Shown: in pieces, positions 1 to 64,000 of the stretch
Numbering within the stretch: position 1 is the first letter of the stretch
Layout: each line of letters starts with the position of its first letter
NCBI GenBank assembly: GCA_030706385.1
Contig: JAUZOQ010000003.1
Span: forward strand, 4,297 to 68,296
Direction of reading: 5' to 3'
Source: Bacteroidota bacterium
Lineage (GTDB): Bacteria > Bacteroidota > Ignavibacteria > Palsa-1295
Length of the DNA stretch: 64,000 nucleotides
Notes under the pieces: model-generated
Databases searched by the model: none
Seen by the model: the letters and a program-made list of their open reading frames with translations, nothing else
Told to the model about the DNA's origin: nothing
Translations under genes and position numbers: made by a program

Positions 1-2
1 TG

Positions 3-113
3 GATTCACTCTATCAACGGGTTTTCCTGGAAGATGGCAAGTGGCGTCACGGCAAATTCAATCCTTTGACCAAAGAGGACTTCCTAAAGACAGATCGTTT
101 GACTCCGCAATAA
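3..113 (+). CDS. partial CDS, C-terminal end only, product unknown
   Basis: Frame is open from the window edge (..DSLYQRVFLEDGKWRHGKFNPLTKEDFLKTDRLTPQ) and ends at TAA 111-113. Too short to name. Confidence 0.3.
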   Translation, partial: DSLYQRVFLEDGKWRHGKFNPLTKEDFLKTDRLTPQ

Positions 114-136
114 AGATGTGAATTCCTATAGAATTC

Positions 137-1279
137 CTATATGATCTCCTCATAATTCCTCCTGCTTTCGGCGAAGAGCGTTGCGAGGATGTGGAAGAAC
201 GTCTTGCCGTTTTCGTTGAAGACCTTTTTGTACTGCCCTTCCAGCCAGTCGCAGAGCATCGTGCCTCGCTCGATGATGTGCACTTGCCGCTCCCTCACCC
301 ATTCGACATAGTCTGGCCCGGCATCGGGATGGCTAAGAACAACATTGTAGAATGCGAAGAGATGAGTATAGACATGAAATGCAGCAAATGCCCGATCGAA
401 AGGCCAGAGCGGTTTGCCATTCAAATTCGTTGCATGCCACGTGCAATGGAATTGCTCGCCGGAGTCGCCTATGTATCCGTCGCTATGGATTTTCGCAACG
501 GAAATAAAATTGAAATATTTCATGTGCAGCGCTTCGTGGTAGAGCGCTTCCATCGTAATATAGCGGCTGGTAAAGAGCGAGGGCGAAAGCAGGCAGCAGC
601 CAAGCATCGAACTTGAAGTCAGTGATTTCGCTCGAATGTGTCCGGCTGATTCATGATTATGTTCCGGATCGCGAAAATCAAAGAGGCAGTAATGCCGCAC
701 GTTGATCGAGATATCCTGACCGACTAGCATCGAGAGTTTTGTCAGATCCTGCAGAGCCCCTGCCACTTCCCGGGCACGTGCTTCATCGAAGGCGATCAAC
801 TTGCACGGAGCCGAACCGATCTTTGTCGATATTTTTTCGTCGAAGAGTTTTTCCACACCGCGCATTTCCGACCATGTACCTTGCGGCGCTACCGGATCCC
901 AGAGCGTTACAACGAAAGGATACGGCCCGGTCAGCGAAATATCCGATTCGAATCCGAGCCGTCCCCATCGTTTGCGCCAATCTCCTTCGACCGAATCGGA
1001 AAGCCCTGCAAGCACCTTCTGCAACGCCTCATAGCGCTCGCCATCCGGAGCGAGGACCATATCGCGCACGGGCGCCGAGCGCATCAGGAATTTCTGATCA
1101 CCATCGGGCAGCTCGGCCATCAGCGCGCTCACCAGATCGCCCCGCGCACCAAATCCCTTGCGCGACTCGAACAACCGAACAGACGCATGCTGCTTGGCAA
1201 CGATGCGCTGAAGCACGAACATCGAATCGAAAACGTACCCCTTCGTAAGCTTGTAATGTGTTTCGAAAGATTTCTCCAT
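137..1279 (-). CDS. HExxH-motif protein (putative metal-dependent enzyme; resembles HEXXH-domain peptide-modification family)
   Basis: 380-aa ORF from ATG at 1279 (MEKSFETHYKL..). The track ORF to 1417 adds an implausible N-extension. Motif YHEALHMKYF plus His-rich FHCTWHATN / FHVYTHLF segments. No signal peptide. Confidence 0.7.
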   Translation of the reverse strand: MEKSFETHYKLTKGYVFDSMFVLQRIVAKQHASVRLFESRKGFGARGDLVSALMAELPDGDQKFLMRSAPVRDMVLAPDGERYEALQKVLAGLSDSVEGDWRKRWGRLGFESDISLTGPYPFVVTLWDPVAPQGTWSEMRGVEKLFDEKISTKIGSAPCKLIAFDEARAREVAGALQDLTKLSMLVGQDISINVRHYCLFDFRDPEHNHESAGHIRAKSLTSSSMLGCCLLSPSLFTSRYITMEALYHEALHMKYFNFISVAKIHSDGYIGDSGEQFHCTWHATNLNGKPLWPFDRAFAAFHVYTHLFAFYNVVLSHPDAGPDYVEWVRERQVHIIERGTMLCDWLEGQYKKVFNENGKTFFHILATLFAESRRNYEEII

Positions 1280-1322
1280 TCCGGCACCAAAAAAGAGAGG
1301 ACAAGATCCACTTCCCCTACAT

Positions 1323-1355
1323 GTATAATGCGCCGAGAAGGCCCGATTGTGACGG
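1323..1355 (+). repeat. 33-nt conserved intergenic element, copy 1
   Basis: gtataatgcgccgagaaggcccgattgtgacgg, 29/33 identical to 4834-4866. Confidence 0.7.
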
Positions 1356-1455
1356 TTCGAAGAAAAAAAAATGGAAGTTGCCGTTTTTGTGACGAAAAAC
1401 CATATTCCGCCCTCCATGCAGCGCTAACTATTCCGAAGCCGCATGCCTTTGCGCG

Positions 1456-1463
1456 TATCTTTG
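1456..1463 (+). promoter_or_regulatory. TAnnTTTG -7 box upstream of 1491
   Basis: tatctttg, 28 nt before the ATG. Confidence 0.45.
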
Positions 1464-1490
1464 CAGGAAGCCGAATACATCCATTCATAC

Positions 1491-2144
1491 ATGCGACGAC
1501 TACCGCTCCTCATCGCCCTCCATCTCCTTGCCATCTTCGTGGCAGCTTCAGGGATTCCGGGGCAGACGTTATATCTGGGCTCTACGGTCGGAGTGAATTA
1601 TTCATTCTTCAAATTCTATCCTCCTGACAATGCATTCCACTCTCCGCTATATTTTATCGGCGGATTGCAGGGCGATTACCATTTTACTCCGAAGTGGGCT
1701 ATGAAGATGCAAGTGCTCTTCGTTCCGAAACAGATTCATAAAACGATCACCGTAAGTCTTGGCGATATACCGAGGCCTTATTCGCAATCCTATTCATTTC
1801 AATTTCTCGAAATTCCGATCTGCGCTAAACTGCGCATCGGTAATGAGAATAATTTTCGGCCCTATGTCTTCAGCGGCCCCTCATTTGCTATCTTACTTTC
1901 AGCGACTGAAAAAAGTCAGCTGGACGGTTCTCCGGAAGAAGTCGTCAACGTTACGAACGAACTCCCCGGAACGGATCTCGGCTTCATCTTCGGAATCGGC
2001 CTCGACTATGTTGTAAAGTCCGGCCTCACGATCTTCGCCGAAGCTGCGGCCAGATACGGATTCAGTAATCTCGAGTATACAGAAGGTCCCATGCATGCCC
2101 GCGATCTCCGCCTCAATGCCGGAATCCTCTCGGCGCTGCCGTAG
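1491..2144 (+). CDS. outer-membrane beta-barrel family protein
   Basis: ATG 1491 gives signal peptide MRRLPLLIALHLLAIFVAASG. Alternating-hydrophobic strands with G/Y/F-rich turns (FIFGIGLDYVV, FAEAAARYGFSNLEY). TAtcTTTG box at 1456-1463. Confidence 0.7.
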   Translation: MRRLPLLIALHLLAIFVAASGIPGQTLYLGSTVGVNYSFFKFYPPDNAFHSPLYFIGGLQGDYHFTPKWAMKMQVLFVPKQIHKTITVSLGDIPRPYSQSYSFQFLEIPICAKLRIGNENNFRPYVFSGPSFAILLSATEKSQLDGSPEEVVNVTNELPGTDLGFIFGIGLDYVVKSGLTIFAEAAARYGFSNLEYTEGPMHARDLRLNAGILSALP

Positions 2145-2431
2145 CTTTTTGCTGGTTCGTTCTAAAATGTGTTAGTTTTGCAAAATGAGGAATATTCAAC
2201 CTGATCGCTGTTACCGGTTGCGTTATCCTGATGGTTCCACTGTGGATTTCCGAACACAGAATACGCTCCCTGTTGCATTCCATTTGATTCGCGTAAAACT
2301 GCGCACGAAGAGGATCGTTAATATCGTCGAACTGCTGATGAAGCCGTGGGATGAATTCCACGAGATCGATTGTACCGGCGAGCTTGAAGGCGCAGACGTC
2401 GCATTTTAGCGACCGATCGGATGCAGAGAAC

Positions 2432-2674
2432 TTACATCTTCAGATCGTCGGCGCGCAAGCTGCGTACGGAGCGGATCAGATAATACCGGTGGACCTTCTT
2501 CGGAGAATCCGTTTCGAAGACTTCCCACTCGCCATCGGCTTTGGCACAATCTTCGATATAGGGCCGGATAAACTCCAGCACAAATTCCGATGCCTCCACT
2601 GCAGTTGCAAACTTGCCCCGTGTCAGCTCGACGTGCTCTTTCTCTGTTTCAAAATCGATTTTCGCCGTGTACAT
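2432..2674 (-). CDS. small hypothetical protein (80 aa)
   Basis: ATG at 2674 (MYTAKIDFETEKEHVELTRGKF..). Balanced, acidic composition. The longer track start at 2704 is TTG. Confidence 0.5.
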   Translation of the reverse strand: MYTAKIDFETEKEHVELTRGKFATAVEASEFVLEFIRPYIEDCAKADGEWEVFETDSPKKVHRYYLIRSVRSLRADDLKM

Positions 2675-2785
2675 TGATTGGTGAATCTCTGAGGTGTGAC
2701 ACAAACCTACAACATACTCCTGGGAAATAAATAGGAAGAGAGTTGGGTAGCACTTCGGCTTTTGAACATCTCATTTTTTTTTACG

Positions 2786-2793
2786 TACTTTTG
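2786..2793 (+). promoter_or_regulatory. TAnnTTTG -7 box upstream of 2828
   Basis: tacttttg, 35 nt before the ATG. Confidence 0.45.
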
Positions 2794-2827
2794 CACCTAA
2801 CGGTTTTTATATCTGGAGGATTCTGCT

Positions 2828-3241
2828 ATGAAACTCACTTCCCTGATCGCACTTGCATTCCTTCTTTCGGCAGCCGGATGCGCTAAGCATGAAGACGATC
2901 CCTCTGCCGTCGTGCTTTCGTATTATAAAGCTGCAACCGGCGGCGACTCTGCCGGCTACATCAACAGCTTTTCTTCAACCATTCGCGAGCAAATGCTCAC
3001 GGCTACCGATTCTACCAAGACGGTGAAGTTTCAGCTTCAGTATTGGAAAGGCTCGCAGGCCGATGTAAAAATTCGCGAAGTTCATATCGATAGCCTTACG
3101 CCGCATCTGGCGAAGGTCTACTACTCTGCAAAAGTAACTGGCAAGGATCCATTTGCAATGGATTCCGTCTTCCTCATCGTCTCGAAAGAAGACGATGGCT
3201 GGAAGATCAGTTCAAGCAATCCGCAGCGCGATAGGCACTGA
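2828..3241 (+). CDS. lipoprotein, function unknown
   Basis: GGAGGA at 2815-2820, 7 nt before ATG. Lipobox LLSAAGC in MKLTSLIALAFLLSAAGCAKHEDD. TActTTTG box at 2786-2793. Confidence 0.75.
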   Translation: MKLTSLIALAFLLSAAGCAKHEDDPSAVVLSYYKAATGGDSAGYINSFSSTIREQMLTATDSTKTVKFQLQYWKGSQADVKIREVHIDSLTPHLAKVYYSAKVTGKDPFAMDSVFLIVSKEDDGWKISSSNPQRDRH

Positions 3242-3404
3242 TTATACCCCTCCAAAAAGCTCTTTTCAGAGAGAATTAATCATTTATTATCAAGGTCTCT
3301 ATCTCCTGCAATTCAAGGAAATTGCAGGAATTCCCCTGCCCGGAAGCCGATCCACGTCCTATTTCGGAAGAACCTTAGTCCGAAGTGGCCGGTTACGAAA
3401 TTGT

Positions 3405-3429
3405 CTAAGACGAAAGTCTTAGTTTTTTT
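3405..3429 (+). terminator. Rho-independent terminator (also a near-copy of the fur-proximal palindrome)
   Basis: ctaagac / gaaa / gtcttag followed by T7. Confidence 0.55.
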
Positions 3430-3519
3430 AGTGAATACGTCCTTCCGAAATCTATCTTTTCATAAGAAGATAGATGTATCCCGTGGCGGGGGCGATCGAG
3501 AGATTGCCCCTATTTTTTT
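3430..3519 (+). ncRNA. candidate small RNA between two tandem terminators (hypothetical)
   Basis: No credible ORF. 9-bp hairpin atctatctt/aagatagat (3450-3475), then the terminator hairpin at 3489-3519. Confidence 0.2.
3489..3519 (+). terminator. Rho-independent terminator
   Basis: ggggcgatc / gaga / gattgcccc (one G-U pair) followed by tattttttt. Confidence 0.55.
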
Positions 3520-3630
3520 CTTCAAAATAGAAGAATCTTCTCGAAATTCGCGCTGTTGAATTCCCAACCCCAAATTCCCCGTTTCTTTCTTTTTTACCGA
3601 TCTCGGCCTTTTGTTAGCACCATAATTTTT

Positions 3631-3846
3631 ATGCCGGAAATTTTTTTGCGGATTTGGGACGAAGGGTCGAGTACCTTCAAAGTCGATACGTTTGAACTCG
3701 ATAGGATCATCAATCTTGGCCAGCCGGCGGACTTCCCTCCGCCCAAAGTGAGCGACCCGCTTATTAAGAGCACATTCGAATACGACGGAAAAAGATTCTG
3801 GTCCAGCGACGAGCGCGAGTATATCAGCGCACAATTGAAGAAATAA
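3631..3846 (+). CDS. small hypothetical protein (71 aa)
   Basis: ATG 3631 (MPEIFLRIWDEGSSTFKVDTFELDRIINLG..). The part of the track ORF upstream of this ATG is low-complexity. Weak support only. Confidence 0.35.
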   Translation: MPEIFLRIWDEGSSTFKVDTFELDRIINLGQPADFPPPKVSDPLIKSTFEYDGKRFWSSDEREYISAQLKK

Positions 3847-3894
3847 CTTGCCGCATTTGCATACCGCTTACCGCTGCACGACGGATGGAATAAA

Positions 3895-4089
3895 TCATTC
3901 GGACTTCGCCCGCGCTCTTCTTTTCAGAAAGTAATAGATCGCTGGACTTAGCACCATATAGCCCATGATGACGGCCCAGACTTTGCCGCTATCGCGTGAG
4001 CCGACCTGTGCGGAAATAATGAAGCCTGTGAGAATCAGTATCACTGCCGAAACCGATTGTACGATGATCCTCTTTTTATTTGTTGTCAT
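3895..4089 (-). CDS. small membrane protein (64 aa, two predicted TM helices)
   Basis: ATG at 4089. Hydrophobic stretches VSAVILILTGFIISA and VWAVIMGYMVLSPAIYYF, basic C-tail RRARAKSE. Confidence 0.5.
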   Translation of the reverse strand: MTTNKKRIIVQSVSAVILILTGFIISAQVGSRDSGKVWAVIMGYMVLSPAIYYFLKRRARAKSE

Positions 4090-4211
4090 TGCCGGCTGTA
4101 TTGGAATATGTTTTGAACCGATCTGCGATGTTCAAAAGATAGACGAATTAAACTCCGACAATGTTCCGTAGTTTCGTGAAGGATAGATCTGTCAACCGTC
4201 CATATCCGCAC

Positions 4212-4733
4212 ATGACTACCTTCAATGAATTTCTCGCTGCTTTCAAACTGACAACAGTCGGCATGGCCGTCCTGCTCTTTTTTTGCTCCTGTGCCCCTTC
4301 AATGCACTACCCTAAACCGGAAGAGCTTACGGGAATATATGATAATCCGGATACCAGCCGCCATGAAGTTCTCAGTCTACTCTCGATCATTCCGTTCACT
4401 CAAGGGAATTGGACTTCACTATACCTCCATCTATTTCGGGATAAGGATGGAAAACAAGTCCGGTCAACTGGTGAATGGTTTATTGATCTGAGCAAGGGAC
4501 GAGGCCCGGACTATGATTTTGGGTACCCGCCGAACCAATACCGAATAACACTGATAAATTGGCTGCCTTACGCGGGTGATTCCCTTCTCCCCTACACTTC
4601 CCCCGACGTCTACTATTCGCATAGGTCGCAGCTTTATGGATTTGCGCATTATGAAAGTGCAAATTCTAAAGTATTAATTCTCGATTCGTTCTACAGAGAA
4701 CCGGGATTGAGATTTGTCCACAGGCATAGGTAA
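4212..4733 (+). CDS. putative lipoprotein, member of a window-internal paralogue family
   Basis: ATG 4212 gives MTTFNEFLAAFKLTTVGMAVLLFFCSCAP. The segment LTGIYDNPDTSRHEVLSL..LFRDKDGKQVRSTGEWF..KVLILDS parallels the proteins at 26509-27045 and 27110-27637. Confidence 0.65.
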   Translation: MTTFNEFLAAFKLTTVGMAVLLFFCSCAPSMHYPKPEELTGIYDNPDTSRHEVLSLLSIIPFTQGNWTSLYLHLFRDKDGKQVRSTGEWFIDLSKGRGPDYDFGYPPNQYRITLINWLPYAGDSLLPYTSPDVYYSHRSQLYGFAHYESANSKVLILDSFYREPGLRFVHRHR

Positions 4734-4761
4734 CGCGATTATCCCTCCCCCAACAACAAGT

Positions 4762-4785
4762 GCTCCCGGCGTTTTGGCCGGGAGC
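4762..4785 (+). terminator. GC-rich hairpin 29 nt after the stop of 4212-4733 (no U-tract)
   Basis: gctcccggc / gttttg / gccgggagc, a perfect 9-bp stem. Confidence 0.35.
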
Positions 4786-4833
4786 GCAAGCGTTATGAAT
4801 ATATCATTCTATCTTTTAGAGGCCCCTTCAAAA

Positions 4834-4866
4834 GTATAATGCATCGAGAACCCCCGATTGTGACGG
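4834..4866 (+). repeat. 33-nt conserved intergenic element, copy 2
   Basis: gtataatgcatcgagaacccccgattgtgacgg. A 12-nt piece, aacccccgattg, recurs at 30288-30299. Confidence 0.7.
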
Positions 4867-5042
4867 CAAAATGAGAATATTTTTGGAATCGGCGAAAATG
4901 GCGTGAATCCGAAGTCTTGCCTTGCGACACTTCCACGCCAGCCGGTGCGATCGTACGGCATAATTATTGTTGCAGACCTGAGCTTCGTGCTCTATTGCGG
5001 ACGAGTTGTCGTACTTGATCTCCTAAATACATTCTTCTAACT

Positions 5043-5489
5043 ATGAATACAATTTCGATCTTTCCAATGATCTTCCTATCCTTGCTCGCCGGACAAGGGA
5101 CGAAGAAATATGAGCATTCGTATCATCAGGGAGGCGCAGTCCTCACACAATTGCGACCGGATGAAAAATTCAGCAGGGCAAAGTGTCAGCTTGATTTCAC
5201 GATCATGCAAGATAGCCTTATATCCGGCCGATTCCAGGTACTAAATCCGCCTTCGGATTGGAAAATACTACCCGATGTCACATTCCACGGAGTGATAACT
5301 CGAACCGGTTCGGATAAGAGTGTTGGCAGGGAAAAAGGATCTGCAGCCATTGAATGGAAAGCGAACTGTTCCTTCGACAGTCTGCCCGGCCATATTAAGA
5401 TCTCAAAAACCTTTCCGAATGCACAAGGACACGATCATTTCATGGGGTACTTCGAGAGCGGCACTGAACTGCTGTTTACTTTAGAATAG
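5043..5489 (+). CDS. secreted hypothetical protein
   Basis: N-terminal signal-like MNTISIFPMIFLSLLAGQG. 148 aa, no recognisable motif. Confidence 0.6.
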   Translation: MNTISIFPMIFLSLLAGQGTKKYEHSYHQGGAVLTQLRPDEKFSRAKCQLDFTIMQDSLISGRFQVLNPPSDWKILPDVTFHGVITRTGSDKSVGREKGSAAIEWKANCSFDSLPGHIKISKTFPNAQGHDHFMGYFESGTELLFTLE

Positions 5490-5636
5490 CTCTCGCCTCG
5501 AAAGAAAATCTGTTTGGAATCGGAGGATAACTCTGAAAAAAATTCTTCTGCCACTTTAGGAAGGCACATAACAAGTACCCGCTCGCATCCGGCGAGCTAA
5601 ATAGGTAACGAAAAGCGGCGCAGGCAGCGGCGCGCT

Positions 5637-5888
5637 TTACATGCCTTCTTTTACTTCGATGATATCATCGGCAACGAGGCCGTGAGCTTCGCGGTGAACG
5701 GCTATGGCCGCTTCCTTATTCGGAGCATTGACCAGGCAGAATGCCTTGCCCGAGCCTTCGTCGAACCAGTACTTCAAGTACTCGACTCCGTGCTTTTTCT
5801 GATGTGCCAGATCTGCTACATGAGCGCCGGCAATGGCATCTTTTGTCAGGCCGGGAATGTGATTGTGAATATCCATATAGAGTGGCAT
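5637..5888 (-). CDS. DUF4242 (SCO4226-like) family small protein
   Basis: ATG 5888: MPLYMDIHNHIPGLTKDAIAGAHVADLAHQKKHGVEYLKYWFDEGSGKAFCLVNAPNKEAA, which is the characteristic DUF4242 pattern. Confidence 0.75.
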   Translation of the reverse strand: MPLYMDIHNHIPGLTKDAIAGAHVADLAHQKKHGVEYLKYWFDEGSGKAFCLVNAPNKEAAIAVHREAHGLVADDIIEVKEGM

Positions 5889-6004
5889 AACGGTCTCCTT
5901 TATTGAATGTGTATCGGAACGGATGCGTGCAAGTATGGGGAAATGCTCGTATGCGGGGAGACAAACATACGGCTTTTTCCGGCGTTTTGCAAACGGCGCC
6001 AAGC

Positions 6005-6877
6005 CTACCTCTTCTCTGCCCGGAAATACACTTCAGCATAAGATTGCACTGCCGTTCCGTGCTCGACTAATGGCCGGAAATACGCTTCGAATTGCTGCGC
6101 CTCTTCAGGCGTGAAGCCGGCTGCTACTTCGGCAAGAGAAGGCACGGTAGGATTTGGAGCAGATTTCAGAAAAGCCTGCCAAGACGGCCACTTAAGATTG
6201 TCGCGCATCGATGCTTCATATTGCATCGTGATTTCGCGAAATCCTGCGCTTCGAATCATGCCAAGCATATCGCGCTCATCGAAATTCAGCATTGGATCAT
6301 TCGTGTAATCAGGCGGAAAATGGAATTGCGATAGTATCCGGTCTCCCAGGGAACCCAGAGGAGTAAAATCGAATCCGAAGAATATCTTTTTTGAGGCCGT
6401 CATCTCGGCAGCGAAACGGTTAATCGGTTCACAAATGGCCAAGCGACCGCCGGGCCGGAGGATTCGAAAGTACTCTCGAAAGCACTGTTCCTTATGCGCA
6501 ATATATAACAGGACCGCTCTCCCAACGACTACATCGACGCTCCCAGAAGGAATGGCCGAAAGATCTTCTGCCGATGTGCAAAGGAACCTGGCATTTCCAT
6601 TTCCGAGACCTTCGCTCAAGAAGCCTTCGCAGAAATCCAATGCATCTTGAGATATGTCGGAAAAGACAACAGTTCCTTCCTCACCAACGTGGTCAAGAGC
6701 AGCAAAACCCAACAGGCCATCGCCCGTACCTATATCGACGACAGTCTCGCCTTCGTTAATCGCGGCCAAACTGAGGATGCGATCGCGAATCATTGCAAGC
6801 CGAGCCAGATTATCCCGCGCAATTGCCGGATCGCTTCCGAACCGTTTATGCAATAACCAGTCCGCCCACTTATCCAT
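6005..6877 (-). CDS. class I SAM-dependent methyltransferase
   Basis: Motif I VVDIGTGDGLLG, post-I acidic residue (VVFSDIS), motif LRPGGRLAI. C-terminal extension of about 130 aa of unknown function. Confidence 0.85.
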   Translation of the reverse strand: MDKWADWLLHKRFGSDPAIARDNLARLAMIRDRILSLAAINEGETVVDIGTGDGLLGFAALDHVGEEGTVVFSDISQDALDFCEGFLSEGLGNGNARFLCTSAEDLSAIPSGSVDVVVGRAVLLYIAHKEQCFREYFRILRPGGRLAICEPINRFAAEMTASKKIFFGFDFTPLGSLGDRILSQFHFPPDYTNDPMLNFDERDMLGMIRSAGFREITMQYEASMRDNLKWPSWQAFLKSAPNPTVPSLAEVAAGFTPEEAQQFEAYFRPLVEHGTAVQSYAEVYFRAEKR

Positions 6878-6891
6878 TAGCGACTGCGCAT

Positions 6892-7185
6892 CTAGTATAC
6901 ATCACTCATGATGATCGTCGGTCCGCCGTCAAAACTGAAATTATAGATCGTCCCTGATTCGCCATCCGGAAAAGTAATATCCTTCGGCAATTCGGATAGA
7001 AGGAACGTCTCATCGAGTATACGCAGCGATATTGGCTTGCGCTTCCATGACGAGTCGAAGACCGTATGCCCCAGGCTATGAATTTCTTTCATAACGACGT
7101 ATCCATCATCAAAAGTCATCTCTACAGTACCAAGTTCGGCATGCTTGAGGTTACCAAAGATTACTGTTGCTTGCTGGTTTCCCAT
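6892..7185 (-). CDS. hypothetical 97-aa protein, paralogue of 7264-7557
   Basis: MGNQQATVIFGNLKHAELGTVEMTFDDGYVVMKEIHSLGHTVFDS aligns with the neighbour. No signal peptide. Confidence 0.6.
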   Translation of the reverse strand: MGNQQATVIFGNLKHAELGTVEMTFDDGYVVMKEIHSLGHTVFDSSWKRKPISLRILDETFLLSELPKDITFPDGESGTIYNFSFDGGPTIIMSDVY

Positions 7186-7263
7186 CTTAGAGTTTAATCA
7201 ACAATTATTCTCTGAAGGATTACTTGAGACAGACAAATTGAATCAAAACCTCAGACAATTCGA

Positions 7264-7557
7264 TCAATAGCAATCTTCCTGCCATAAATAGATTGTAGAT
7301 GCTGCACCAGTGATCTCAATCTCTTTTTGAAATTCGAATCCTGTGCTGGAATCTGGATATGTAACTGGGGTGGGACCGTCTCCAGCATTGTAAGTGTTGC
7401 CTAGAGCATACATACTTGTTGGGATCCGATCATCGTTACTAAAAATGGTATAGCCTAACGCATCAACAGTCTTGATAACGTACGAGTCATCGTTAAAAGT
7501 GATTTTGACACTGCCTAGATTAGGGTACTTTAGATTATTTAGGACGGTTAAAGACAT
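7264..7557 (-). CDS. hypothetical 97-aa protein, paralogue of 6892-7185
   Basis: ATG 7557 preceded by AAGGAG. MSLTVLNNLKYPNLGSVKITFNDDSYVIKTVDALGYTIFSN. Same length as the neighbour. Confidence 0.6.
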   Translation of the reverse strand: MSLTVLNNLKYPNLGSVKITFNDDSYVIKTVDALGYTIFSNDDRIPTSMYALGNTYNAGDGPTPVTYPDSSTGFEFQKEIEITGAASTIYLWQEDCY

Positions 7558-7690
7558 AGAATCTCCTTTTAGATTTTGGTTAAGACAAAAATGATACAAT
7601 TCGTGGCGGAGAATGATTCCCCGTGAGGGACTAAAGTAGGATAATATTAATATATTAATGCTCTTCAATGCAATAGTCCTCGGAAGATGC

Positions 7691-8605
7691 TCACCCCTTC
7701 TGTCTCTCAGCCGCCAGCAGCGTATTCTTCATAACCATAGCAATGGTCATGGGGCCGACGCCTCCGGGCACGGGAGTAATCCTTGAGGCAACGAACTTCA
7801 CTTCGTCGTAATCGACATCTCCGGTCAGGCGCGTACCGGATGGTTTCGAAGGATCGGAGATGCGGTTCATGCCGACATCGATGACGACGGCTCCGGGAGC
7901 GACCATATCACGGGTGATGGCATGAGGGACTCCCATAGCGGCAATGAGGATATCGGCGCTTCGTGTGAACTCAGGCAACCTGGATCCGGCACCGGTATGG
8001 GCAAGGGTTACGACGGCATTGGCGCCGGCGGCCTTTTGCACCAGAAGTGCGGCCAGAGGTTTGCCGACGATATTGGAGCGGCCGACGATAACGACGTGCT
8101 TGCCCGAAGTCTCGATCCCTTCGCGGATCATCATTTCCATAATGCCGGCCGGCGTACACGGAGCGAAGTAATCGCCTTTTCCGATAGAAAGCCTTCCGAT
8201 ATTAACGGGATGAAATCCATCGATATCTTTTGCCGGATCGATCGCTTCGATGACATGCTCTTCGGAAATATGTTTGGGAAGCGGAAGCTGGCAGAGGATG
8301 GCATGGGTAAGCGGATCGGCATTGAGCGCTGCGATCTTTTGCAGAAGCTCGAATTCGGAAACCGATTCGTCGTAGCGTATGGTCTCGGAATCGAAACCGG
8401 ATTCGCGGCTTGTGGTGCCTTTGTTGCGGACGTAAACTTCGCTTGCAGGATTGGTACCGACAAGGATAAAGACGATGCGCGGCCGGATGCCGGTTCTGGA
8501 GGTAAAGGCCTGAGCTTGTTCTTTTACTTCGGCGCGGATGGCCGTGGCAATCGCTTTGCCATCGATGATGCGTGCTTCGGTAGTCGTCGAAATATTACTC
8601 GGCAT
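7691..8605 (-). CDS. folD: bifunctional methylenetetrahydrofolate dehydrogenase / methenyltetrahydrofolate cyclohydrolase
   Basis: ATG 8605 (MPSNISTTTEARIIDGKAIA..). Motifs VGTNPASEVYVRNK, LPLPKHI, VVIVGRSNIVGKP, TPVPGGVGPMTIAM. Confidence 0.93.
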   Translation of the reverse strand: MPSNISTTTEARIIDGKAIATAIRAEVKEQAQAFTSRTGIRPRIVFILVGTNPASEVYVRNKGTTSRESGFDSETIRYDESVSEFELLQKIAALNADPLTHAILCQLPLPKHISEEHVIEAIDPAKDIDGFHPVNIGRLSIGKGDYFAPCTPAGIMEMMIREGIETSGKHVVIVGRSNIVGKPLAALLVQKAAGANAVVTLAHTGAGSRLPEFTRSADILIAAMGVPHAITRDMVAPGAVVIDVGMNRISDPSKPSGTRLTGDVDYDEVKFVASRITPVPGGVGPMTIAMVMKNTLLAAERQKG

Positions 8606-9455
8606 TAATAAGAGCAGGTTCGGCGCTAGGCAGCTCGGCAGTAACGGGAGCCGATGTGCGCTCGAATTCGGGGAAAATAATTCGTTCGATCGAATGCGCA
8701 TGCCCGGTTTCGCGATCGACCTTCAGGATCACTCCTGCGATCTTGAGATCTCCGGTAGCAGTCTCGTACTTATGCGGCGTTCCGAGCATGAATCGCTTGA
8801 TGGCAATATCGGTGCGAAGCCCGACGCAGCTATCGTATGGGCCCGTCATTCCGACATCGGTGATGAATGCCGTACCGTTCGGAAGGATGCGTTCATCGGC
8901 AGTCTGTACGTGAGTGTGCGTTCCGAGCACGGCGCTGACTTTTCCGTCCAGGAAAAATCCCATTGCCTGTTTCTCGGCGCTTGCCTCGGCATGCATATCG
9001 ACAAGGATGTTCGGAGTTTCTTCGAGGATGTTCTGCACGGCCCATTCGGCAGTCTTGAACGGATCGTCGATGGGCGGAAGAAAGACTCGTCCTTGAATAT
9101 TCAAGACTCCGACTTTCGTGCCTTTCGCCGTTTTGAAAATTGCATATCCGGATCCGCCGTTCTCGCGCGGGTAATTCAGCGGACGCAGGATGCGGCGCTC
9201 TTCGCGCAGCAGTGGCCGGGCATCCCAGCGCTCCCAGATGTGATTGCCTGTGGTGATGATGTGGGCTCCGGCAGCAAAAAGCTCTTCGGCATGTTTTTTC
9301 GTCAGCGCTTTGCCGTCATAGATATTTTCGCCATTGACGATAACGGCTTCGGCCTCGTGTTTTTCGATGAGAGATTTCAAAAACTTCGTGACCATTGCCA
9401 ACCCGTTGAGGCCGACAATATCGCCGATAAATAAGATGTTTAATGGTTCTGACAT
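8595..9455 (-). CDS. YmdB-like (TIGR00282-type) metallophosphoesterase
   Basis: LNILFIGDIVG, VIVNGEN, TTGNHIWE, DMHAEASAEK, GTHTHVQTADE. Overlaps the folD start by 11 nt. Confidence 0.9.
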   Translation of the reverse strand: MSEPLNILFIGDIVGLNGLAMVTKFLKSLIEKHEAEAVIVNGENIYDGKALTKKHAEELFAAGAHIITTGNHIWERWDARPLLREERRILRPLNYPRENGGSGYAIFKTAKGTKVGVLNIQGRVFLPPIDDPFKTAEWAVQNILEETPNILVDMHAEASAEKQAMGFFLDGKVSAVLGTHTHVQTADERILPNGTAFITDVGMTGPYDSCVGLRTDIAIKRFMLGTPHKYETATGDLKIAGVILKVDRETGHAHSIERIIFPEFERTSAPVTAELPSAEPALINAE

Positions 9456-9556
9456 TCTTGTATCTTGTGGATGCAGTTTTGTGGTCTGCTATCAACAAGA
9501 AACTGGAAGGAAATGTCACCAAAGGACGTGAGATTATTGGTGAACTGCCTCAGCGC

Positions 9557-9727
9557 TTAGAGAAAAGCAAGATAGAGGATCGATACGGTCTCGAGTGCGA
9601 CAAGGATAACAAGGTAGAGATACCATTTGCCGCTGTCGCGCTTGAGATAGGAGAAGATCGCCAGTGCAACAATAAGGATGAGGCAGAGGAATAATAACGG
9701 TACGTTCGTAACTGCATGTTTATCCAT
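9557..9727 (-). CDS. possible 56-aa two-TM membrane peptide (below the ORF-track length cut-off)
   Basis: My own translation: MDKHAVTNVPLLFLCLILIVALAIFSYLKRDSGKWYLYLVILVALETVSILYLAFL. Co-oriented between purL and the YmdB-like gene. Confidence 0.35.
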   Translation of the reverse strand: MDKHAVTNVPLLFLCLILIVALAIFSYLKRDSGKWYLYLVILVALETVSILYLAFL

Positions 9728-9745
9728 GAGGATCGGATGTGTTGG

Positions 9746-12010
9746 TTAAAGTTCTACGACTGCTTCGACGGCACTCGGAATGGCTTCGGTGTAGAGCGAG
9801 TAGAGTTCATCTAAGTCGCAATCGATGAGGCCATCGACAATAATGCTTCGGCCGCCTGTCGTGCCAAGGACTTCGAGCTTGACATTTGCCGAGCGAACGA
9901 TCATCGAGATCTCCTCGACCGATTCGGGCGCAACGCTGATGACGACTCGGCCCTGCATTTCGCCGAAAAGCGAGTGATCGTTTCGCTTCGAGCTTGGCGG
10001 CATGATCCTGGCGCCGATCATATTCGAGAAGCAGCTCTCGGTGATCGTCACGGCCAGTCCGCCTTCGCTGATATCGTGAGCGGATTTGAGCATGCGTTTT
10101 CCTGCAAGCGTTACGAGCAGATCGATAAGCCGTGCTTCGCCGCCGGGATCGATGTTCGGAGCGTTGCCTACTGCTTTGCCGCCGGTACGAATGGCAAGAT
10201 ACTCCGAGCCGCCCAGGCCTTCGAACTCAGCATCGGGTTCATAGGCTGAGAGCAGCAAGATGGCATCGCCATCGTTCTTAAATCCGGAGCTGACGACATT
10301 TGCAATATCATCGATCACTCCGAGCATGCCGATCGTCGGAGTCGGGTAGATGGCACCGCTGGGGCTTTCATTATAGAAGCTGACGTTACCGCCGGTAACG
10401 GGAGTCTCGAGAGTCCGGCAGGCATCGCCCATTCCGCGGATCGCTTCGGTGAACTGGTAGTAGACTTCCGGATCGTAGGGATTTCCGAAGTTGAGACAGT
10501 TCGTGATGGCGATCGGCTGCGCTCCGGTGCAGGCAATGTTGCGGGCCGCTTCGCAGACTGCGATCATCGCACCGCGATAGGGATTGAGATAGACGTATCT
10601 CGAATTGCAATCGGTCTTGACGGCAAGTCCCTTCGTTGTGCCCTTGACTCGTATGACGGCAGCATCGCTTCCTTCGAGATCGAGCGTATTGGTTCGGACC
10701 ATCGAATCGTATTGCTCATAGACCCATCGCTTCGAAGCGATATTCGGCGAGGCAATAAGCGATCGCAGCATTGCATTCGCATCATCAATATCACTGATGG
10801 AATTCAGATCGAATCCCATCGTTTCTTTCAAATAGGACGGCTCACGAGTTTCGCGCTGGTAGACAGGTGTCATATCGCCGCCAAGCGCAAGAGCCTTAGA
10901 AGGGAGATTCGCAACGACTTCACCATGGTAGGAGATCTCGACAGTTCCGGTATCGGTCACCGTGCCGATAACTTCGGCCTGAAGATCCCACTTGGTAAAG
11001 ACCTCTTTAATAGCATCGACATTTTTCGGTTCGACGACGACGAGCATACGTTCCTGCGATTCCGAAAGCATGATCTCGTATGAACTCATCGTTGCTTCGC
11101 GCAGCGGGACTTTATTCAGATCGATCTTCATTCCCGTTCCGGCTTTCGCACTCATCTCAGAAGTCGAACAGGAAATTCCGGCAGCGCCCATATCCTGCAT
11201 CCCGACAACAAGCTTCTTGCCGATCGCCTCGAGCGTCGCTTCAAGAAGTAGTTTTTCGGTAAATGGATCGCCGACTTGCACGGTAGGCCGCAACTCTTCC
11301 GCAGCTTCGCTGAATACTGCGCTTGCCAGTAAGCTTGCACCATGGATGCCATCGCGGCCGGTGCTGGATCCGACGATCATGACGATGTTCCCCACTCCAT
11401 CGGCCGAAGCACTTACTGTTTCGCCATGCTTGACGATTCCGACAGCCATTGCATTGACAAGAGGATTGCCTTGATAGCACGGATCGAAATATACTTCGCC
11501 GGCGACAGTTGGAACGCCGAAGGAATTTCCATAATCGGCAATACCATGGACAACTCCACGGACCAGAAACTTCGTCCGCTCCTCGGAAAGCGAACCGAAG
11601 CGAAGCGAGTTCAAAGCGGCAATCGGCCGGGCGCCCATCGTAAAGATATCTCGAAGGATTCCGCCGACTCCGGTTGCAGCACCTTGGTATGGTTCGACGG
11701 CAGAGGGATGATTATGCGACTCGATCTTGAATGCGACGGCAAGTCCATCGCCGATATCGACTAGGCCGGCATTCTCTTCTCCTGCTTCAACTAAGAGCCG
11801 CTTGCCTTTGCGCGGAAGAGTCTTGAGCTGCGTGATGCTGTTCTTATAAGAACAATGTTCGCTCCACATGACAGAGAAGATTCCAAGTTCGGTGTAGGTC
11901 GGGATTCGCCCGCCGAGTATGGAGACGATCTTCTCGAATTCCTCATCGAGAAGTCCGAGTTCGAGTGCAGTCTTCTTAGCTTCGGCAAGGGTTGAGATCG
12001 TGTTAGTCAT
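9746..12010 (-). CDS. purL: phosphoribosylformylglycinamidine synthase subunit PurL
   Basis: ATG 12010 ([13 protein letters not shown]..). [39 protein letters not shown], two AIR-synthase-like repeats. Confidence 0.95.
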
Positions 12011-12147
12011 CAAGCGGATGAAGAGTTTTTGGTGATATCGGATGCTATAAACGCAAACGCCGGGAAAAAGGTCAAAAAATAAGTCGGAAAGCCCAAAATC
12101 GGGTCGCTCGGAAAGTGGAAAAATAAGGTATCTGTGTTGAAACTTAT

Positions 12148-12155
12148 TATATTTG
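12148..12155 (+). promoter_or_regulatory. TAnnTTTG -7 promoter box (Bacteroidota-type) upstream of 12226
   Basis: tatatttg, about 70 nt upstream of the ATG. Confidence 0.4.
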
Positions 12156-12225
12156 TATGTGTTCAAATAAGGCAGAATAACGCATCGTCCCGTTCTAATT
12201 TTTCATAATCATCCGTAACGCAACT

Positions 12226-14295
12226 ATGGCACATTCTTCTACATTCAAGCGCGTGATCTTCGTGGTCGCTGCCCTTGTGCTCTTATTCATCAGTTCGCTC
12301 GATCTTCGCGCTCAAACTACATACAAGCGCCATGCATTGATCGAAGAGGTCACCGGTCAATGGTGCGGCTACTGCCCGCTCGGTGCATGGTATATGGATT
12401 CGATCCATACCTACATGCCCGATAACGCCGTCATCATTTCCTGGCATAATCAGGATGATATGGAGTCGCAGGATAGCAAGACCTTCCATGCGAATTTCGG
12501 AGTCTCGTCCTGGCCCGGCGCATTCCTGAACCGCTATTACCTTTTCGGATTCGGAGAGGTCACGAGCGCTCAGGGATATCAGGAAGTTCAGTTCGGACAG
12601 AATTTCGGATTGTTCCAGCAAGCCGCAACATTTGCAAAGCAGGCATCGCCGGTCGATTTCCGTCTTGTGAACGTCCAGTACGTTTCTTCGACACGCACGT
12701 TGGACTTCGATGTTGATGTTACTCCGGTAACAGCTTCATCTCTTCCGACCGAAGATACGGCACAGTATATGGTACTTGCCGTTCTGACCGAAGATGGAAT
12801 TCAGGCATATCAACATGATTACGGCCTGGATGGTAATGACAATCCTTCGGATATCGATCCGTTCACGCATAATGATGTCGGCAGAAAGTCGATCTCCAGC
12901 GTTGCAGGTGATAATATCACACTCGGATTGAAGATCCCGACAACGGCACTTCCGATCCGCAAGCATTATTCGATCGCGATCAATGCTGCATGGAATGCGG
13001 ACAAGATCAAAGTGAAAGCTGCGATCTTTGCTGCAGCTCCGAAGAACAAATCACCGAAGACCGATTATGTTTTCGATGCAGGCATGACGAAGGATTATGT
13101 GACAACCTATCCCGAACAAGCTCCTGCAGCTGAGTGGGTCGTTCTTCCGACTGCGAAGACGACGGTCAGTTCCAAGACTCCGCTCAGCATCGTTTGGGCA
13201 CGCGGCGGAAGCACGAGCACGAATGCAAAGCTTGATTACACTGTCGATGGCGGCGTAACGTGGAATCCGATCATTGCAAGCACGAGTCAATCTCCGTATG
13301 CATGGACCATTCCACAGACAGCCTTCAATAAGACAGCTCAGATCCGCGTTTCGGATGCGACCAGCGCAGCGATCAGCGGAGTATCCGAGCCGTTCCTTAT
13401 GCCGAATGCTCCGACACCGGGTACGATGACGATCACCAAACCTGCTGCAGGCGATGTCCTGACAGGCGGTGCATCCTATTCGATCATGATGACGGAATCG
13501 AATCTTGCCGCTCCGATCACTTTCGAGTATTCAGTTGACGGCACGACATGGAGTCCCATCGGATCTCTGAATGTCGAAGGTAACACCATTAGCTGGAGCG
13601 TGCCGAATGTTGCATCGACGATGGCAACTGTCCGCGCAACGGATGCAAATTCCGTGAAGGCTACAAGCGGTGTTTTCTCGATCACGAAGACAACGAATGC
13701 CGGAGCCATCACCAGCGTGAAGGTGAACAATCTCGATATCAATTCTCACATCGCCAATGATGTGGCAACAACGGTAACCTGGACGACCAACGGCGGTAAC
13801 GTCGGAGCAAATCTTATCGTCGAATATTCGATGGATAATGGTACGACCTGGACTGCGATCGGTTCACCGGTACTGCCGACCGTCACTTCAGTTGATTGGA
13901 CGACACCTGCAACCGGCTATTCTGCTTCTGCATTTGTTCGCGTCAGAAGCGCAGATGCCGATAAGCAGACCGTCAGCGGGTCATTCGGTCCGTTCACGAT
14001 CGGTCAATCCGCAGGCGTTTACATGACCTCTGCAAATGGATACTCGATCACGAACTATCCGAATCCATTCGGTGGTGCTACGACGATCAAGTTTGAACTT
14101 CCGATCCGCACGTATGTGACGATCAGAATTCAGGATGAACTCGGACGCGAAATCGATAAACTCGTCACCGAGAATCTCGATGCAGGCGTTCACATGGTTC
14201 CGTACAATGCAGCCAACCTCTCTGCCGGAATCTATACCTATACTCTCGAAGCCGGAGCTACAAAGCTCGTTGGGAAAATGAGTGTTGTGAAATAA
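12226..14295 (+). CDS. T9SS cargo: thioredoxin-like (Omp28-related) N-domain, three Ig/BNR-like modules, C-terminal sorting domain
   Basis: Signal peptide. EEVTGQWCGYCPLG CxxC motif. Three copies of ..VDGG(V/T)TW..W..P...(R)V(R)..D.. modules. C-terminus YPNPFGGATTIKFELP...GIYTYTLEAGATKLVGKMSVVK. Confidence 0.85.
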   Translation: MAHSSTFKRVIFVVAALVLLFISSLDLRAQTTYKRHALIEEVTGQWCGYCPLGAWYMDSIHTYMPDNAVIISWHNQDDMESQDSKTFHANFGVSSWPGAFLNRYYLFGFGEVTSAQGYQEVQFGQNFGLFQQAATFAKQASPVDFRLVNVQYVSSTRTLDFDVDVTPVTASSLPTEDTAQYMVLAVLTEDGIQAYQHDYGLDGNDNPSDIDPFTHNDVGRKSISSVAGDNITLGLKIPTTALPIRKHYSIAINAAWNADKIKVKAAIFAAAPKNKSPKTDYVFDAGMTKDYVTTYPEQAPAAEWVVLPTAKTTVSSKTPLSIVWARGGSTSTNAKLDYTVDGGVTWNPIIASTSQSPYAWTIPQTAFNKTAQIRVSDATSAAISGVSEPFLMPNAPTPGTMTITKPAAGDVLTGGASYSIMMTESNLAAPITFEYSVDGTTWSPIGSLNVEGNTISWSVPNVASTMATVRATDANSVKATSGVFSITKTTNAGAITSVKVNNLDINSHIANDVATTVTWTTNGGNVGANLIVEYSMDNGTTWTAIGSPVLPTVTSVDWTTPATGYSASAFVRVRSADADKQTVSGSFGPFTIGQSAGVYMTSANGYSITNYPNPFGGATTIKFELPIRTYVTIRIQDELGREIDKLVTENLDAGVHMVPYNAANLSAGIYTYTLEAGATKLVGKMSVVK

Positions 14296-14314
14296 GAATT
14301 CTCTTATTCACACC

Positions 14315-14354
14315 AAACGGCTCCGGAGAATATCTTCGGAGCCGTTTTGATTTT
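14315..14354 (+). terminator. Rho-independent terminator after 12226-14295
   Basis: aaacggctccg / 11-nt loop / cggagccgttt, followed by tgatttt. Confidence 0.7.
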
Positions 14355-14441
14355 AAAGGTGTTTGATGGTGCGAGAATGCAAGAGCCAAGCTGAACTTGA
14401 TCTTGTGCATCCTCAATCTGAAACTCAGTTCGTTAAATAGT

Positions 14442-15803
14442 ATGAAATACGCAACTTCGATTCTCGATCTGATCGGAAACACTCCGATGCTTGAGATCAA
14501 ACGGATCAAACCGCCCGCATCGAAAGCACTCATCCTGGGCAAGCTCGAAGAATTCAATCCCGGCGGATCCGTGAAGGACCGTATCGGAATTCGAATGCTC
14601 GAAGATGCTGAGAAAACCGGGAAGATCAAACCCGGCGGCACGATCATCGAACCGACAAGCGGAAACACCGGCATCGGTCTTGCTCTTGCAGCGGTTCAAA
14701 AAGGATATAAGTGCGTCTTTGTGATGACCGATAAGGCATCGATCGAGCGAGCCAGATATTTGCGAGCCTTGGGTGCAGAAGTCGTTGTCGTCTCCAGCGC
14801 AGCCAAGCCAAGCTCTCCGGAATACTACTATAACACTGCGCAACGCCTGGCCGCTGAGCTTCCGAATGCCATCATGCTCAATCAGTATGATAACCCGGCA
14901 AATCCCGGAGCGCATTATGTGACGACAGGTCCGGAGATCTGGGATGCAACCGATGGAAAGATCACGCACTTCGTTGCCGGTATCGGTACCGGTGGTACGA
15001 TCAGCGGAACGGCTAGGTACCTGAAGGAAAAAAATCCGAAGATCAAAGTGATTGCTGCCGATCCGACCGGATCATCGATCAAGACTTACTTCGAGACTAA
15101 TCGACTCGTCGAAGCGCTTCCGTATTTGATCGAAGGTGTCGGGCAGGAGCGTATTCCAAAGAATCTCGAATTGAAGTATGTGGATGAGATCATCAACGTC
15201 ACCGATAAAGATGCATTTCTGACGGCACGCCGTCTGGCACGTGAAGAGTCGTTGTTTTGCGGCGGCTCGAGTGGAATGAATGTCTGGGTCGCTCTTCGAA
15301 TTGCCGAGAAGGCTCCGCCGGAAAGTGTTATCGTCACGATCATTTGCGATACCGGCGAGCGATACCTGACAAAGCACCACTCCGACGAATGGCTAAAGGA
15401 GAAACGTTTGCTTCAAACCGAGAAGATGACGGTAGGCCTGGTTGCAAAGCTGAAACGGCAGACAACGGCCACTCTGCTTTTCGTTGCTCCGCATGATACG
15501 CTGCGCGATGCTATCCTAAAGATGGATGAACATTCCGTCTCGCAATTACCAGTCATCGATTCAGAAGGACAATCTGTCGGCTCGGTGCGTGAGTCGCGGC
15601 TCATGGCTCGTGCATTGGAGTCGCGCGAAGTTCTCGAAAAACCGATCATCGAATTTATGGAGCCATCCTTTCCAGTCTTGGATGAGTCTGACGATGCAAA
15701 GAAAGCCGTGACGATCCTGAAAGATGCTCCGGCAGTTTTGATCGAAGAGTTCGGACGTATCGTCGGAATCGTTACCCGACACGATGTGCTGGAATTTTTA
15801 TGA
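14442..15803 (+). CDS. cystathionine beta-synthase (PLP fold-type II domain + CBS pair)
   Basis: ATG 14442. [38 protein letters not shown]-terminal tandem CBS domains (..[17 protein letters not shown].., ..[19 protein letters not shown]). Confidence 0.9.
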
Positions 15804-15825
15804 TCACAATTTTTTATTCAACTTA

Positions 15826-16968
15826 ATGGCCGGATTTAAAACGAAAGCGATTCACGTCGGACAAGAACCTGAACAAGTTACCGGTGCAGTTGCAGTGCCG
15901 GTATTCCAGACTTCGACCTATGCTCAACAGGAGCTTGGCAGGCATGCTCCGTTCGATTATGCACGGACGATCAATCCAACGCGTGTTGCACTTGAGAAAA
16001 ATCTTGCCGCTCTGGAGAACGGGCAGTATGGTTTCTCTTTCGCCTCCGGAATGGCGGCCATCGCCGGAGCCCTATCGCTTGTCAAGAACGGCGATCACGT
16101 GGTAGCTGGCAGCGATATGTATGGCGGATCGTACCGGTATTTCTCGCGCATTCTTGCGGAGAATGGCGTAGAGTTCAGCTATGTCGATATGCGCAATTCA
16201 AAGAATGTTGAAGCTGCGATAAAATCGAATACGAAACTCATTTATTGTGAGACTCCGACAAATCCGATGATGAATCTCGTCGACCTGAAAGAAGTGAGTG
16301 CTATCGCAAAAGCGAAGAAGCTCATTTCTGTTGTCGATAATACATTCATGTCTCCGTATTTCCAGAATCCTCTGGATATGGGAATCGATATCGTATTACA
16401 TTCGGCCACAAAATATATCGGAGGCCATTCCGATGTGATCGGCGGAGCGGTGATCACTTCAAATCCGGAATTAGCCGAAAGAATAAAATTCTATCAGAAT
16501 TCAGCTGGTGCTGTTCCGGGACCATGGGATGTATGGCTTTTGCTCAGGAGTGTAAAGACTCTTGCTCTCCGCATGGAAGCGCATAATGCAAATGCAATAC
16601 AGATCGCAGAATATCTCTCGAAGCAGAAGAAGATCGCGAAGGTATTCTATCCCGGCCTGGCAAGTCATCCTCAGCATGAACTTGCGAAACGACAGATGCG
16701 TGGCTTCGGCGGAATAATTTCCATCGAAACGGGTAGCCAAGAGAGTGCGAAACGATTTACTTCACGCCTTACAGTCTTCACTCTTGGTGAAAGCCTCGGA
16801 GGAGTCGAGTCTCTTGTATGTCATCCTGTTACCATGACTCATGGCTCTGTACCTCCAGAGCGCCGCGCCGAACTTGGCATTACCGGCGGACTTATTCGAC
16901 TCAGCGTCGGTATCGAGGATATTGCTGATCTCATGGAAGATATTAACCGTGGCCTTGATGCGATTTAG
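15826..16968 (+). CDS. cystathionine gamma-lyase / gamma-synthase family PLP enzyme
   Basis: ATG 15826. Cys/Met-metabolism signature HSATKYIGGHSDVIGG (PLP lysine), ESLGGVESL. Adjacent to the CBS gene, giving a reverse-transsulfuration pair. Confidence 0.9.
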   Translation: MAGFKTKAIHVGQEPEQVTGAVAVPVFQTSTYAQQELGRHAPFDYARTINPTRVALEKNLAALENGQYGFSFASGMAAIAGALSLVKNGDHVVAGSDMYGGSYRYFSRILAENGVEFSYVDMRNSKNVEAAIKSNTKLIYCETPTNPMMNLVDLKEVSAIAKAKKLISVVDNTFMSPYFQNPLDMGIDIVLHSATKYIGGHSDVIGGAVITSNPELAERIKFYQNSAGAVPGPWDVWLLLRSVKTLALRMEAHNANAIQIAEYLSKQKKIAKVFYPGLASHPQHELAKRQMRGFGGIISIETGSQESAKRFTSRLTVFTLGESLGGVESLVCHPVTMTHGSVPPERRAELGITGGLIRLSVGIEDIADLMEDINRGLDAI

Positions 16969-17245
16969 TACTTTTATTCTTTTCAGTATCGTCCTTTTCG
17001 GATGTGCGCGTTCCGAAAAACTCGATAGCGATGAGATGAACTATGTTCAGATGACGCTTGCGTTGACTCGTGCTCGTGTTGCTGCTCATGATACGATTCG
17101 ACTGCGGTCAAATCTGGACTCAGTCTTCAAGAAGTACGGTACGAGCAAGACCGATTATACGAATAGGACGATGGAATTAGGAAAAGATGCGGGACGCGCG
17201 GCGATCATATTCCGCGCCATTGCCGATTCGCTGAATGTAAAGTGA
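16958..17245 (+). CDS. small lipoprotein (95 aa)
   Basis: ATG 16958 overlaps the preceding stop. MRFSTFILFSIVLFGCARSE lipobox. Confidence 0.6.
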   Translation: MRFSTFILFSIVLFGCARSEKLDSDEMNYVQMTLALTRARVAAHDTIRLRSNLDSVFKKYGTSKTDYTNRTMELGKDAGRAAIIFRAIADSLNVK

Positions 17246-17261
17246 TCGCAAGCGAACTCGA

Positions 17262-19025
17262 TCAGCCTATCTTACTTGAGCACACATCACACTTGCCGCA
17301 TCTTCCGCCTTCCTGGTTTTCTCCGAAATAATTGAGGATCATTGCTGCGCGGCAATTCCACGTTGTTGCATAACGCTGAACTTCACGAAGTTTTCCTAGT
17401 GTGTGATCGAATGACTTTTGGATCTTCTCCAAAGGAAGAGTGATATCCTCTTCATGGACTCGCGGACTCAGGAAGGAGATCGAATACGTCTTCGAATCCG
17501 GCGGAGCGAATGACGCAGCTTTATAGGTGAGAATGCCGTTCGCTTCCAGGAGGCGCATTGCCTTTCCATAGCTCGACCTATCGAGCGATAGAGCTGCGAT
17601 CACTTCATCGGCATTGAAGTACAATTCCATGCCAAGGCCTGCATCATCTTCAAGAGAGTGAAACTTCCTGATGAGTTGTACTCCGGCTCCATTCCGCGAC
17701 CGATAGATGTACTCTTCCCTTCTTTGCCGCGGCATGAGAAATTTTACGGCAGAGGTGCGGCCTTGTACTGAATTCTTATCGTAGGAGATCAATCCGGATT
17801 CTGCAAGAAGCTCAAGCGCCCGGCTAAGCGAAGAGCTCCAGCCCGGCAAGTGAGAGAGGATCTGATTGCGAGTAAAGGATACGGTACCGTTATACATCGC
17901 GCCAATCGGATTGGAGACCATGTCATTCAGCACAGCATAAAGCGCCGTAAGTTCTTCAGCGGAAGGAAAATTTCTTTGGAGAAGATATTCGTGCGTGCGC
18001 TCATCGCCGGAGTTATACATGAGTATTGCCAGCGCCTCGTTGCCATCGCGCCCCGCACGTCCGGATTCCTGGTAGTAGGCTTCTAGCGTTGCAGGAATAT
18101 CATAGTGAATCACGGCCCGCACATCCGGCTTATCGATTCCCATTCCGAATGCACTTGTGGCAACGATGATCCGATTTTTACCCGAAAGAAATGCCTCTTG
18201 CGTTCTGAGGCGCGAATCGCTTGTCATCCCTGCATGATAGCTCTCGGCCAAAAATCCCAGGCTTCGTAATGATAGCGCCACTTTATCGGCCCGTGATCGC
18301 GACGATGTGTAGATGATGATCCCCGCTTCAATCTCCTGAACGAGCCCGACGAGACGGACGTCTTTCTCGCATTCACCTAATACTGCATATCGAATGTTCG
18401 GACGTTCGAATCCGGTGACGATCTCCAGCGGCTGCTCAAGATCAAGTTGTTCCTTAATATCGCTGCGCACATCGGGCGTTGCCGTTGCAGTCAGAGCTAT
18501 GACAGGAGGACGGCCGCTTGTGAATTCGTGATAAAATTGCGGAATCCTACGATAACTTTTCCGAAAGTCATGGCCCCATTCGCTGATGCAATGCGCTTCA
18601 TCGATGGCAATGAACGAAATATGAAGCTCGGAAACGAGTGATTTGAATGCATCGCTCTCCAGCCGCTCCGGAGAGACATAGAGAAGCTTCAGTTCGCCAG
18701 ATCGTGCTTTTTCCAGAACCGACCTGGAATCATCGAACGACTGCGAGCTATTCATCGCCGCTGCCGCAATATTCCGGTTGGCAAGTTTATCGACCTGATC
18801 CTTCATTAAAGAAATTAGCGGCGAGATCACCAGAGCCGTACCTTCCATCATGACGGCTGGAAGTTGATAACATAAGGATTTGCCGCCGCCTGTCGGCATA
18901 ACGACGAAAGTATCTCTTCCCTGAAGCAATGCAGTAATTGCCTCTTCCTGCATCGGACGAAAAGAAGAGATGCCGAAATGTTCTTGAAGAGATTCTAACA
19001 AAGAAGGTGGCACAACGAAATTCAA
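17262..19025 (-). CDS. recQ: RecQ-family ATP-dependent DNA helicase with atypical C-terminal layout
   Basis: FRPMQEEAI, MPTGGGKSLCYQLPA, IDEAHCISEWGHDFR, TATAT, VATSAFGMGIDKPDVR, YYQESGRAGRDG. Zn motif CRAAMILNYFGE..CGKCDVC at the extreme C-terminus. The start codon is TTG 19025 or GTG 19013. Confidence 0.9.
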   Translation of the reverse strand: MNFVVPPSLLESLQEHFGISSFRPMQEEAITALLQGRDTFVVMPTGGGKSLCYQLPAVMMEGTALVISPLISLMKDQVDKLANRNIAAAAMNSSQSFDDSRSVLEKARSGELKLLYVSPERLESDAFKSLVSELHISFIAIDEAHCISEWGHDFRKSYRRIPQFYHEFTSGRPPVIALTATATPDVRSDIKEQLDLEQPLEIVTGFERPNIRYAVLGECEKDVRLVGLVQEIEAGIIIYTSSRSRADKVALSLRSLGFLAESYHAGMTSDSRLRTQEAFLSGKNRIIVATSAFGMGIDKPDVRAVIHYDIPATLEAYYQESGRAGRDGNEALAILMYNSGDERTHEYLLQRNFPSAEELTALYAVLNDMVSNPIGAMYNGTVSFTRNQILSHLPGWSSSLSRALELLAESGLISYDKNSVQGRTSAVKFLMPRQRREEYIYRSRNGAGVQLIRKFHSLEDDAGLGMELYFNADEVIAALSLDRSSYGKAMRLLEANGILTYKAASFAPPDSKTYSISFLSPRVHEEDITLPLEKIQKSFDHTLGKLREVQRYATTWNCRAAMILNYFGENQEGGRCGKCDVCSSKIG

Positions 19026-19078
19026 TAACTAGTTGGCTGCAAAGCCTTGAAGCCCCGAAAAGCTAACACATTTCGCGA

Positions 19079-20119
19079 TCAGCGCTTAACAACTTTTCCC
19101 ATGAGCACAGGTTCCTCGCCGGAAGCATGCAAATGATCGATCATATCGGTTGCTTTCGATGCATCGGCAATGATGATGAGCCCGATACCGAGATTCAATG
19201 CTTTGCGCATACTTTCTTCTGGTACATTTCCGACTTTCTGAATAAGATCAAAAATAGCCGGGCGCTTCCAGGAATTCCAATCGATGTCCAGACCGAGGCC
19301 TGCCGAAAGTACACGAGAAGTATTGCCAACGATTCCGCCGCCGGTGATATGACTCAGCGAATGAATATCTTCGCGTGGCGAAAACTTTTCGAATAAAGAA
19401 AGTACGGGAGCAAGATAGGAACGATGAACTTTCAGCAACGCTTCGCCGATCGTCTCACCGTTCAATTCTTTCGGCTTTGCACCAACTCCGAGAACTTCGA
19501 CAAGCGCTTTTCTAGCAAGGCTGTAACCATTCGTATGAAGGCCATTACTCCGCAAACCGATCAGGACATCGCCTTCTCTGACATTCTCGCGGGAAACGAT
19601 GGCATCGCGCTCGACCACTCCGATGATCGTGCCCGCAAGATCGAAATCATCTCCGGCATAGATGCCCGGCATCTCTGCCGTCTCGCCACCGATCAGAGCG
19701 CAGTTATTCTCGAGACAGCCGCTGACAAATCCTTCGACCACGGATACGCCATGCTCAACGTGCAATTTGCCCGAAGCAAAGTAATCCAAAAAGAAAATCG
19801 GTTTTGCACCGCAGACTAAAATATCGTTCGTGCAATGATTGACAAGGTCATGCCCCACACTATCGAATTTCCCTGCATCGATGGCAACCTTGATCTTCGT
19901 ACCTACTCCATCGGTGCTCGAAACCAGAACGGGCTGCTTCATTCCGGGAAAGCGCGCATCGTAAAGGCCTCCGAAGCCGCCGATATCGGTGAGCACATTA
20001 GGATTAAACGTTTTTCGAACGAGCGGCTTGATGCGCCGAACAACTTCTTCACCGGCTTCGATATTCACTCCTGCCGATTCGTAGGTAATCATCTTCGTTG
20101 GTTTTTCGGTGGCGATCAT
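19079..20119 (-). CDS. purM: phosphoribosylformylglycinamidine cyclo-ligase (AIR synthase)
   Basis: YESAGVNIEAG, IGGFGGLY, SSTDGVGTK, GGETAEMPG. Confidence 0.93.
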   Translation of the reverse strand: MIATEKPTKMITYESAGVNIEAGEEVVRRIKPLVRKTFNPNVLTDIGGFGGLYDARFPGMKQPVLVSSTDGVGTKIKVAIDAGKFDSVGHDLVNHCTNDILVCGAKPIFFLDYFASGKLHVEHGVSVVEGFVSGCLENNCALIGGETAEMPGIYAGDDFDLAGTIIGVVERDAIVSRENVREGDVLIGLRSNGLHTNGYSLARKALVEVLGVGAKPKELNGETIGEALLKVHRSYLAPVLSLFEKFSPREDIHSLSHITGGGIVGNTSRVLSAGLGLDIDWNSWKRPAIFDLIQKVGNVPEESMRKALNLGIGLIIIADASKATDMIDHLHASGEEPVLMGKVVKR

Positions 20120-20122
20120 GAT

Positions 20123-20653
20123 CTATTGTTGAGGGCGAGCCGTGACAACAAGCGTATAGTTTGCATTGAATGTCACTGCAGCCGGTGGCGGTTTCTGGTA
20201 ACCGAACGTTGCGGAAAATGTCGCTTTCGGATTTTTCAGATACGAAGCAATATCGGCATTCGTCAATCCCATCGAATCTACTGCTCCACTATAGGTGGCA
20301 ACAAGCTGCGTACCTGATGAATCGGAAGCCGTCAGGATAAGCGTATCGATGTTCGAGAAAGGATATGCAACATCGGTCGATGCGAAAACCAGCCGAGTCA
20401 ATTTCACCGTCCTGACGAGCGATGATGTTGTTCCGTTCCGCGCCAGATCCGAGCTATCGATTGAAACCGGAACGGTGACCGTCATCGGTGGCCATACCGT
20501 ACTTCCGGCCGAAGCATTGAGGCCGAAGCTTTTCTGCAAATTGAATGTAAAATAATCATCGATGCTATTCGTATCGCTGCACGAGAGCAAGGAAGTACAA
20601 AATAACAGCACCGGCAAATACCGAAGCCGGAACAAGGAAGTAAAGCCTTTCAT
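20123..20653 (-). CDS. lipoprotein, paralogue of 20661-21212
   Basis: Lipobox LLSCSD. SLVRTVKLTRLVF..NIDTLILT..LVATYSG..LTNADIASYLKNP aligns with the neighbour. Its stop lies 3 nt before the purM start. Confidence 0.7.
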   Translation of the reverse strand: MKGFTSLFRLRYLPVLLFCTSLLSCSDTNSIDDYFTFNLQKSFGLNASAGSTVWPPMTVTVPVSIDSSDLARNGTTSSLVRTVKLTRLVFASTDVAYPFSNIDTLILTASDSSGTQLVATYSGAVDSMGLTNADIASYLKNPKATFSATFGYQKPPPAAVTFNANYTLVVTARPQQ

Positions 20654-20660
20654 ATAGTGG

Positions 20661-21212
20661 TTATGGGAGCGGATCGGCAGAAAAGGTCAGCTTATAACTT
20701 GTCAACAGATTCACTGTGTGAGGCGGATCGCTCTTGAGCCGGAACGTCACATAAAATTTATCGTTCGGATTTTTCGCATCGGCGGCGAAATCGGCATTCG
20801 TCAGCGTTTTTTTATCGCCTGTCCCGACATACGTTGCCAGAAGGATTTGATGAAGCGAGTCCAGGCCGACAGAAAGAGTCATCGTATCGATATTCGTTCT
20901 GGGAAAAGCAACACTATCGTCGATTGCGATTGTCATATCCGTAAGCTTCAGAGTTCGCACGAGCGATAATGAAGTCTTTTGTTGAGCAAGAGTTGCGCTA
21001 TCGATTCCGATCGGAACACCCGGTGCGGCAAATGTCATGCCGATCGGCGTCAAGGCCGGTATCGGAATGGGCGGTGCAGTCTTGGTGATGCTGAAGGTCA
21101 GCAGATTGTCGATTGCCTGCGACACTTGTTTACATGAGGCAGTGAAGAAAAGTCCGAGCAGAAGGAGAGAAGGAAAGAGGCGGCGAATATGTTGTGTTGT
21201 TTTCATACGCAT
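20661..21212 (-). CDS. lipoprotein, paralogue of 20123-20653
   Basis: MRMKTTQHIRRLFPSLLLLGLFFTASC lipobox (ATG 21212; ATGs at 21206 and 21251 are also possible). SLVRTLKLTDMTI..NIDTMTLS..LLATYVG..LTNADFAADAKNP. Confidence 0.7.
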   Translation of the reverse strand: MRMKTTQHIRRLFPSLLLLGLFFTASCKQVSQAIDNLLTFSITKTAPPIPIPALTPIGMTFAAPGVPIGIDSATLAQQKTSLSLVRTLKLTDMTIAIDDSVAFPRTNIDTMTLSVGLDSLHQILLATYVGTGDKKTLTNADFAADAKNPNDKFYVTFRLKSDPPHTVNLLTSYKLTFSADPLP

Positions 21213-21294
21213 TTTAACGAGTGAAGCAATACTGCTGTTCCTCAAACTCATCTACAATTTTCATGCCGAGGGATAGCAACGAGAACATAACCAC

Positions 21295-22470
21295 ATGTCA
21301 TATCCGGATATAACGATCAGTAACCGTCATGAGCGCAGACTTCTGAAGGGGCATTTATGGGCATTCAGTAATGAATTGAAGGAAATCAGAAAAGATATTC
21401 CTCCTGGTTCAATAGTGCGGCTACTTCGGGAGTTCGACGAGAAGCCCTTCGCTCTTGCCTTTTACCATCCGAATTCGCTCATTGCAGCCCGGATCATTAC
21501 GAGAGACTCAGCAAAAGAGATCGGCGAGGCCTTTTTCCGCTCACGGATCGAACGAGCTGCGGCACGGAGAGCATTCATCCTCTCGGAGCGAAGCGGAGTC
21601 CGTCTCATTCATGGAGAAAGCGATTTCCTGCCCGGACTTATCCTCGAAAAATATAACGATATCCTGACGTTCCAGATCACTTCGGCCGGAATGGAACTCC
21701 AGAAGGACGTCGTCGTATCCTTATTAAAGGACATATTTTCTCCGAAGTCGATCATTGAAAAGAACAAGTCGCATTTGCGAAAGCTCGAAGGCTTGCCGGA
21801 GCTGGAATCGGTCGTCTTTGGCACGGAAACCGAAACAGAAATTCACGATGGTGCTGGCATAAAGTTTGCTGTTTCTTTATTAAAAGGACAGAAAACCGGA
21901 TTCTACCTGGATCAGATGGAGAACCGTACTGCTTTTGCGCGGTATGTGAAACAGAATGACAGCGTTCTCGATCTCTTTAGTAATGAAGGTGGTTTTGCCC
22001 TGAATATGGCAGCAAAAGGAGCAAAGGTTATCGCAGTCGATGCTTCCGCTGATGCTCTTGAAAATGCAAAGAAAAATGCCAATCTGAACGGCTTGGGAGA
22101 GAGAGTTCAAACGGTAACGGCCGATTGCTTCGACTATCTTCGCGATAGTTCGGAGAAATTCGATGCCGTCGTGCTCGATCCGCCATCGCTATTGCGGTCG
22201 AAAAAGGAGCTGCATGCGGCAAAGAAGGCGTACTTCAATCTGCATAAGAATGCCATGAAGTGCACGAAGCCCGAAGGTTTTTTGGCAACGGCATCGTGTT
22301 CGCATCACTTGACTCGTGACCTCTTTCTCGAGATCATCCGCGATGCGGCCGGTGATGCAGGCCGCGCAGTGACGATTCTCGAAGAGCGCGGGGCCGGAGC
22401 CGATCATCCCGTCCTGGCAATGATGCCGGAAACGGAATACTTGAAAATGTTTATTCTGAGAGTGCATTAG
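21295..22470 (+). CDS. rlmI: class I SAM-dependent rRNA methyltransferase, RlmI-like (PUA + MTase)
   Basis: N-terminal RLLKGHLWAFSNEL (PUA-like), KTGFYLDQ, VLDLFSNEGGFAL, AVVLDPPS. Confidence 0.8.
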   Translation: MSYPDITISNRHERRLLKGHLWAFSNELKEIRKDIPPGSIVRLLREFDEKPFALAFYHPNSLIAARIITRDSAKEIGEAFFRSRIERAAARRAFILSERSGVRLIHGESDFLPGLILEKYNDILTFQITSAGMELQKDVVVSLLKDIFSPKSIIEKNKSHLRKLEGLPELESVVFGTETETEIHDGAGIKFAVSLLKGQKTGFYLDQMENRTAFARYVKQNDSVLDLFSNEGGFALNMAAKGAKVIAVDASADALENAKKNANLNGLGERVQTVTADCFDYLRDSSEKFDAVVLDPPSLLRSKKELHAAKKAYFNLHKNAMKCTKPEGFLATASCSHHLTRDLFLEIIRDAAGDAGRAVTILEERGAGADHPVLAMMPETEYLKMFILRVH

Positions 22471-22526
22471 GCAAAAAGGCATGCCCGGTGTAACTTTCGC
22501 AGTATGAGGTGGGTTATTAATTACAG

Positions 22527-23222
22527 ATGAAGTTCAAAGTCTTACATATTGCTCTCATTTCCGCTCTGATCTTCAGTGCTCTTCCCTCTTATGCTCAAAC
22601 TGCTTCCGGGACGATAAAGACCAGTAATCCGAAGGATTCTGCAATGATCTTCGAATCTCCACGCCCCCTGCTACAGGATAACACAGCCGGAAGTAATACC
22701 CTCAATAATTCATTCGGATTTTCAGGACTAATTAATGATTACGGATTCGGTCTCGGAGTCTACTACCGCAGGAATATTTCCACCGATCTGAGCGGCGTGA
22801 TCAATTTCGATTTCGGATCTGCAAAGGGTTCGAAGGAATTCGGTCTTGACGATGAGTTGAAGGTCAACCGGATCTACGTCATGCCACTAATGGCATCGCT
22901 TCAATACCGTCTCTTCAATGATGTTCTCGGCGAAGGGCTCAGGCCGTATGTTACTATCGGAGGTGGACCGGCATTCGTCGCAACGACCGATGCATCACAA
23001 GAATTTTTCACGGCTCTGGTCCATCCGACCTTCACGATGACGTTCGGTGGATTTTTCGGCATCGGAGCATATTTCGGATCCGATCCGAAGACGACATTCG
23101 GTGCAAGCTTGAAGTACAATTTCATTCCTTACCGCTCTCCGGGAATTGAAAGCACCCAAGGACATTTCCTCACGGACTTCAACAATGCAGCGCTGACCAT
23201 TTCCTACGGATTTAATTTCTGA
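22527..23222 (+). CDS. outer-membrane beta-barrel protein
   Basis: Signal peptide MKFKVLHIALISALIFSALPSYAQ. Beta-strand periodicity. C-terminal beta-signal ..ALTISYGFNF. Confidence 0.75.
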   Translation: MKFKVLHIALISALIFSALPSYAQTASGTIKTSNPKDSAMIFESPRPLLQDNTAGSNTLNNSFGFSGLINDYGFGLGVYYRRNISTDLSGVINFDFGSAKGSKEFGLDDELKVNRIYVMPLMASLQYRLFNDVLGEGLRPYVTIGGGPAFVATTDASQEFFTALVHPTFTMTFGGFFGIGAYFGSDPKTTFGASLKYNFIPYRSPGIESTQGHFLTDFNNAALTISYGFNF

Positions 23223-23234
23223 TCCCCGGCGACC

Positions 23235-26200
23235 CTATCGTACGATCGTGATCGTGCGACTACCGAGAAGAGTATTTTCCTGCGACAAGATGAGTTGATA
23301 GCTTCCGCTCGGAAGAGAGGAGATATTGAGCGGCACTTCGTTCGTACCAAGATTTAATCCTGACTTTAGTCGCAACTTCACAACTCCGAGATCATCGATA
23401 AGCGATAATTTGGCCTCACCTTTGACCTTCGCCTCAACTCCGACCGTTACGATACTACTGGCCGGATTCGGAGAAACAAATCCGATAAATGCCGGCAGAT
23501 TTCCGTTCAGGAATGCGCGAAGTGTTGCATCGCCGCATTCGCTGCCAGTCGAAAGCATTCCTTGAACCGATGAAGCAGTCGAGCCCTGGCTGATAAAAAT
23601 ATCTTCAGGGATGAGAGCCGTCGTATCATGACGCGCAATGGAACAGGTAAACGGCACATCGAACGTGGTTGTGGCAAAAGAAAGCGAATTATCGATCGAG
23701 CGGTTGTTGCGGATGAGATCGTATCTCATCTTATTCGAAGGCAGAGGAGTCGGGTTGATGAAGTAATTGCAGAGCGGATTGCTGCCCGAGCAATCGGTTA
23801 CCGGATTCTGCAGCAAGGCAAGATCGGAATCGTAATTCAGCGTGAAGCTGATCGTATCGAGATTGATGGGCGCCGGAGTTGCCGAGATCGAAACCCTGAA
23901 CTTCCCTTTCACCTGAGTGCGCGGAACACTGACCGTATCGATCGAGATATGAATATCTCCGATCGATCTCCCTAGTGCCCGTACTGAAGCGAGCGCCATT
24001 GTATCATTGGACAGCGTGAAATCCGATAGCCAGGATCCAAGCAACGAAGGAGTAAAATTGAGGGTGAACGTCTTTGTCTCGAATGGCTGGAAGCTGATGG
24101 GAGCAACCATATCGGTGGAGAAGACTGGTACATCTCCCGTTTGTGTGACCTTCGTGACGACGGCAGGCGATTCGTTCGGATTCCTGATCTGGAAAGTTCT
24201 TGGAATATTCGCCGGAGCATAGACCGTCCCGAAATCCACGATATTCGTGGCGCCGAACGGCACGAGAGGTTTGGAGAGCGGATCGATCGAGATCGTCGTT
24301 TCGCACGTATGCCCGACGCTATCGACGGCATGGACGATTGCCGAAGCAACGGTGAACGGATCGATCACCGTGAACTGCATCTGCGCGTGATTAACATCGG
24401 TGAAGACGACAGGGCCGACCGTTAAATTATTCGCGGCTCCGATCAAGCTAAGAGAGAGAATTCCCCGATCCCACGCTGCAGCATCGGAAGCATGAAAAAT
24501 TCTCGTTTTCTGGTTCGGTATTTCGACTGAACATATAGGAGCACTAACATCGGGCAGCGGATCGTACCTCAGCGTATCGCTCTGCACATTGCTTGCGCTA
24601 TCGGAAGCCGTAATCGGAGCACGAGCAGGTTGCAGAGAATCGAGGATCGGCACAATGAAGGTCTCGAAGCGATTCGTCACCACCGAGGTAATTTTCGCAG
24701 CCCCCGTATTCGGAGCCGGAAGAATCGTAATATTTTTTATTCCAAGATCTTTGAATCGCTGCTCTCTGACATTTCCTGTCATCTGCAGACGCGGAGAGAA
24801 TATCGGATCTTGCGTGATGATCGGCGGCAGCGTATCGCCAGTTGCCGAATCCCGCTTAATGCAGTAATCGCCTATATTGCCGGATGAATCCAAGGCTTCC
24901 AGGCAGCCGCTCGACGCTGCAGCAGGATTGGGCACATGAAGCCATGCCTGGCCGATGCGACGAGTAAGAATGCTGACACTATCGAGAACAAGATTTTGCG
25001 CTCCGGGCCTAAGCCGTGCAGTGCTCAGTCCCCTATCCCACGGCCTCGTTTCCGAAAGCACTAACTGGTAATTGCCGAACGATGACTGCGCAACATTGAT
25101 CAGCGGCACCAGCGTATCGGGTTTCGGAGTGTATATCACTACTTTGCGCGTACGGTTATTTCCCGAATCGCTTGCGATAAACACTGCCCGTCCCGGCTGA
25201 AGAGAATCGGAGACGACAAGGCTATCGGAAGCATAATTCGGCATGAGCGAAATCGGACTTTGCGATAGCTTGAAAAAGTTTTGCAGCAACGAATCCTGAA
25301 AATACCGTAAGCCTCGAGTGCACGGGAAATTCTCCGTTGCCATCACAAGGCGCGATGTGTATGAAGGAGAAATCTCTGTAATAAGCGGCGGATCGAAATC
25401 GTAGATATTTCTTCCGAGCGTATATTGCTCGATCAGCGATCGTGAGAGTCCCTTGTAATTAAGAGTAAGAGAAATATCATGAAGCTTCATCCATGGGCAG
25501 GGATTTGCCGAGACATAGCGGATCAGGCAGTGCTCGCCAAAGACGTATTCGGCAAGCTGCCCCATCGTCGGAGCATATTGTGCCGTATCCTTCGCCTGCA
25601 TAAAGACTCCTCCGGTCGAATGCGAAAGCAGTTGATTCAATCCACCCGACTTCGGATCGGTGCCAAGCTCCATGACATAGAGCGTAATGCCCAGCACGTT
25701 CAATAGAGAATCATAATAAGGTGTATTGATGATGGCATCATCGGTGATCAGAACAATGGCCTTCTGCTGGAACGGCTGGTTCTGCAGAAGCGCAGCGCTC
25801 AGATGGATAGCCGTATCGACATCGGTGAATCCGGTAAACGACTGCGCATTGAGTGCATTCTGGAAGGCCGTCGAATCGGCTGAATTCCCACCGGAATAAA
25901 ATCCGTTCAGATGGATCGGGCCCGGATAGTAGATCACCTGATCGGTGAATGCAACTAAGGCGTAGCGTGACGCGCTCGGAATTGCAGAAATAAAGCGGTC
26001 GTATGCTTTGAAGTATGCCGTATAGACATCCCACGTATCTCCGGCACTGGCCTTGATCGACGTGCTGGCATCGACGCAGAAAACGACCGCGGCCTGTCCT
26101 GATTCATCGCAGCCGATGAGATCGGGATTAACGGGTACTTTATCTTCGGTGACTTTAAGATTTGACGGAAGTACTCCGGGCTGAGGAAGAGAGCCGTTGT

Positions 26201-26351
26201 AGGTTGCCGTCATTTTCAGGCGGACGACGGGAAAGCTATCGATCCGGGGAGTGGAGGTTACAAAGCCCAGGCGCTGCCCGAAACCCAGGACGGGCAATAC
26301 GAGAACGATGCTCAAGACGAGCAACTGAGCTGAACGTAAGGTGTATTTCAC
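23235..26351 (-). CDS. T9SS cargo with von Willebrand factor A domain
   Basis: Likely GTG start at 26351, preceded by GGAGAG (signal (M)KYTLRSAQLLVLSIVLVLPVLGFG). vWA motifs VVFCVDASTSI, ALVAFTDQV, IVLITDD. C-terminus VSPNPASSIVTVGVEA...GSYQLILSQENTLLGSRTITIVR. Confidence 0.85.
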   Translation of the reverse strand: MKYTLRSAQLLVLSIVLVLPVLGFGQRLGFVTSTPRIDSFPVVRLKMTATYNGSLPQPGVLPSNLKVTEDKVPVNPDLIGCDESGQAAVVFCVDASTSIKASAGDTWDVYTAYFKAYDRFISAIPSASRYALVAFTDQVIYYPGPIHLNGFYSGGNSADSTAFQNALNAQSFTGFTDVDTAIHLSAALLQNQPFQQKAIVLITDDAIINTPYYDSLLNVLGITLYVMELGTDPKSGGLNQLLSHSTGGVFMQAKDTAQYAPTMGQLAEYVFGEHCLIRYVSANPCPWMKLHDISLTLNYKGLSRSLIEQYTLGRNIYDFDPPLITEISPSYTSRLVMATENFPCTRGLRYFQDSLLQNFFKLSQSPISLMPNYASDSLVVSDSLQPGRAVFIASDSGNNRTRKVVIYTPKPDTLVPLINVAQSSFGNYQLVLSETRPWDRGLSTARLRPGAQNLVLDSVSILTRRIGQAWLHVPNPAAASSGCLEALDSSGNIGDYCIKRDSATGDTLPPIITQDPIFSPRLQMTGNVREQRFKDLGIKNITILPAPNTGAAKITSVVTNRFETFIVPILDSLQPARAPITASDSASNVQSDTLRYDPLPDVSAPICSVEIPNQKTRIFHASDAAAWDRGILSLSLIGAANNLTVGPVVFTDVNHAQMQFTVIDPFTVASAIVHAVDSVGHTCETTISIDPLSKPLVPFGATNIVDFGTVYAPANIPRTFQIRNPNESPAVVTKVTQTGDVPVFSTDMVAPISFQPFETKTFTLNFTPSLLGSWLSDFTLSNDTMALASVRALGRSIGDIHISIDTVSVPRTQVKGKFRVSISATPAPINLDTISFTLNYDSDLALLQNPVTDCSGSNPLCNYFINPTPLPSNKMRYDLIRNNRSIDNSLSFATTTFDVPFTCSIARHDTTALIPEDIFISQGSTASSVQGMLSTGSECGDATLRAFLNGNLPAFIGFVSPNPASSIVTVGVEAKVKGEAKLSLIDDLGVVKLRLKSGLNLGTNEVPLNISSLPSGSYQLILSQENTLLGSRTITIVR

Positions 26352-26508
26352 TATAACTCTCCTAAAAGCCCTTCTACCCAACAACGATCTCAGAAAACAA
26401 CAAAATATCCCCTAAATACAACGCTTTTCGCCAAGGAGAGTTTCATGGGAGGGGCGGGGATATGGGACATAGTCCCAGACGGGTCATTTCTGCAAGTATA
26501 TAATTTTC

Positions 26509-27045
26509 TCAAATCTGAAGGAGCGCCCCTCGGAGTTGTTCTTGACTCTTGGCGCAAAGTAATCCATCTGGTACCCAAGAACTCGGATCGGGGTGCTCAA
26601 GGAAGTCGCTTATGGTCAGAAGTTTGATGTTTTTAGCAGAATCCTGCAAACGGACTCTGCAGGTCCAGTCGACTTTGCGGTCATTGGGAGATAATGTAAT
26701 ATATCCGGTGCTATCACCACTTTCATAGGAAACCCGATGATAATTAAATGTGCCGCGAATTTCAGTAGGCTTACCGAGTGAATCGCGAGTGAGCAGAAAG
26801 AACAATTGATTGTCGTGGATATTTGCTATGCCGAATAATGGGCCAAATTCAAGCTCTCGTGATAAGCATAATGTGTCATGGCCGGGATCAAGCCGATTGA
26901 TATACATGCCTCCAACGAGATCAGGGTTAGGTGTATCGAGCACATAGAGCCGATTGTCGACTGCAAATCGTTCATCGTTCGCTCGAAATAAGGAACAAGA
27001 ACAGAGCGCGAAAAGGAGAAACGTGAAAGAGTACCTGGCAGCCAT
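26509..27045 (-). CDS. putative lipoprotein, paralogue family with 27110-27637 and 4212-4733
   Basis: FLLFALCSCS lipobox-like. GMYINRLDPGHDTLCL..LFFLLTRDSLGKPTEIRGTFNY. Confidence 0.65.
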   Translation of the reverse strand: MAARYSFTFLLFALCSCSLFRANDERFAVDNRLYVLDTPNPDLVGGMYINRLDPGHDTLCLSRELEFGPLFGIANIHDNQLFFLLTRDSLGKPTEIRGTFNYHRVSYESGDSTGYITLSPNDRKVDWTCRVRLQDSAKNIKLLTISDFLEHPDPSSWVPDGLLCAKSQEQLRGALLQI

Positions 27046-27109
27046 TCACCAGACTAACCTTTGGTTCGTTTGGTAGGGTTCCGAGAGGAGATTCTTATTG
27101 CAGCATTGA

Positions 27110-27637
27110 TTATTTCTTATACACAGGTGGATTTACCTTCCAGTATTCTTCCTCAGATTCATAAATCCTTCTGGTAAACCGATAGGGCCTTCCCTTAGCA
27201 TTGTATGCAGGAAGAGAGGTTTTTGCGAAGGATAGGGTGTCGAGGATTAAAGTCCTTCCGGTATTATTATCGCTGCCGTAGTGCACGCCGCTACTCCAAA
27301 GGTAATGAAAATGATTACCCAGGAATAGGAGGCCATATCCGGGAGGCCCAATAATCAGATCGGCGTTCTTCGGTTCTTCCTCATTAAACTCATAATATCC
27401 TCGTGTGATTACCGCTCTTCCGACTGAGTCTTTTATGATGAGAAAAAATAATCCGTCCTTGTATCCCGGATTCTTGACCAAAACCAGAGTATCCTCATCC
27501 GGATCAAAGGAGTTAACATAAATGCCGGGGATGTCAGAGTATTTGGGAGAATTTCCGGAGGAATCGCGACGAGATAATCCCGAACTGCACGAGACTGAAA
27601 TCGCGGCTATCATCATCAAAAGTGGCCACTTCATCAC
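27110..27637 (-). CDS. putative lipoprotein, paralogue family
   Basis: MMKWPLLMMIAAISVSCSS. GIYVNSFDPDEDTLVL..LFFLIIKDSVGRAVITRGYYEF..RTLILDT. Confidence 0.65.
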   Translation of the reverse strand: MMKWPLLMMIAAISVSCSSGLSRRDSSGNSPKYSDIPGIYVNSFDPDEDTLVLVKNPGYKDGLFFLIIKDSVGRAVITRGYYEFNEEEPKNADLIIGPPGYGLLFLGNHFHYLWSSGVHYGSDNNTGRTLILDTLSFAKTSLPAYNAKGRPYRFTRRIYESEEEYWKVNPPVYKK

Positions 27638-27673
27638 TTCATTTTACAAAAGGAGAATTTGCAAGCTTGAACC

Positions 27674-28252
27674 TCACACTATCAGGCACCTTGTTGAGCA
27701 TACTATCGGCATAGGGGAATGGAAATGCCAAGAATACTCTGAGGGGAAGCGATCTCCGCAAATTCCAGTATTTGTTCGATCGGCCGATATAACTGCCGAT
27801 ATAATAATCCGTACCTTCCATAGGTAAGAACTCGTAGGCATTTGAGCTATCCTCCCAATGATAGGTAGTGGAAAAGTCTTTCTGTATTTGCTGTATTTTT
27901 CAGACAGCTCAGAGAGTGCGTTCTTGAAATCTTTTTCGCTCAGTCCGGGAGATAGTTTCTCTCCTAACGGAAATTTATAAAAGAGATACTGAAAGTAAAC
28001 TACACGATCGGAAGTATCAAATAGGATATTCACGATGGCCATGGTATTCCACTTTATAGCATACTTAACTTCTATTTGCCTACCAATGAGATCTGCATGA
28101 TTGACAAAATTCGTATCGGTGTACTGGTAGTTTGAGCGTATCAGATAGTCGATGACTTGCTTATGGGTTTTACCTAAGATCTCATCCTGCACAGAGTTTT
28201 CACATCCCGGAAGTAGAAGTAGGCTGAGCAAGAGGAGTACTTTGTTAATCAT
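27674..28252 (-). CDS. lipoprotein, possibly frameshifted near its 3' end (see finding)
   Basis: MINKVLLLLSLLLLPGCENS lipobox. The last ~55 residues (..WKVRIIISAVISADRTNTGICGDRF..) look non-native, whereas an alternative frame from the A5 run at 27896-27900 reads naturally down to 27639. Confidence 0.55.
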   Translation of the reverse strand: MINKVLLLLSLLLLPGCENSVQDEILGKTHKQVIDYLIRSNYQYTDTNFVNHADLIGRQIEVKYAIKWNTMAIVNILFDTSDRVVYFQYLFYKFPLGEKLSPGLSEKDFKNALSELSEKYSKYRKTFPLPIIGRIAQMPTSSYLWKVRIIISAVISADRTNTGICGDRFPSEYSWHFHSPMPIVCSTRCLIV

Positions 28253-28282
28253 TTAAGATCAATATTGATTTGGTAACACTTC

Positions 28283-28666
28283 TCACTTCCCTTTCGGCTT
28301 CCAGAAATGCTTTTCCATATCTACTCCGTCGCCTTTGAACTTCACTCCTTCTTGTTCGAGGAGCCAGCGCATTCTTTCGTAGCCGCCGAATTGATGGCAG
28401 CCTGACAGGAGGCCGGCATGGTTGATGACTCGCTGAGCGGGAATATCCATTTCGGCAGGCATGGAGCGCAGCGCCTGGCCGACTAGACGCGAAGAGCTTT
28501 TCATGCCGATCGTTTCGGCGATCGCGCCATAGGTCGTCACCTTCCCTTTCGGAATGAGGCGGACAATGTCATAGACTTTATGATAGAACGAAATACTTCG
28601 GGTATTTTTGCGGGAGGGCAGATCGAGTAGATCATCCGAACGCTTTGCTTTGTTCTTGCTTTTCAT
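28283..28666 (-). CDS. MGMT-family DNA-binding protein lacking the acceptor cysteine (alkyltransferase-like)
   Basis: IPKGKVTTYGAIAETIG..SRLVGQAL....IPAQRVINHAGLLSG. The canonical PCHRV is replaced by PAQRV. Confidence 0.85.
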   Translation of the reverse strand: MKSKNKAKRSDDLLDLPSRKNTRSISFYHKVYDIVRLIPKGKVTTYGAIAETIGMKSSSRLVGQALRSMPAEMDIPAQRVINHAGLLSGCHQFGGYERMRWLLEQEGVKFKGDGVDMEKHFWKPKGK

Positions 28667-28698
28667 TGTTCAGTATTGTTGAGAGAGGGCATTGAGCT

Positions 28699-28720
28699 GA
28701 AGCCCTCCTTGCAATGACGT
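28699..28720 (+). repeat. half-copy of the GCCCTCCT(T/C)GCAATGACGT element
   Basis: gaagccctccttgcaatgacgt. Positions 28700-28720 match 30179-30199 at 20/21 in direct orientation. Preceded by the small hairpin gagggc..gccctc. Confidence 0.7.
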
Positions 28721-28745
28721 CGAGAAGTACGCATAAAAAGAAAGA

Positions 28746-30068
28746 ATGTCATCACTTCCATATCGGGTTGCCATCATCGGTGCCGGTTCGAGCGGACTTG
28801 CTGCTGCAGTGAAGCTCTATAGCAGCGAATCGGCGCGTCCGATAAGTGCGACGATCTTCGAATCCCGTCGCGAAGCCGGCGGCAGGACGCGTTCCTTTAC
28901 CGATGGCGAGTCCCATGACACGCTCGATAACGGCCAGCATCTGCTTCTGGGCTGCTATACATCCACGCTTAGTTATCTGCGCACGATAGGATCGAAACAC
29001 CTTCTGCAAAAGCAAAATTCGCTTGAGATCCCATATATGATTCCGGGCGAATTCCGTTCGAGCACGTTAAAGCTTGCCGCCGGACTCCCGGTGCCGCTGA
29101 ATCTGCTTTCGGGCTTGTTCCAAACCGATCTGCTTCATAAGTATGAGAAGATCGCCGCCATGCGTTTCGGCATGGGACTGATGATGTTCCGCTACGATAA
29201 GCACATGGCGCATGCATCCTGCGCCGAACTCTTCAAGTTCGCACATCAACCGGTCACGCTTATCGAAAAATTATGGAAGCCCATCGTCATCGGCACGATC
29301 AATCTTCCTCCGGAAAAAGCAAGCGCACAAGTTTTCCTGCATCTGATGCGAATCATTTTCTTGCAGAACCGGAAATACAGCGCAATGCTCTTTCCGAAAG
29401 TGGGATTATCCGATATGCTAATAAATCCTGCAGTGAAATATCTGGAGCAGCATGGTTGCACGATAAAGTACGGAGAGAATGTACGCTCGATCAAGCACGG
29501 GAATAATCTCATCTATCTCGAATCCGATGGAGGTAACGATGTTTTCGATGCGCTGATCTTTGCCGGCAACTATCACGATGCCTCGTTTCTTCCAGAAGAA
29601 GTGCAGGAGTTGATTCCGCCGATAACCTACTCTCCGATCGCCAATGCATATTTATGGACGGATAAGAAGATCATCGGCAAGCCGATATGCGGATTCATCG
29701 GCACTTCGCTTGAATGGTGTTTCTCCAAACCGACACATACTTCCGGAGAGCTTCTTGCCTGCACAAAAAGCGCAGCCGATGGCCTGATCGCAAAAGAGAA
29801 CGATGAGATAGCAAATATTTTCTGGAATGACATTAAAAAATCCTTCCCTGGCAGCGATGCAAAGCTCCTCCGCTCCGTCATCATCAAAGAAAAGCGTGCA
29901 ACTCCCTTGCTCAATGCCGAACTCCAACTTCATCGGCCGAAGACACGCACACCTGTGCCGCATCTCTATCTTGCCGGCGATCTCGTGCAGAACGGACTTC
30001 CGATGACGATCGAAGGAGCAGTACGCAACGGCCAGAAAGCAGCCGCTGAAGTATTGAAAGGAATTTGA
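28746..30068 (+). CDS. FAD-dependent oxidoreductase of the phytoene-desaturase/amine-oxidase family (HpnE-like)
   Basis: N-terminal dinucleotide fold VAIIGAGSSGLAAA..FESRREAGGR. C-terminal LYLAGDLVQNGLPMTIEGAVRNG. Confidence 0.8.
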   Translation: MSSLPYRVAIIGAGSSGLAAAVKLYSSESARPISATIFESRREAGGRTRSFTDGESHDTLDNGQHLLLGCYTSTLSYLRTIGSKHLLQKQNSLEIPYMIPGEFRSSTLKLAAGLPVPLNLLSGLFQTDLLHKYEKIAAMRFGMGLMMFRYDKHMAHASCAELFKFAHQPVTLIEKLWKPIVIGTINLPPEKASAQVFLHLMRIIFLQNRKYSAMLFPKVGLSDMLINPAVKYLEQHGCTIKYGENVRSIKHGNNLIYLESDGGNDVFDALIFAGNYHDASFLPEEVQELIPPITYSPIANAYLWTDKKIIGKPICGFIGTSLEWCFSKPTHTSGELLACTKSAADGLIAKENDEIANIFWNDIKKSFPGSDAKLLRSVIIKEKRATPLLNAELQLHRPKTRTPVPHLYLAGDLVQNGLPMTIEGAVRNGQKAAAEVLKGI

Positions 30069-30087
30069 TAACAATCAAGTAAAACAT

Positions 30088-30198
30088 CGTCATTGCGAGG
30101 TCGCACCAGCGACCGAAGCAATCTTTAACATAGGACGATCAATTCCCTCGAAGCGCCGAAGATTGCTTCGTCGGGCTAAAGCCCTCCTCGCAATGACG
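30088..30198. repeat. 111-nt imperfect palindromic (REP/MITE-like) element
   Basis: cgtcattgcgagg (30088-30100) pairs with cctcgcaatgacg (30186-30198). cgaagcaatctt (30114-30125) pairs with aagattgcttcg (30159-30170). Inner mini-hairpin gggctaaagccc. Confidence 0.75.
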
Positions 30199-30329
30199 TT
30201 GTTGGCGGATCCGGTGGCTGAATAATTCGATACTCAGCACACGGTTACAGGAAACATCTCACCTAAATAATCGTTACTAGTGGCAATAACCCCCGATTGC
30301 GTTTCCTGATATTCACCACAGTCGCATTT

Positions 30330-31733
30330 ATGGATAAATCATCAGACTTGTCAACTCCTTTCACCGCAACAAACGATCTTTCGGGCAATGGCGCTACGAA
30401 AAATTCTGAAGCTCCTTCAGCGAAGAAACCCATAGTAATCAAAAAGCGGAAGAAAAAAACGAAGAATATTATTATTGCCATTGCCGCTCTTGCAATTGTC
30501 GGATTAGGTGCATGGTATTTTTTCTTTCGCGGAGAGGCCGCACAAATTCCGTTCATTCGGTTTGCAGTTGTCGATAAAGGCGACATTGTTAAATCCGTGA
30601 CGGCTACAGGGACTCTGCAAGCGACGACGACGGTGCAAGTCGGCTCTCAAGTCTCGGGTACGATCAAGGCTCTTCATGCCGATTTCAATACTCGCGTCAC
30701 CAAAGGCCAGCTCGTTGCCGAACTCGATCCGACTTTCTACGAAGCATCGGTGAAAGCTGCACAGGCGAATTTCGAGCGTGCAAAAGCCGATATGGAAATT
30801 GCCAAACGCAATGCCGATCGTAGCAAAGAACTCTTGAGTAAGGATCTCATTTCAAAAGCCGAAGACGATGTGGCGGCTACAACGTATGAGACGGCGCAGT
30901 CAACGGTCAAGCAAATGAAGGCGGCTCTGGATCAGGCTCAGGTCAACTTAAGCTATACGCGAATTCATGCACCGATTTCCGGAGTCGTGACGCAGCGCAG
31001 CGTCGATGTCGGCCAGACAGTGGCTGCATCGTTGAATGCACCTGTGCTCTTTATTATCGCCGAAGATCTGCAAGAAATGGAAGTGCAGGCAAATGTCGAT
31101 GAAGCCGATATCGGCCAGGTCAAGCAGGGCGAAGATGTTTCTTTTACTGTCGATGCATTCCCAGGCGAGAAATTTCATGGTAATGTAAAGATGGTGCGGC
31201 TCAATCCGATCATTCAGCAGAACGTCGTTACCTATACCGTCGTGATCTCGGCCCAGAATAAAGAAGAAAAACTCTTTCCGGGCATGACGGCAACGGTGAC
31301 GATCGTGAACTCGGCAGTGCAGGATGTCATCCGTGTCCCTGTTGCAGCCACACGTTTTACTCCACCCAATCTGGAGGCCTCAGCCGAACCTGCTCAGGGA
31401 CCGCGCTCAGGTAAACGAGATAGTACTCGGGCCAAAGGCGATTCCACTTCTCGCGGTGGAAGGCAACGCTCCAACACGGCTACAATATACCGGCGCTCGA
31501 ATAAGCCTGTGCAACCGGGCGAAGTGCCTGTGATGGAACCGGTGAAGATCAAGATGGGAATCAGCGACGGCATGCTTACCGAAGTTCTATCCAGCGATCC
31601 GCAACTTAATCTGGGCGATAGCATTGCCGTCGGATCCGTTCTTCCTGCGAAGACAGGTGCGACGAGTGCTCCCGGCACCAATCCGTTCGGCACTCCGGCC
31701 CGACCTGGCGGAGGAGCTGCAAGAGGAAGATAA
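30330..31733 (+). CDS. efflux transporter periplasmic adaptor subunit (HlyD/MacA family)
   Basis: ATG 30330. TM anchor IIIAIAALAIVGLGAWYFFF. TGTLQATTTVQVGSQVSGTI, coiled-coil segment, YTRIHAPISGVV. Basic low-complexity C-terminal region. Confidence 0.85.
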   Translation: MDKSSDLSTPFTATNDLSGNGATKNSEAPSAKKPIVIKKRKKKTKNIIIAIAALAIVGLGAWYFFFRGEAAQIPFIRFAVVDKGDIVKSVTATGTLQATTTVQVGSQVSGTIKALHADFNTRVTKGQLVAELDPTFYEASVKAAQANFERAKADMEIAKRNADRSKELLSKDLISKAEDDVAATTYETAQSTVKQMKAALDQAQVNLSYTRIHAPISGVVTQRSVDVGQTVAASLNAPVLFIIAEDLQEMEVQANVDEADIGQVKQGEDVSFTVDAFPGEKFHGNVKMVRLNPIIQQNVVTYTVVISAQNKEEKLFPGMTATVTIVNSAVQDVIRVPVAATRFTPPNLEASAEPAQGPRSGKRDSTRAKGDSTSRGGRQRSNTATIYRRSNKPVQPGEVPVMEPVKIKMGISDGMLTEVLSSDPQLNLGDSIAVGSVLPAKTGATSAPGTNPFGTPARPGGGAARGR

Positions 31734-31734
31734 T

Positions 31735-32958
31735 ATGCTGAGAAATTTCATTTCCAGCCTCGTCATGGCCTTCGAATCCCTTCGAAGCAATAAGGTACGC
31801 GCTACCTTGACCATGCTTGGCATCATCATCGGAGTTGCAGCCGTCATTACCATGACGGCGATCGGACAAGGCGCGAAGAAAGCCGTCACCGATCAGATCG
31901 CAACACTCGGTACAAATCTCCTGACGATCTTTCCCGGAGCAACATTCGGCGGCGGAGTTTCCAGCGGCACAGGCGGATCGAATAAACTGACTCAGCTTGA
32001 TGCCGAGGCAATTAAAAAATTATCAACCGTTACCGTTGTCGCACCTGTCGTAACCGTTCAGGCGCAGATCGTCGCTTCCGATGCGAATTGGTCGACTCGC
32101 GTTAATGGCACTTCTCCCGATTACGTCGTTGTAAAAGATTGGAAGATTGTCAGCGGTTCGAACTTTACGCAAAGCGATGTTCGCGCAGCCCGCAAAGTAT
32201 GCGTACTCGGAAAGACCGTGGCTCTGCAGCTCTTTCCCGATGGGCGAGATCCGGTGGGTGCTACGATCCGCATCAAGAAACTTCCGTTTACGATCATCGG
32301 AATCCTCGATGAGAAAGGCACGAATTCTTTCGGAATCGATCAGGATGATATTATCCTTGCGCCAATCAATACCGTGATGAAGAAGCTTGCAGGTGTGACA
32401 TGGCTGAACGTCATCATTGCCAGCGCTGCAAGCGATCAGCTTAACGATCAAGCCGTTGCCGATATCACGACAACACTTCGCCAGCAACATAAACTATTGC
32501 CCAGCGATCAAAATGATTTTCAGGTGCGCTCGCAGGTCGAGCTTGCAGCAGCAGCTACGCAGAATGCCAATACACTGACAAGCCTGTTGAGCAATGCAGC
32601 CATCATCTCGCTTCTTGTCGGCGGTATCGGTATCATGAATATTATGCTTGTAACAGTAACCGAGCGCACTCGAGAGATCGGAGTCCGCAAATCGCTTGGG
32701 GCTAAACGCGTTGATATTCTCACGCAATTCCTGACCGAAGCCATGGCGCTTTCACTGATCGGAGGGTTGATCGGAGTGGCGCTCGGAATGGGTGCAAGCT
32801 GGTTCATCTCCAAGAGCAATGGCTGGACGCTTTTCATATCGCCCGTTGCTACTGGGCTATCGTTTGCGGCAGCAGCACTTGTCGGCATATTTTTCGGATT
32901 CTATCCTGCTCAAAAAGCTGCACGCATGAATCCGGTTGAAGCATTACGCTATGAATAA
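31735..32958 (+). CDS. ABC transporter permease (MacB-type periplasmic domain + FtsX domain)
   Basis: ATG 31735, 1 nt after the adaptor stop. SLRSNKVRATLTMLGIIIGVAAV, ..LLVGGIGIMNIMLVTVTERTREIGVRKSLGA.., C-terminal PAQKAARMNPVEALRYE. Confidence 0.88.
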   Translation: MLRNFISSLVMAFESLRSNKVRATLTMLGIIIGVAAVITMTAIGQGAKKAVTDQIATLGTNLLTIFPGATFGGGVSSGTGGSNKLTQLDAEAIKKLSTVTVVAPVVTVQAQIVASDANWSTRVNGTSPDYVVVKDWKIVSGSNFTQSDVRAARKVCVLGKTVALQLFPDGRDPVGATIRIKKLPFTIIGILDEKGTNSFGIDQDDIILAPINTVMKKLAGVTWLNVIIASAASDQLNDQAVADITTTLRQQHKLLPSDQNDFQVRSQVELAAAATQNANTLTSLLSNAAIISLLVGGIGIMNIMLVTVTERTREIGVRKSLGAKRVDILTQFLTEAMALSLIGGLIGVALGMGASWFISKSNGWTLFISPVATGLSFAAAALVGIFFGFYPAQKAARMNPVEALRYE

Positions 32959-33853
32959 CTCTTCCGATCCCCGATTGCACGATCTCATTCTTCCCTTTTC
33001 CGATACGAATCTCGAAAAGGCAAGCGTTGTCCTCATCGGAGTGCCGACCGATGAAGGGATTCTGCGGAATGGTGGAAGAGTCGGAGCGGCTCAGGCTCCG
33101 GATGACATACGCAGGCAGCTCGGAAAGCTCACGCCATTTTCATCGATCGGCTCCTTCGAGAAATTACTTATAGCCGATCACGGAAATTTATCCGGCTCTT
33201 CTTTAGAAGAAATTCATTCAAAGGCAAAGGATGCGATTTCGAAATTGATCGCAAGTGGCAAGATCGTCATTGCCTTAGGCGGCGGCCATGATGTTACCTA
33301 TCCCCTTGCTTCCGGCTTTCATGAAGGCATTGGAAAGAAAGATTTTTCTCTTATCAATATCGATGCTCATCTCGATGTTCGCGAAAAGAAGAACGGATTA
33401 CATCATTCCGGAAGCAGTTTCCGGTTACTCATCGAAGAGAGTATTTTGAAGGGTAAGAATTTTACCGAGTTCGGCATTCAACAATTTGCATATTCCGATA
33501 ACCATCTGCAATGGGCTCTGGGCCAGGGAGCAAAAGTTGTATTCCATGACGATCTCTACGAAAAACATGTAAGCCGCGAATTTGCCTCATATCTTTCGAA
33601 GGAGAAACCGAATTACGTTTCCTTCGATATCGATTCCGTTCGTTCAAGCGATGTTCCCGGAAGTAGTGCTCCGTCACCTACCGGTCTCCATGCAGAAGAT
33701 GCAGTTCACATTTGCTACGAAGCCGGGCTCAACCCGCTAACGCAGATGCTTGATATCGTCGAAGTCAATCCCCTCTTCGATTACGATCACCGAACGACGA
33801 AATTAGCAGCAAGAATGATTGCGATGTTCTTGCTGGGAGTTGCGAAGAGATAG
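32951..33853 (+). CDS. arginase-family hydrolase (formimidoylglutamase/agmatinase-like)
   Basis: ATG 32951 overlaps the permease stop (ATGAATAA). Metal-binding motifs LGGGHDVTYP, INIDAHLDVR, SFDIDSV. Confidence 0.8.
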   Translation: MNNSSDPRLHDLILPFSDTNLEKASVVLIGVPTDEGILRNGGRVGAAQAPDDIRRQLGKLTPFSSIGSFEKLLIADHGNLSGSSLEEIHSKAKDAISKLIASGKIVIALGGGHDVTYPLASGFHEGIGKKDFSLINIDAHLDVREKKNGLHHSGSSFRLLIEESILKGKNFTEFGIQQFAYSDNHLQWALGQGAKVVFHDDLYEKHVSREFASYLSKEKPNYVSFDIDSVRSSDVPGSSAPSPTGLHAEDAVHICYEAGLNPLTQMLDIVEVNPLFDYDHRTTKLAARMIAMFLLGVAKR

Positions 33854-33880
33854 AGGAATCCGTAAGAGAATGACAGTCTA

Positions 33881-34879
33881 TTACGAGTTTTCTGTCAGCT
33901 TTAGGATTGTCCCACCTAAGCCAACTACAAATCCGACTGAAGCATCGGGAAAGTAAACTTTATAGAGATCTTGTGTTGTCCCGCTAGATATTGAAGACCA
34001 CGTGGTTCCACCGTTCACTGTAGATAAGATCGTACCGTTAAAGCCGATTATGTAGCCGACAGAGGGCGACACAAAATAGATCGAATTCAGCCAGGCAGTC
34101 GATCCCGAAGGCTGAGATTGCCACGATGAACCGAAATCTGTTGATTTCACGATCAGTCCTGAGTCAGAGCACATATAGACAACAGTAGAGCTTACACACT
34201 GTATTCCGAAAATACCTCGCGTATTCGAATAGACCGAGTCCCAGCTCGATCCGCCATTTGTCGTTCGGTAGACAGAAGCATAACCATACGCGGGTACGGC
34301 CAGGCCTAAGAACATGCTGGATGAATTGAGAAATGAGCTGCTAATGCCAAGACAGAGAATTTTCTTTTCTAAATTTGGGCCGATCGATTGCCACGATGCT
34401 CCGCTATTTGTCGAGATTCCAACGGCCGGCACATAAGAGTTATTTGATTGCGAAATGCCGGAGTAAATTCCGTTTTCGTAATCCGAAAAGAGGATGTTCT
34501 CATAATCAAACGTCGAGTCAACCTTCGTCCATGAGTTTCCGGAGTTTGTAGTTCTGAGCAATACCTTATGTCCGCAGACAAAACCGGTATCAGTATTCAG
34601 GAAATAAACACCTGTGAGAGTCAAGTTAGTCGCGAAAGAAACATTCGCCCATGTAGTGCCACCATTTGTCGTTCTCAAGATCGTGCCGCCATCTCCTACC
34701 ACAAAACCGGCATTCTCATTGACAAAAAATACGGAATAGAGATTATGGCTTGTTCCTGATCTGAGGGTTGTGACCGTTGTCTTTTGCACTTTTAACGGAA
34801 ATGTAACATTGCCACATCCAAGGCATATCAAGGCTAGTGCCAACGATTGCAGATTTGTAAATCCGTTCTTACCCATCAT
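33881..34879 (-). CDS. BNR-repeat beta-propeller protein (Ycf48/sialidase-like fold)
   Basis: Six S/TxxGGxxW-type repeats: TTNGGTTW, TTNSGNSW, STNSGASW, TTNGGSSW, STDFGSSW, TVNGGTTW. N-terminal signal/lipobox LICLGCG. Confidence 0.75.
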   Translation of the reverse strand: MMGKNGFTNLQSLALALICLGCGNVTFPLKVQKTTVTTLRSGTSHNLYSVFFVNENAGFVVGDGGTILRTTNGGTTWANVSFATNLTLTGVYFLNTDTGFVCGHKVLLRTTNSGNSWTKVDSTFDYENILFSDYENGIYSGISQSNNSYVPAVGISTNSGASWQSIGPNLEKKILCLGISSSFLNSSSMFLGLAVPAYGYASVYRTTNGGSSWDSVYSNTRGIFGIQCVSSTVVYMCSDSGLIVKSTDFGSSWQSQPSGSTAWLNSIYFVSPSVGYIIGFNGTILSTVNGGTTWSSISSGTTQDLYKVYFPDASVGFVVGLGGTILKLTENS

Positions 34880-34972
34880 ATCGTCTTTTCGTCGGATGCC
34901 GAAATATCATTCGATCTTTCAATTATGATTCTATCCCTGAAACATACCATGCAATTTCCAACACGCGGCATT

Positions 34973-35572
34973 CTAAGGATAAACCCTATTACCGATTCTT
35001 GCATAGATCAATGTTTGCTCATTGTCCCTTGATAAGCTATGTATCATTCCAATGTTGGGGGCATACGTGGCCTCCAAAATATTCTCCACATTAAGAAAGG
35101 TCCTTATCGCAATACAACTATCAAAGCTGCCGGCAGGAACGGAGGAGGAAAAGTATTTCTTGCTCACTTTCCCCGGTACTCCGCCGTATCCGAGGGTATG
35201 AAAATCAATCCAGAATTCATCTGAATCTCCCGAAAACATATATACATCCCCATCTGAAGTCTTCCTTACCCAGAAAGTATCAATATGAGGTAAATTGGGG
35301 AAATGGTTATGCACTTCGTATTGATAGTATTGCGTGTTCTTCTTAAAAACTGTGGAGGTACATAACCAGTAGAAAAGACTATCCGAAGAATCGCGGGGTG
35401 AATATTTATACACTAAGCTATCTCCTACGTACATCGGGAAATAGGCACTAAAATCCTTTACAGGCGTGGTTTGATCATCGGTAGCTCCGGTACAAGAGAA
35501 TAATGATCCGATGATCGTAGCCATCAGGAGGGTAATGAACCAAGAGGCAGCCGAGCAAGCAGTCTTTTTCAT
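34973..35572 (-). CDS. lipoprotein, function unknown
   Basis: MKKTACSAASWFITLLMATIIGSLFSCTG. Confidence 0.65.
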   Translation of the reverse strand: MKKTACSAASWFITLLMATIIGSLFSCTGATDDQTTPVKDFSAYFPMYVGDSLVYKYSPRDSSDSLFYWLCTSTVFKKNTQYYQYEVHNHFPNLPHIDTFWVRKTSDGDVYMFSGDSDEFWIDFHTLGYGGVPGKVSKKYFSSSVPAGSFDSCIAIRTFLNVENILEATYAPNIGMIHSLSRDNEQTLIYARIGNRVYP

Positions 35573-35625
35573 AGCACCGTTGATCTTCTCATAAACAACA
35601 CGACGGGAAATGATAAGTTGCGTTG

Positions 35626-35660
35626 AGAATCACACAAAAAAAAGGCGGAGCATCGCTGCT
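35626..35660 (-). terminator. bidirectional Rho-independent terminator after 35691-37757
   Basis: A8 run, then ggcggagc / atcgct / gctccgcc, then T5. On the minus strand the hairpin is followed by T8. Confidence 0.7.
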
Positions 35661-35690
35661 CCGCCTTTTTGCGTGTATCGTTCGTAATGT

Positions 35691-37757
35691 TTACTTGGAA
35701 ACAACGATTCTCTTCGAGGTAACGAACTGCTCGCCTGTCGAAGCCTGGCCTGCGATGCGGACGATGTACGAACCGCTGACGAAGTTCGAAGCATTCCATT
35801 TCCAGGATGCGCTGGCCTTCGCCGTCGTTACGACATTACCGAGCAGATCGATGACCTGAACATCGGCCGTGCGAACACCGGTCATATCGACATTCACATA
35901 GCTCGATGCAGGATTCGGTGATACGTTGATCGCTACTCCTGAAGGAAGTGCGTTCGGAACACCGGCTGCAAGCTGGACGCCCTGAAGATCGAATGCCGTT
36001 GCCATCAAGTTGTGGTTGGCATCGATGAGTAGCGTATCGTGATGAACAAGGTTATCCGTTGCCGTGTAGACAATAACGACGGTCAGATTATCTCCCGGAT
36101 GAAGAACGAACGGAGCAGGCGACGGAGTCATCGATTGGATCGAGAAATACGTGCCGTTGGCCAGCTTCACGCTGTTGACCGTTGCATCGACCTGCAGGTT
36201 ATTCGTGAAGTAGAATGTAGTCGTGACGCGATCGCCGCGGCCTTCGATTCCGAGCGTGCGATGCTCAGTCGGGAAGAGCGGACGAACCGTGCTATCGGTC
36301 GTATTGCCGTCATGAACGACATGGCCGACGAGATGTCCCTCTACTGTCGAGCAATGCAGATTCGTGCCTGAGAGTGAGAAGTTCACTCCGGCAGTAAAGA
36401 CGTATGTTCCGTTATTGTTCGAAGGTGGAGCAAAGGTATAGGTCATTGCTGTATTGTTCGAGTTCTTCGGAACAGTGATCGGGAATGCCGGTCCTGTTAT
36501 GGCGAAGACTGAAGCATTCGCTCCGACGATCGCTGCCGAGTTCACAATAATATCGTTATCGCTCTTATTAATAAGGTACAACGTTTGCTCTGCTGAGCCG
36601 CCAATGACGACGGCATCTTTGGAGTTATCGCCTTGCTCAGTCTGCATGCAGCTATCCGAAGTCCCATGATTCGTCGAAGAATTACCTCCGAAACCGATCG
36701 ACAGGGTGTTTCCATCCGTACCATTCATGATATAATGAAGGGTAAGCGTGCATGTGCCTTGAATATTCGCTTCATGCGGAGTGTAGCAGATCGTGAACGT
36801 CATTGAACTTCCTGGCGCAAGTGTATCGGTGCCATTGAAAGCCGGGTTAATGCTGAAATCCTTATTCTCGCAGGTGTTCCAGCTCGTGATTATTGCGTAC
36901 TGATTCGTCCTGTTGGAAACGATAACGGAACGGCAAACCTCGGAATCAGCAGGAACGGTACCGAAGGTGAACTCATGCGGATCGGATGTCAGCACCGTCG
37001 AGTCATTGTTATTATGATCGGCTGCGGAGCTTCCGCTGAAACTGATGGAAAGTGATCCGTCGCCATTGCTTGGCGTTGAATACTTGATCTGCCAGGAGCA
37101 TGTTGTCTGCGTGCCGGGCTTTGTCGGCTTGTAGCAGATGGTGATAGCAACCGAGGCTCCGGGAAGGATGACTGAAGGCGGATCCCAACCCGTGACGGTG
37201 AAGTCCGGATTGCTGCAAACTAAACCGCCGGTGAAATTCATTACTCCGTCATTGCTCGTATTGGTGATGACGATTCTCTTGCACGTATCTTGTCCGACAG
37301 CGAGAGTGCCAAAACTGAATTCATGCGGATCGGCAACGAGTGCAGCCGAAACGTTTCCTGTTCCCACTCCATAGAGCCCGAGTGTCTTATGGCAATCGGT
37401 GTTGTTCTTCGTTACCGTCAAGGTTCCCCGCAATCCGGTATTGACTGCACCGGGATGGAAGGTAAGATTGAAGGACATGGTATCGCCGGCTGCAACAGTG
37501 ATCTGATGCGTGCTCACACCAAAGGCATCTGCACCGCTGACCGCAATATTAAGGACTAACGACTCGCTCGAAGTGTTGACGATCGTGAGTGAACGGGTTT
37601 GGATCGTCCCCAGTGGAGTCGAGAACGTCCATATCGTATCGTTCGTCGCAAAGGTAAATCCGCAGTCGGCCTTCGCCTCTTGCGTGTGAAAAATAGCTAA
37701 CGTGCAAAGCATGAATGCCAGTACTTTTAGCAAAGAAGGAGTAGAAGAAGGTTTCAT
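35691..37757 (-). CDS. T9SS cargo with repeated Ig-like (choice-of-anchor-D / ASPM-type) domains
   Basis: Signal peptide. Repeats DPHEFSFGTLAVGQDTCKRIVITNTS.. and DPHEFTFGTVPADSEVCRSVIVSNRT... C-terminus VSPNPASSYVNVDM..GSYIVRIAGQ..KRIVVSK. Confidence 0.85.
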   Translation of the reverse strand: MKPSSTPSLLKVLAFMLCTLAIFHTQEAKADCGFTFATNDTIWTFSTPLGTIQTRSLTIVNTSSESLVLNIAVSGADAFGVSTHQITVAAGDTMSFNLTFHPGAVNTGLRGTLTVTKNNTDCHKTLGLYGVGTGNVSAALVADPHEFSFGTLAVGQDTCKRIVITNTSNDGVMNFTGGLVCSNPDFTVTGWDPPSVILPGASVAITICYKPTKPGTQTTCSWQIKYSTPSNGDGSLSISFSGSSAADHNNNDSTVLTSDPHEFTFGTVPADSEVCRSVIVSNRTNQYAIITSWNTCENKDFSINPAFNGTDTLAPGSSMTFTICYTPHEANIQGTCTLTLHYIMNGTDGNTLSIGFGGNSSTNHGTSDSCMQTEQGDNSKDAVVIGGSAEQTLYLINKSDNDIIVNSAAIVGANASVFAITGPAFPITVPKNSNNTAMTYTFAPPSNNNGTYVFTAGVNFSLSGTNLHCSTVEGHLVGHVVHDGNTTDSTVRPLFPTEHRTLGIEGRGDRVTTTFYFTNNLQVDATVNSVKLANGTYFSIQSMTPSPAPFVLHPGDNLTVVIVYTATDNLVHHDTLLIDANHNLMATAFDLQGVQLAAGVPNALPSGVAINVSPNPASSYVNVDMTGVRTADVQVIDLLGNVVTTAKASASWKWNASNFVSGSYIVRIAGQASTGEQFVTSKRIVVSK

Positions 37758-38077
37758 CGTATTCTTTCGATTGATAAGTGAAAATCCCTGAAATTTGAGT
37801 GCGAACCGCTACTGGTCCACGCATATAAATACATTTCAGGGTGCAAAGTTACAGCGATTCTTGCGGTTTAGCCTAAAATAGTGGGTCGAAAGAGACCGTT
37901 TAATGAAGCGGAACCCTCGGTTATTGATCTAACTCTTTTATTAACAATAAGTTACAGTATATTCAAAGCGGTTCGATGCTTGGACAGATTTCACACTGAA
38001 ACGAGCTATACAACCTATTGAGGCGGAATTTACAGGCGCAACACCACGGAATCGGAACGATTTTTCAGGTTTTTTCG

Positions 38078-38098
38078 TATTAAGACGAAGTCTTAATA
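38078..38098. promoter_or_regulatory. perfect 9-3-9 palindrome 8 nt upstream of the fur start codon (candidate operator or RNA hairpin)
   Basis: tattaagac gaa gtcttaata. Its core TAAGACGAA..GTCTTA recurs at 3405-3422. Confidence 0.35.
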
Positions 38099-38105
38099 AT
38101 AACAA

Positions 38106-38675
38106 ATGGCTGAACCGAAGACTGAGTCGAAAGCAAGCAAGAAAGCGAAAGCCTTGGAAGCACCCGGAGCTACTCCGGATGAGATCTTCCGGAAATTCCT
38201 GAAGGAAGGCGAATACCGCATTACTCCCGAACGGTTTGAAGTCCTTGATGCGGTTATGAAATGGGATGATCATTTCGACGCCGATAATCTTTTCATCTAT
38301 CTCAAGAATAACGGCTCGAAAGTATCTCGCGCCACCGTCTATAAGACGCTGAACCTGCTGCATGAATGCGGCCTCGTTTCGCGCTACCGGTTTTCCCAAG
38401 GGCATGCCCAATACGAGAAGACGGTCGACCGCCCCCATCACGATCACCTGATCTGCACGACATGCGGGAAGATCATCGAGTTCGATAACAGCCGTGTGAT
38501 CCAAATGCAAAATGATATTTGTATTGCCTACGGATTCAAGCCGCTCTATCATTCGTTTCAAGTATTCAGCCAGTGCCTTGATGGCGCCATGGATATTCAG
38601 GATTGCGAATATGCCCGCCAACTGAAATCGGCACTCATGAATCCGCATAAGAAAAAAAATCATTCTATAAAATAA
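38106..38675 (+). CDS. fur: Fur-family transcriptional regulator
   Basis: RITPERFEVLDAV, ..VSRATVYKTLNLLHECGLV.., metal site HHDHLICTTCGKIIEF. Lys/Ala-rich N-terminal extension. Confidence 0.88.
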   Translation: MAEPKTESKASKKAKALEAPGATPDEIFRKFLKEGEYRITPERFEVLDAVMKWDDHFDADNLFIYLKNNGSKVSRATVYKTLNLLHECGLVSRYRFSQGHAQYEKTVDRPHHDHLICTTCGKIIEFDNSRVIQMQNDICIAYGFKPLYHSFQVFSQCLDGAMDIQDCEYARQLKSALMNPHKKKNHSIK

Positions 38676-38679
38676 GCTA

Positions 38680-38706
38680 TGAGGACTGAGTGCTGAGGAT
38701 TGAGGA
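38680..38706. repeat. left inverted repeat flanking the four-helix-bundle gene
   Basis: tgaggactgagtgctgaggattgagga. tgagtgctgagga (13 nt) is exactly complementary to 39126-39145, and about 22 of 27 positions pair in total. Confidence 0.6.
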
Positions 38707-38750
38707 TTTGTAATGAGTATTCTATTTTTAATTAAGATCAATATAATACT

Positions 38751-39158
38751 ATGGCAGCAATAACAAGATTTGAAGATCTGATCGCCTGGCAGAAGGCACG
38801 GATACTGACTCGCCGCATCTATGAATGTACTAGAAAAGATCAGTATGCAAAAGATTTCAGGCTGAGCGGACAGATTCAGAGCGCATCCGTTTCAATAATG
38901 GCAAATATTGCCGAAGGCTTTGAACGAGCGAAAAGAACTGAATTCCATCAATTCCTTTCCATAGCAAAATCTTCCTGCGCCGAAGTGCGATCACATCTCT
39001 ATGTTGCACTTGATGTCAACTATATCAATCAGACGGAGTTTAATGACCTGATGTCGCTAGCAGTTGAAGTAGGTAAAATCATCGGCGGTCTTCGTGCGAA
39101 GGTCGAACAGCAAAAGAATTCAGCTTCTCAGTCCTCAGCACTCAAATCTCATTCCTAA
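38751..39158 (+). CDS. four-helix-bundle protein (23S rRNA intervening-sequence protein family)
   Basis: FEDLIAWQKARILTRRIY, FRLSGQIQSASVSIMANIAEGFER, FHQFLSIAKSSCAEVRSHLYVALD. Confidence 0.85.
   Translation: MAAITRFEDLIAWQKARILTRRIYECTRKDQYAKDFRLSGQIQSASVSIMANIAEGFERAKRTEFHQFLSIAKSSCAEVRSHLYVALDVNYINQTEFNDLMSLAVEVGKIIGGLRAKVEQQKNSASQSSALKSHS
39126..39145. repeat. right inverted repeat flanking the four-helix-bundle gene (inside its 3' end)
   Basis: tctcagtcctcagcactcaa, the reverse complement of ttgagtgctgaggactgaga. Confidence 0.6.
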
Positions 39159-39164
39159 AAAATA

Positions 39165-39965
39165 ATGTTTGAAAAGATCTTTAACCAATTTGTTATCTGC
39201 TTCCGTGAAGGCACGGAGGCATCGCTGGTTATTATGGCCGTGATGGTAGCGATCAAGAAGCGTGGTGACGATAGGTTTCGCAAAGCGGCGCTCTGGGGTA
39301 TCGGAACTGCTATCGTGTTCTGTATTGCCGGCGGCTGGTATCTCGGCTCCATTGCACTCGTGACGACGGAAGGCCACCTGTTGGAACTCGTACTCTACAT
39401 CTCTGCAATGCTTGCTGTAACCGGAATGGTGTTCTGGATGATGAAGACGGGAAAGAATCTTCGAAGCGAGATCGAAAAGAAAGTCAATTCCTATGACAAC
39501 AGTAAGAAGTTCTTGCCGCTCGCTGGCGTCTTCCTTTTTGTCTTTTTCATGATCGCCCGCGAAGGATTTGAGACCGTGCTTCTTCTTCTATCCTTCGGAG
39601 CCGGTATTGGAGGACATTATTATGTTGTGGCAATGCTCATGGGCATCGCAGTCGCCGTGCTCTTAAGCTATGCGCTTTCGAAAGGACTTATCAAAGTTCA
39701 CATCGGAAAATTCCTGCAGCAGACGGCTTTTGTACTGCTCTTTTTCGTGATCCAATTATTCTTCGATTCACTGCACGAAGCCTACGAAGGGAATTTCCTT
39801 CCGCAGCCTTCGTCGCAGGGCTGGGCAAATTTTGTCGATTACGTCCATGACCAGATGCCGATCTTCTCCTATATCGCTCTCGGCCTTTTCGGCATCATCA
39901 TTATCTACCACTTAGTCCAGTCGATCGGTAAACGCCGTCCGCCGCAGGTAAAGCCTGCTGCCTGA
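39165..39965 (+). CDS. FTR1/EfeU-family high-affinity iron permease
   Basis: Two REXXE motifs (FREGTEASLV and AREGFETVLL). Seven hydrophobic segments. Confidence 0.88.
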   Translation: MFEKIFNQFVICFREGTEASLVIMAVMVAIKKRGDDRFRKAALWGIGTAIVFCIAGGWYLGSIALVTTEGHLLELVLYISAMLAVTGMVFWMMKTGKNLRSEIEKKVNSYDNSKKFLPLAGVFLFVFFMIAREGFETVLLLLSFGAGIGGHYYVVAMLMGIAVAVLLSYALSKGLIKVHIGKFLQQTAFVLLFFVIQLFFDSLHEAYEGNFLPQPSSQGWANFVDYVHDQMPIFSYIALGLFGIIIIYHLVQSIGKRRPPQVKPAA

Positions 39966-39971
39966 TCGGTC

Positions 39972-42485
39972 TTACTTTGCAAAACTCAACCGCTTCGTCT
40001 GCGTTCTGCCATCGGCAGAGACAGAGCAGATATATGTTCCATTCGGAAGTTCTGCTCCATCGAAGCTAACCTCATACGCACCTGCAGTCTTGAATTCGTT
40101 CACGATGGATCTGACTTTCGCGCCAAGAATATTATAGATCTCGATCTTCACCGGACCGTCGTGAGATACTGAGTAGAGGATCTTCGTCTCCGTAGAGAAC
40201 GGATTCGGATAACTCTCAACAGGTGGGTCTTGCTCACCTGCTGCCGAATTGACACCTGCCGCAGCGAAATGCAAAATTCCGAACCGATAGGAATTCAGTC
40301 TTCCTCCATTAACGTGCGTGAATCCGCCGCCAACATAGAGGCCGGCCTGATCGACTGCCAGAGCATACACGCTCGCTCCGACTCCGTTGGAAACCGAACT
40401 CCACGCGCTTCCGTCCCATTTCGCAAGGAATGGCGCTTTCATCCGAACGCCTCCGACAGAATCGAAATACCCGCCAACGTAGAGATCGGAGCCATTCATC
40501 GCAAGCGCATCGGCACCGGCATTCAATCCTCCTCCAAGATCATTCCAATTTGTGCCGTCCCATCGGGCAACTCCGTTAACTAACACTCCGCTTGCAATGG
40601 CAAAATCTCCTGCTGCATATACATCGGTTCCGGAGAGTACCAGTGCCAGAACGCGGTCACTTACTCCGGTGCCGAGAGATGTCCAGTTCAATCCATCGAA
40701 TGTTGCGATGTTCGAGTATGTGCGGGAATCGATCGATGAGATCTGGCCGCCGATCACAAGCGTTGCGCCTGTAGCTGCAACAGCATTGATATACCCATTG
40801 ATCGCACCCGGAAGTGGTACCCACTCGGAGCCATCCCACTTGCCCATGAAATTGATCAGGCCCTTGTTAAGGATAAGCGGGAAAAATACGGAAGCATAGA
40901 CACCGGTCTCGTTCGCAGCGATCGAGGAAACATAGCGGACGGCTCCCTCACCCATCGGATGCCATGTCTTAGTATCCATGTCCCAATAGGCTATGTGACG
41001 AGCGATGTTATCACCGGCGAAATTGAAACTGCCGCCCACGTAGACGTTCGATCCCTGGATCGTGATGGCAGAAACATCTCTATCCACTCCCTTGCCAAGC
41101 GAGATCCACTTGCGATTGTATTTATCCCATGCTGCAATATGATTAAATTCTTTTTCTCCGATAGTTGAGAATGAGCCTCCGATAAAGATGTACTGCGGTG
41201 TCGAAGCGACGGCATCGATAGACGTTTCGCTATAACCGCCGAATGCTCCGGATGTAATTCCAAGTGCTTGCCAATGATCACCAGATGCAATTGTAGATAT
41301 ATTCCCAACCGAATCATTACCGGCATGAAGGAATGTGCCGCCAACATAGAGAGCGTTGTTGAATATGCCAAGAGCGCTAACTTCGCCATAGACTCCCTTT
41401 CCGATAGCACTGAATGCATTGTTACTCCATTTCACGATCCCGTGTGCAGGCGTTCCTTCTACGGAATAGAAGCTGCCGCCGATATAGACGCTATCTCCGA
41501 CAGGCATGATTGAAAAAACTTCTCCGCCCTTTGTACCGGTATCGGTGGCATTAGCGAATGGGATCCAATTATTTCCATCCCATCTGGTGAGGGAGATAAG
41601 CTCTTCTGTAGAACTGCCCGTTGTGGTGAAGTCGCCGCCAACCCAGAGTTGTCCTTTAACCATCGCCATCGTGTAGACAGGACCGCTTAAGCCATCTCCG
41701 ACACTTTGCCAATTTCCTTCGGAATATAATGCGATCTCCTTCACCGGTTGCTTGCTGCTATAGAACCTGCCTCCTACAAAAAGGCTATCTCCGACAGGGA
41801 GTAAAGAATAGACTGCATCGTAGATCCCACCATTCATATCGTCCCATGCATGTCCGTTCCACCGGGCTATATAGGAAACGGGTAGCGTGCCGGCACTGGT
41901 AAAGTAGCCTCCGATGATCATGCTCGTATCCATGAAGGCAATCGCCATAACAGTGCTATTGACTCCACCGCCGACTTCTTCCCATTTCTTCGTCGTAGCA
42001 TTCCACTCAGCAATCCCCTGCAAACGGGTGTTACTATTGAATCCAAGATATCCGAATCTTCCGCCGGCATAAAGTTTGCCATTATGGATTTGGAGCGTAT
42101 TGACCGTGGAGCTAAATCCGCTATCCATCTTAGACCAGATACCGCTTGCACGATTGTAGTGAATAATATTGTAGCAGCGAATGCCGTCAAAATATTCAAA
42201 GCTTCCGGCAAGATAAAGATCGTCTCCATCGCTGGCGATCGCGCTGATGTAGCCTTTGTCGATCAGGGAGTCATACCCGCTTCCTTTATTAAAAAGGCTA
42301 TCCCAATAATCCTTTTGCGCAAGGGGAAGATCATGAGTATTCATCTGCGCGCTGCGCATATTTCCGAATCCCATCTTGGAATGCGGCACTGCCGGTGCAA
42401 GTGAGCCTTCCTGTGCCTGGGCAGAAACTGCCGATAATATCATAGTGACCAGGAAGACGATTGTGATAACGTGAAACTGTTTCAT
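39972..42485 (-). CDS. T9SS cargo built from ~50-aa beta-propeller-like repeats
   Basis: Signal peptide. More than 12 repeats of the type LY(V/A)GG.F....G......IA.W(D/N)G..W. C-terminus YPNPFSTETKILYSV..GTYICSVSADGRTQTKRLSFAK. Confidence 0.85.
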   Translation of the reverse strand: MKQFHVITIVFLVTMILSAVSAQAQEGSLAPAVPHSKMGFGNMRSAQMNTHDLPLAQKDYWDSLFNKGSGYDSLIDKGYISAIASDGDDLYLAGSFEYFDGIRCYNIIHYNRASGIWSKMDSGFSSTVNTLQIHNGKLYAGGRFGYLGFNSNTRLQGIAEWNATTKKWEEVGGGVNSTVMAIAFMDTSMIIGGYFTSAGTLPVSYIARWNGHAWDDMNGGIYDAVYSLLPVGDSLFVGGRFYSSKQPVKEIALYSEGNWQSVGDGLSGPVYTMAMVKGQLWVGGDFTTTGSSTEELISLTRWDGNNWIPFANATDTGTKGGEVFSIMPVGDSVYIGGSFYSVEGTPAHGIVKWSNNAFSAIGKGVYGEVSALGIFNNALYVGGTFLHAGNDSVGNISTIASGDHWQALGITSGAFGGYSETSIDAVASTPQYIFIGGSFSTIGEKEFNHIAAWDKYNRKWISLGKGVDRDVSAITIQGSNVYVGGSFNFAGDNIARHIAYWDMDTKTWHPMGEGAVRYVSSIAANETGVYASVFFPLILNKGLINFMGKWDGSEWVPLPGAINGYINAVAATGATLVIGGQISSIDSRTYSNIATFDGLNWTSLGTGVSDRVLALVLSGTDVYAAGDFAIASGVLVNGVARWDGTNWNDLGGGLNAGADALAMNGSDLYVGGYFDSVGGVRMKAPFLAKWDGSAWSSVSNGVGASVYALAVDQAGLYVGGGFTHVNGGRLNSYRFGILHFAAAGVNSAAGEQDPPVESYPNPFSTETKILYSVSHDGPVKIEIYNILGAKVRSIVNEFKTAGAYEVSFDGAELPNGTYICSVSADGRTQTKRLSFAK

Positions 42486-42638
42486 AGAATGAACGGATTG
42501 GGTGAATGCATGGAGCTATTTCCATCGATCGGGGGATCGTGCGAATCGTTCTATAAACCACGCCACAAAAGACAAGGTTCGTAACCATTTCCGGCTTCTC
42601 GCCGTTTATATAGCCGCTTTTAACAATGATTTTTCTGA

Positions 42639-43811
42639 ATGAAGATCCTATTTATATTCGTTTTTTCCGTCTGTATCATAATCCCGGGATTTGCGCAGGA
42701 TACGACGAAGAAGAAATCACCATACGAAATAAAGAATCCGTCCATCAATGTCATTATTCATCCTCCGGGACAAAAAGATAATGCTAGGATCAATTTTGCC
42801 GCACAGTTTCCCGGTGCGAAGCCGCTACCCGAATCATTCTATGATAAACGCGAGAAGCATCTGGCAAACATCCGCCAGCTCACTTTCGAAGGCGAAAACG
42901 CCGAAGCGTACTTAAGCCCCGATGAGAAACATCTCGTCTTCCAGTCGCGCGGAAAAGAAGCGGGAGCCTGCGATCAGATCTACACAATGACTCTGGACGG
43001 AAAGAATGTCAAGCGCATCTCCACCGGATACGGAAGAACAACATGCGCGTATTACTTCCCTTCTAACGACAAGATCCTTTTCTCCTCGACACACGAAATG
43101 TACGGAGGCGAATGTCCGCCCGAACCTGATCACACAAAAGGCTATGTATGGCCGCTGTATAAAGGATATGACATCCACATTGCCGATACATCCGGAAAAC
43201 TTATCGGGAGGCTGACGCAGGATTCTCTTTTCTATGATGCTGAGACGACGATCTCTCCGACCGGAGATCGGATGGTCGTAACGAGTACCAGAAGCGGAGA
43301 TATCGATCTCTACTCCTGCAAACTCGATGGCACCGATGCAAAGCAATTAACGACGGAAGCCGGCTACGACGGCGGTGCATTCTTCTCACTCGATGGAAAG
43401 AAGATCGTCTACCGCGCCTCACGTCCCAAGGGAGACGAGCTGAAAGAATATCAAGAATTACTTAAGGAGGGGTTGATCCGTCCGAAGTCATTGGAGATCA
43501 TGGTCATGGATGCCGATGGAAGCAACAAGAAGCAAGTGACCGAGAACGGCAAAGCAAATTTTGCTCCGTTCTTTTTCCCAAGCGGAAAGAGAATCATCTT
43601 TGCTTCAAATATGGATGATCCGAAAGGACGAGAGTTCGATCTTTATGCCATCGATACTAACGGCAAACATTTGGAGCGCATTACCTATGCTGCAGGATTC
43701 GACGGATTTCCGATGTTCACAAAAGACGGCAAGCACTTAGTCTTCTGCTCGAATCGCAATGGCTCATACCCTGGAAATACGAATATCTTCATCGCGGATT
43801 GGGTAGAGTAA
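42639..43811 (+). CDS. TolB-like / PD40 (WD40-like) beta-propeller repeat protein, secreted
   Basis: Signal peptide MKILFIFVFSVCIIIPGFAQ. Repeated ..SPDEKHLVFQS.., ..SPTGDRMVVTSTRSGDIDLY.., ..DGKKIVYRASR.., ..DGKHLVFCSNRNG... Confidence 0.85.
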   Translation: MKILFIFVFSVCIIIPGFAQDTTKKKSPYEIKNPSINVIIHPPGQKDNARINFAAQFPGAKPLPESFYDKREKHLANIRQLTFEGENAEAYLSPDEKHLVFQSRGKEAGACDQIYTMTLDGKNVKRISTGYGRTTCAYYFPSNDKILFSSTHEMYGGECPPEPDHTKGYVWPLYKGYDIHIADTSGKLIGRLTQDSLFYDAETTISPTGDRMVVTSTRSGDIDLYSCKLDGTDAKQLTTEAGYDGGAFFSLDGKKIVYRASRPKGDELKEYQELLKEGLIRPKSLEIMVMDADGSNKKQVTENGKANFAPFFFPSGKRIIFASNMDDPKGREFDLYAIDTNGKHLERITYAAGFDGFPMFTKDGKHLVFCSNRNGSYPGNTNIFIADWVE

Positions 43812-43812
43812 A

Positions 43813-43849
43813 GATCCGTGAAAATCCGTTCAATCCGTGAAATCCGTGT
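43813..43849. repeat. four tandem 9-10-nt units with ATCCGT core
   Basis: atccgtgaaa atccgttca atccgtgaa atccgtgtg, in the 66-nt gap between two convergent genes. Confidence 0.7.
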
Positions 43850-43877
43850 GCCATTCCCTCGACCAGATCACTGGCGG

Positions 43878-46800
43878 TCAATCTGCGAATTTCGCCTCAA
43901 TGTTTTCAATATACATCTCGAAGGTAACCTTGCTGATCGCATCAGCGTTGTTCTCCGAAGCAGGTGCGCTCCTTCGGAATAAACCGGCTGTGGCAAAATT
44001 CAAAGTCAAGAGTTCTTTTCCGTCACCGTTATAATAGGCGAGCGAACCTCCCTTGTTGATGCCTTCAAGTTTCTTACCGGCAACAACGTCGAAATCATGA
44101 GCATACTGCTGCGGCACGGTGAAGACGAGTTTCGTTGCAGAAGAGCTCATTTTCATGCCGGCCGCTTTGCTTCCCTCCGACTTTGTCGGGCTACGTCCCA
44201 GAAGAGTCTTATAGAGATGCGTCGCACAATCACCCGAAGGATTTTTCATGCGATATTCCGGCGAGCCGAGTAGCGAAGCCTTCAATTGATCGATGCTCGC
44301 TCCGCCATTCAATACACCAAGCCATTCGGCAACTTCCGCAGAATTCGGCATTCTTCCGAGATATGTACCATAGTAATATCTGATCTGCCGCGTTCTATAC
44401 TCCGGACTCAGAATGAGTTGCGTGACGATCTGCACGCGCGATTGAGTAGCGTTATTAAGTCCATCTACTAAAGCGGCACTGCCTCCGTCGGCTGTTCTGC
44501 CCAAAAGATCTTGGTAGATCTCGCTCACATATCCGGCGTTCGTGGCACCACATTGCGTAGTAAAATATTCCTGCGAGCTGATTATTCCGATCAATACTTG
44601 TTCCGACCTGCCGCCTGCCTTCAAGATATTCAAATATGTATTCAATCCATTCGGTTCGGCCGGTCTGCGAAGATATGTTTGATATAAGCTGCCGATCAAC
44701 TTCGTGAAATATTCGTCGCTTCCGAGAATCGACTTAAGAACTTGTGAGCAATCGGAGGGATCGATCCCATTAGTCATTCCGGATCCCGGTGCATCCATTT
44801 TCTGCTTGATCGAGATCGCCTCGATCTTATTGACATGAGAAGCAGCTTCCTCGAAGCCATCCAACTTCAACCGGAAATTTGCCGGCATCCAATTCTTTTG
44901 TTTAGCGTCATCGGAGGGAAGTGTTTTCGGCGAATCGATCTTCATGAGATCGGCTGTCTCCGGAGAGAATGTTACCGTCATTTTCGCAGCATCCTTGGAA
45001 GCAGCATCGAGAGCAGGCATTCCAACCTCCGTGATAAGTCCGTGGTAAAAATTCAAGCGGGTCAGCTCTTTGAAGTCATAATTGGCAGAGACTATGGCTC
45101 CATCCTTCCTGCTATGTTTACTACTGAAGGAATTCTTGATCCAATCATACATTCCTTTCGACATGCCATCAGTGAATGTTAGGGTAATATCCTCGTATTT
45201 CACCCCGCCGATATGCTTCTTTGCGATATGCTCGGGCGCCATGCCTTCAGTACCGGCATTCCCAGTCGAAGGTCCGCCGTCAACCGATTGTACCAATCCA
45301 GCCATGATGCCGTCAAGCTCGATACCATATTTCCCTGCTGTGAAAGAGCGTTTATCTGCCGTCGGCGCTCCGGGCGACGTTCCGAGCGTGATAACAGCGG
45401 AGCTTCCCTGCCCCGGCTTTGGTGGCAGAATGGATTGCGGAAAAAGATCGAGATCGAAGTGGATCAGTACTTCGCCTTCAGCATTGAGATATTCTAAAGA
45501 GCCATGCTTGTAACTTGGTTTACCGGTATTCCCGTTTACGGCAAAATCCTCATGCCAATCGTAGAAATCCTTGGCATATTGAGAAGGTATCGAAACCGAA
45601 AGGTTGGGAAAATCGATATGCCCGGGCTCCTTCTGATAATCTCGCGCCTCGCCGATGTTATCGGTTGCAACCGATTGCTTAACGACAAGTGCTTCGATCT
45701 TATTGACGCGTGAGGAAGCATCATCCATTCCATCGATCTTCAACCGGAAGTTCGCCGGAAGCCACTTCTTTTGGATTTTGCCGTCTATCGCAAATTTTGA
45801 AACGTCCGCATTTCCAGAGCCCTTCTTATAGCGTATGATCTCCGGCGCAAATTTCAAATTCAGAAATCCCGGATCTTTCGAGGACCCATCGCATCCTGGA
45901 AATCCGATCTCCGTTACGAGAGCATCTTTGAATTCGCGACTGCTCTTGGAATCTCTCTTAAAATCAGCTGCATGGAGCTCGCCACTTTTGCGGGCACCCG
46001 TACTCTTGTCGAACGAGGCCTTCACCCACTTGTAGATCGAACCACTTACCGGAACAACTTGAATTCCGATCTGCCCGCCTTGATCGCCATCGCCTTGAAC
46101 ATCTCCTCCTTCAAGTTTCTGCACTAATCCCGCTTTTACGCCATCGAGATCCAGTTCAAAATTTCCGCTTACATACGATCTGCCGCTCTGTGTTTCATCG
46201 ACTTGACCTGAATTGTCTCCGAAGTCGCCCCAATCGATCCCGGCCTTATTGGCAAAGTACGCTTCCCACTTCCATCCGGAGAGATCTGCATTGACATCAT
46301 TTCGGCTTTCGGTAGATCCTGTATTCGGTGCTGCGCTCGTCGGAGGCATGAGAAGGCCGATAAGCATGAGTTCTGCTTTCTCTCCGCCAATCGTAGTCGG
46401 CACAAGCAGAGTCATCTGCTGAGCAGGCTGGCTCATTGTACCTTTCATCGATTTCATTTCACCTGCAAAATGCCAGATGACGGGCTGTACATCCATGCGC
46501 TCGTAGGTAAACTCGATCGACTCTGTTGCATGCGCACTCGTCTTGGCACCGGCAGGTGGTGGTTTATAACTCATCGGGAAACAATCGAACAAGTTATACC
46601 GGCGTGCTTCGCCTGCATCATCCTGCACGATGATACTTACATTCCTTCTCTTGGTTTTATCACTTGCCGTCGATCGGCTCCAATCATAAAATTCCTTCGT
46701 CCCGCTCCAATCTTTTGTAAGCGTGATCTTTCCGGGTTTTTGCCGACCGGGACGCAGGTGCGTATACATATCATCGCCGTCCTGATACTCGACAACTTCA

Positions 46801-49715
46801 TGCTCATGCTCAAGTCCTTCGACCGTGTGAATTCCGCCAACCATCACGCCATCGATCTCAACTGTGAACCTATGCGCAAGATTGAAATCCCCTTGCGTTT
46901 TTGTTGTGCCCTTAAGTTGGTCGCGGCTGAACTTCACTTTGCTCATTGCCGGCAAATCTTGGACCAGTGCTCCTCGTAATGCTCGCTCGCGATCGGAGAA
47001 GACGGGATCGTGAAGGATAGGATCTTTCACCGACTGATTGCTTTGCAGGATCTGCAAGGTCTGCGGTCCGATATTCGTGTTGAAGAATATCGATTCATTT
47101 CCGGATCCGCCAGCACCGCCCGAACTCTTTTCCGAAGATCGAAAAAGCCTGTGCGACTTATCCAAACCACGCAATACGACCGTAACCTTGGCACGGGTCG
47201 GAGTTCCATCAGGAAGGAACATGGTATATTTCATACAGAGACCGGCAAGGGTCATATCGGTACTACTCGATCTATCCCAATAAAACTTTACCTTCACTCG
47301 AGAGAACTTGCCATCCTCCACGCCGAGCCAGCGCAAGACGTGCTGCAGATCGGGCTTCACAGACTTCTGATCTTCAAACATATCGAACATCAATTCGACA
47401 TCGAGCGCCTCTCCCTCACCTGCAGTGAATTCTGTCGACGGTCTATCGCCCTCGGAATTCCTATGTTTTTGCCAGGGTACGGGTTTATCAATTGTGATCT
47501 CCTTCGGATTGTAATACGCCGTTATTGGCGAACCGCCGGTAAGAGAGCCGATCGTAAGCTTCGAAGGTGAAAGATCACTCGATCCGGGTGATCCCTGTTC
47601 GGCAGGAGAAGGTGGCGGCGGAGGATTCAGAAATGATGTTGCATCAAGGAAATTGTTTTCTTCGGGACAGAAAAGCATAGCATTCACTGCGCTTCCGCCT
47701 GCATCGGCGTAATTGAACGGTCCCTTTCCTGGAGTGAAGAAATCAAAATCCGTTTCTTGGTATTGAACTGCATAGCGAACTTCATTCGTATTCACTCCGC
47801 CGCCATCGGCAGCCGATATCTTTATTCCACCGCCGGAACCAGGAGCCTTTGAAGGTTCAATGAGATCGGGAGGAATATCAACCGATCCATCGCCAAGAGC
47901 AAATATCGGCGGCCCAGGTGCGATCTCGCCTTGTCCATTTCCGGTTGTACCCGGTGGGGTTGCGCCTCTGGTTGGAGGTATGCCTCGCGGCGTCCCCGTA
48001 GGTGTAAGTACCTGTACGGCAAGAGGAATAAAAGTGAATGCCGATGGATCGGGCCTTAGATAGACATCTGTCAGATTCGTGTTCTTTGGCCTGACGTCGG
48101 TGCTGCCTATACTCCCACCTGCTCCGCCACCACCGCCTCCGGAACCGACAGAAAAAGGTCCGCTCAAAGCCTTCACTGCATTACCCATTTTATCGGTTGC
48201 TCTAATTTGAATCACTCCCTGTGATGTTTGAAGATCCGATGGTACATTCCAAAGCAGTGATGGAGGTGCAGTCGCTCCGTTATCCGGAGGTGAAATGGTA
48301 GTTGGAAAAGATGTTCCGCCATCGGTTGAAAGAGTTGCGACGTAGTTACTGAGAGCATCATTATCGGATGCATCGAACTTGATCTGAAATTTCGATCCGG
48401 GTGCGATCATTTCTCCTCCGGCCGGAGATGTTATTCTGATCGTCGGAGACTTCGTATCAATGCCTTGGCCTTTTAGCTGGATCGTGATCGGACCGGCATC
48501 GGTGGCAATTTTTACCGATCCATCTGCTGAACCGATAGTCGTCGGCTTGAACACCAGGGAGAAGGTAGAACTAGCTCCAGGCGAAAGAACAAGAACTTCA
48601 GGCTGCTGGGAAATGCTGAATCCCTCATAAGAGCCTGCTCCCGATACTGCCGGCAATAATAAATTCAGTGTTCCCCGGCCGTTGTTGGTGATCGTTACCG
48701 GGCGGGCATCCGATGTCGTTCCGACCCGGACCGATCCGAAATCGAGAACCTGCGAACTCAGAATAAGATCTTTCAGCGGATCGCCGCCATCTCCGCTTTG
48801 GTCGCATTTCGGAGCAATAGAAAAAGTGTAAGGCACGGCCCAACCGTCATTTGTTACGACAAATGGATTACCGCTTTCGTCAAGAGCGCGAACACTCCAG
48901 ACGTAGGTCTTCCCTGCTTCGGGAAGAAAATATTCCGTCGGCCAGATCATATTGGTCATATTCAGCAGGTCGCGCTGGAATACTGCCCGCGCTCCGCGCA
49001 AAGCTGCGATCGGTGCCTGACCTGGAAAAACTTCGTAGATCGCAAAATGATATGTGACCGGCGACTGTGGTGCCGGAACAATTGGTGTCCACTGAAATAG
49101 CGTGATCGGCCGGCCGTCTTCCTTGCCGATAACATTATTATAGCCGAGCTTACAGAGAATCGTCTGGTTATCCGGCAAGATCAAGCTTGGTGGAGAATAA
49201 CTAAGGATGAGCGAACACCCTGTGCCCGGAGAATTCTTCGCTTCCCTACCGGTGGGCGCACCCGTCTTCGAATCAAGTTCTTGGACGTGGACGATGAGGC
49301 AGACTTGCCCATCGGGAATGCGGCCGGCTCTCTGCGAATTCTGATCAACGCCACTTTCGAAATGCACGGTCTGCAGAGGCACTAAGGTCTCGCCGTTGAA
49401 GACGTTTGTTCCGGGAGCGATCATTGTAACGGGAAGCTTTGCCGGCTGGCTGTAGGCAACCCGACTGCCGTTAAGTATGAACTCTACCCAGATCTTTGAT
49501 GGTATCGGTGAGGGCGCCGTACTGATGACAGTGACAAGAGCCGTGCTTGCGCGACTCTTCCAGTCAGAGAGAAATGCCGAAGGATTATTCAGAAATACCT
49601 GTGGCGTCTGAACGTTCGGTATTGTGCTCTGAGCATGCGGTGAACTGCATAGAAGCGAGAAAGCGACTAAGAAAAAAGCCGTTCGGTAGAGTCTCTGATA
49701 GTATTTCATAGGCAT
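43878..49715 (-). CDS. giant secreted protein: Ig-like domains + Gly/Pro linker + ~6 tail-tube-fold (CIS tube / T4 gp19-like) domains + 3 DUF4214 repeats
   Basis: ATG 49715 or 49709, signal peptide MKYYQRLYRTAFFLVAFSLLCSSPHAQS. Tube signature HRFTVEIDGVMVGGIHTVEGLEHEHEVVEYQDGDD..PGKITLTKDW. Duplicated modules GNFELDLDGVKAGLVQKLEGG / GKYGIELDGIMAGLVQSVDGG. DUF4214-type LYQTYLRRPAEPNGL, IYQDLLGRTAD, LYKTLLGRSP. No T9SS C-terminal domain. Confidence 0.85.
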   Translation of the reverse strand: MPMKYYQRLYRTAFFLVAFSLLCSSPHAQSTIPNVQTPQVFLNNPSAFLSDWKSRASTALVTVISTAPSPIPSKIWVEFILNGSRVAYSQPAKLPVTMIAPGTNVFNGETLVPLQTVHFESGVDQNSQRAGRIPDGQVCLIVHVQELDSKTGAPTGREAKNSPGTGCSLILSYSPPSLILPDNQTILCKLGYNNVIGKEDGRPITLFQWTPIVPAPQSPVTYHFAIYEVFPGQAPIAALRGARAVFQRDLLNMTNMIWPTEYFLPEAGKTYVWSVRALDESGNPFVVTNDGWAVPYTFSIAPKCDQSGDGGDPLKDLILSSQVLDFGSVRVGTTSDARPVTITNNGRGTLNLLLPAVSGAGSYEGFSISQQPEVLVLSPGASSTFSLVFKPTTIGSADGSVKIATDAGPITIQLKGQGIDTKSPTIRITSPAGGEMIAPGSKFQIKFDASDNDALSNYVATLSTDGGTSFPTTISPPDNGATAPPSLLWNVPSDLQTSQGVIQIRATDKMGNAVKALSGPFSVGSGGGGGGAGGSIGSTDVRPKNTNLTDVYLRPDPSAFTFIPLAVQVLTPTGTPRGIPPTRGATPPGTTGNGQGEIAPGPPIFALGDGSVDIPPDLIEPSKAPGSGGGIKISAADGGGVNTNEVRYAVQYQETDFDFFTPGKGPFNYADAGGSAVNAMLFCPEENNFLDATSFLNPPPPPSPAEQGSPGSSDLSPSKLTIGSLTGGSPITAYYNPKEITIDKPVPWQKHRNSEGDRPSTEFTAGEGEALDVELMFDMFEDQKSVKPDLQHVLRWLGVEDGKFSRVKVKFYWDRSSSTDMTLAGLCMKYTMFLPDGTPTRAKVTVVLRGLDKSHRLFRSSEKSSGGAGGSGNESIFFNTNIGPQTLQILQSNQSVKDPILHDPVFSDRERALRGALVQDLPAMSKVKFSRDQLKGTTKTQGDFNLAHRFTVEIDGVMVGGIHTVEGLEHEHEVVEYQDGDDMYTHLRPGRQKPGKITLTKDWSGTKEFYDWSRSTASDKTKRRNVSIIVQDDAGEARRYNLFDCFPMSYKPPPAGAKTSAHATESIEFTYERMDVQPVIWHFAGEMKSMKGTMSQPAQQMTLLVPTTIGGEKAELMLIGLLMPPTSAAPNTGSTESRNDVNADLSGWKWEAYFANKAGIDWGDFGDNSGQVDETQSGRSYVSGNFELDLDGVKAGLVQKLEGGDVQGDGDQGGQIGIQVVPVSGSIYKWVKASFDKSTGARKSGELHAADFKRDSKSSREFKDALVTEIGFPGCDGSSKDPGFLNLKFAPEIIRYKKGSGNADVSKFAIDGKIQKKWLPANFRLKIDGMDDASSRVNKIEALVVKQSVATDNIGEARDYQKEPGHIDFPNLSVSIPSQYAKDFYDWHEDFAVNGNTGKPSYKHGSLEYLNAEGEVLIHFDLDLFPQSILPPKPGQGSSAVITLGTSPGAPTADKRSFTAGKYGIELDGIMAGLVQSVDGGPSTGNAGTEGMAPEHIAKKHIGGVKYEDITLTFTDGMSKGMYDWIKNSFSSKHSRKDGAIVSANYDFKELTRLNFYHGLITEVGMPALDAASKDAAKMTVTFSPETADLMKIDSPKTLPSDDAKQKNWMPANFRLKLDGFEEAASHVNKIEAISIKQKMDAPGSGMTNGIDPSDCSQVLKSILGSDEYFTKLIGSLYQTYLRRPAEPNGLNTYLNILKAGGRSEQVLIGIISSQEYFTTQCGATNAGYVSEIYQDLLGRTADGGSAALVDGLNNATQSRVQIVTQLILSPEYRTRQIRYYYGTYLGRMPNSAEVAEWLGVLNGGASIDQLKASLLGSPEYRMKNPSGDCATHLYKTLLGRSPTKSEGSKAAGMKMSSSATKLVFTVPQQYAHDFDVVAGKKLEGINKGGSLAYYNGDGKELLTLNFATAGLFRRSAPASENNADAISKVTFEMYIENIEAKFAD
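44187..44753 (-). other. domain: three DUF4214-type repeats inserted in tube module B (aa ~1662-1850)
   Basis: ..IGSLYQTYLRRPAEPNGLNTYLNILKAGGRSEQVLIGIISSQEY.., ..VSEIYQDLLGRTADGGSAALVDGLN....LILSPEY.., ..YYGTYLGRMPNSAEVAEWLGVLNGGASIDQLKASLLGSPEY... Confidence 0.65.
44796..45344 (-). other. domain: two-lobed tube module B, first part (aa ~1465-1647). It resumes at 43881-44141 after the DUF4214 insertion.
   Basis: FTAGKYGIELDGIMAGLVQSVDGG..KKHIGGVKYEDITLTF..FYHGLITEVGMPALDAASKDAAKMTVTFSPE..KNWMPANFRLKLDGFEEAASHVNKIEAISIKQ. Confidence 0.6.
45432..46178 (-). other. domain: two-lobed tube module A (aa ~1187-1435)
   Basis: YVSGNFELDLDGVKAGLVQKLEGG...FAPEIIRYKKGSG...KKWLPANFRLKIDGMDDASSRVNKIEALVVKQ...NLSVSIPSQYAKDFYDWHEDF...GSLEYLNAEGEVLIHFDLDL. 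Confidence 0.6.
46482..46889 (-). other. domain: canonical tail-tube (Pvc1/Afp1/T4 gp19, TIGR02241-like) segment (aa ~950-1085)
   Basis: FNLAHRFTVEIDGVMVGGIHTVEGLEHEHEVVEYQDGDDMYTHLRPGRQKPGKITLTKDWSGTKEFYDW...VSIIVQDDAGEARRYNLFDCFPMSY..ESIEFTYERMDV. Confidence 0.65.
47157..47534 (-). other. domain: CIS tube protein N-terminal-like segment (aa ~735-860 of the giant protein)
   Basis: ITAYYNPKEITIDKPVPWQKHRNSEGDRPSTEFTAGEGEALDVELMFDMFEDQKSVKPDLQHVLRW. Confidence 0.5.
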
Positions 49716-49774
49716 GATCTTGACAGTACAGTACAATCCCTCTTCTAAAGACGTTTCAACAATACTTTCTGTGA

Positions 49775-49782
49775 CAAATATA
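49775..49782 (-). promoter_or_regulatory. TAnnTTTG -7 promoter box for the giant tube-domain gene
   Basis: The minus strand reads tatatttg, about 60 nt upstream of ATG 49715 and directly after the terminator-like hairpin. Confidence 0.45.
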
Positions 49783-49845
49783 AGAAAAATCCCTCAACCT
49801 GCCGATTTTAACGCGAAAATGCGGAAAAAAGCGGGATGAGGGATT
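49781..49845 (-). terminator. terminator-like long hairpin after the PaaK-like gene
   Basis: Minus strand: aatccctca (49845-49837), a 40-nt loop with an inner stem, tgagggatt (49796-49788), then tttctta. Confidence 0.4.
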
Positions 49846-49883
49846 CAGGCGGGCGCCCCGAGGCCCCTATCTTATTTTACGTC

Positions 49884-51515
49884 TCAGTTCGTAAGGAATC
49901 TGGTCTGCTTGATCTTTCCCTGATCTCCGGCAAACGGGCCTTCTCCGATACGATAGAGTTGAATATCAGGGACAAGTGTTTCGGGATACTCACGCCATGC
50001 TTCACGGAAATCAGCATTGAGTTTTACCAGCTTCGGAATGATCGAATCTGCAAAACGCTTCGAGAGCTCGGCACTCGGCTCACCGGCAACTTCGAAGAGG
50101 AAGCGCGGACGCACTGCTCCATTTGTCCCTTCGGCAAGAGCAAGGCAGAAGGAATTCGTGATCTGGGCAAGCTCCGTGTCCTGATAGAGGCACTGCTCGA
50201 TATCTTCGGGATAAATGTTCGCGCCCATAACGCTGATCGTATAATCGCGGCGGCCATAGATCCAAAGAAATGGAAGGCGTACATTCCCATCTCCACACTG
50301 TGCGCGAAGTTGCTTCAGATCGATACCTAATTTCTGAAGTCGCTTTTCCATTTCGTCAGAAGTCATCACGCCTCCGGCGTCATGTACATTATATCTGATG
50401 CGCGGAGAGAGCAGCGTGTTGCGCGAGATCGTGAATATCACTTCGTTATTCTCATTGACTTCGATGTGATGCATGAGCGGATTGTACTGAAACACCATCG
50501 GCAGACGTGAATCCGGTCCGAAGAGTGCAAGCCGTAGATCATCACGCTCTCTGGCAAGACGGCGTAAGGCTACGGAAATAGGAGTTTCTCCGGCTATTCC
50601 AATTTCGAGATCCGTTGCGCCGTAACCGCTATAGACTTTTTCGAAATGCCGCAGTAGATAATCACGCAAACCTTCTGACATTCCTTCGCCACCTGCGAGA
50701 CCATAGAGGGTGTAATCCTCAAGCGGAAATCCTTCGGCCTCGGCAACATCGATCAGATGCTTGAGAAATGGTGGATAGCCGGTGATGAGATACGTATACC
50801 CTGTTCCGAAGAATCGCAGTGTGTGCAGGATCTTTGGAATGTCAGGGCCTGTATTTTTCACGACGCCATTCTTTTGCAAAGCGATGCCCATGTTAATTCC
50901 GGTTGCCCATGCCCCCATGCTGAATCCGTTGATCGTGACCCAAGGTTTGTTTCCATAACAATAGGAAGCGAAGTAGCTGATGAAGACGTGGCTTTCTTTG
51001 CGTTCTTTCCAGCTGCGCACCCAGTTATATGGCGTACCTGTCGAGCCCGACGATTCGTCGATCATCGTTCCGTGTTTGAAGAAGGATCCTTCTACACAGC
51101 GCTCGGCAGTTGGATATTTCTTAATGTACGATTCTTTATCCGTTTCCGGCATTGCTGATCCGGATTGGCTATTGACGTATGCTTCATATGCAGGTATGTT
51201 TCGCACTGCACGATAGTACGCTCTGCGAGCGCGGACTTCCGATGCCCACACGAGATATGAAGGCGGAAGTGTTTTGAACACTGCAAGAAAGGTCGGATAT
51301 GTTGCGCAGGAAATCTTCAGGAGCCAATCGATCGGCGTCTGAATCGCAAACGAAAGTCGTTCGCGAAGTGAGGGCGTCGTCCTTCGGGCAGTGCTTCGTT
51401 CTTCCTGTGCAACCTGTGTGATGGGTCGATTCGGAATCAGTACTTCCTGCCGTTTAGCAGCTGTCGGATGGATAGATGCTTCTGCTTGTACCCTTGCATG
51501 TATTTGCGAATTCAT
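49884..51515 (-). CDS. phenylacetate-CoA ligase / coenzyme F390 synthetase-like adenylate-forming enzyme
   Basis: ATG 51515 with AAGGAGA 5 nt upstream. Acyl-adenylate motif DESSGSTGTPYNW, YGATDLEIG, and C-terminal domain with GDQGKIKQTRF. Confidence 0.85.
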   Translation of the reverse strand: MNSQIHARVQAEASIHPTAAKRQEVLIPNRPITQVAQEERSTARRTTPSLRERLSFAIQTPIDWLLKISCATYPTFLAVFKTLPPSYLVWASEVRARRAYYRAVRNIPAYEAYVNSQSGSAMPETDKESYIKKYPTAERCVEGSFFKHGTMIDESSGSTGTPYNWVRSWKERKESHVFISYFASYCYGNKPWVTINGFSMGAWATGINMGIALQKNGVVKNTGPDIPKILHTLRFFGTGYTYLITGYPPFLKHLIDVAEAEGFPLEDYTLYGLAGGEGMSEGLRDYLLRHFEKVYSGYGATDLEIGIAGETPISVALRRLARERDDLRLALFGPDSRLPMVFQYNPLMHHIEVNENNEVIFTISRNTLLSPRIRYNVHDAGGVMTSDEMEKRLQKLGIDLKQLRAQCGDGNVRLPFLWIYGRRDYTISVMGANIYPEDIEQCLYQDTELAQITNSFCLALAEGTNGAVRPRFLFEVAGEPSAELSKRFADSIIPKLVKLNADFREAWREYPETLVPDIQLYRIGEGPFAGDQGKIKQTRFLTN

Positions 51516-51643
51516 GTCAATCTCCTTTGATTTTGTACGTAAATAATTACGGTACAAAAATGGCAAAGTTGCATGCCGGACTTGTCACGGATTTGTCACC
51601 ATCCTATAACAAGACTGTCGAAATCGCGGGGAAACTGAATTCT

Positions 51644-52459
51644 TTAGGGAAGCATTGACCGGTAGCGCTGATATCCTGCTGTATTGAGCTGGGCCTCGGA
51701 TGGCTCGGGCAAGTTGGCAGCTTTGGCCTGCGCAACCGTTGCATTCAGACGATCCTGAGAAGGAGGATGCGTTGAAAAAAGTCTGGTAAGCTCGGGCGGT
51801 GGCTGGCTACCACCTGTATTGAGTGTCTTGATCATGAAGTACTTAATGGCTGCCGGATACCACGGCCTTCCAGAAAGTTGATAGAGATCGGTAAAGGAGT
51901 TCGCATCGGCTTCGCGCTCATCGGCCTGGCTGAATTGAAGCATGGCAAGGGTCTCCCCTATTTGTGCGACCAATCCTGAGTCTTGCCCGAGAGCCATTTG
52001 CGTGACCCTCTCAAGGCCATATTGCTTCGTCATCTGTTGCGTGGAATGTCGGTGGTCAGCATGGGTGATCTCATGCGCTAAGATTCCGGCAAGCGTTGCC
52101 TCATTATCCACGTATTTCATTAGTCCGGTGTAGACGTAGATCGGTCCGCCCGGAAGAGTAAAAGCGTTCACCGTTTTATCGTCATGAATAATAGTGACGG
52201 TATAGTTAAAATCCTTATTCGTCACATTCGGAGACTGAATGATGCGATTGACGATACTTTGAACATAGTTTCGTAGTGCGGGATTATTCAGAATTGGATA
52301 ATGCGCGGGATCTTTAGCGATCTCTGCCTGCATTTGTTGGCCCAATTGCAGATCCTGTTGTTTCGAATACAAATTGACTCCGCTCGAACAGGAAAGCGCG
52401 GTAAAACCCAAAACCAGAAAAAGGGATATGATTGCGAGGCGAGATCTGTGAAAATTCAT
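51644..52459 (-). CDS. M48-family zinc metalloprotease lipoprotein
   Basis: ATG 52459, MNFHRSRLAIISLFLVLGFTALSCSSG lipobox. VNAFTLPGGPIYVYTGL, HEITHADHRH (HExxH), downstream EREAD. Confidence 0.85.
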   Translation of the reverse strand: MNFHRSRLAIISLFLVLGFTALSCSSGVNLYSKQQDLQLGQQMQAEIAKDPAHYPILNNPALRNYVQSIVNRIIQSPNVTNKDFNYTVTIIHDDKTVNAFTLPGGPIYVYTGLMKYVDNEATLAGILAHEITHADHRHSTQQMTKQYGLERVTQMALGQDSGLVAQIGETLAMLQFSQADEREADANSFTDLYQLSGRPWYPAAIKYFMIKTLNTGGSQPPPELTRLFSTHPPSQDRLNATVAQAKAANLPEPSEAQLNTAGYQRYRSMLP

Positions 52460-52562
52460 TATCGTACTAATATTAGGTGAATTACAGGGGAGATCTGGAT
52501 TGAGACAACAAGCCTGAGATATTTTGAGTTGCGAGAATGAGCGGCCGCCTCCAGACCGCCAA

Positions 52563-55500
52563 CTATCGAGATCGCACTGCCCGCTCTGTCGTTGCATCGC
52601 TCGAAGGAGAGCCGTCATCGTTGGTGCCATTCAAGACTACGCGATAGAGATATGTTCCATTGGCAACATCGTTACCGACCTCATCCCTTCCGTCCCATTC
52701 GACGGAATTCAAACCAGTACGCTGCTTCGATGGATCGAGATGAAGCGTTCTGATCTTTCTTCCAGCCACAGTATAGATGACAACTTTAACATCGGCTTGT
52801 GATCCAGCTTTCAAAATGAAGGTGAACCATGTTTTATCTTTAAAGGGATTCGGATAATTCATAACATGATCCAATCCATTCGTACTCGAAACGACGAATT
52901 CATCGCTTATCGTATCGGCCCGATTTCCACTGGCATCGTGACCCATTGCCGTAAATAAATAGCGGCCTGCTTCCAGAGGGGTCAGAGGAGTAATATCGAG
53001 CGTAGCCTGAATTGTACCGGTAGGCTGAGTCGTGAATTTCGTTGCGAACGTATCGTTCTTGATCGTACCGGAGAAGACGATCGGCCCTTTCGTACCGAAG
53101 AGCGCTTGCAGAATTCCGCTGATCGCCGCCGAATCGGCGACGCGCAGAGGGCTGTTGTCGGAAAGTCTGATACCGATCTCTACTTTGCTCGAGACATAAT
53201 CGCCGCTATTAATATGCCTGCCATCGAATACCATATCCAACCGCGGCTTCGTGCTATCGCGAGCAACGGTGTAAGATGTGTTTGCCGAATTATTGAAGAG
53301 TAGCTGTTCATTGAGAACACCGCCGGGATTTACTGTTGCCGTAAGATTGACATTGCCCTGGAAGCCGGATGTTGGGATCGAATGGGAGAATGATGCTGAG
53401 GAATGTCCGGGGAAGTTTGCAATCGTATCGGTTGCCAGCACTACGGAATTGCCGTGAAAGTTCTGTACTAGTTGAACCGGAACACGCTGCGCGTCGATAC
53501 AGGTCGTGTTCTCTATCCGATACGTTACCGTCACAGGATTGCCTTCAAGAACAGTTTTCGGACTTACGGAGATCAAACTATCGCCGGTATTGAACTCAGG
53601 GGCAGCATCATATTCGAGTTCAATCGCAGTAAGGCGCGGACTAACTGAGGAAGCCGAACCTCGCTGAAAATTCATTTGCACAAATAGCTTATTATCGAAG
53701 AGCGCCGGCTGGAAAGAGATATCGGCGCTCGTGCCTTGCGATGCATCGGCAACAATAACTGTATCGATCACTCCGGAATTCTTCCGCTCTCCTAAAACGA
53801 TAAACTTGATCGTCGAGCCGGTCGCAATATTTTGAGCATTCCACTTCAGCTTCCCGTACCCTGTTGCAACGGCAGTCAGCGGTGTCTGCGCCAGTCCTGA
53901 TGTTCCGAATACAACCATAGTATCGAAAAGACTGACTCCTGCGCTACGATCGGGACTGAATTTCTCTTTCGCCTGACCAGGAGCAAGTCCCTTGCGGCCG
54001 ATAAGGGCATACGAGCCGAATGTCGAAAGAGTGTTCATCCCGTTAAGCGATCCGAGCGACTGCAGAGCCTGTGTTACTTTCGGACTGTAAGAAAAACTCG
54101 GGATCAGTGGAGCAAAATTCGTCAAGGCAATCACACGCCTTCCATCCGGAATTCCATTGATGACGGCAACAAGACTATCGGCAAGAATTTTTCCAATCGA
54201 ATCATTATCGGTTTTCAGAAACTCGAACGTTTGCTCGATGCCGCTGGAATCTGCCGTCATCTCATGCAATGTGAGAGCAACAAATTGGCCGTTGATATAT
54301 CGTGTCTCCTTGCTTTTTCCGTTTATGAGAAATAGGCCGACAGGCAATCCGCTTCCCTGCACATTCGTATCCAGAAGTCCGCGAGCTTCTACTTCATAGC
54401 GAACAGTATCTTTGAGTGGAATAAAGAGTGCGCCATCGGCCGGATCGTCTTCTAATCCTGAAATGATGGTGGAAGCAAGCTGATCTCCGGTAGTGTACGA
54501 AAATTCCGAACGAGCACCGGCAGGCTTCGGCGCCTCAAGGGATAGGCTCTGTGCCTGCCAGCCTGACTGTACTCCCGAAGGCAGCAGTACTCGCGAACGC
54601 CACCACAATACATGCGATGAGGGATTCGGCAGCACTGTGCGTGCGAAGGCACGCTGGAAGAAAAGTCCTGATCCCTGCATGCCGGGGAAATCCCGGAGGA
54701 CTCCTGAATTGAACGCACTGGTCGTATCGAATTGCAGCTCGACACTTGTGGGTCCCGAAACATTAGCCGGAAGCAGCAAAATGAAATTTACCGAGTCAGT
54801 CCGAATATCACAGAAATATTTGCTGCCCTCCGGAGGATAGAACGGTGTTCCCGAATTGCCGTTAACTAAGAATGAAACAGACGCTTCGTTATCGTTTTCA
54901 TTTGTTTCGGCAAATTGATTGTCATAATCTACAAAAATCCGAAGTGTGTTGGAGCCAACAGCGAACGAATCCAGCGAGAAGACTGCTCCGGTCGTGGCAA
55001 GATTCTCCAGCGTCTCGATCGTATCAATGATCCCTATCTGCCTGTTCCCCGGCTGCTCATCGGTAATACGCACATGAACGGGACTCGTGATTCCGAATCC
55101 GAAGTTGCGGATCGTTGCCTTCACCGTTACCTGAGAATCGTTAACGGAGAAAACCGTTCGCGGAGTACCGTCTTTCCCCGAAAGTGTGATGTCGGAAGCA
55201 GTAATGTTGAATTCCGGTTGTGGCCGAAGGTCGAAGCCCATTGCAGCATCGCCTAGAATCGAATACTCGTAGAGCGAATTGTGCTGAGTGAACGTCCCCA
55301 TCCATGGCTGGACGACCGATTCAATAAATTTCGCAAAGGTGAGTATGAGCGGGTAATTTACTTTGTGAGCTCCGGTCGAAGACATCCGGACATCGGCTGA
55401 ATCTCCACGCAGATAGTTGAATCCACGTGCCGACATATTGAAATCATAACTCACATCACCGAACCCCGTCGTTCCATAGGCCAGAATTGCACCTGCTTCT

Positions 55501-58418
55501 TTGACGCGTACGAATGACTCGTTCATCGAGATCAGATTTGGCTCGGCGAATGCTCCGGTGCGGCAGGATACGGAAATAAAGACCGGATAGGTGCCGGTGT
55601 TGCGGAGTGTCCCTACATCGGGGAATTGAATATCGGTGATATTCGGAGCCCCGTGGCCGAAAAAATAAACGAGCGCTTGCCCGTCGCTGAAGGCCTGTTG
55701 AATAGCGGGTATCTGCGTGATGTCGATCTGGTTTATCAAGTCATGGCGATAAACGAATGTTGGATTTATGCTGACGGGAGGATTGCCTAACCCACCATTC
55801 GCGTTTCCAGGCGCTATGCTATCACCAACATACGCATGCTCATAGTTGAGCAGAATACCGTACTGAAATGGTGCGTCGCCGCCGGCAATAAAAAGAAAAT
55901 TCTTATTCCATGGTGCAGGGGTAGAGGATTCGTACTCGATCAGTTTATCAAGGAAGTTCTCACCTTCCTCAACTGATTCGACGGGAATCCTGCTGATCAC
56001 CATTCTGAATGTTTCCGAATCCGGCATACCTACACCTTCGGCCGTCGTGTAGATATAATCGCTATTCGGAACTCCGAACGTTGGTACGAAACTTCGATGA
56101 ATTGTTTTTACACTTTCATCTTGCAGCGGATTATTCAGATTTGCTTTGGGATCCCATGTTCCATCACCAAAAAGCGTAACGAATGCCGGAGGCGGGCCGG
56201 CATAGAAATCGTAGGCATATTGAAGGTACCTTCTGATCGCCCAAGGTTCATCCGATCCGAAATTGAATGCGTTGTAAACATCATCGGTTGTCACAACTTT
56301 TGTGCGAAGTCCAAATTTTTGTCGCTGCAAAGCCAGGAGTTGTGCTGTTTTAGAAAACAACGGATGGGTGATAACAATATAGTCGGCACCGGATAGTGTA
56401 TCGAGAATGGCGGCGAATGTTCCCGTTGCATTCACGATCCGATCGGGATGCAGAAAACTTGCTGTCGTTGCTGCAACATAATTCAAAGTCCCCGAACCTG
56501 CATCTTTGTAGACGAGTCCACTGGGAATCAGTCGCGAGCCATCGGAGAGATCGAAGACATGGGGCACGTCTCCTAAGGTCTGCAATGCAATAGTAAATTG
56601 CGAGGCCGATGGAGTAAGCGAAAAGGCCCATTGTCCTTTCGCTATGGCCGTATCGCTGCTCGGTGCGATGGCCGCAGGAAGAGAGATGGCATAGTAATCA
56701 AAATACCATTTATCAGGTGTGCCTGCTCCTGTCACATAATCAAGTTCGAATTGATTAACGCCTGCCTTCAATGAAGAGAGTGGAATCGTGATGGTATCGT
56801 AGAGATCCTGATAATCGACAAAACTCAGATCTCCGACATTAAGACCATTAATAAGCACCGATGCTTTGTGTGTAACAGATACGCCATTGCTCGTCGATAC
56901 TCCTCGGAGAAATACCACGACCTGAGCAAACTTCCCCGCTGTAGATGAGGGAAGCGCCGTGATACTGAATGAATCGGTTATGCTCAGCACGTCGGTATTG
57001 TTATGCCTTGTTGGAAGGTATTGCCAGACGAAGCGCTCGCCGGCAACCCATTCGCAACGATGCAGCGTGGCATCGTCACGGCCGGCATCGCCACCGTAAT
57101 AGAAATTATCTTGCTCGTGATGGAGGATGACGTTCGCCTCCGATAACGTCAGTGAGGGATTTCCCGCGATTACTTTATCGGTGTAGCGCAGAGGAAGCGT
57201 TTGGAATTTTCTCGAATTCGTAAGCCAATAGGCATTCGAATCGGAATCCCAATTGAGATACTCTCCGGGATATCCTGCCAGGCGTTCGCCGTAATACTCG
57301 ATCGCATTTATTCTGCCATCGGAAGTACTATCGATCCATACTGGTACTTCCCTTCCCTTATTGAACATTCGGACTTCCGATTGCCTCCAGCCGGAAATAT
57401 CTCCTCCGCCTCTTGAACCAATCTCCGTCGGCGTGACCCGATACAATCCCGTCCTGGTTGCAGAAAGTTTTACATACGGAGCCGAAGGATCGATCCAATT
57501 CGTAATCGTGCGGTCGAATGTCGGAGTGATACTTGCAGGAAGATTCCTATTGGAAAGCGAACGGCTATGGAATCCCGAACGGAATCGTGCGATATCCGAT
57601 GTATTCGCAGCTGCAAGCGAATACATCTTTTCAAAGACAGGATCCTTTGCATATGCAAGCGGAGCTGCTGATAATCCTGCCGCACGATCGAACGTGACTC
57701 CGCACGTAAATTTCTTTAGCGTCTTTGCCGATCCGCTTGCAGCATCAAACTGCACAAGTGGAATTGTAAGCGATACGATCCGCATCGTCCGGATCTTTGC
57801 CGGAGCCGAGAGAATTGGAGCTGCTCTGAGCGTAGCGAGGTAAGATTTCTGTTCGAATACTCTATTCCCCTGGGCATCAGGCCTTGGTAAGAGAAAAATA
57901 TTCGAGACGTTCTGCGATATGCTTCGTTCGAAAATGGAAGAAATATTTTTCGCATCGTCGGGAATGGCGATCACAACGGAGAGCGCAGGCACCTCGGGCT
58001 CTCCGGGCTTCCCGAGATAGACGACACTTGTTCCGGCCGGAAGCTTATCGAGACGAAGATTCGACCAGCACATCTTTCCGAATTGTTTTCCAACTGCAGA
58101 TGAGACCTTCTCATCCGATCGCGTGGATATCGGTTCGCCTAAATTAATGTCGAAGGTGATTCTCGTCTTCGTAGAAGTCGAAGTTGTGCGATGATGGAAG
58201 AATTCGGAAGTACTGTTACTTCCAAAAACTCTAGTTCGTACCTTCTTACCCAGTGGCCGAACACGTAGTTTCGATTGCACAGTGCTCTTCTGACGCTGTT
58301 GGGCAATACGCGCAGGTTCGGCTAAACGGCGCGCAGAGATCTGTGCGGATGTAACATTCGCAGCAAGTATGGAAAAAAGGAAAACATAAAATAAACTTCT
58401 CGGGACGAAATGGTGCAT
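52563..58418 (-). CDS. giant peptidase C25 family protein (gingipain/PorU-type) with FlgD-Ig-like T9SS C-terminal domain
   Basis: ATG 58418, signal MHHFVPRSLFYVFLFSILAANVTSAQ. C25 core YIVITHPLF..LALQRQKFGLRTKVVTTDDVYN..AIRRYL..FVTLFGDGTWD, catalytic-His context VYFFGHGAPN, catalytic-Cys context FISVSCRTGAF. C-terminus NYPNPFKDKTWFTFIL..VVIYTVAGRKIRTL..WDGRDEVGNDVANGTYLY. Confidence 0.85.
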   Translation of the reverse strand: MHHFVPRSLFYVFLFSILAANVTSAQISARRLAEPARIAQQRQKSTVQSKLRVRPLGKKVRTRVFGSNSTSEFFHHRTTSTSTKTRITFDINLGEPISTRSDEKVSSAVGKQFGKMCWSNLRLDKLPAGTSVVYLGKPGEPEVPALSVVIAIPDDAKNISSIFERSISQNVSNIFLLPRPDAQGNRVFEQKSYLATLRAAPILSAPAKIRTMRIVSLTIPLVQFDAASGSAKTLKKFTCGVTFDRAAGLSAAPLAYAKDPVFEKMYSLAAANTSDIARFRSGFHSRSLSNRNLPASITPTFDRTITNWIDPSAPYVKLSATRTGLYRVTPTEIGSRGGGDISGWRQSEVRMFNKGREVPVWIDSTSDGRINAIEYYGERLAGYPGEYLNWDSDSNAYWLTNSRKFQTLPLRYTDKVIAGNPSLTLSEANVILHHEQDNFYYGGDAGRDDATLHRCEWVAGERFVWQYLPTRHNNTDVLSITDSFSITALPSSTAGKFAQVVVFLRGVSTSNGVSVTHKASVLINGLNVGDLSFVDYQDLYDTITIPLSSLKAGVNQFELDYVTGAGTPDKWYFDYYAISLPAAIAPSSDTAIAKGQWAFSLTPSASQFTIALQTLGDVPHVFDLSDGSRLIPSGLVYKDAGSGTLNYVAATTASFLHPDRIVNATGTFAAILDTLSGADYIVITHPLFSKTAQLLALQRQKFGLRTKVVTTDDVYNAFNFGSDEPWAIRRYLQYAYDFYAGPPPAFVTLFGDGTWDPKANLNNPLQDESVKTIHRSFVPTFGVPNSDYIYTTAEGVGMPDSETFRMVISRIPVESVEEGENFLDKLIEYESSTPAPWNKNFLFIAGGDAPFQYGILLNYEHAYVGDSIAPGNANGGLGNPPVSINPTFVYRHDLINQIDITQIPAIQQAFSDGQALVYFFGHGAPNITDIQFPDVGTLRNTGTYPVFISVSCRTGAFAEPNLISMNESFVRVKEAGAILAYGTTGFGDVSYDFNMSARGFNYLRGDSADVRMSSTGAHKVNYPLILTFAKFIESVVQPWMGTFTQHNSLYEYSILGDAAMGFDLRPQPEFNITASDITLSGKDGTPRTVFSVNDSQVTVKATIRNFGFGITSPVHVRITDEQPGNRQIGIIDTIETLENLATTGAVFSLDSFAVGSNTLRIFVDYDNQFAETNENDNEASVSFLVNGNSGTPFYPPEGSKYFCDIRTDSVNFILLLPANVSGPTSVELQFDTTSAFNSGVLRDFPGMQGSGLFFQRAFARTVLPNPSSHVLWWRSRVLLPSGVQSGWQAQSLSLEAPKPAGARSEFSYTTGDQLASTIISGLEDDPADGALFIPLKDTVRYEVEARGLLDTNVQGSGLPVGLFLINGKSKETRYINGQFVALTLHEMTADSSGIEQTFEFLKTDNDSIGKILADSLVAVINGIPDGRRVIALTNFAPLIPSFSYSPKVTQALQSLGSLNGMNTLSTFGSYALIGRKGLAPGQAKEKFSPDRSAGVSLFDTMVVFGTSGLAQTPLTAVATGYGKLKWNAQNIATGSTIKFIVLGERKNSGVIDTVIVADASQGTSADISFQPALFDNKLFVQMNFQRGSASSVSPRLTAIELEYDAAPEFNTGDSLISVSPKTVLEGNPVTVTYRIENTTCIDAQRVPVQLVQNFHGNSVVLATDTIANFPGHSSASFSHSIPTSGFQGNVNLTATVNPGGVLNEQLLFNNSANTSYTVARDSTKPRLDMVFDGRHINSGDYVSSKVEIGIRLSDNSPLRVADSAAISGILQALFGTKGPIVFSGTIKNDTFATKFTTQPTGTIQATLDITPLTPLEAGRYLFTAMGHDASGNRADTISDEFVVSSTNGLDHVMNYPNPFKDKTWFTFILKAGSQADVKVVIYTVAGRKIRTLHLDPSKQRTGLNSVEWDGRDEVGNDVANGTYLYRVVLNGTNDDGSPSSDATTERAVRSR

Positions 58419-58503
58419 TCGTTTCGCGTTCGACACAATAATCAGCACAATGAGAACCGATTCGATGTTAAAATAATTAACAGGGGGCGGAAATATGACC
58501 TCT

Positions 58504-59397
58504 CTAATCCCCTAACTTCGCCTTTGCATCTTCATAGTAATTTTGGTGGGCCGGATCGAGATACTCAAGCTTCTGATAATAGAGATCTTTATTCTCCTTG
58601 AACCACTTTCCAAAATCGGCAAACTCTGTGTATTTCGCTTCGAAAAAAGTCTTGTAATACACGCTGCGATCGATCGTCGAACCCGATCGCTTCATACTCA
58701 CGAGCGTATCGACTACCTTCGCCAGTTCAGCCCTCGCCTCATCCTCTTTCGTAGCGATGTTATCGAGTACTTTATAATGATACGCCCAGACGATATCGCG
58801 GATGCTGCGCGTTCCGGCATTCATCACATCCTCTATATATCCGAATCGCGAGAAGGCTCCCGATGAAGTGATCAGCCTGTCCCAACCTACGACATTCTGC
58901 GCTGCATTGGCAATAAGGGCGACTTGCTGCGCCTGCTGAAATGCTGCAGAACCACTGTTGGATTCGTAAGAGTCGAAATCCAATCCGATAATGATATAAG
59001 CGTAGTAATCGAGGATGGATTCGAGATCTCTGTAATTCATACTATGTTGCAGGATCTGACCGCGGCTATACCCAAAAGAGATCTTATCGTCAAAAAAGCG
59101 AGCCATGATCGTCGTTTCGCCGCTTTTATAGAGGGGCCGTTTGCTCTGAACAAAGATCTGAGCGCCCGTGGTGAGGATATTAAAGTTGATGGTTGCCTGA
59201 ATTTTGTCTCCGGTAAAATTTGTTGTCCATGAGTAGGCATTGAGATATGCCTCGACATCCTGAGTAAAGGTATCCCAATTTTTTCGTTCTTCATCGGAAA
59301 GATTTTGGAGATTCACGCTGACCTTGCAGGCAAGTTCCTGAGCAGCTACCGTCTTTGCGCAGAGCAAGAGAGCGAGGATGAGGAGATAACGTTTCAT
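58504..59397 (-). CDS. DUF4835 family protein (T9SS-associated PorD-like)
   Basis: ATG 59397, signal MKRYLLILALLLCAKTVAAQ. QELACKVSVNLQ, IFVQSKRPLY, ILDYYAYIIIGLDFDSY, VGWD, WAYHYKVLD, FFEAKYTEF. Confidence 0.8.
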   Translation of the reverse strand: MKRYLLILALLLCAKTVAAQELACKVSVNLQNLSDEERKNWDTFTQDVEAYLNAYSWTTNFTGDKIQATINFNILTTGAQIFVQSKRPLYKSGETTIMARFFDDKISFGYSRGQILQHSMNYRDLESILDYYAYIIIGLDFDSYESNSGSAAFQQAQQVALIANAAQNVVGWDRLITSSGAFSRFGYIEDVMNAGTRSIRDIVWAYHYKVLDNIATKEDEARAELAKVVDTLVSMKRSGSTIDRSVYYKTFFEAKYTEFADFGKWFKENKDLYYQKLEYLDPAHQNYYEDAKAKLGD

Positions 59398-59534
59398 ATT
59401 AGTGAGCGTCAGTCTATATATTTCGTAATTTTGGCTTGCGCCGCGGGCTGCATGAGTGGAACGGAGATCCGATCCTTGCGTACAAATACCCGGCGTTAAT
59501 AGTACGACAAAAATAAGCAAAAGATTCTACCATT

Positions 59535-60386
59535 ATGGCGTGGTTCACGCGTTCGAAGCAGAACATCGATAGCACGGAAAAACGGGACAGCGATACCATA
59601 CCTGATGGGATGTGGACGAAATGCCCGGATTGCAAGGAAATTCTCTACAAAAAACAGTTGGAAGAGAATCTTTTCACGTGCCCGAAATGCGATAAACATT
59701 TTCGGATCGGAAGCGGTGAGTACTTCGAAATCCTTTTCGATGACGGCGCCTATGCTGAGATCGCTGCGAACCTGCTCAGCGACGATCCGCTTTCTTTTGT
59801 CGATACAAAACCCTACCCTGCCCGCATTGCCGATGCCCGCAAGAAGACATCACTGACCGATGCGATGCGCCTGGCATTCGGAAAAACAGAAGGCGAACCT
59901 GTTATTATAGGAGCAATGGATTTTTCATTCGTAGGCGGATCGATGGGATCGGTCGTCGGTGAAAAATTTTCGCGCGGAGTCGATGAAGCGATCGCACAGG
60001 ATTGTCCCTTCGTCATGATCTCAAGTTCAGGCGGAGCCAGAATGCAGGAGGCGGCAATCTCGCTTATGCAACTTGCGAAGACAAGTTCGAAGCTTGCACA
60101 GTTGGAAAAATACAGGCTTCCATTTATTTCGATCCTGACCGATCCGACAACAGGCGGAGTTACGGCAAGTTACGGAATGCTTGGTGATATTAATATTGCA
60201 GAACCGAAGGCTCTTATCGCTTTCGCAGGACCAAGAGTCGTCGAGCAGACTATCCACAAGAAACTTCCTCCCGGCTTCCAACGATCCGAATTCCTGCTCG
60301 AGCACGGATTCGTCGATATGGTAGTCCACAGAAAAGAGTTGAAGAAAACCCTTGCAACGGTTCTTCGGCAGTTGAAGAAGGACTAA
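59535..60386 (+). CDS. accD: acetyl-CoA carboxylase carboxyltransferase subunit beta
   Basis: N-terminal zinc ribbon WTKCPDCKEILYKKQLEENLFTCPKCDKHFR. GGSMGSVVGEK, SSGGARMQE. Confidence 0.93.
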   Translation: MAWFTRSKQNIDSTEKRDSDTIPDGMWTKCPDCKEILYKKQLEENLFTCPKCDKHFRIGSGEYFEILFDDGAYAEIAANLLSDDPLSFVDTKPYPARIADARKKTSLTDAMRLAFGKTEGEPVIIGAMDFSFVGGSMGSVVGEKFSRGVDEAIAQDCPFVMISSSGGARMQEAAISLMQLAKTSSKLAQLEKYRLPFISILTDPTTGGVTASYGMLGDINIAEPKALIAFAGPRVVEQTIHKKLPPGFQRSEFLLEHGFVDMVVHRKELKKTLATVLRQLKKD

Positions 60387-60404
60387 AGCGAAGGACTGCA
60401 TCTA

Positions 60405-60428
60405 GTGGGACGGACTCTTAGTCCGTCC
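60405..60428. repeat. REP-like hairpin, copy 1 of 3
   Basis: gtg ggacggact ctt agtccgtcc, a perfect 9-bp stem, 19 nt after the accD stop. Confidence 0.75.
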
Positions 60429-60443
60429 GGATACTCATTCACC

Positions 60444-60746
60444 TCAATGCAGCCTCCGCAGTAATTTCTTTACATTTCTTCTAGAATGGAGAACTGTCAG
60501 AATCAATATCTCTTCTTTCGCCAATTTATAGATGACTCGATACGGTGGCACCTGAATTTCCCTAATTTGGGGAGCATTACGCTCAGGCACTTTCCGGCCA
60601 ATGCGAGGAAAATAGGATAGCAGGTTTCCACGTTCGAAAATCTCAGATACTAATAGTGAGGCGTAATGTTTGGAATCGCGTTCTATGTAAGCGGCGATCT
60701 CTTCTATATCGGACAGAGCGTTATCGGACCAGATTACTTCAACCAC
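60444..60746 (-). CDS. type II toxin, RelE/ParE family
   Basis: GTG start 60746 overlapping the antitoxin stop. (M)VEVIWSDNALSDIEEIAAYIERDS..A..L...I......L..FPRIGRKVPE..IREIQVPPYRVIYKL. Confidence 0.8.
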   Translation of the reverse strand: MVEVIWSDNALSDIEEIAAYIERDSKHYASLLVSEIFERGNLLSYFPRIGRKVPERNAPQIREIQVPPYRVIYKLAKEEILILTVLHSRRNVKKLLRRLH

Positions 60747-60940
60747 TTTGAAAGCCGTTTGCGGGCTTCTTTTTCTGAATTCACCTTGCCATCGCGCGCA
60801 TCCTGTTCTCCTTTTTCGATCTTCTGAAGTACGTACATTTTATACATAATGTCGTCATACGAAGCGTTCTTTTTCAAACCCTTAATTGCAGTAAGCGCTT
60901 GTTCGCGAGGTAAAGTCTTCGAATGTATTCTTGCCGCCAT
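60734..60940 (-). CDS. cognate antitoxin (68 aa)
   Basis: Upstream of, and overlapping, the toxin by 13 nt. C-terminal ..IEKGEQDARDGKVNSEKEARKRLSKWLK, typical of ParE-partner antitoxins. Confidence 0.65.
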   Translation of the reverse strand: MAARIHSKTLPREQALTAIKGLKKNASYDDIMYKMYVLQKIEKGEQDARDGKVNSEKEARKRLSKWLK

Positions 60941-61033
60941 AGTAATAAAACCAAACTTGCTAAAGATTTATTCCTTTTCCCCTTGCCCCGCTTCCGACTT
61001 CGGACATCGGACTCCAGACTTCGGACTTCCCAC

Positions 61034-61981
61034 TCACTTCAGCACCCAAGGCACATTGATCATCTTTCCGTTCACGACATCGACCGGATCGCCTGTATTT
61101 TTGTCATGCCCGTGCAGATTGAAGGTTGCATTCAGTCGGTGATTCGTCCAATCGAATGTGGTGAACGTAATATTACCATAGGCTCCTGTAGTCGTGCTGA
61201 TCGATGCAATGCGTGGAGTGTTCTGCACATATGTGCCAAACCATTGGCCGCCTGTTGTTATATCAAGATCGTACGAACCAACGCCGGGACTGGTAATTCC
61301 GAAACCAAGCGACTTGATCACATTGCCACTATCGCCATCGGCCATGAGAACCATGTGCTGGCCGCCATCGACTGAATAGAAGTTCGGAGGAGTAACTGCA
61401 TAAATACTCGTGAAGGGTACGCCGTTGACAACAGCGGTCACCAGGCCCGGATCGTAATTCGTGTAGCTGATCGCATTAAAATATCCGCTTGTAATATGCT
61501 CGCTCTTCGCACCATCGTATGCATCGAAGGTAAATGTACCGCTAATGGTCATTGCACTTGTATCGAATTTCGTGATCACGATATGACCGCCTGCAGCGGC
61601 TGCGTAGATGCCTGTATCGAGCGTGAAATAGATCGAAGCAGCGCCTGAGCCGGTAGTGAACGTACCTGCAGAAGGCGCCGGCATTGGCACGGTCAGCTTA
61701 AGAGTTCGAAGCCTTGAAGTTGTTGTTGCATATAAATTCAAATTGATCTCGATCACCACACCCGTCTTGCCTGTATTCGGCGAAAGCACGGCAGAGCTAA
61801 AACTCATATCTCCGGGATAATCCTTCCGGTCAACGACGGTATCATTATACGTATATCCGAATTCACCCGGATCGTGCGTGACAACTTGATCGGTGGGCGA
61901 AGTAGTAGTTGTCTTACAGCTAAACCCCGCGAATGCAATGACTGCTATTAGTAACGAACGAGTGATGATTCGTGGTGACAT
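61034..61981 (-). CDS. lipoprotein, function unknown
   Basis: ATG 61981, MSPRIITRSLLIAVIAFAGFSCKTTTT lipobox. Confidence 0.65.
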   Translation of the reverse strand: MSPRIITRSLLIAVIAFAGFSCKTTTTSPTDQVVTHDPGEFGYTYNDTVVDRKDYPGDMSFSSAVLSPNTGKTGVVIEINLNLYATTTSRLRTLKLTVPMPAPSAGTFTTGSGAASIYFTLDTGIYAAAAGGHIVITKFDTSAMTISGTFTFDAYDGAKSEHITSGYFNAISYTNYDPGLVTAVVNGVPFTSIYAVTPPNFYSVDGGQHMVLMADGDSGNVIKSLGFGITSPGVGSYDLDITTGGQWFGTYVQNTPRIASISTTTGAYGNITFTTFDWTNHRLNATFNLHGHDKNTGDPVDVVNGKMINVPWVLK

Positions 61982-62086
61982 ACTATAGAATATGATATAA
62001 TAAATGATGAGCAAATTGCAACATACGGGGACTTCCGAAAGTTGAGATGATTTACCAAAGCACGGGTACGTTCAACGCAGTCTCCC

Positions 62087-62110
62087 GTGGGACGGACTCT
62101 CAGTCCGTCC
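62087..62110. repeat. REP-like hairpin, copy 2 of 3
   Basis: gtg ggacggact ctc agtccgtcc. Confidence 0.75.
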
Positions 62111-62162
62111 ACCAAGTCTCCCTCCCTACTCCTAACGACTAAAGACTAACAACTACCCTGCG

Positions 62163-62170
62163 TATCTTTG
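62163..62170 (+). promoter_or_regulatory. TAnnTTTG -7 box (cgtatctttg) upstream of 62190
   Basis: tatctttg, 20 nt before the ATG. The identical decamer cgtatctttg occurs at 62888-62897 and 1454-1463. Confidence 0.5.
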
Positions 62171-62189
62171 TATCCATCTAACTATTGCG

Positions 62190-62783
62190 ATGAAATTAAT
62201 CCTCATAGCCCTTCTCTTAACAGGCATGACCTTTGCCTCAGCTAATGAAATCTCCATGGTCGGAGTGAAGATCCACGATCATTCAACTGCCTTGAAGAAG
62301 ATCAAACTAGAAGTTCTGGCCAAGGATAAAAAGGAAGGCATGATAAAATTCCGTACGGAAAACGGCAACGAACTTTCCTTTACTTCGAAAGAAGGAAAGG
62401 TCGTATATATGGAAAACGACTGGCTGCACGACGATGCAGCCGACGTGCCACTCTTCTCGAATTTCCGATTCGGCAAAACATCGCTCCGCGATATCAGGAA
62501 GACGCTTGGCACGAATGGCTTTACCCATGTCGAGCATGCAGGTTTTACTTCGGATAAAGAAGCGATCGAATTCAATTGTTTCGAATTCGATTCGCCCAAC
62601 CACGAAATATTCGCCACCGTAACAACCGTTCCGCTCGGTGCCAATGTCAGCGAAGAAAATGTAGCCGATAGCCTCAAACTCGCAGCCGTCATCATCGCCG
62701 ACAAAGACTACCTCGACAAGATCTGGGGCGAAAAAAAGGTCTTCGACGAAGGCAATTACAAGAAGATCAAAGCGGGATTCTAG
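62190..62783 (+). CDS. secreted hypothetical protein
   Basis: Signal peptide MKLILIALLLTGMTFASA. 197 aa with balanced composition. Confidence 0.6.
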   Translation: MKLILIALLLTGMTFASANEISMVGVKIHDHSTALKKIKLEVLAKDKKEGMIKFRTENGNELSFTSKEGKVVYMENDWLHDDAADVPLFSNFRFGKTSLRDIRKTLGTNGFTHVEHAGFTSDKEAIEFNCFEFDSPNHEIFATVTTVPLGANVSEENVADSLKLAAVIIADKDYLDKIWGEKKVFDEGNYKKIKAGF

Positions 62784-62825
62784 CGCCAAGAATGCGCCCA
62801 GGACCGGAACACGAAATTGAGTCCA

Positions 62826-62849
62826 GTGGGACAGAGTCTTAGTCTGTCC
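62826..62849. repeat. REP-like hairpin, copy 3 of 3 (with compensatory stem change)
   Basis: gtg ggacagagt ctt agtctgtcc. G>A in the 5' arm is matched by C>T in the 3' arm, plus one mismatch. Confidence 0.7.
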
Positions 62850-62889
62850 GCAAAAGTATAGAATTGTAGGAAGTATTCTTATTCTCTCG

Positions 62890-62897
62890 TATCTTTG
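62890..62897 (+). promoter_or_regulatory. TAnnTTTG -7 box upstream of 62929
   Basis: tatctttg, 32 nt before the ATG. Confidence 0.45.
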
Positions 62898-62928
62898 CGA
62901 ATGTGTCGTCACAACTGCTAATACTTAC

Positions 62929-63348
62929 ATGATCTATCAGGATAATCCTACAAACCGTTATACTAATTCGTCTGACCAATCAGTCTACTTAGATACGATG
63001 ATGGAAAAGGTCACATTGGTGATCTCCCCAAAAAAGGGGCATTTTTATACTTCGAATGTCCAGGTAACCAATGAGAATAGTAACGCACTCCAACAGAGTA
63101 TCCAGGTCGTAGGCGATTCGGATACTGAAATACATCTGGGTACTCTTGACGAGTTAAAGAATTCCAATCTGCAGGTCGATACCATCGCACGCAAGGGAGA
63201 CGCAGGTTATGATCCCGAGGTATCGTACATAATCCGTTACGGTCGAACCGAAGTTGAGAGACAGACTATGGAATCTTCTTTCAATGATAGTCTGATGGCT
63301 ATGTTTGGATTTAGATTCAAGTTTTGTCCAAGACACCCTTTCTGCTAA
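62929..63348 (+). CDS. hypothetical protein (139 aa)
   Basis: ORF with its own promoter-like box. No signal peptide, no motif recognised. Confidence 0.45.
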   Translation: MIYQDNPTNRYTNSSDQSVYLDTMMEKVTLVISPKKGHFYTSNVQVTNENSNALQQSIQVVGDSDTEIHLGTLDELKNSNLQVDTIARKGDAGYDPEVSYIIRYGRTEVERQTMESSFNDSLMAMFGFRFKFCPRHPFC

Positions 63349-63357
63349 TGAACTTCA

Positions 63358-63864
63358 ATGGAAGAACATCAGAAAAAAGCGTTTGACTTCGCCGCAGATA
63401 TGACAAAGCAGTTAATAACTTTATCGACTGCGATCATAACCATTACCATTACCTTCTCAAAAGACCTCGTCGGAGGAGTCAGCAATCAGTATTTGTGGCT
63501 ACTTTTGGTAGTGTGGGGAATATATTTTTTCTCAATACTTCTGGGGCTGTCCACATTAGGTGCGCTCACAGGCAACCTCGACCCTATGCCCGTCCGCAGG
63601 AAAGATAGATATGGCAAGGAGGTTCGAGTCCCCATTGCTCCGATCATCTCTGTCAATACCGATAACATCGTCTCCACTTCAAGGCTTCAGGTATATTCTT
63701 TTATCCTTGCCGTCTTTCTGACTTGCCTTTACGGTTATCTCAATGCGAACGCAGCAAGCAACTCACCGAAGGTAAGTGAGAGCACTAATAAGGGTAAGGG
63801 GAGGAATGTCTGCGTTGATAGTACGATTGAATGTTGCGATACGAGCTGTATCAGAAGTAAGTAA
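63358..63864 (+). CDS. hypothetical membrane protein (three predicted TM helices, Cys-rich tail)
   Basis: LITLSTAIITITITF, YLWLLLVVWGIYFFSILLGLSTLGAL, VYSFILAVFLTCLYGYL. C-terminal CVDSTIECCDTSC. Starts 9 nt after the previous stop. Confidence 0.55.
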   Translation: MEEHQKKAFDFAADMTKQLITLSTAIITITITFSKDLVGGVSNQYLWLLLVVWGIYFFSILLGLSTLGALTGNLDPMPVRRKDRYGKEVRVPIAPIISVNTDNIVSTSRLQVYSFILAVFLTCLYGYLNANAASNSPKVSESTNKGKGRNVCVDSTIECCDTSCIRSK

Positions 63865-63940
63865 GTTTCATCCTGTTCAGAAAGATTGTCAAACTGGTAT
63901 TCGGCCCACTATTTATTCTTCAATATACAAAAAAGATACC

Positions 63941-64000
63941 TTAAAAACAATTACATACCTCCCAGGTTTTTCCCTCATCCAGCTCCCAGATAACTTCTTC
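63941..64000 (-). CDS. partial CDS, C-terminal end only, product unknown
   Basis: The minus-strand frame entering from the right edge reads EEVIWELDEGKTWEVCNCF, then TAA (63941-63943). Confidence 0.25.
   Translation of the reverse strand, partial: EEVIWELDEGKTWEVCNCF

What the first reader, a model, noticed from the sequence alone, without database searches (positions are those of the whole stretch)
43878..49715. Secreted 1,945-aa polyprotein of about six tandem tail-tube-fold domains, with no contractile-injection machinery nearby
Seen in sequence: the protein starts with a signal peptide (MKYYQRLYRTAFFLVAFSLLCSSPHAQS). Two Ig-like domains follow at aa ~325-530: LDFGSVRVGTTSDARPVTITNNGRGTL.., and a ..STDGGTSF..WNVP..IQIRATD.. 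module that also occurs three times in the T9SS cargo at 12226-14295. Next is a GSGGGGGGAGGS plus Pro/Gly-rich linker (aa ~531-735). Four segments then each read like contractile-injection-system or phage tail-tube proteins. (1) aa ~735-860: YYNPKEITIDKPVPWQKH..FTAGEGEALDVELMFDMFE, like a CIS tube N-terminal domain. (2) aa ~950-1085: HRFTVEIDGVMVGGIHTVEGLEHEHEVVEYQDGDD..PGRQKPGKITLTKDW.GTKEFYDW, the classic Pvc1/Afp1/T4 gp19-type signature. (3) aa ~1187-1435 and (4) aa ~1465-1647 plus 1866-1952: two copies of a two-lobed tube module. Established knowledge: tube subunits of this family are normally short cytoplasmic proteins that stack as hexameric rings inside a sheath. Inference: 1+1+2+2 = six tube folds on one Sec-exported chain could close into a single-chain pseudo-hexameric ring, or act as a repurposed surface scaffold. 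The 64-kb window encodes no sheath, baseplate, spike, tape-measure or AAA+ ATPase. Unlike five neighbouring secreted proteins, this one has no T9SS C-terminal sorting domain.
Basis: partly seen in the sequence, partly recalled or inferred. Interest (0 to 1): 0.85.

Follow-up and report, generated by a model that had tools for sequence, protein, structure and literature searches.

The report
Exported fusion of injection-system tube proteins
A bacterium of the Bacteroidota group makes a 1,945-residue exported protein that strings together the three kinds of inner-tube protein of a phage-tail-like injection machine, far from any such machine, and its largest building block belongs to a broad, unstudied family of tube proteins carrying export signals.

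Summary
ORF 43878-49715 (-) encodes a signal peptide, an uncharacterised N-domain, two Ig-like domains and a Gly/Pro linker. Six tail-tube folds follow.

- **T1:** Cis7/Pvc7 initiator type (CIS_tube, 5e-17).
- **T2:** Cis1/Pvc1 tube type (gp19, 7e-26).
- **T3 and T4:** two two-lobed modules. T4 is interrupted by three DUF4214 repeats.

No sheath, baseplate, spike or cap gene lies in the 64 kb window or within 10 kb of six relatives' genes, four of them embedded in long contigs.

The single-chain six-fold ring idea is not supported. Orthologues carry four or three tube folds. The two-lobed module folds like tandem tail-tube proteins that build trimeric rings. The AlphaFold2 model of T1-T3 shows no confident inter-domain packing.

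New finding: the two-lobed module is a large free-standing family of about 310-350 aa.
- Leaderless members sit in the tube position of CIS clusters.
- Members with Sec or twin-arginine leaders are orphans.
- About 60% of the diverse representatives carry such leaders.

The polyprotein is therefore a rare fusion (about ten relatives) of a whole CIS tube stack moved outside the cytoplasm. "Secreted" is overstated; only export across the inner membrane is inferred. Assembly and function remain unknown.

The parts
43878..49715 (-). Whole ORF, 1945 aa plus stop. The public gene model starts two codons later, at MKYYQ, giving 1943 aa.
49632..49715 (-). Sec-type signal peptide, aa 1-28. The likely signal peptidase I site is PHA|QS, which would expose an N-terminal Gln.
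   Evidence: Sequence. Conserved leaders with a small residue followed by Gln in the orthologues. Bacteroidetes Q-rule (PMC5837995, PMC10653852).
48786..49625 (-). N-terminal domain, aa 31-310, with no family assignment. It is shared with giant proteins P0007 and P0012, which have no tube domains.
   Evidence: no Pfam or NCBIfam hit; 70% identical in P0002
48462..48785 (-). Ig-like domain 1, choice-of-anchor D / ASH-HYDIN type, aa 311-418.
48141..48461 (-). Ig-like domain 2, aa 419-525. It is related to three repeats in the T9SS cargo at 12226-14295.
47565..48140 (-). Gly/Pro-rich linker, aa 526-717. It contains a conserved sub-segment with a VgrG/gpD-like motif, RYAVQYQETDFDF (aa 644-660).
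47130..47564 (-). T1: tube-initiator type tube fold (CIS_tube PF19266; Cis7/Pvc7/Afp7 N-domain), aa 718-862.
   Evidence: 5.2e-17; PDB 9qgl_7A 6e-6, Pvc7 7e-5; L007 CIS_tube gene 5e-11
46896..47129 (-). Conserved T1-T2 connector, aa 863-940, with the motif DPVFSDRERxLR.
   Evidence: 50-73% identity to orthologues; predicted helical at low confidence
46482..46895 (-). T2: Cis1/Pvc1/Afp1-type inner-tube fold (gp19, TIGR02241), aa 941-1078.
   Evidence: 6.6e-26; (PlPVC1 tube 4e-12, Pvc1 3e-10, Afp1 4e-8)
46182..46481 (-). Conserved T2-T3 connector, aa 1079-1178, with the motifs MTLLVPTTIGGEKAxLMLIGLLMPP and ADLSGWKW. Partly predicted as beta strands.
45360..46181 (-). T3: first two-lobed (tandem) tube module, aa 1179-1452.
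44766..45359 (-). T4, N-terminal part: lobe 1 and the start of lobe 2 of the second two-lobed module, aa 1453-1650.
   Evidence: (gp19 2.2e-9)
44136..44765 (-). Three DUF4214 repeats, aa 1651-1860, inserted in the lobe-2 hairpin of T4.
43881..44135 (-). T4, C-terminal part: the rest of lobe 2, aa 1861-1945. This is the end of the protein, and there is no T9SS sorting domain.
42639..43811 (+). Convergent neighbour: an exported TolB-like PD40 beta-propeller of 390 aa, adjacent to the polyprotein gene in every locus examined.

Best explanation
**Shown.**
- The gene encodes a Sec-exported envelope protein. It fuses one copy each of the three kinds of tube-layer protein of a contractile injection system.
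- The N-to-C order is: a Cis7-type initiator domain (T1), a Cis1/5-type tube domain (T2), then two tandem-tube modules (T3, T4).
- These follow an N-terminal beta-rich domain, two Ig-like domains and a flexible linker.
- It is a chromosomal gene kept in one syntenic position among housekeeping genes, with no injection machinery nearby.
- Its tandem-tube modules come from a family whose leaderless members are the tube proteins of a CIS lineage. Members of that family with leaders are exported orphans.

**Inferred.**
- The protein has been moved out of the cytoplasm and works without a sheath.
- Several chains, three or six, associate through the tube domains into stacked pseudo-hexameric rings. 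This would give a short, sheath-less tube stub.
- The stub would be held in the periplasm or at the cell surface by the N-terminal and Ig-like domains.
- The DUF4214 insert on the last lobe would act as a surface or glycan-binding decoration.
- The N-to-C domain order matches the order in which these layers stack in solved CIS particles.
- What the stub does (conduit, scaffold, fibre seed) is not known.
For: **Domain identities.**

**Paralogy of T3 and T4, and the DUF4214 insertion.**

**Two-lobed fold.** The T3 model has pLDDT 81 and pTM 0.79. Its full-length Foldseek matches are tandem tail-tube proteins: DT57C/T5 pb6, SH-Ab15497 and P74-26. Its single-lobe matches are CIS tube proteins and Hcp. 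P74-26 and T5 tube proteins form trimeric pseudo-hexameric rings (PMC10034513).

**Match to one CIS cluster.** The window protein matches all three tube-lineage genes of cluster L007: CIS_tube gene 5e-11, gp19 tube 9e-7, two-lobed protein 3e-133.

**Leader versus context in the free-standing family.**
- Metagenome contigs: 45 leaderless copies have sheath, cap or related genes on the same contig. The 5 twin-arginine copies have none.
- In the earlier set of loci, 8 of the 11 copies lacking a sheath gene nearby clearly carry a Sec or Tat leader, 2 are leaderless and 1 was unclear.
- Of 120 free-standing representatives (at 50% identity) closest to the window protein, 74 have Sec- or Tat-like leaders.
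- TIGR01409 scores above its cutoff for P0046 and P0053.

**Export of the window protein.** Conserved leader and Q-rule site (PMC5837995). Choice-of-anchor D Ig domain. DUF4214 occurs in a secreted protein reported to bind O-antigen (preprint 10.64898/2026.09.02.748959).

**Context.** Synteny without CIS genes in six homologue loci, four on contigs of 99-595 kb and none in the window.

**Constraint.** Tube domains and connectors are 44-73% identical between orthologues. dN/dS is 0.09-0.29 where synonymous sites are not saturated. GC content is native: 50.3% in the gene against 49.0% in the window.
Against: - No oligomer could be modelled. The monomer model of T1-T3 has pTM 0.41 and T1 is below pLDDT 45, so ring formation is untested.
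- T1 is eroded in P0003 and P0036 (about 25 N-terminal residues missing) and absent in P0037. This fits poorly with a strict initiator role.
- The lobe-2 hairpin of the last module is variable: deleted, or replaced by DUF4214.
- Tube modules also occur fused to hydrolases, as in P0052. That could mean they are only a generic module.
- Signal peptides were judged by rule of thumb and one HMM, not by a dedicated predictor.
- Whole genomes could not be inspected, so a CIS locus elsewhere in the same genome is not excluded.
- The final location (periplasm, outer membrane or surface) is unknown.
Confidence: 0.5

Rival explanations
1. The tube folds are no longer assembly units. They serve as rigid beta-sandwich spacers or binding modules in a long, monomeric envelope or adhesin-like protein, as Ig or fibronectin domains do.
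For: - There is no confident inter-domain packing in the model.
- T1 is truncated or lost in some orthologues, and the hairpin of the last lobe is deleted or replaced.
- The architecture (leader, Ig-like domains, low-complexity linker, DUF4214) is typical of surface proteins.
- The module is also fused to subtilase, amidase and phospholipase D domains in P0052, and to Ig-like DUF4352 in P0144 and P0159.
Against: - The modules stay 40-50% identical to genuine CIS tube proteins, with many invariant positions.
- The connectors between tube domains are as conserved as the domains themselves.
- The three tube layers are kept in their physical stacking order.
- Free-standing exported copies consist of nothing but the tube module, which is hard to explain as a spacer.
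Confidence: 0.25
2. One reading: the six tube folds of one chain close on themselves into a single-chain pseudo-hexameric ring.
For: - There are exactly six tube-type folds in this protein and in P0002.
- The long connectors could allow closure.
Against: - Most orthologues have four folds and one has three.
- The tandem module is homologous to CIS tube proteins and folds like tube proteins that form trimeric rings (PMC10034513).
- T1, T2 and the lobes belong to different tube layers, which stack axially in known particles.
- The T1-T3 model has pTM 0.41.
Confidence: 0.06
3. It is a decorated structural subunit of an ordinary contractile injection system encoded elsewhere in the same genome.
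For: - All tube domains are of CIS type.
- The complete genomes could not be inspected.
Against: - A conserved, cleavable leader would remove the protein from the cytoplasm, where CIS particles assemble.
- The gene sits in a conserved housekeeping context in every locus, with no CIS gene within 10 kb, or within 43 kb and 14 kb in the window.
- In the free-standing family, leaders and CIS context were not found together among copies with a recognisable leader; 3 copies of unclear leader status had CIS genes nearby.
Confidence: 0.07
4. It is a periplasmic or surface decoy. As a mimic of a tube end, it would bind and block incoming phage tails or T6SS/CIS tubes.
For: - This is an idea only. The protein has exported tube-end-like modules, including an initiator-type domain, and variable accessory domains.
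- DUF4214 has been linked to a phage-shielding surface protein.
Against: - No match to any PADLOC defence model.
- No defence-island context: the neighbours are housekeeping or T9SS genes.
- No experimental precedent was found.
Confidence: 0.04

Closest known systems
Inner-tube lineage of extracellular and cytoplasmic contractile injection systems: Cis1/Pvc1/Afp1 tube, Cis5 adaptor, Cis7/Pvc7/Afp7 initiator
   Same: - T1 matches CIS_tube and the Pvc7/Afp7 N-domain.
- T2 matches gp19/TIGR02241 and the Pvc1/Afp1 tube proteins.
- T3 and T4 are 40-50% identical to proteins in the tube position of CIS clusters.
   Different: - All layers are fused in one chain, behind a signal peptide and Ig-like domains.
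- No sheath, baseplate, spike, cap or ATPase is nearby.
- No LysM was detected after T1.
- The NCBIfam CIS1 and CIS5 equivalog cutoffs are missed by a wide margin (53-55 bits against 220-260).
Tandem-domain tail-tube proteins of siphophages (T5/DT57C pb6, P74-26 TTP, SH-Ab15497 major tail protein)
   Same: - Two tube-type beta-sandwiches in one chain of about 300 aa.
- Best full-length structural matches are E 9e-7 to 2e-4, TM 0.45-0.53 in the PDB, and up to 0.65 in BFVD.
- These proteins build trimeric pseudo-hexameric rings (PMC10034513).
   Different: - Sequence identity is only 6-14%.
- There was no sequence match in 50,697 phage genomes or in IMG/VR contigs.
- At sequence level each lobe is of the gp19/CIS type.
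- The gene is cellular, not viral.
Free-standing two-lobed 'phage tail protein' family (about 305-355 aa, no curated model)
   Same: - T3 and T4 are members by sequence. There are 599 representatives at E <= 1e-30 and 887 clusters at E <= 1e-10.
- Many members are exported, like the window protein.
   Different: - Those proteins are a single module. The window protein carries two modules plus T1, T2, an N-terminal domain, Ig domains and DUF4214.
- About ten such polyproteins were found.
Evolved (extended) Hcp and VgrG of type VI secretion
   Same: A tube or hub fold carrying extra domains. A short VgrG/gpD-like motif is present at aa 644-660.
   Different: - Those proteins are cytoplasmic, leaderless and loaded into a sheathed tube.
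- This one has a leader and no T6SS context.
- The Hcp/TssD match is only marginal.

Membership tests
Phage_T4_gp19 / TIGR02241 tail-tube superfamily | Profile match above the curated cutoff | tested here: met
   PF06841 scores 140.6 bits (cutoff 28.2) with 3 stretches. TIGR02241 scores 129.5 bits (cutoff 62.4). T2 alone scores 91.2 bits.
Phage_T4_gp19 / TIGR02241 tail-tube superfamily | Tube-type beta-sandwich fold | tested here: met
   Single lobes of the T3 model match Streptomyces CIS tube protein, Hcp1, and the AlgoCIS, PVC and AFP tube proteins at TM 0.54-0.66, normalised to the target. T2 is modelled at pLDDT 70-80. T1 is not confidently modelled.
CIS1 / CIS5 inner-tube proteins (NCBIfam equivalogs NF053769, NF053770) | Score above the equivalog cutoff | tested here: not met
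   53.3 and 54.7 bits against cutoffs of 220 and 260.
Cis7/Pvc7/Afp7 tube initiator (CIS_tube PF19266) | Profile match above the cutoff over the N-terminal tube domain | tested here: met
   62.5 bits (cutoff 27), covering profile positions 23-152 of 158. PDB matches: 9qgl_7A 6e-6, Pvc7 7e-5, Afp7 0.04.
Cis7/Pvc7/Afp7 tube initiator (CIS_tube PF19266) | C-terminal extension beyond the tube domain, as in the solved 227-229 aa initiators, one of which is named a peptidoglycan-binding protein | tested here: not met
   No LysM or peptidoglycan-binding hit anywhere in the protein. The CIS_tube gene of cluster L007 is also only 153 aa, so this feature may not be universal.
Contractile injection system (eCIS, T6SS, phage tail) as a gene system | Sheath, baseplate, spike, cap or ATPase genes linked to the tube gene | tested here: not met
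   None in the 64 kb window. None within 10 kb in six homologue loci, four on contigs of 99-595 kb. The rest of the genome was not testable.
Contractile injection system (eCIS, T6SS, phage tail) as a gene system | Tube subunit made and assembled in the cytoplasm, so no export signal | tested here: not met
   A conserved Sec-type leader with a Q-rule cleavage site. Judged by sequence rules, not by a dedicated predictor.
Tandem-domain tail-tube proteins (T5 pb6 / P74-26 type) | Two tube domains in one chain | tested here: met
   T3 model has pTM 0.79. Full-length Foldseek hits: 8hrg, 8xan_A, 5ngj_A, 8ed0_A.
Tandem-domain tail-tube proteins (T5 pb6 / P74-26 type) | Trimeric pseudo-hexameric rings that stack into a tube | not testable with these tools
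   Only monomer prediction is available and no coordinates are returned. This needs multimer prediction or EM.
Tandem-domain tail-tube proteins (T5 pb6 / P74-26 type) | Detectable sequence homology, or a phage genome context | tested here: not met
   6-14% identity in the structural alignments. No PDB sequence hit for T3. No hit in phage genomes or viral contigs.
T9SS cargo | C-terminal sorting domain (Por_Secre_tail or type B) | tested here: not met
   No hit. The C-terminus is the last part of tube lobe T4b. Four neighbours do have the domain.
Free-standing two-lobed tube family (uncurated) | Full-length similarity over both lobes | tested here: met
   T3 is 37-48% identical to 59 members. 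The window protein scores 3e-133 against P0275. T4 plus the C-terminus matches the family consensus to its end.

The most novel reading that the evidence does not exclude
Exported tube-family proteins form a previously unrecognised class of sheath-less assemblies outside the cytoplasm. The class would include Sec- and Tat-targeted two-lobed proteins in many phyla, an Hcp with a signal peptide lying 0.6 kb downstream of one of them, and this polyprotein. In this reading the polyprotein is the envelope-anchored nucleator (initiator, adaptor and first tube rings in one chain). A tube, conduit or fibre would be built on it in the periplasm or on the cell surface.
Probability: 0.15. Interest if true: 0.9.

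Novelty: new variant of a known kind. Interest (0 to 1): 0.75.

Why it matters
Tail-tube proteins are known as cytoplasmic parts of phage tails, tailocins, eCIS and T6SS, always working inside a sheath. This case shows one lineage relocated outside the cytoplasm, apparently more than once:
- as single tandem modules with Sec or twin-arginine leaders in Acidobacteriota, Armatimonadota, Chloroflexota, Bacillota, Desulfobacterota and other phyla;
- as a rare Bacteroidota/Ignavibacteriota fusion that joins initiator, tube and tandem-tube layers on one chain.

If these proteins still self-assemble, they would be a new kind of envelope or extracellular tube built from phage-tail parts. They could also serve as a compact scaffold for engineering.

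Even if they do not assemble, "phage tail protein" is a misleading annotation for hundreds of cellular exported proteins. It can inflate prophage and CIS counts in metagenomes.

Tried and rejected
- **Exact-sequence lookup.** Looking up the 1945-aa translation found nothing, because the public gene model starts two codons later. P0001 worked.
- **Second word-seeded search.** The exhaustive search was needed.
- **Leader classification.** My first motif-based classification of leaders failed on 130 of 238 proteins. I replaced it with alignment-based N-terminal extension lengths.
- **Genome scan.** The first alignment (A2) was too diverse for the genome scan.
- **Viral searches.** IMG/VR contigs and phage genomes gave nothing.
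- **PDB sequence search with T3.** No hits.
- **PADLOC.** No hits.
- **Structure of the four-tube core.** The prediction was too weak to address ring closure: pTM 0.41, with T1 unmodelled because its alignment is shallow. The full six-fold region is 1228 aa, above the 1200-aa limit, so it was not attempted.
- **dN/dS against P0002.** Synonymous sites are saturated in most segments.
- **Shared neighbour test.** I tested whether propeller genes next to orphan exported tube genes are related to the PD40 neighbour. They are not.
- **Literature.** Seven full-text searches found no description of exported tail-tube proteins or of tandem-tube CIS. The library is incomplete, so this is weak evidence of novelty.
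Full report
**1.

The minus-strand ORF 43878-49736 is open for 1952 codons from a TTG. From the ATG at 49715 it gives 1945 aa (MPMKYYQRLY...). A public MAG contig (GCA_030706725.1, "Bacteroidota bacterium") is 99.79% identical to the window over 19.3 kb. It carries the same ORF with six nucleotide differences and one amino-acid change, so the long ORF is not an assembly accident. The gene's GC content (50.3%) is that of the window (49.0%).

**2. Architecture**

*Signal peptide.* Residues 1-28 are a classical leader: basic residues, the hydrophobic core TAFFLVAFSLLC, then PHA|QS. Nearly all full-length orthologues have a similar leader ending in a small residue followed by Gln: NG|QS, FG|QI, NA|QL, FS|QV. 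This is the Bacteroidetes "Q-rule" for signal peptidase I substrates (PMC5837995, PMC10653852). The Cys in the leader is not conserved, so a lipoprotein is unlikely.

*N-terminal region.*
- aa 31-310 has no Pfam or NCBIfam match. It is the best-conserved part (70% identity to P0002). It also heads two giant proteins that lack tube domains, P0007 and P0012.
- aa 315-418 is a choice-of-anchor D / ASH-type Ig domain.
- aa 419-525 is a second Ig-like module.
- A Gly/Pro-rich linker follows (aa 526-717).

*Tube folds.*

| Segment | Residues | Evidence |
|---|---|---|
| T1 | 718-862 | CIS_tube 5.2e-17; resembles the N-domain of solved tube initiators: PlPVC1 chain 7A 6e-6, Pvc7 7e-5, Afp7 0.04 |
| T2 | 941-1078 | gp19 6.6e-26; resembles inner-tube proteins: PlPVC1 4e-12, Pvc1 3e-10, Afp1 4e-8 |
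| T3b | within 1311-1440 | gp19 9.5e-6 |
| T4a | within 1441-1650 | gp19 2.2e-9 |
| T3a, T4b | | silent when scanned alone |

T3 (1176-1440) aligns with T4 (1441-1650) joined to the last 85 residues at 32% identity, E 2e-37. The three DUF4214 repeats (aa 1651-1860, 3e-19) are therefore an insertion inside lobe 2 of T4.

An AlphaFold2 model of T3, built with 59 homologues, is confident (pLDDT 81.4, pTM 0.79) and shows two beta-sandwich lobes. The count of six tube folds is correct.

**3. What the two-lobed module is**

An exhaustive HMMER search with aa 718-1650 against 1.84 billion representatives gave 4345 hits, 599 of them at E <= 1e-30. About ten hits resemble the polyprotein. From about rank 9 onward the hits are free-standing proteins of roughly 300-350 aa. 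Each matches both T3 and T4 at 40-50% identity. A second search seeded with one of them (P0048) found 887 clusters at E <= 1e-10. Where they are named at all, they are called only "phage tail protein". Pfam sees one gp19 domain in them. NCBIfam has no model that reaches its cutoff.

The T3 model aligns over its whole length with tandem-domain tail-tube proteins:
- DT57C/T5 pb6 (8.6e-7 and 1.6e-4);
- SH-Ab15497 major tail protein (9e-7, TM 0.53);
- P74-26 tail-tube protein (2e-4);
- many siphophage major tail proteins of about 300-340 aa in BFVD (TM up to 0.65).

Single lobes match CIS tube proteins and Hcp. P74-26 and T5 tube proteins form trimeric, pseudo-hexameric rings (PMC10034513). At sequence level the family is cellular. 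There was no hit in 50,697 phage genomes or in IMG/VR contigs.

**4. Two kinds of free-standing members**

Members differ by N-terminus and by genomic context.

*Leaderless copies* start "MPITADKRGYVAG...". They lie in CIS clusters, in the tube position. In L007 the gene order is Pvc16-type cap, sheath, two-lobed protein, 128-aa gene, sheath, gp19 tube, 1490-aa gene, CIS_tube gene. In the metagenome scan, 45 leaderless copies had sheath, cap or the linked 128-aa gene on the same contig. Another 24 had none visible, mostly on contigs of 1-2 kb.

*Copies with leaders.*
- All 5 copies with twin-arginine leaders had no CIS gene on their contig, including contigs of 20.8 and 11.3 kb.
- In the earlier set of loci, 11 copies had no sheath gene in the sequence available around them. 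Eight of these clearly carry a Sec or Tat leader, two are leaderless and one was unclear.
- Among the 120 free-standing representatives closest to the window protein, 43 have Sec-like leaders, 31 have Tat-like leaders, 32 have none and 14 are unclear.
- The Tat HMM TIGR01409 scores above its cutoff for two of the members scanned.

These are rule-of-thumb calls and need a dedicated predictor.

**5. The polyprotein as a fused tube stack**

The window protein matches all three tube-lineage genes of the L007 cluster: CIS_tube gene 5e-11 (T1), gp19 tube 9e-7 (T2) and the two-lobed protein 3e-133 (T3, T4). The N-to-C order is initiator, tube or adaptor, then tandem tube. From established knowledge of AFP and PVC particles, these layers stack in that order from the baseplate outwards.

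The connectors are as conserved as the domains (41-73% between orthologues) and are partly predicted as beta strands:
- T1-T2 connector: DPVFSDRERxLR.
- T2-T3 connector: MTLLVPTTIGGEKAxLMLIGLLMPP and ADLSGWKW.

**6. Relatives and context**

About ten relatives were found: P0001-P0006, P0036-P0039 and P0041. Those that carry a taxon label are named Bacteroidota, Candidatus Kapaibacterium or Ignavibacteriota. Only one further polyprotein appeared among 197 relatives in JGI metagenome contigs.

Architecture varies:
- P0002 has the same six folds plus DUF4214.
- P0003, P0004, P0005, P0006 and P0036 have T1, T2 and one tandem module. In P0003 and P0036, T1 lacks its first ~25 residues.
- P0037 lacks T1 and ends in DUF922.
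- The single module of P0036 and P0037 is closer to T4. That of P0003 and P0004 is closer to T3.

In every locus examined the gene lies next to a convergent, exported TolB-like PD40 propeller of about 390 aa. In most loci a cysteine-dioxygenase / MacB-FtsX block lies on the other side. The wider surroundings are housekeeping genes, with no CIS gene within 10 kb. Four of these loci are embedded in contigs of 99-595 kb.

In the window the gene has 43 kb on one side and 14 kb on the other. That sequence contains biosynthetic genes, T9SS cargos, a PorU-like C25 peptidase, PorD, a BepA-like M48 peptidase and ABC/HlyD transport genes. It contains no sheath, baseplate, spike, cap or AAA+ gene.

**7. 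Mechanism**

*Shown:* an exported, chromosomally stable, constrained fusion of CIS tube layers, away from any CIS.

*Inferred:* the protein acts outside the cytoplasm without a sheath, and most likely oligomerises through its tube domains. Two stoichiometries would work:
- **Trimer.** Each tandem module closes a pseudo-hexameric ring, and T1 plus T2 could share a third ring.
- **Hexamer.** T1 and T2 each form a ring, and each tandem module contributes two rings.

The N-domain and Ig domains would tether the stub. DUF4214 would decorate the last lobe; a secreted RTX-DUF4214 protein is reported to bind O-antigen (preprint 10.64898/2026.09.02.748959).

I could not test assembly. Only monomer models are available, no coordinates are returned, and the T1-T3 model is weak (pLDDT 59.5, pTM 0.41).

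The main rival is that the tube folds have become passive spacers. This is supported by the erosion of T1, the variable last hairpin, and fusions of the module to hydrolases such as P0052. The single-chain ring, a distant-CIS subunit and a decoy role are less likely, for the reasons listed under the rival explanations.

**8. Comparison and novelty**

By profile and fold the domains belong to the gp19/CIS tube superfamily and to CIS_tube. They fail the CIS1 and CIS5 equivalog cutoffs, and they lack the system context and cytoplasmic location that define CIS tube subunits.

The tandem module works like T5 or P74-26 tube proteins in fold, but it is not a sequence member of those families. No curated family covers it. 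Seven full-text searches found no description of exported tail-tube proteins or of tandem-tube CIS. The library is incomplete, so this is only weak evidence.

I class it as a new variant of a known kind: tail-tube proteins exapted for a role outside the cytoplasm, with this polyprotein as their most elaborate form.

**9. Verdict**

The finding is real and unusual. The broader result is a large, uncharacterised set of exported tube proteins. Interest is 0.75.

Noticed in passing
L080:9656-10915 and L080:11471-12088: A twin-arginine-leader two-lobed tube protein lies 0.6 kb upstream of a 205-aa protein with a full T6SS_HCP domain (2e-28). That protein has its own Sec-type leader (MKIKYVAGLIALTVMCLAALKPTQGQ). 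A 1509-aa CARDB protein follows. No sheath gene lies on the 20.8 kb stretch. Export of tube-family proteins may therefore extend to Hcp.
   Followed up: partly
L007:7961-18883; also L018, L084, L087, L095 and about 40 short metagenome contigs: A CIS lineage, abundant in soil metagenomes, has a leaderless tandem (two-lobed) protein of about 310 aa in the tube position. It lies between two sheath genes, and some clusters carry two paralogues side by side (L084, L095). I found no description of a tandem-tube CIS.
   Followed up: partly
window 47736-47786 (aa 644-660): The motif RYAVQYQETDFDF, in the linker upstream of T1, is hit by both the VgrG (TIGR03361, 0.004) and Phage_GPD (0.18) profiles at equivalent profile positions. 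It is conserved in six orthologues. It may be a relic of a spike or hub domain, which would extend the stacking-order parallel. The evidence is too weak to call.
   Followed up: partly
P0052 (2774 aa), P0144, P0159, P0037, P0040, P0049, P0294: The gp19-type tube module (two-lobed in most of these proteins; single gp19 domain in P0040) is fused to very different partners:
- subtilase, peptidoglycan amidase, PG-binding and phospholipase D domains (P0052);
- Ig-like DUF4352 (P0144, P0159);
- DUF922 (P0037);
- Kazal inhibitor domains (P0040);
- methyltransferases (P0049, P0294).

In L093, two methyltransferase genes lie directly upstream of an exported copy.
   Followed up: no
window 42639-43811 (+): An exported TolB-like PD40 propeller of 390 aa lies convergent and immediately adjacent to the polyprotein gene in every locus examined. 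Propeller genes next to orphan free-standing copies are unrelated to it. This may be only synteny.
   Followed up: partly
window 48786-49625 (aa 31-310); L002:3458-7768 (P0007); P0012: The N-terminal domain has no family assignment, yet it is the most conserved part of the protein. It also heads 1436-aa and 1690-aa proteins with no Pfam domains at all. In L002 one of these lies just upstream of the polyprotein gene.
   Followed up: no
window 51644-59520 (-): A run of envelope and T9SS genes lies upstream: a BepA-like M48 peptidase, an unusually long (1961 aa) PorU/PorU2-like C25 sortase homologue with CARDB and a FlgD_ig/CTD-like end, and PorD (above its cutoff).
   Followed up: partly
window 49884-51566 (-): A 560-aa ORF directly upstream of the polyprotein has no Pfam family. 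It has only marginal similarity to acyl-CoA / o-succinylbenzoate-CoA ligases. It replaces the CDO_I / MacB-FtsX block found at this position in the other loci.
   Followed up: no
alignment A2, columns about 1610-1650 (lobe-2 hairpin of the last tandem module): The hairpin segment 'xxVGExRDYxKEPxxxE' varies in the last tandem module. It is deleted in P0003 and P0036, replaced by DUF4214 x3 in the window protein and P0002, and retained in P0004, P0005, P0006, P0037 and P0041. It is also retained in the internal module T3. This may mark the distal end of a stack.
   Followed up: no
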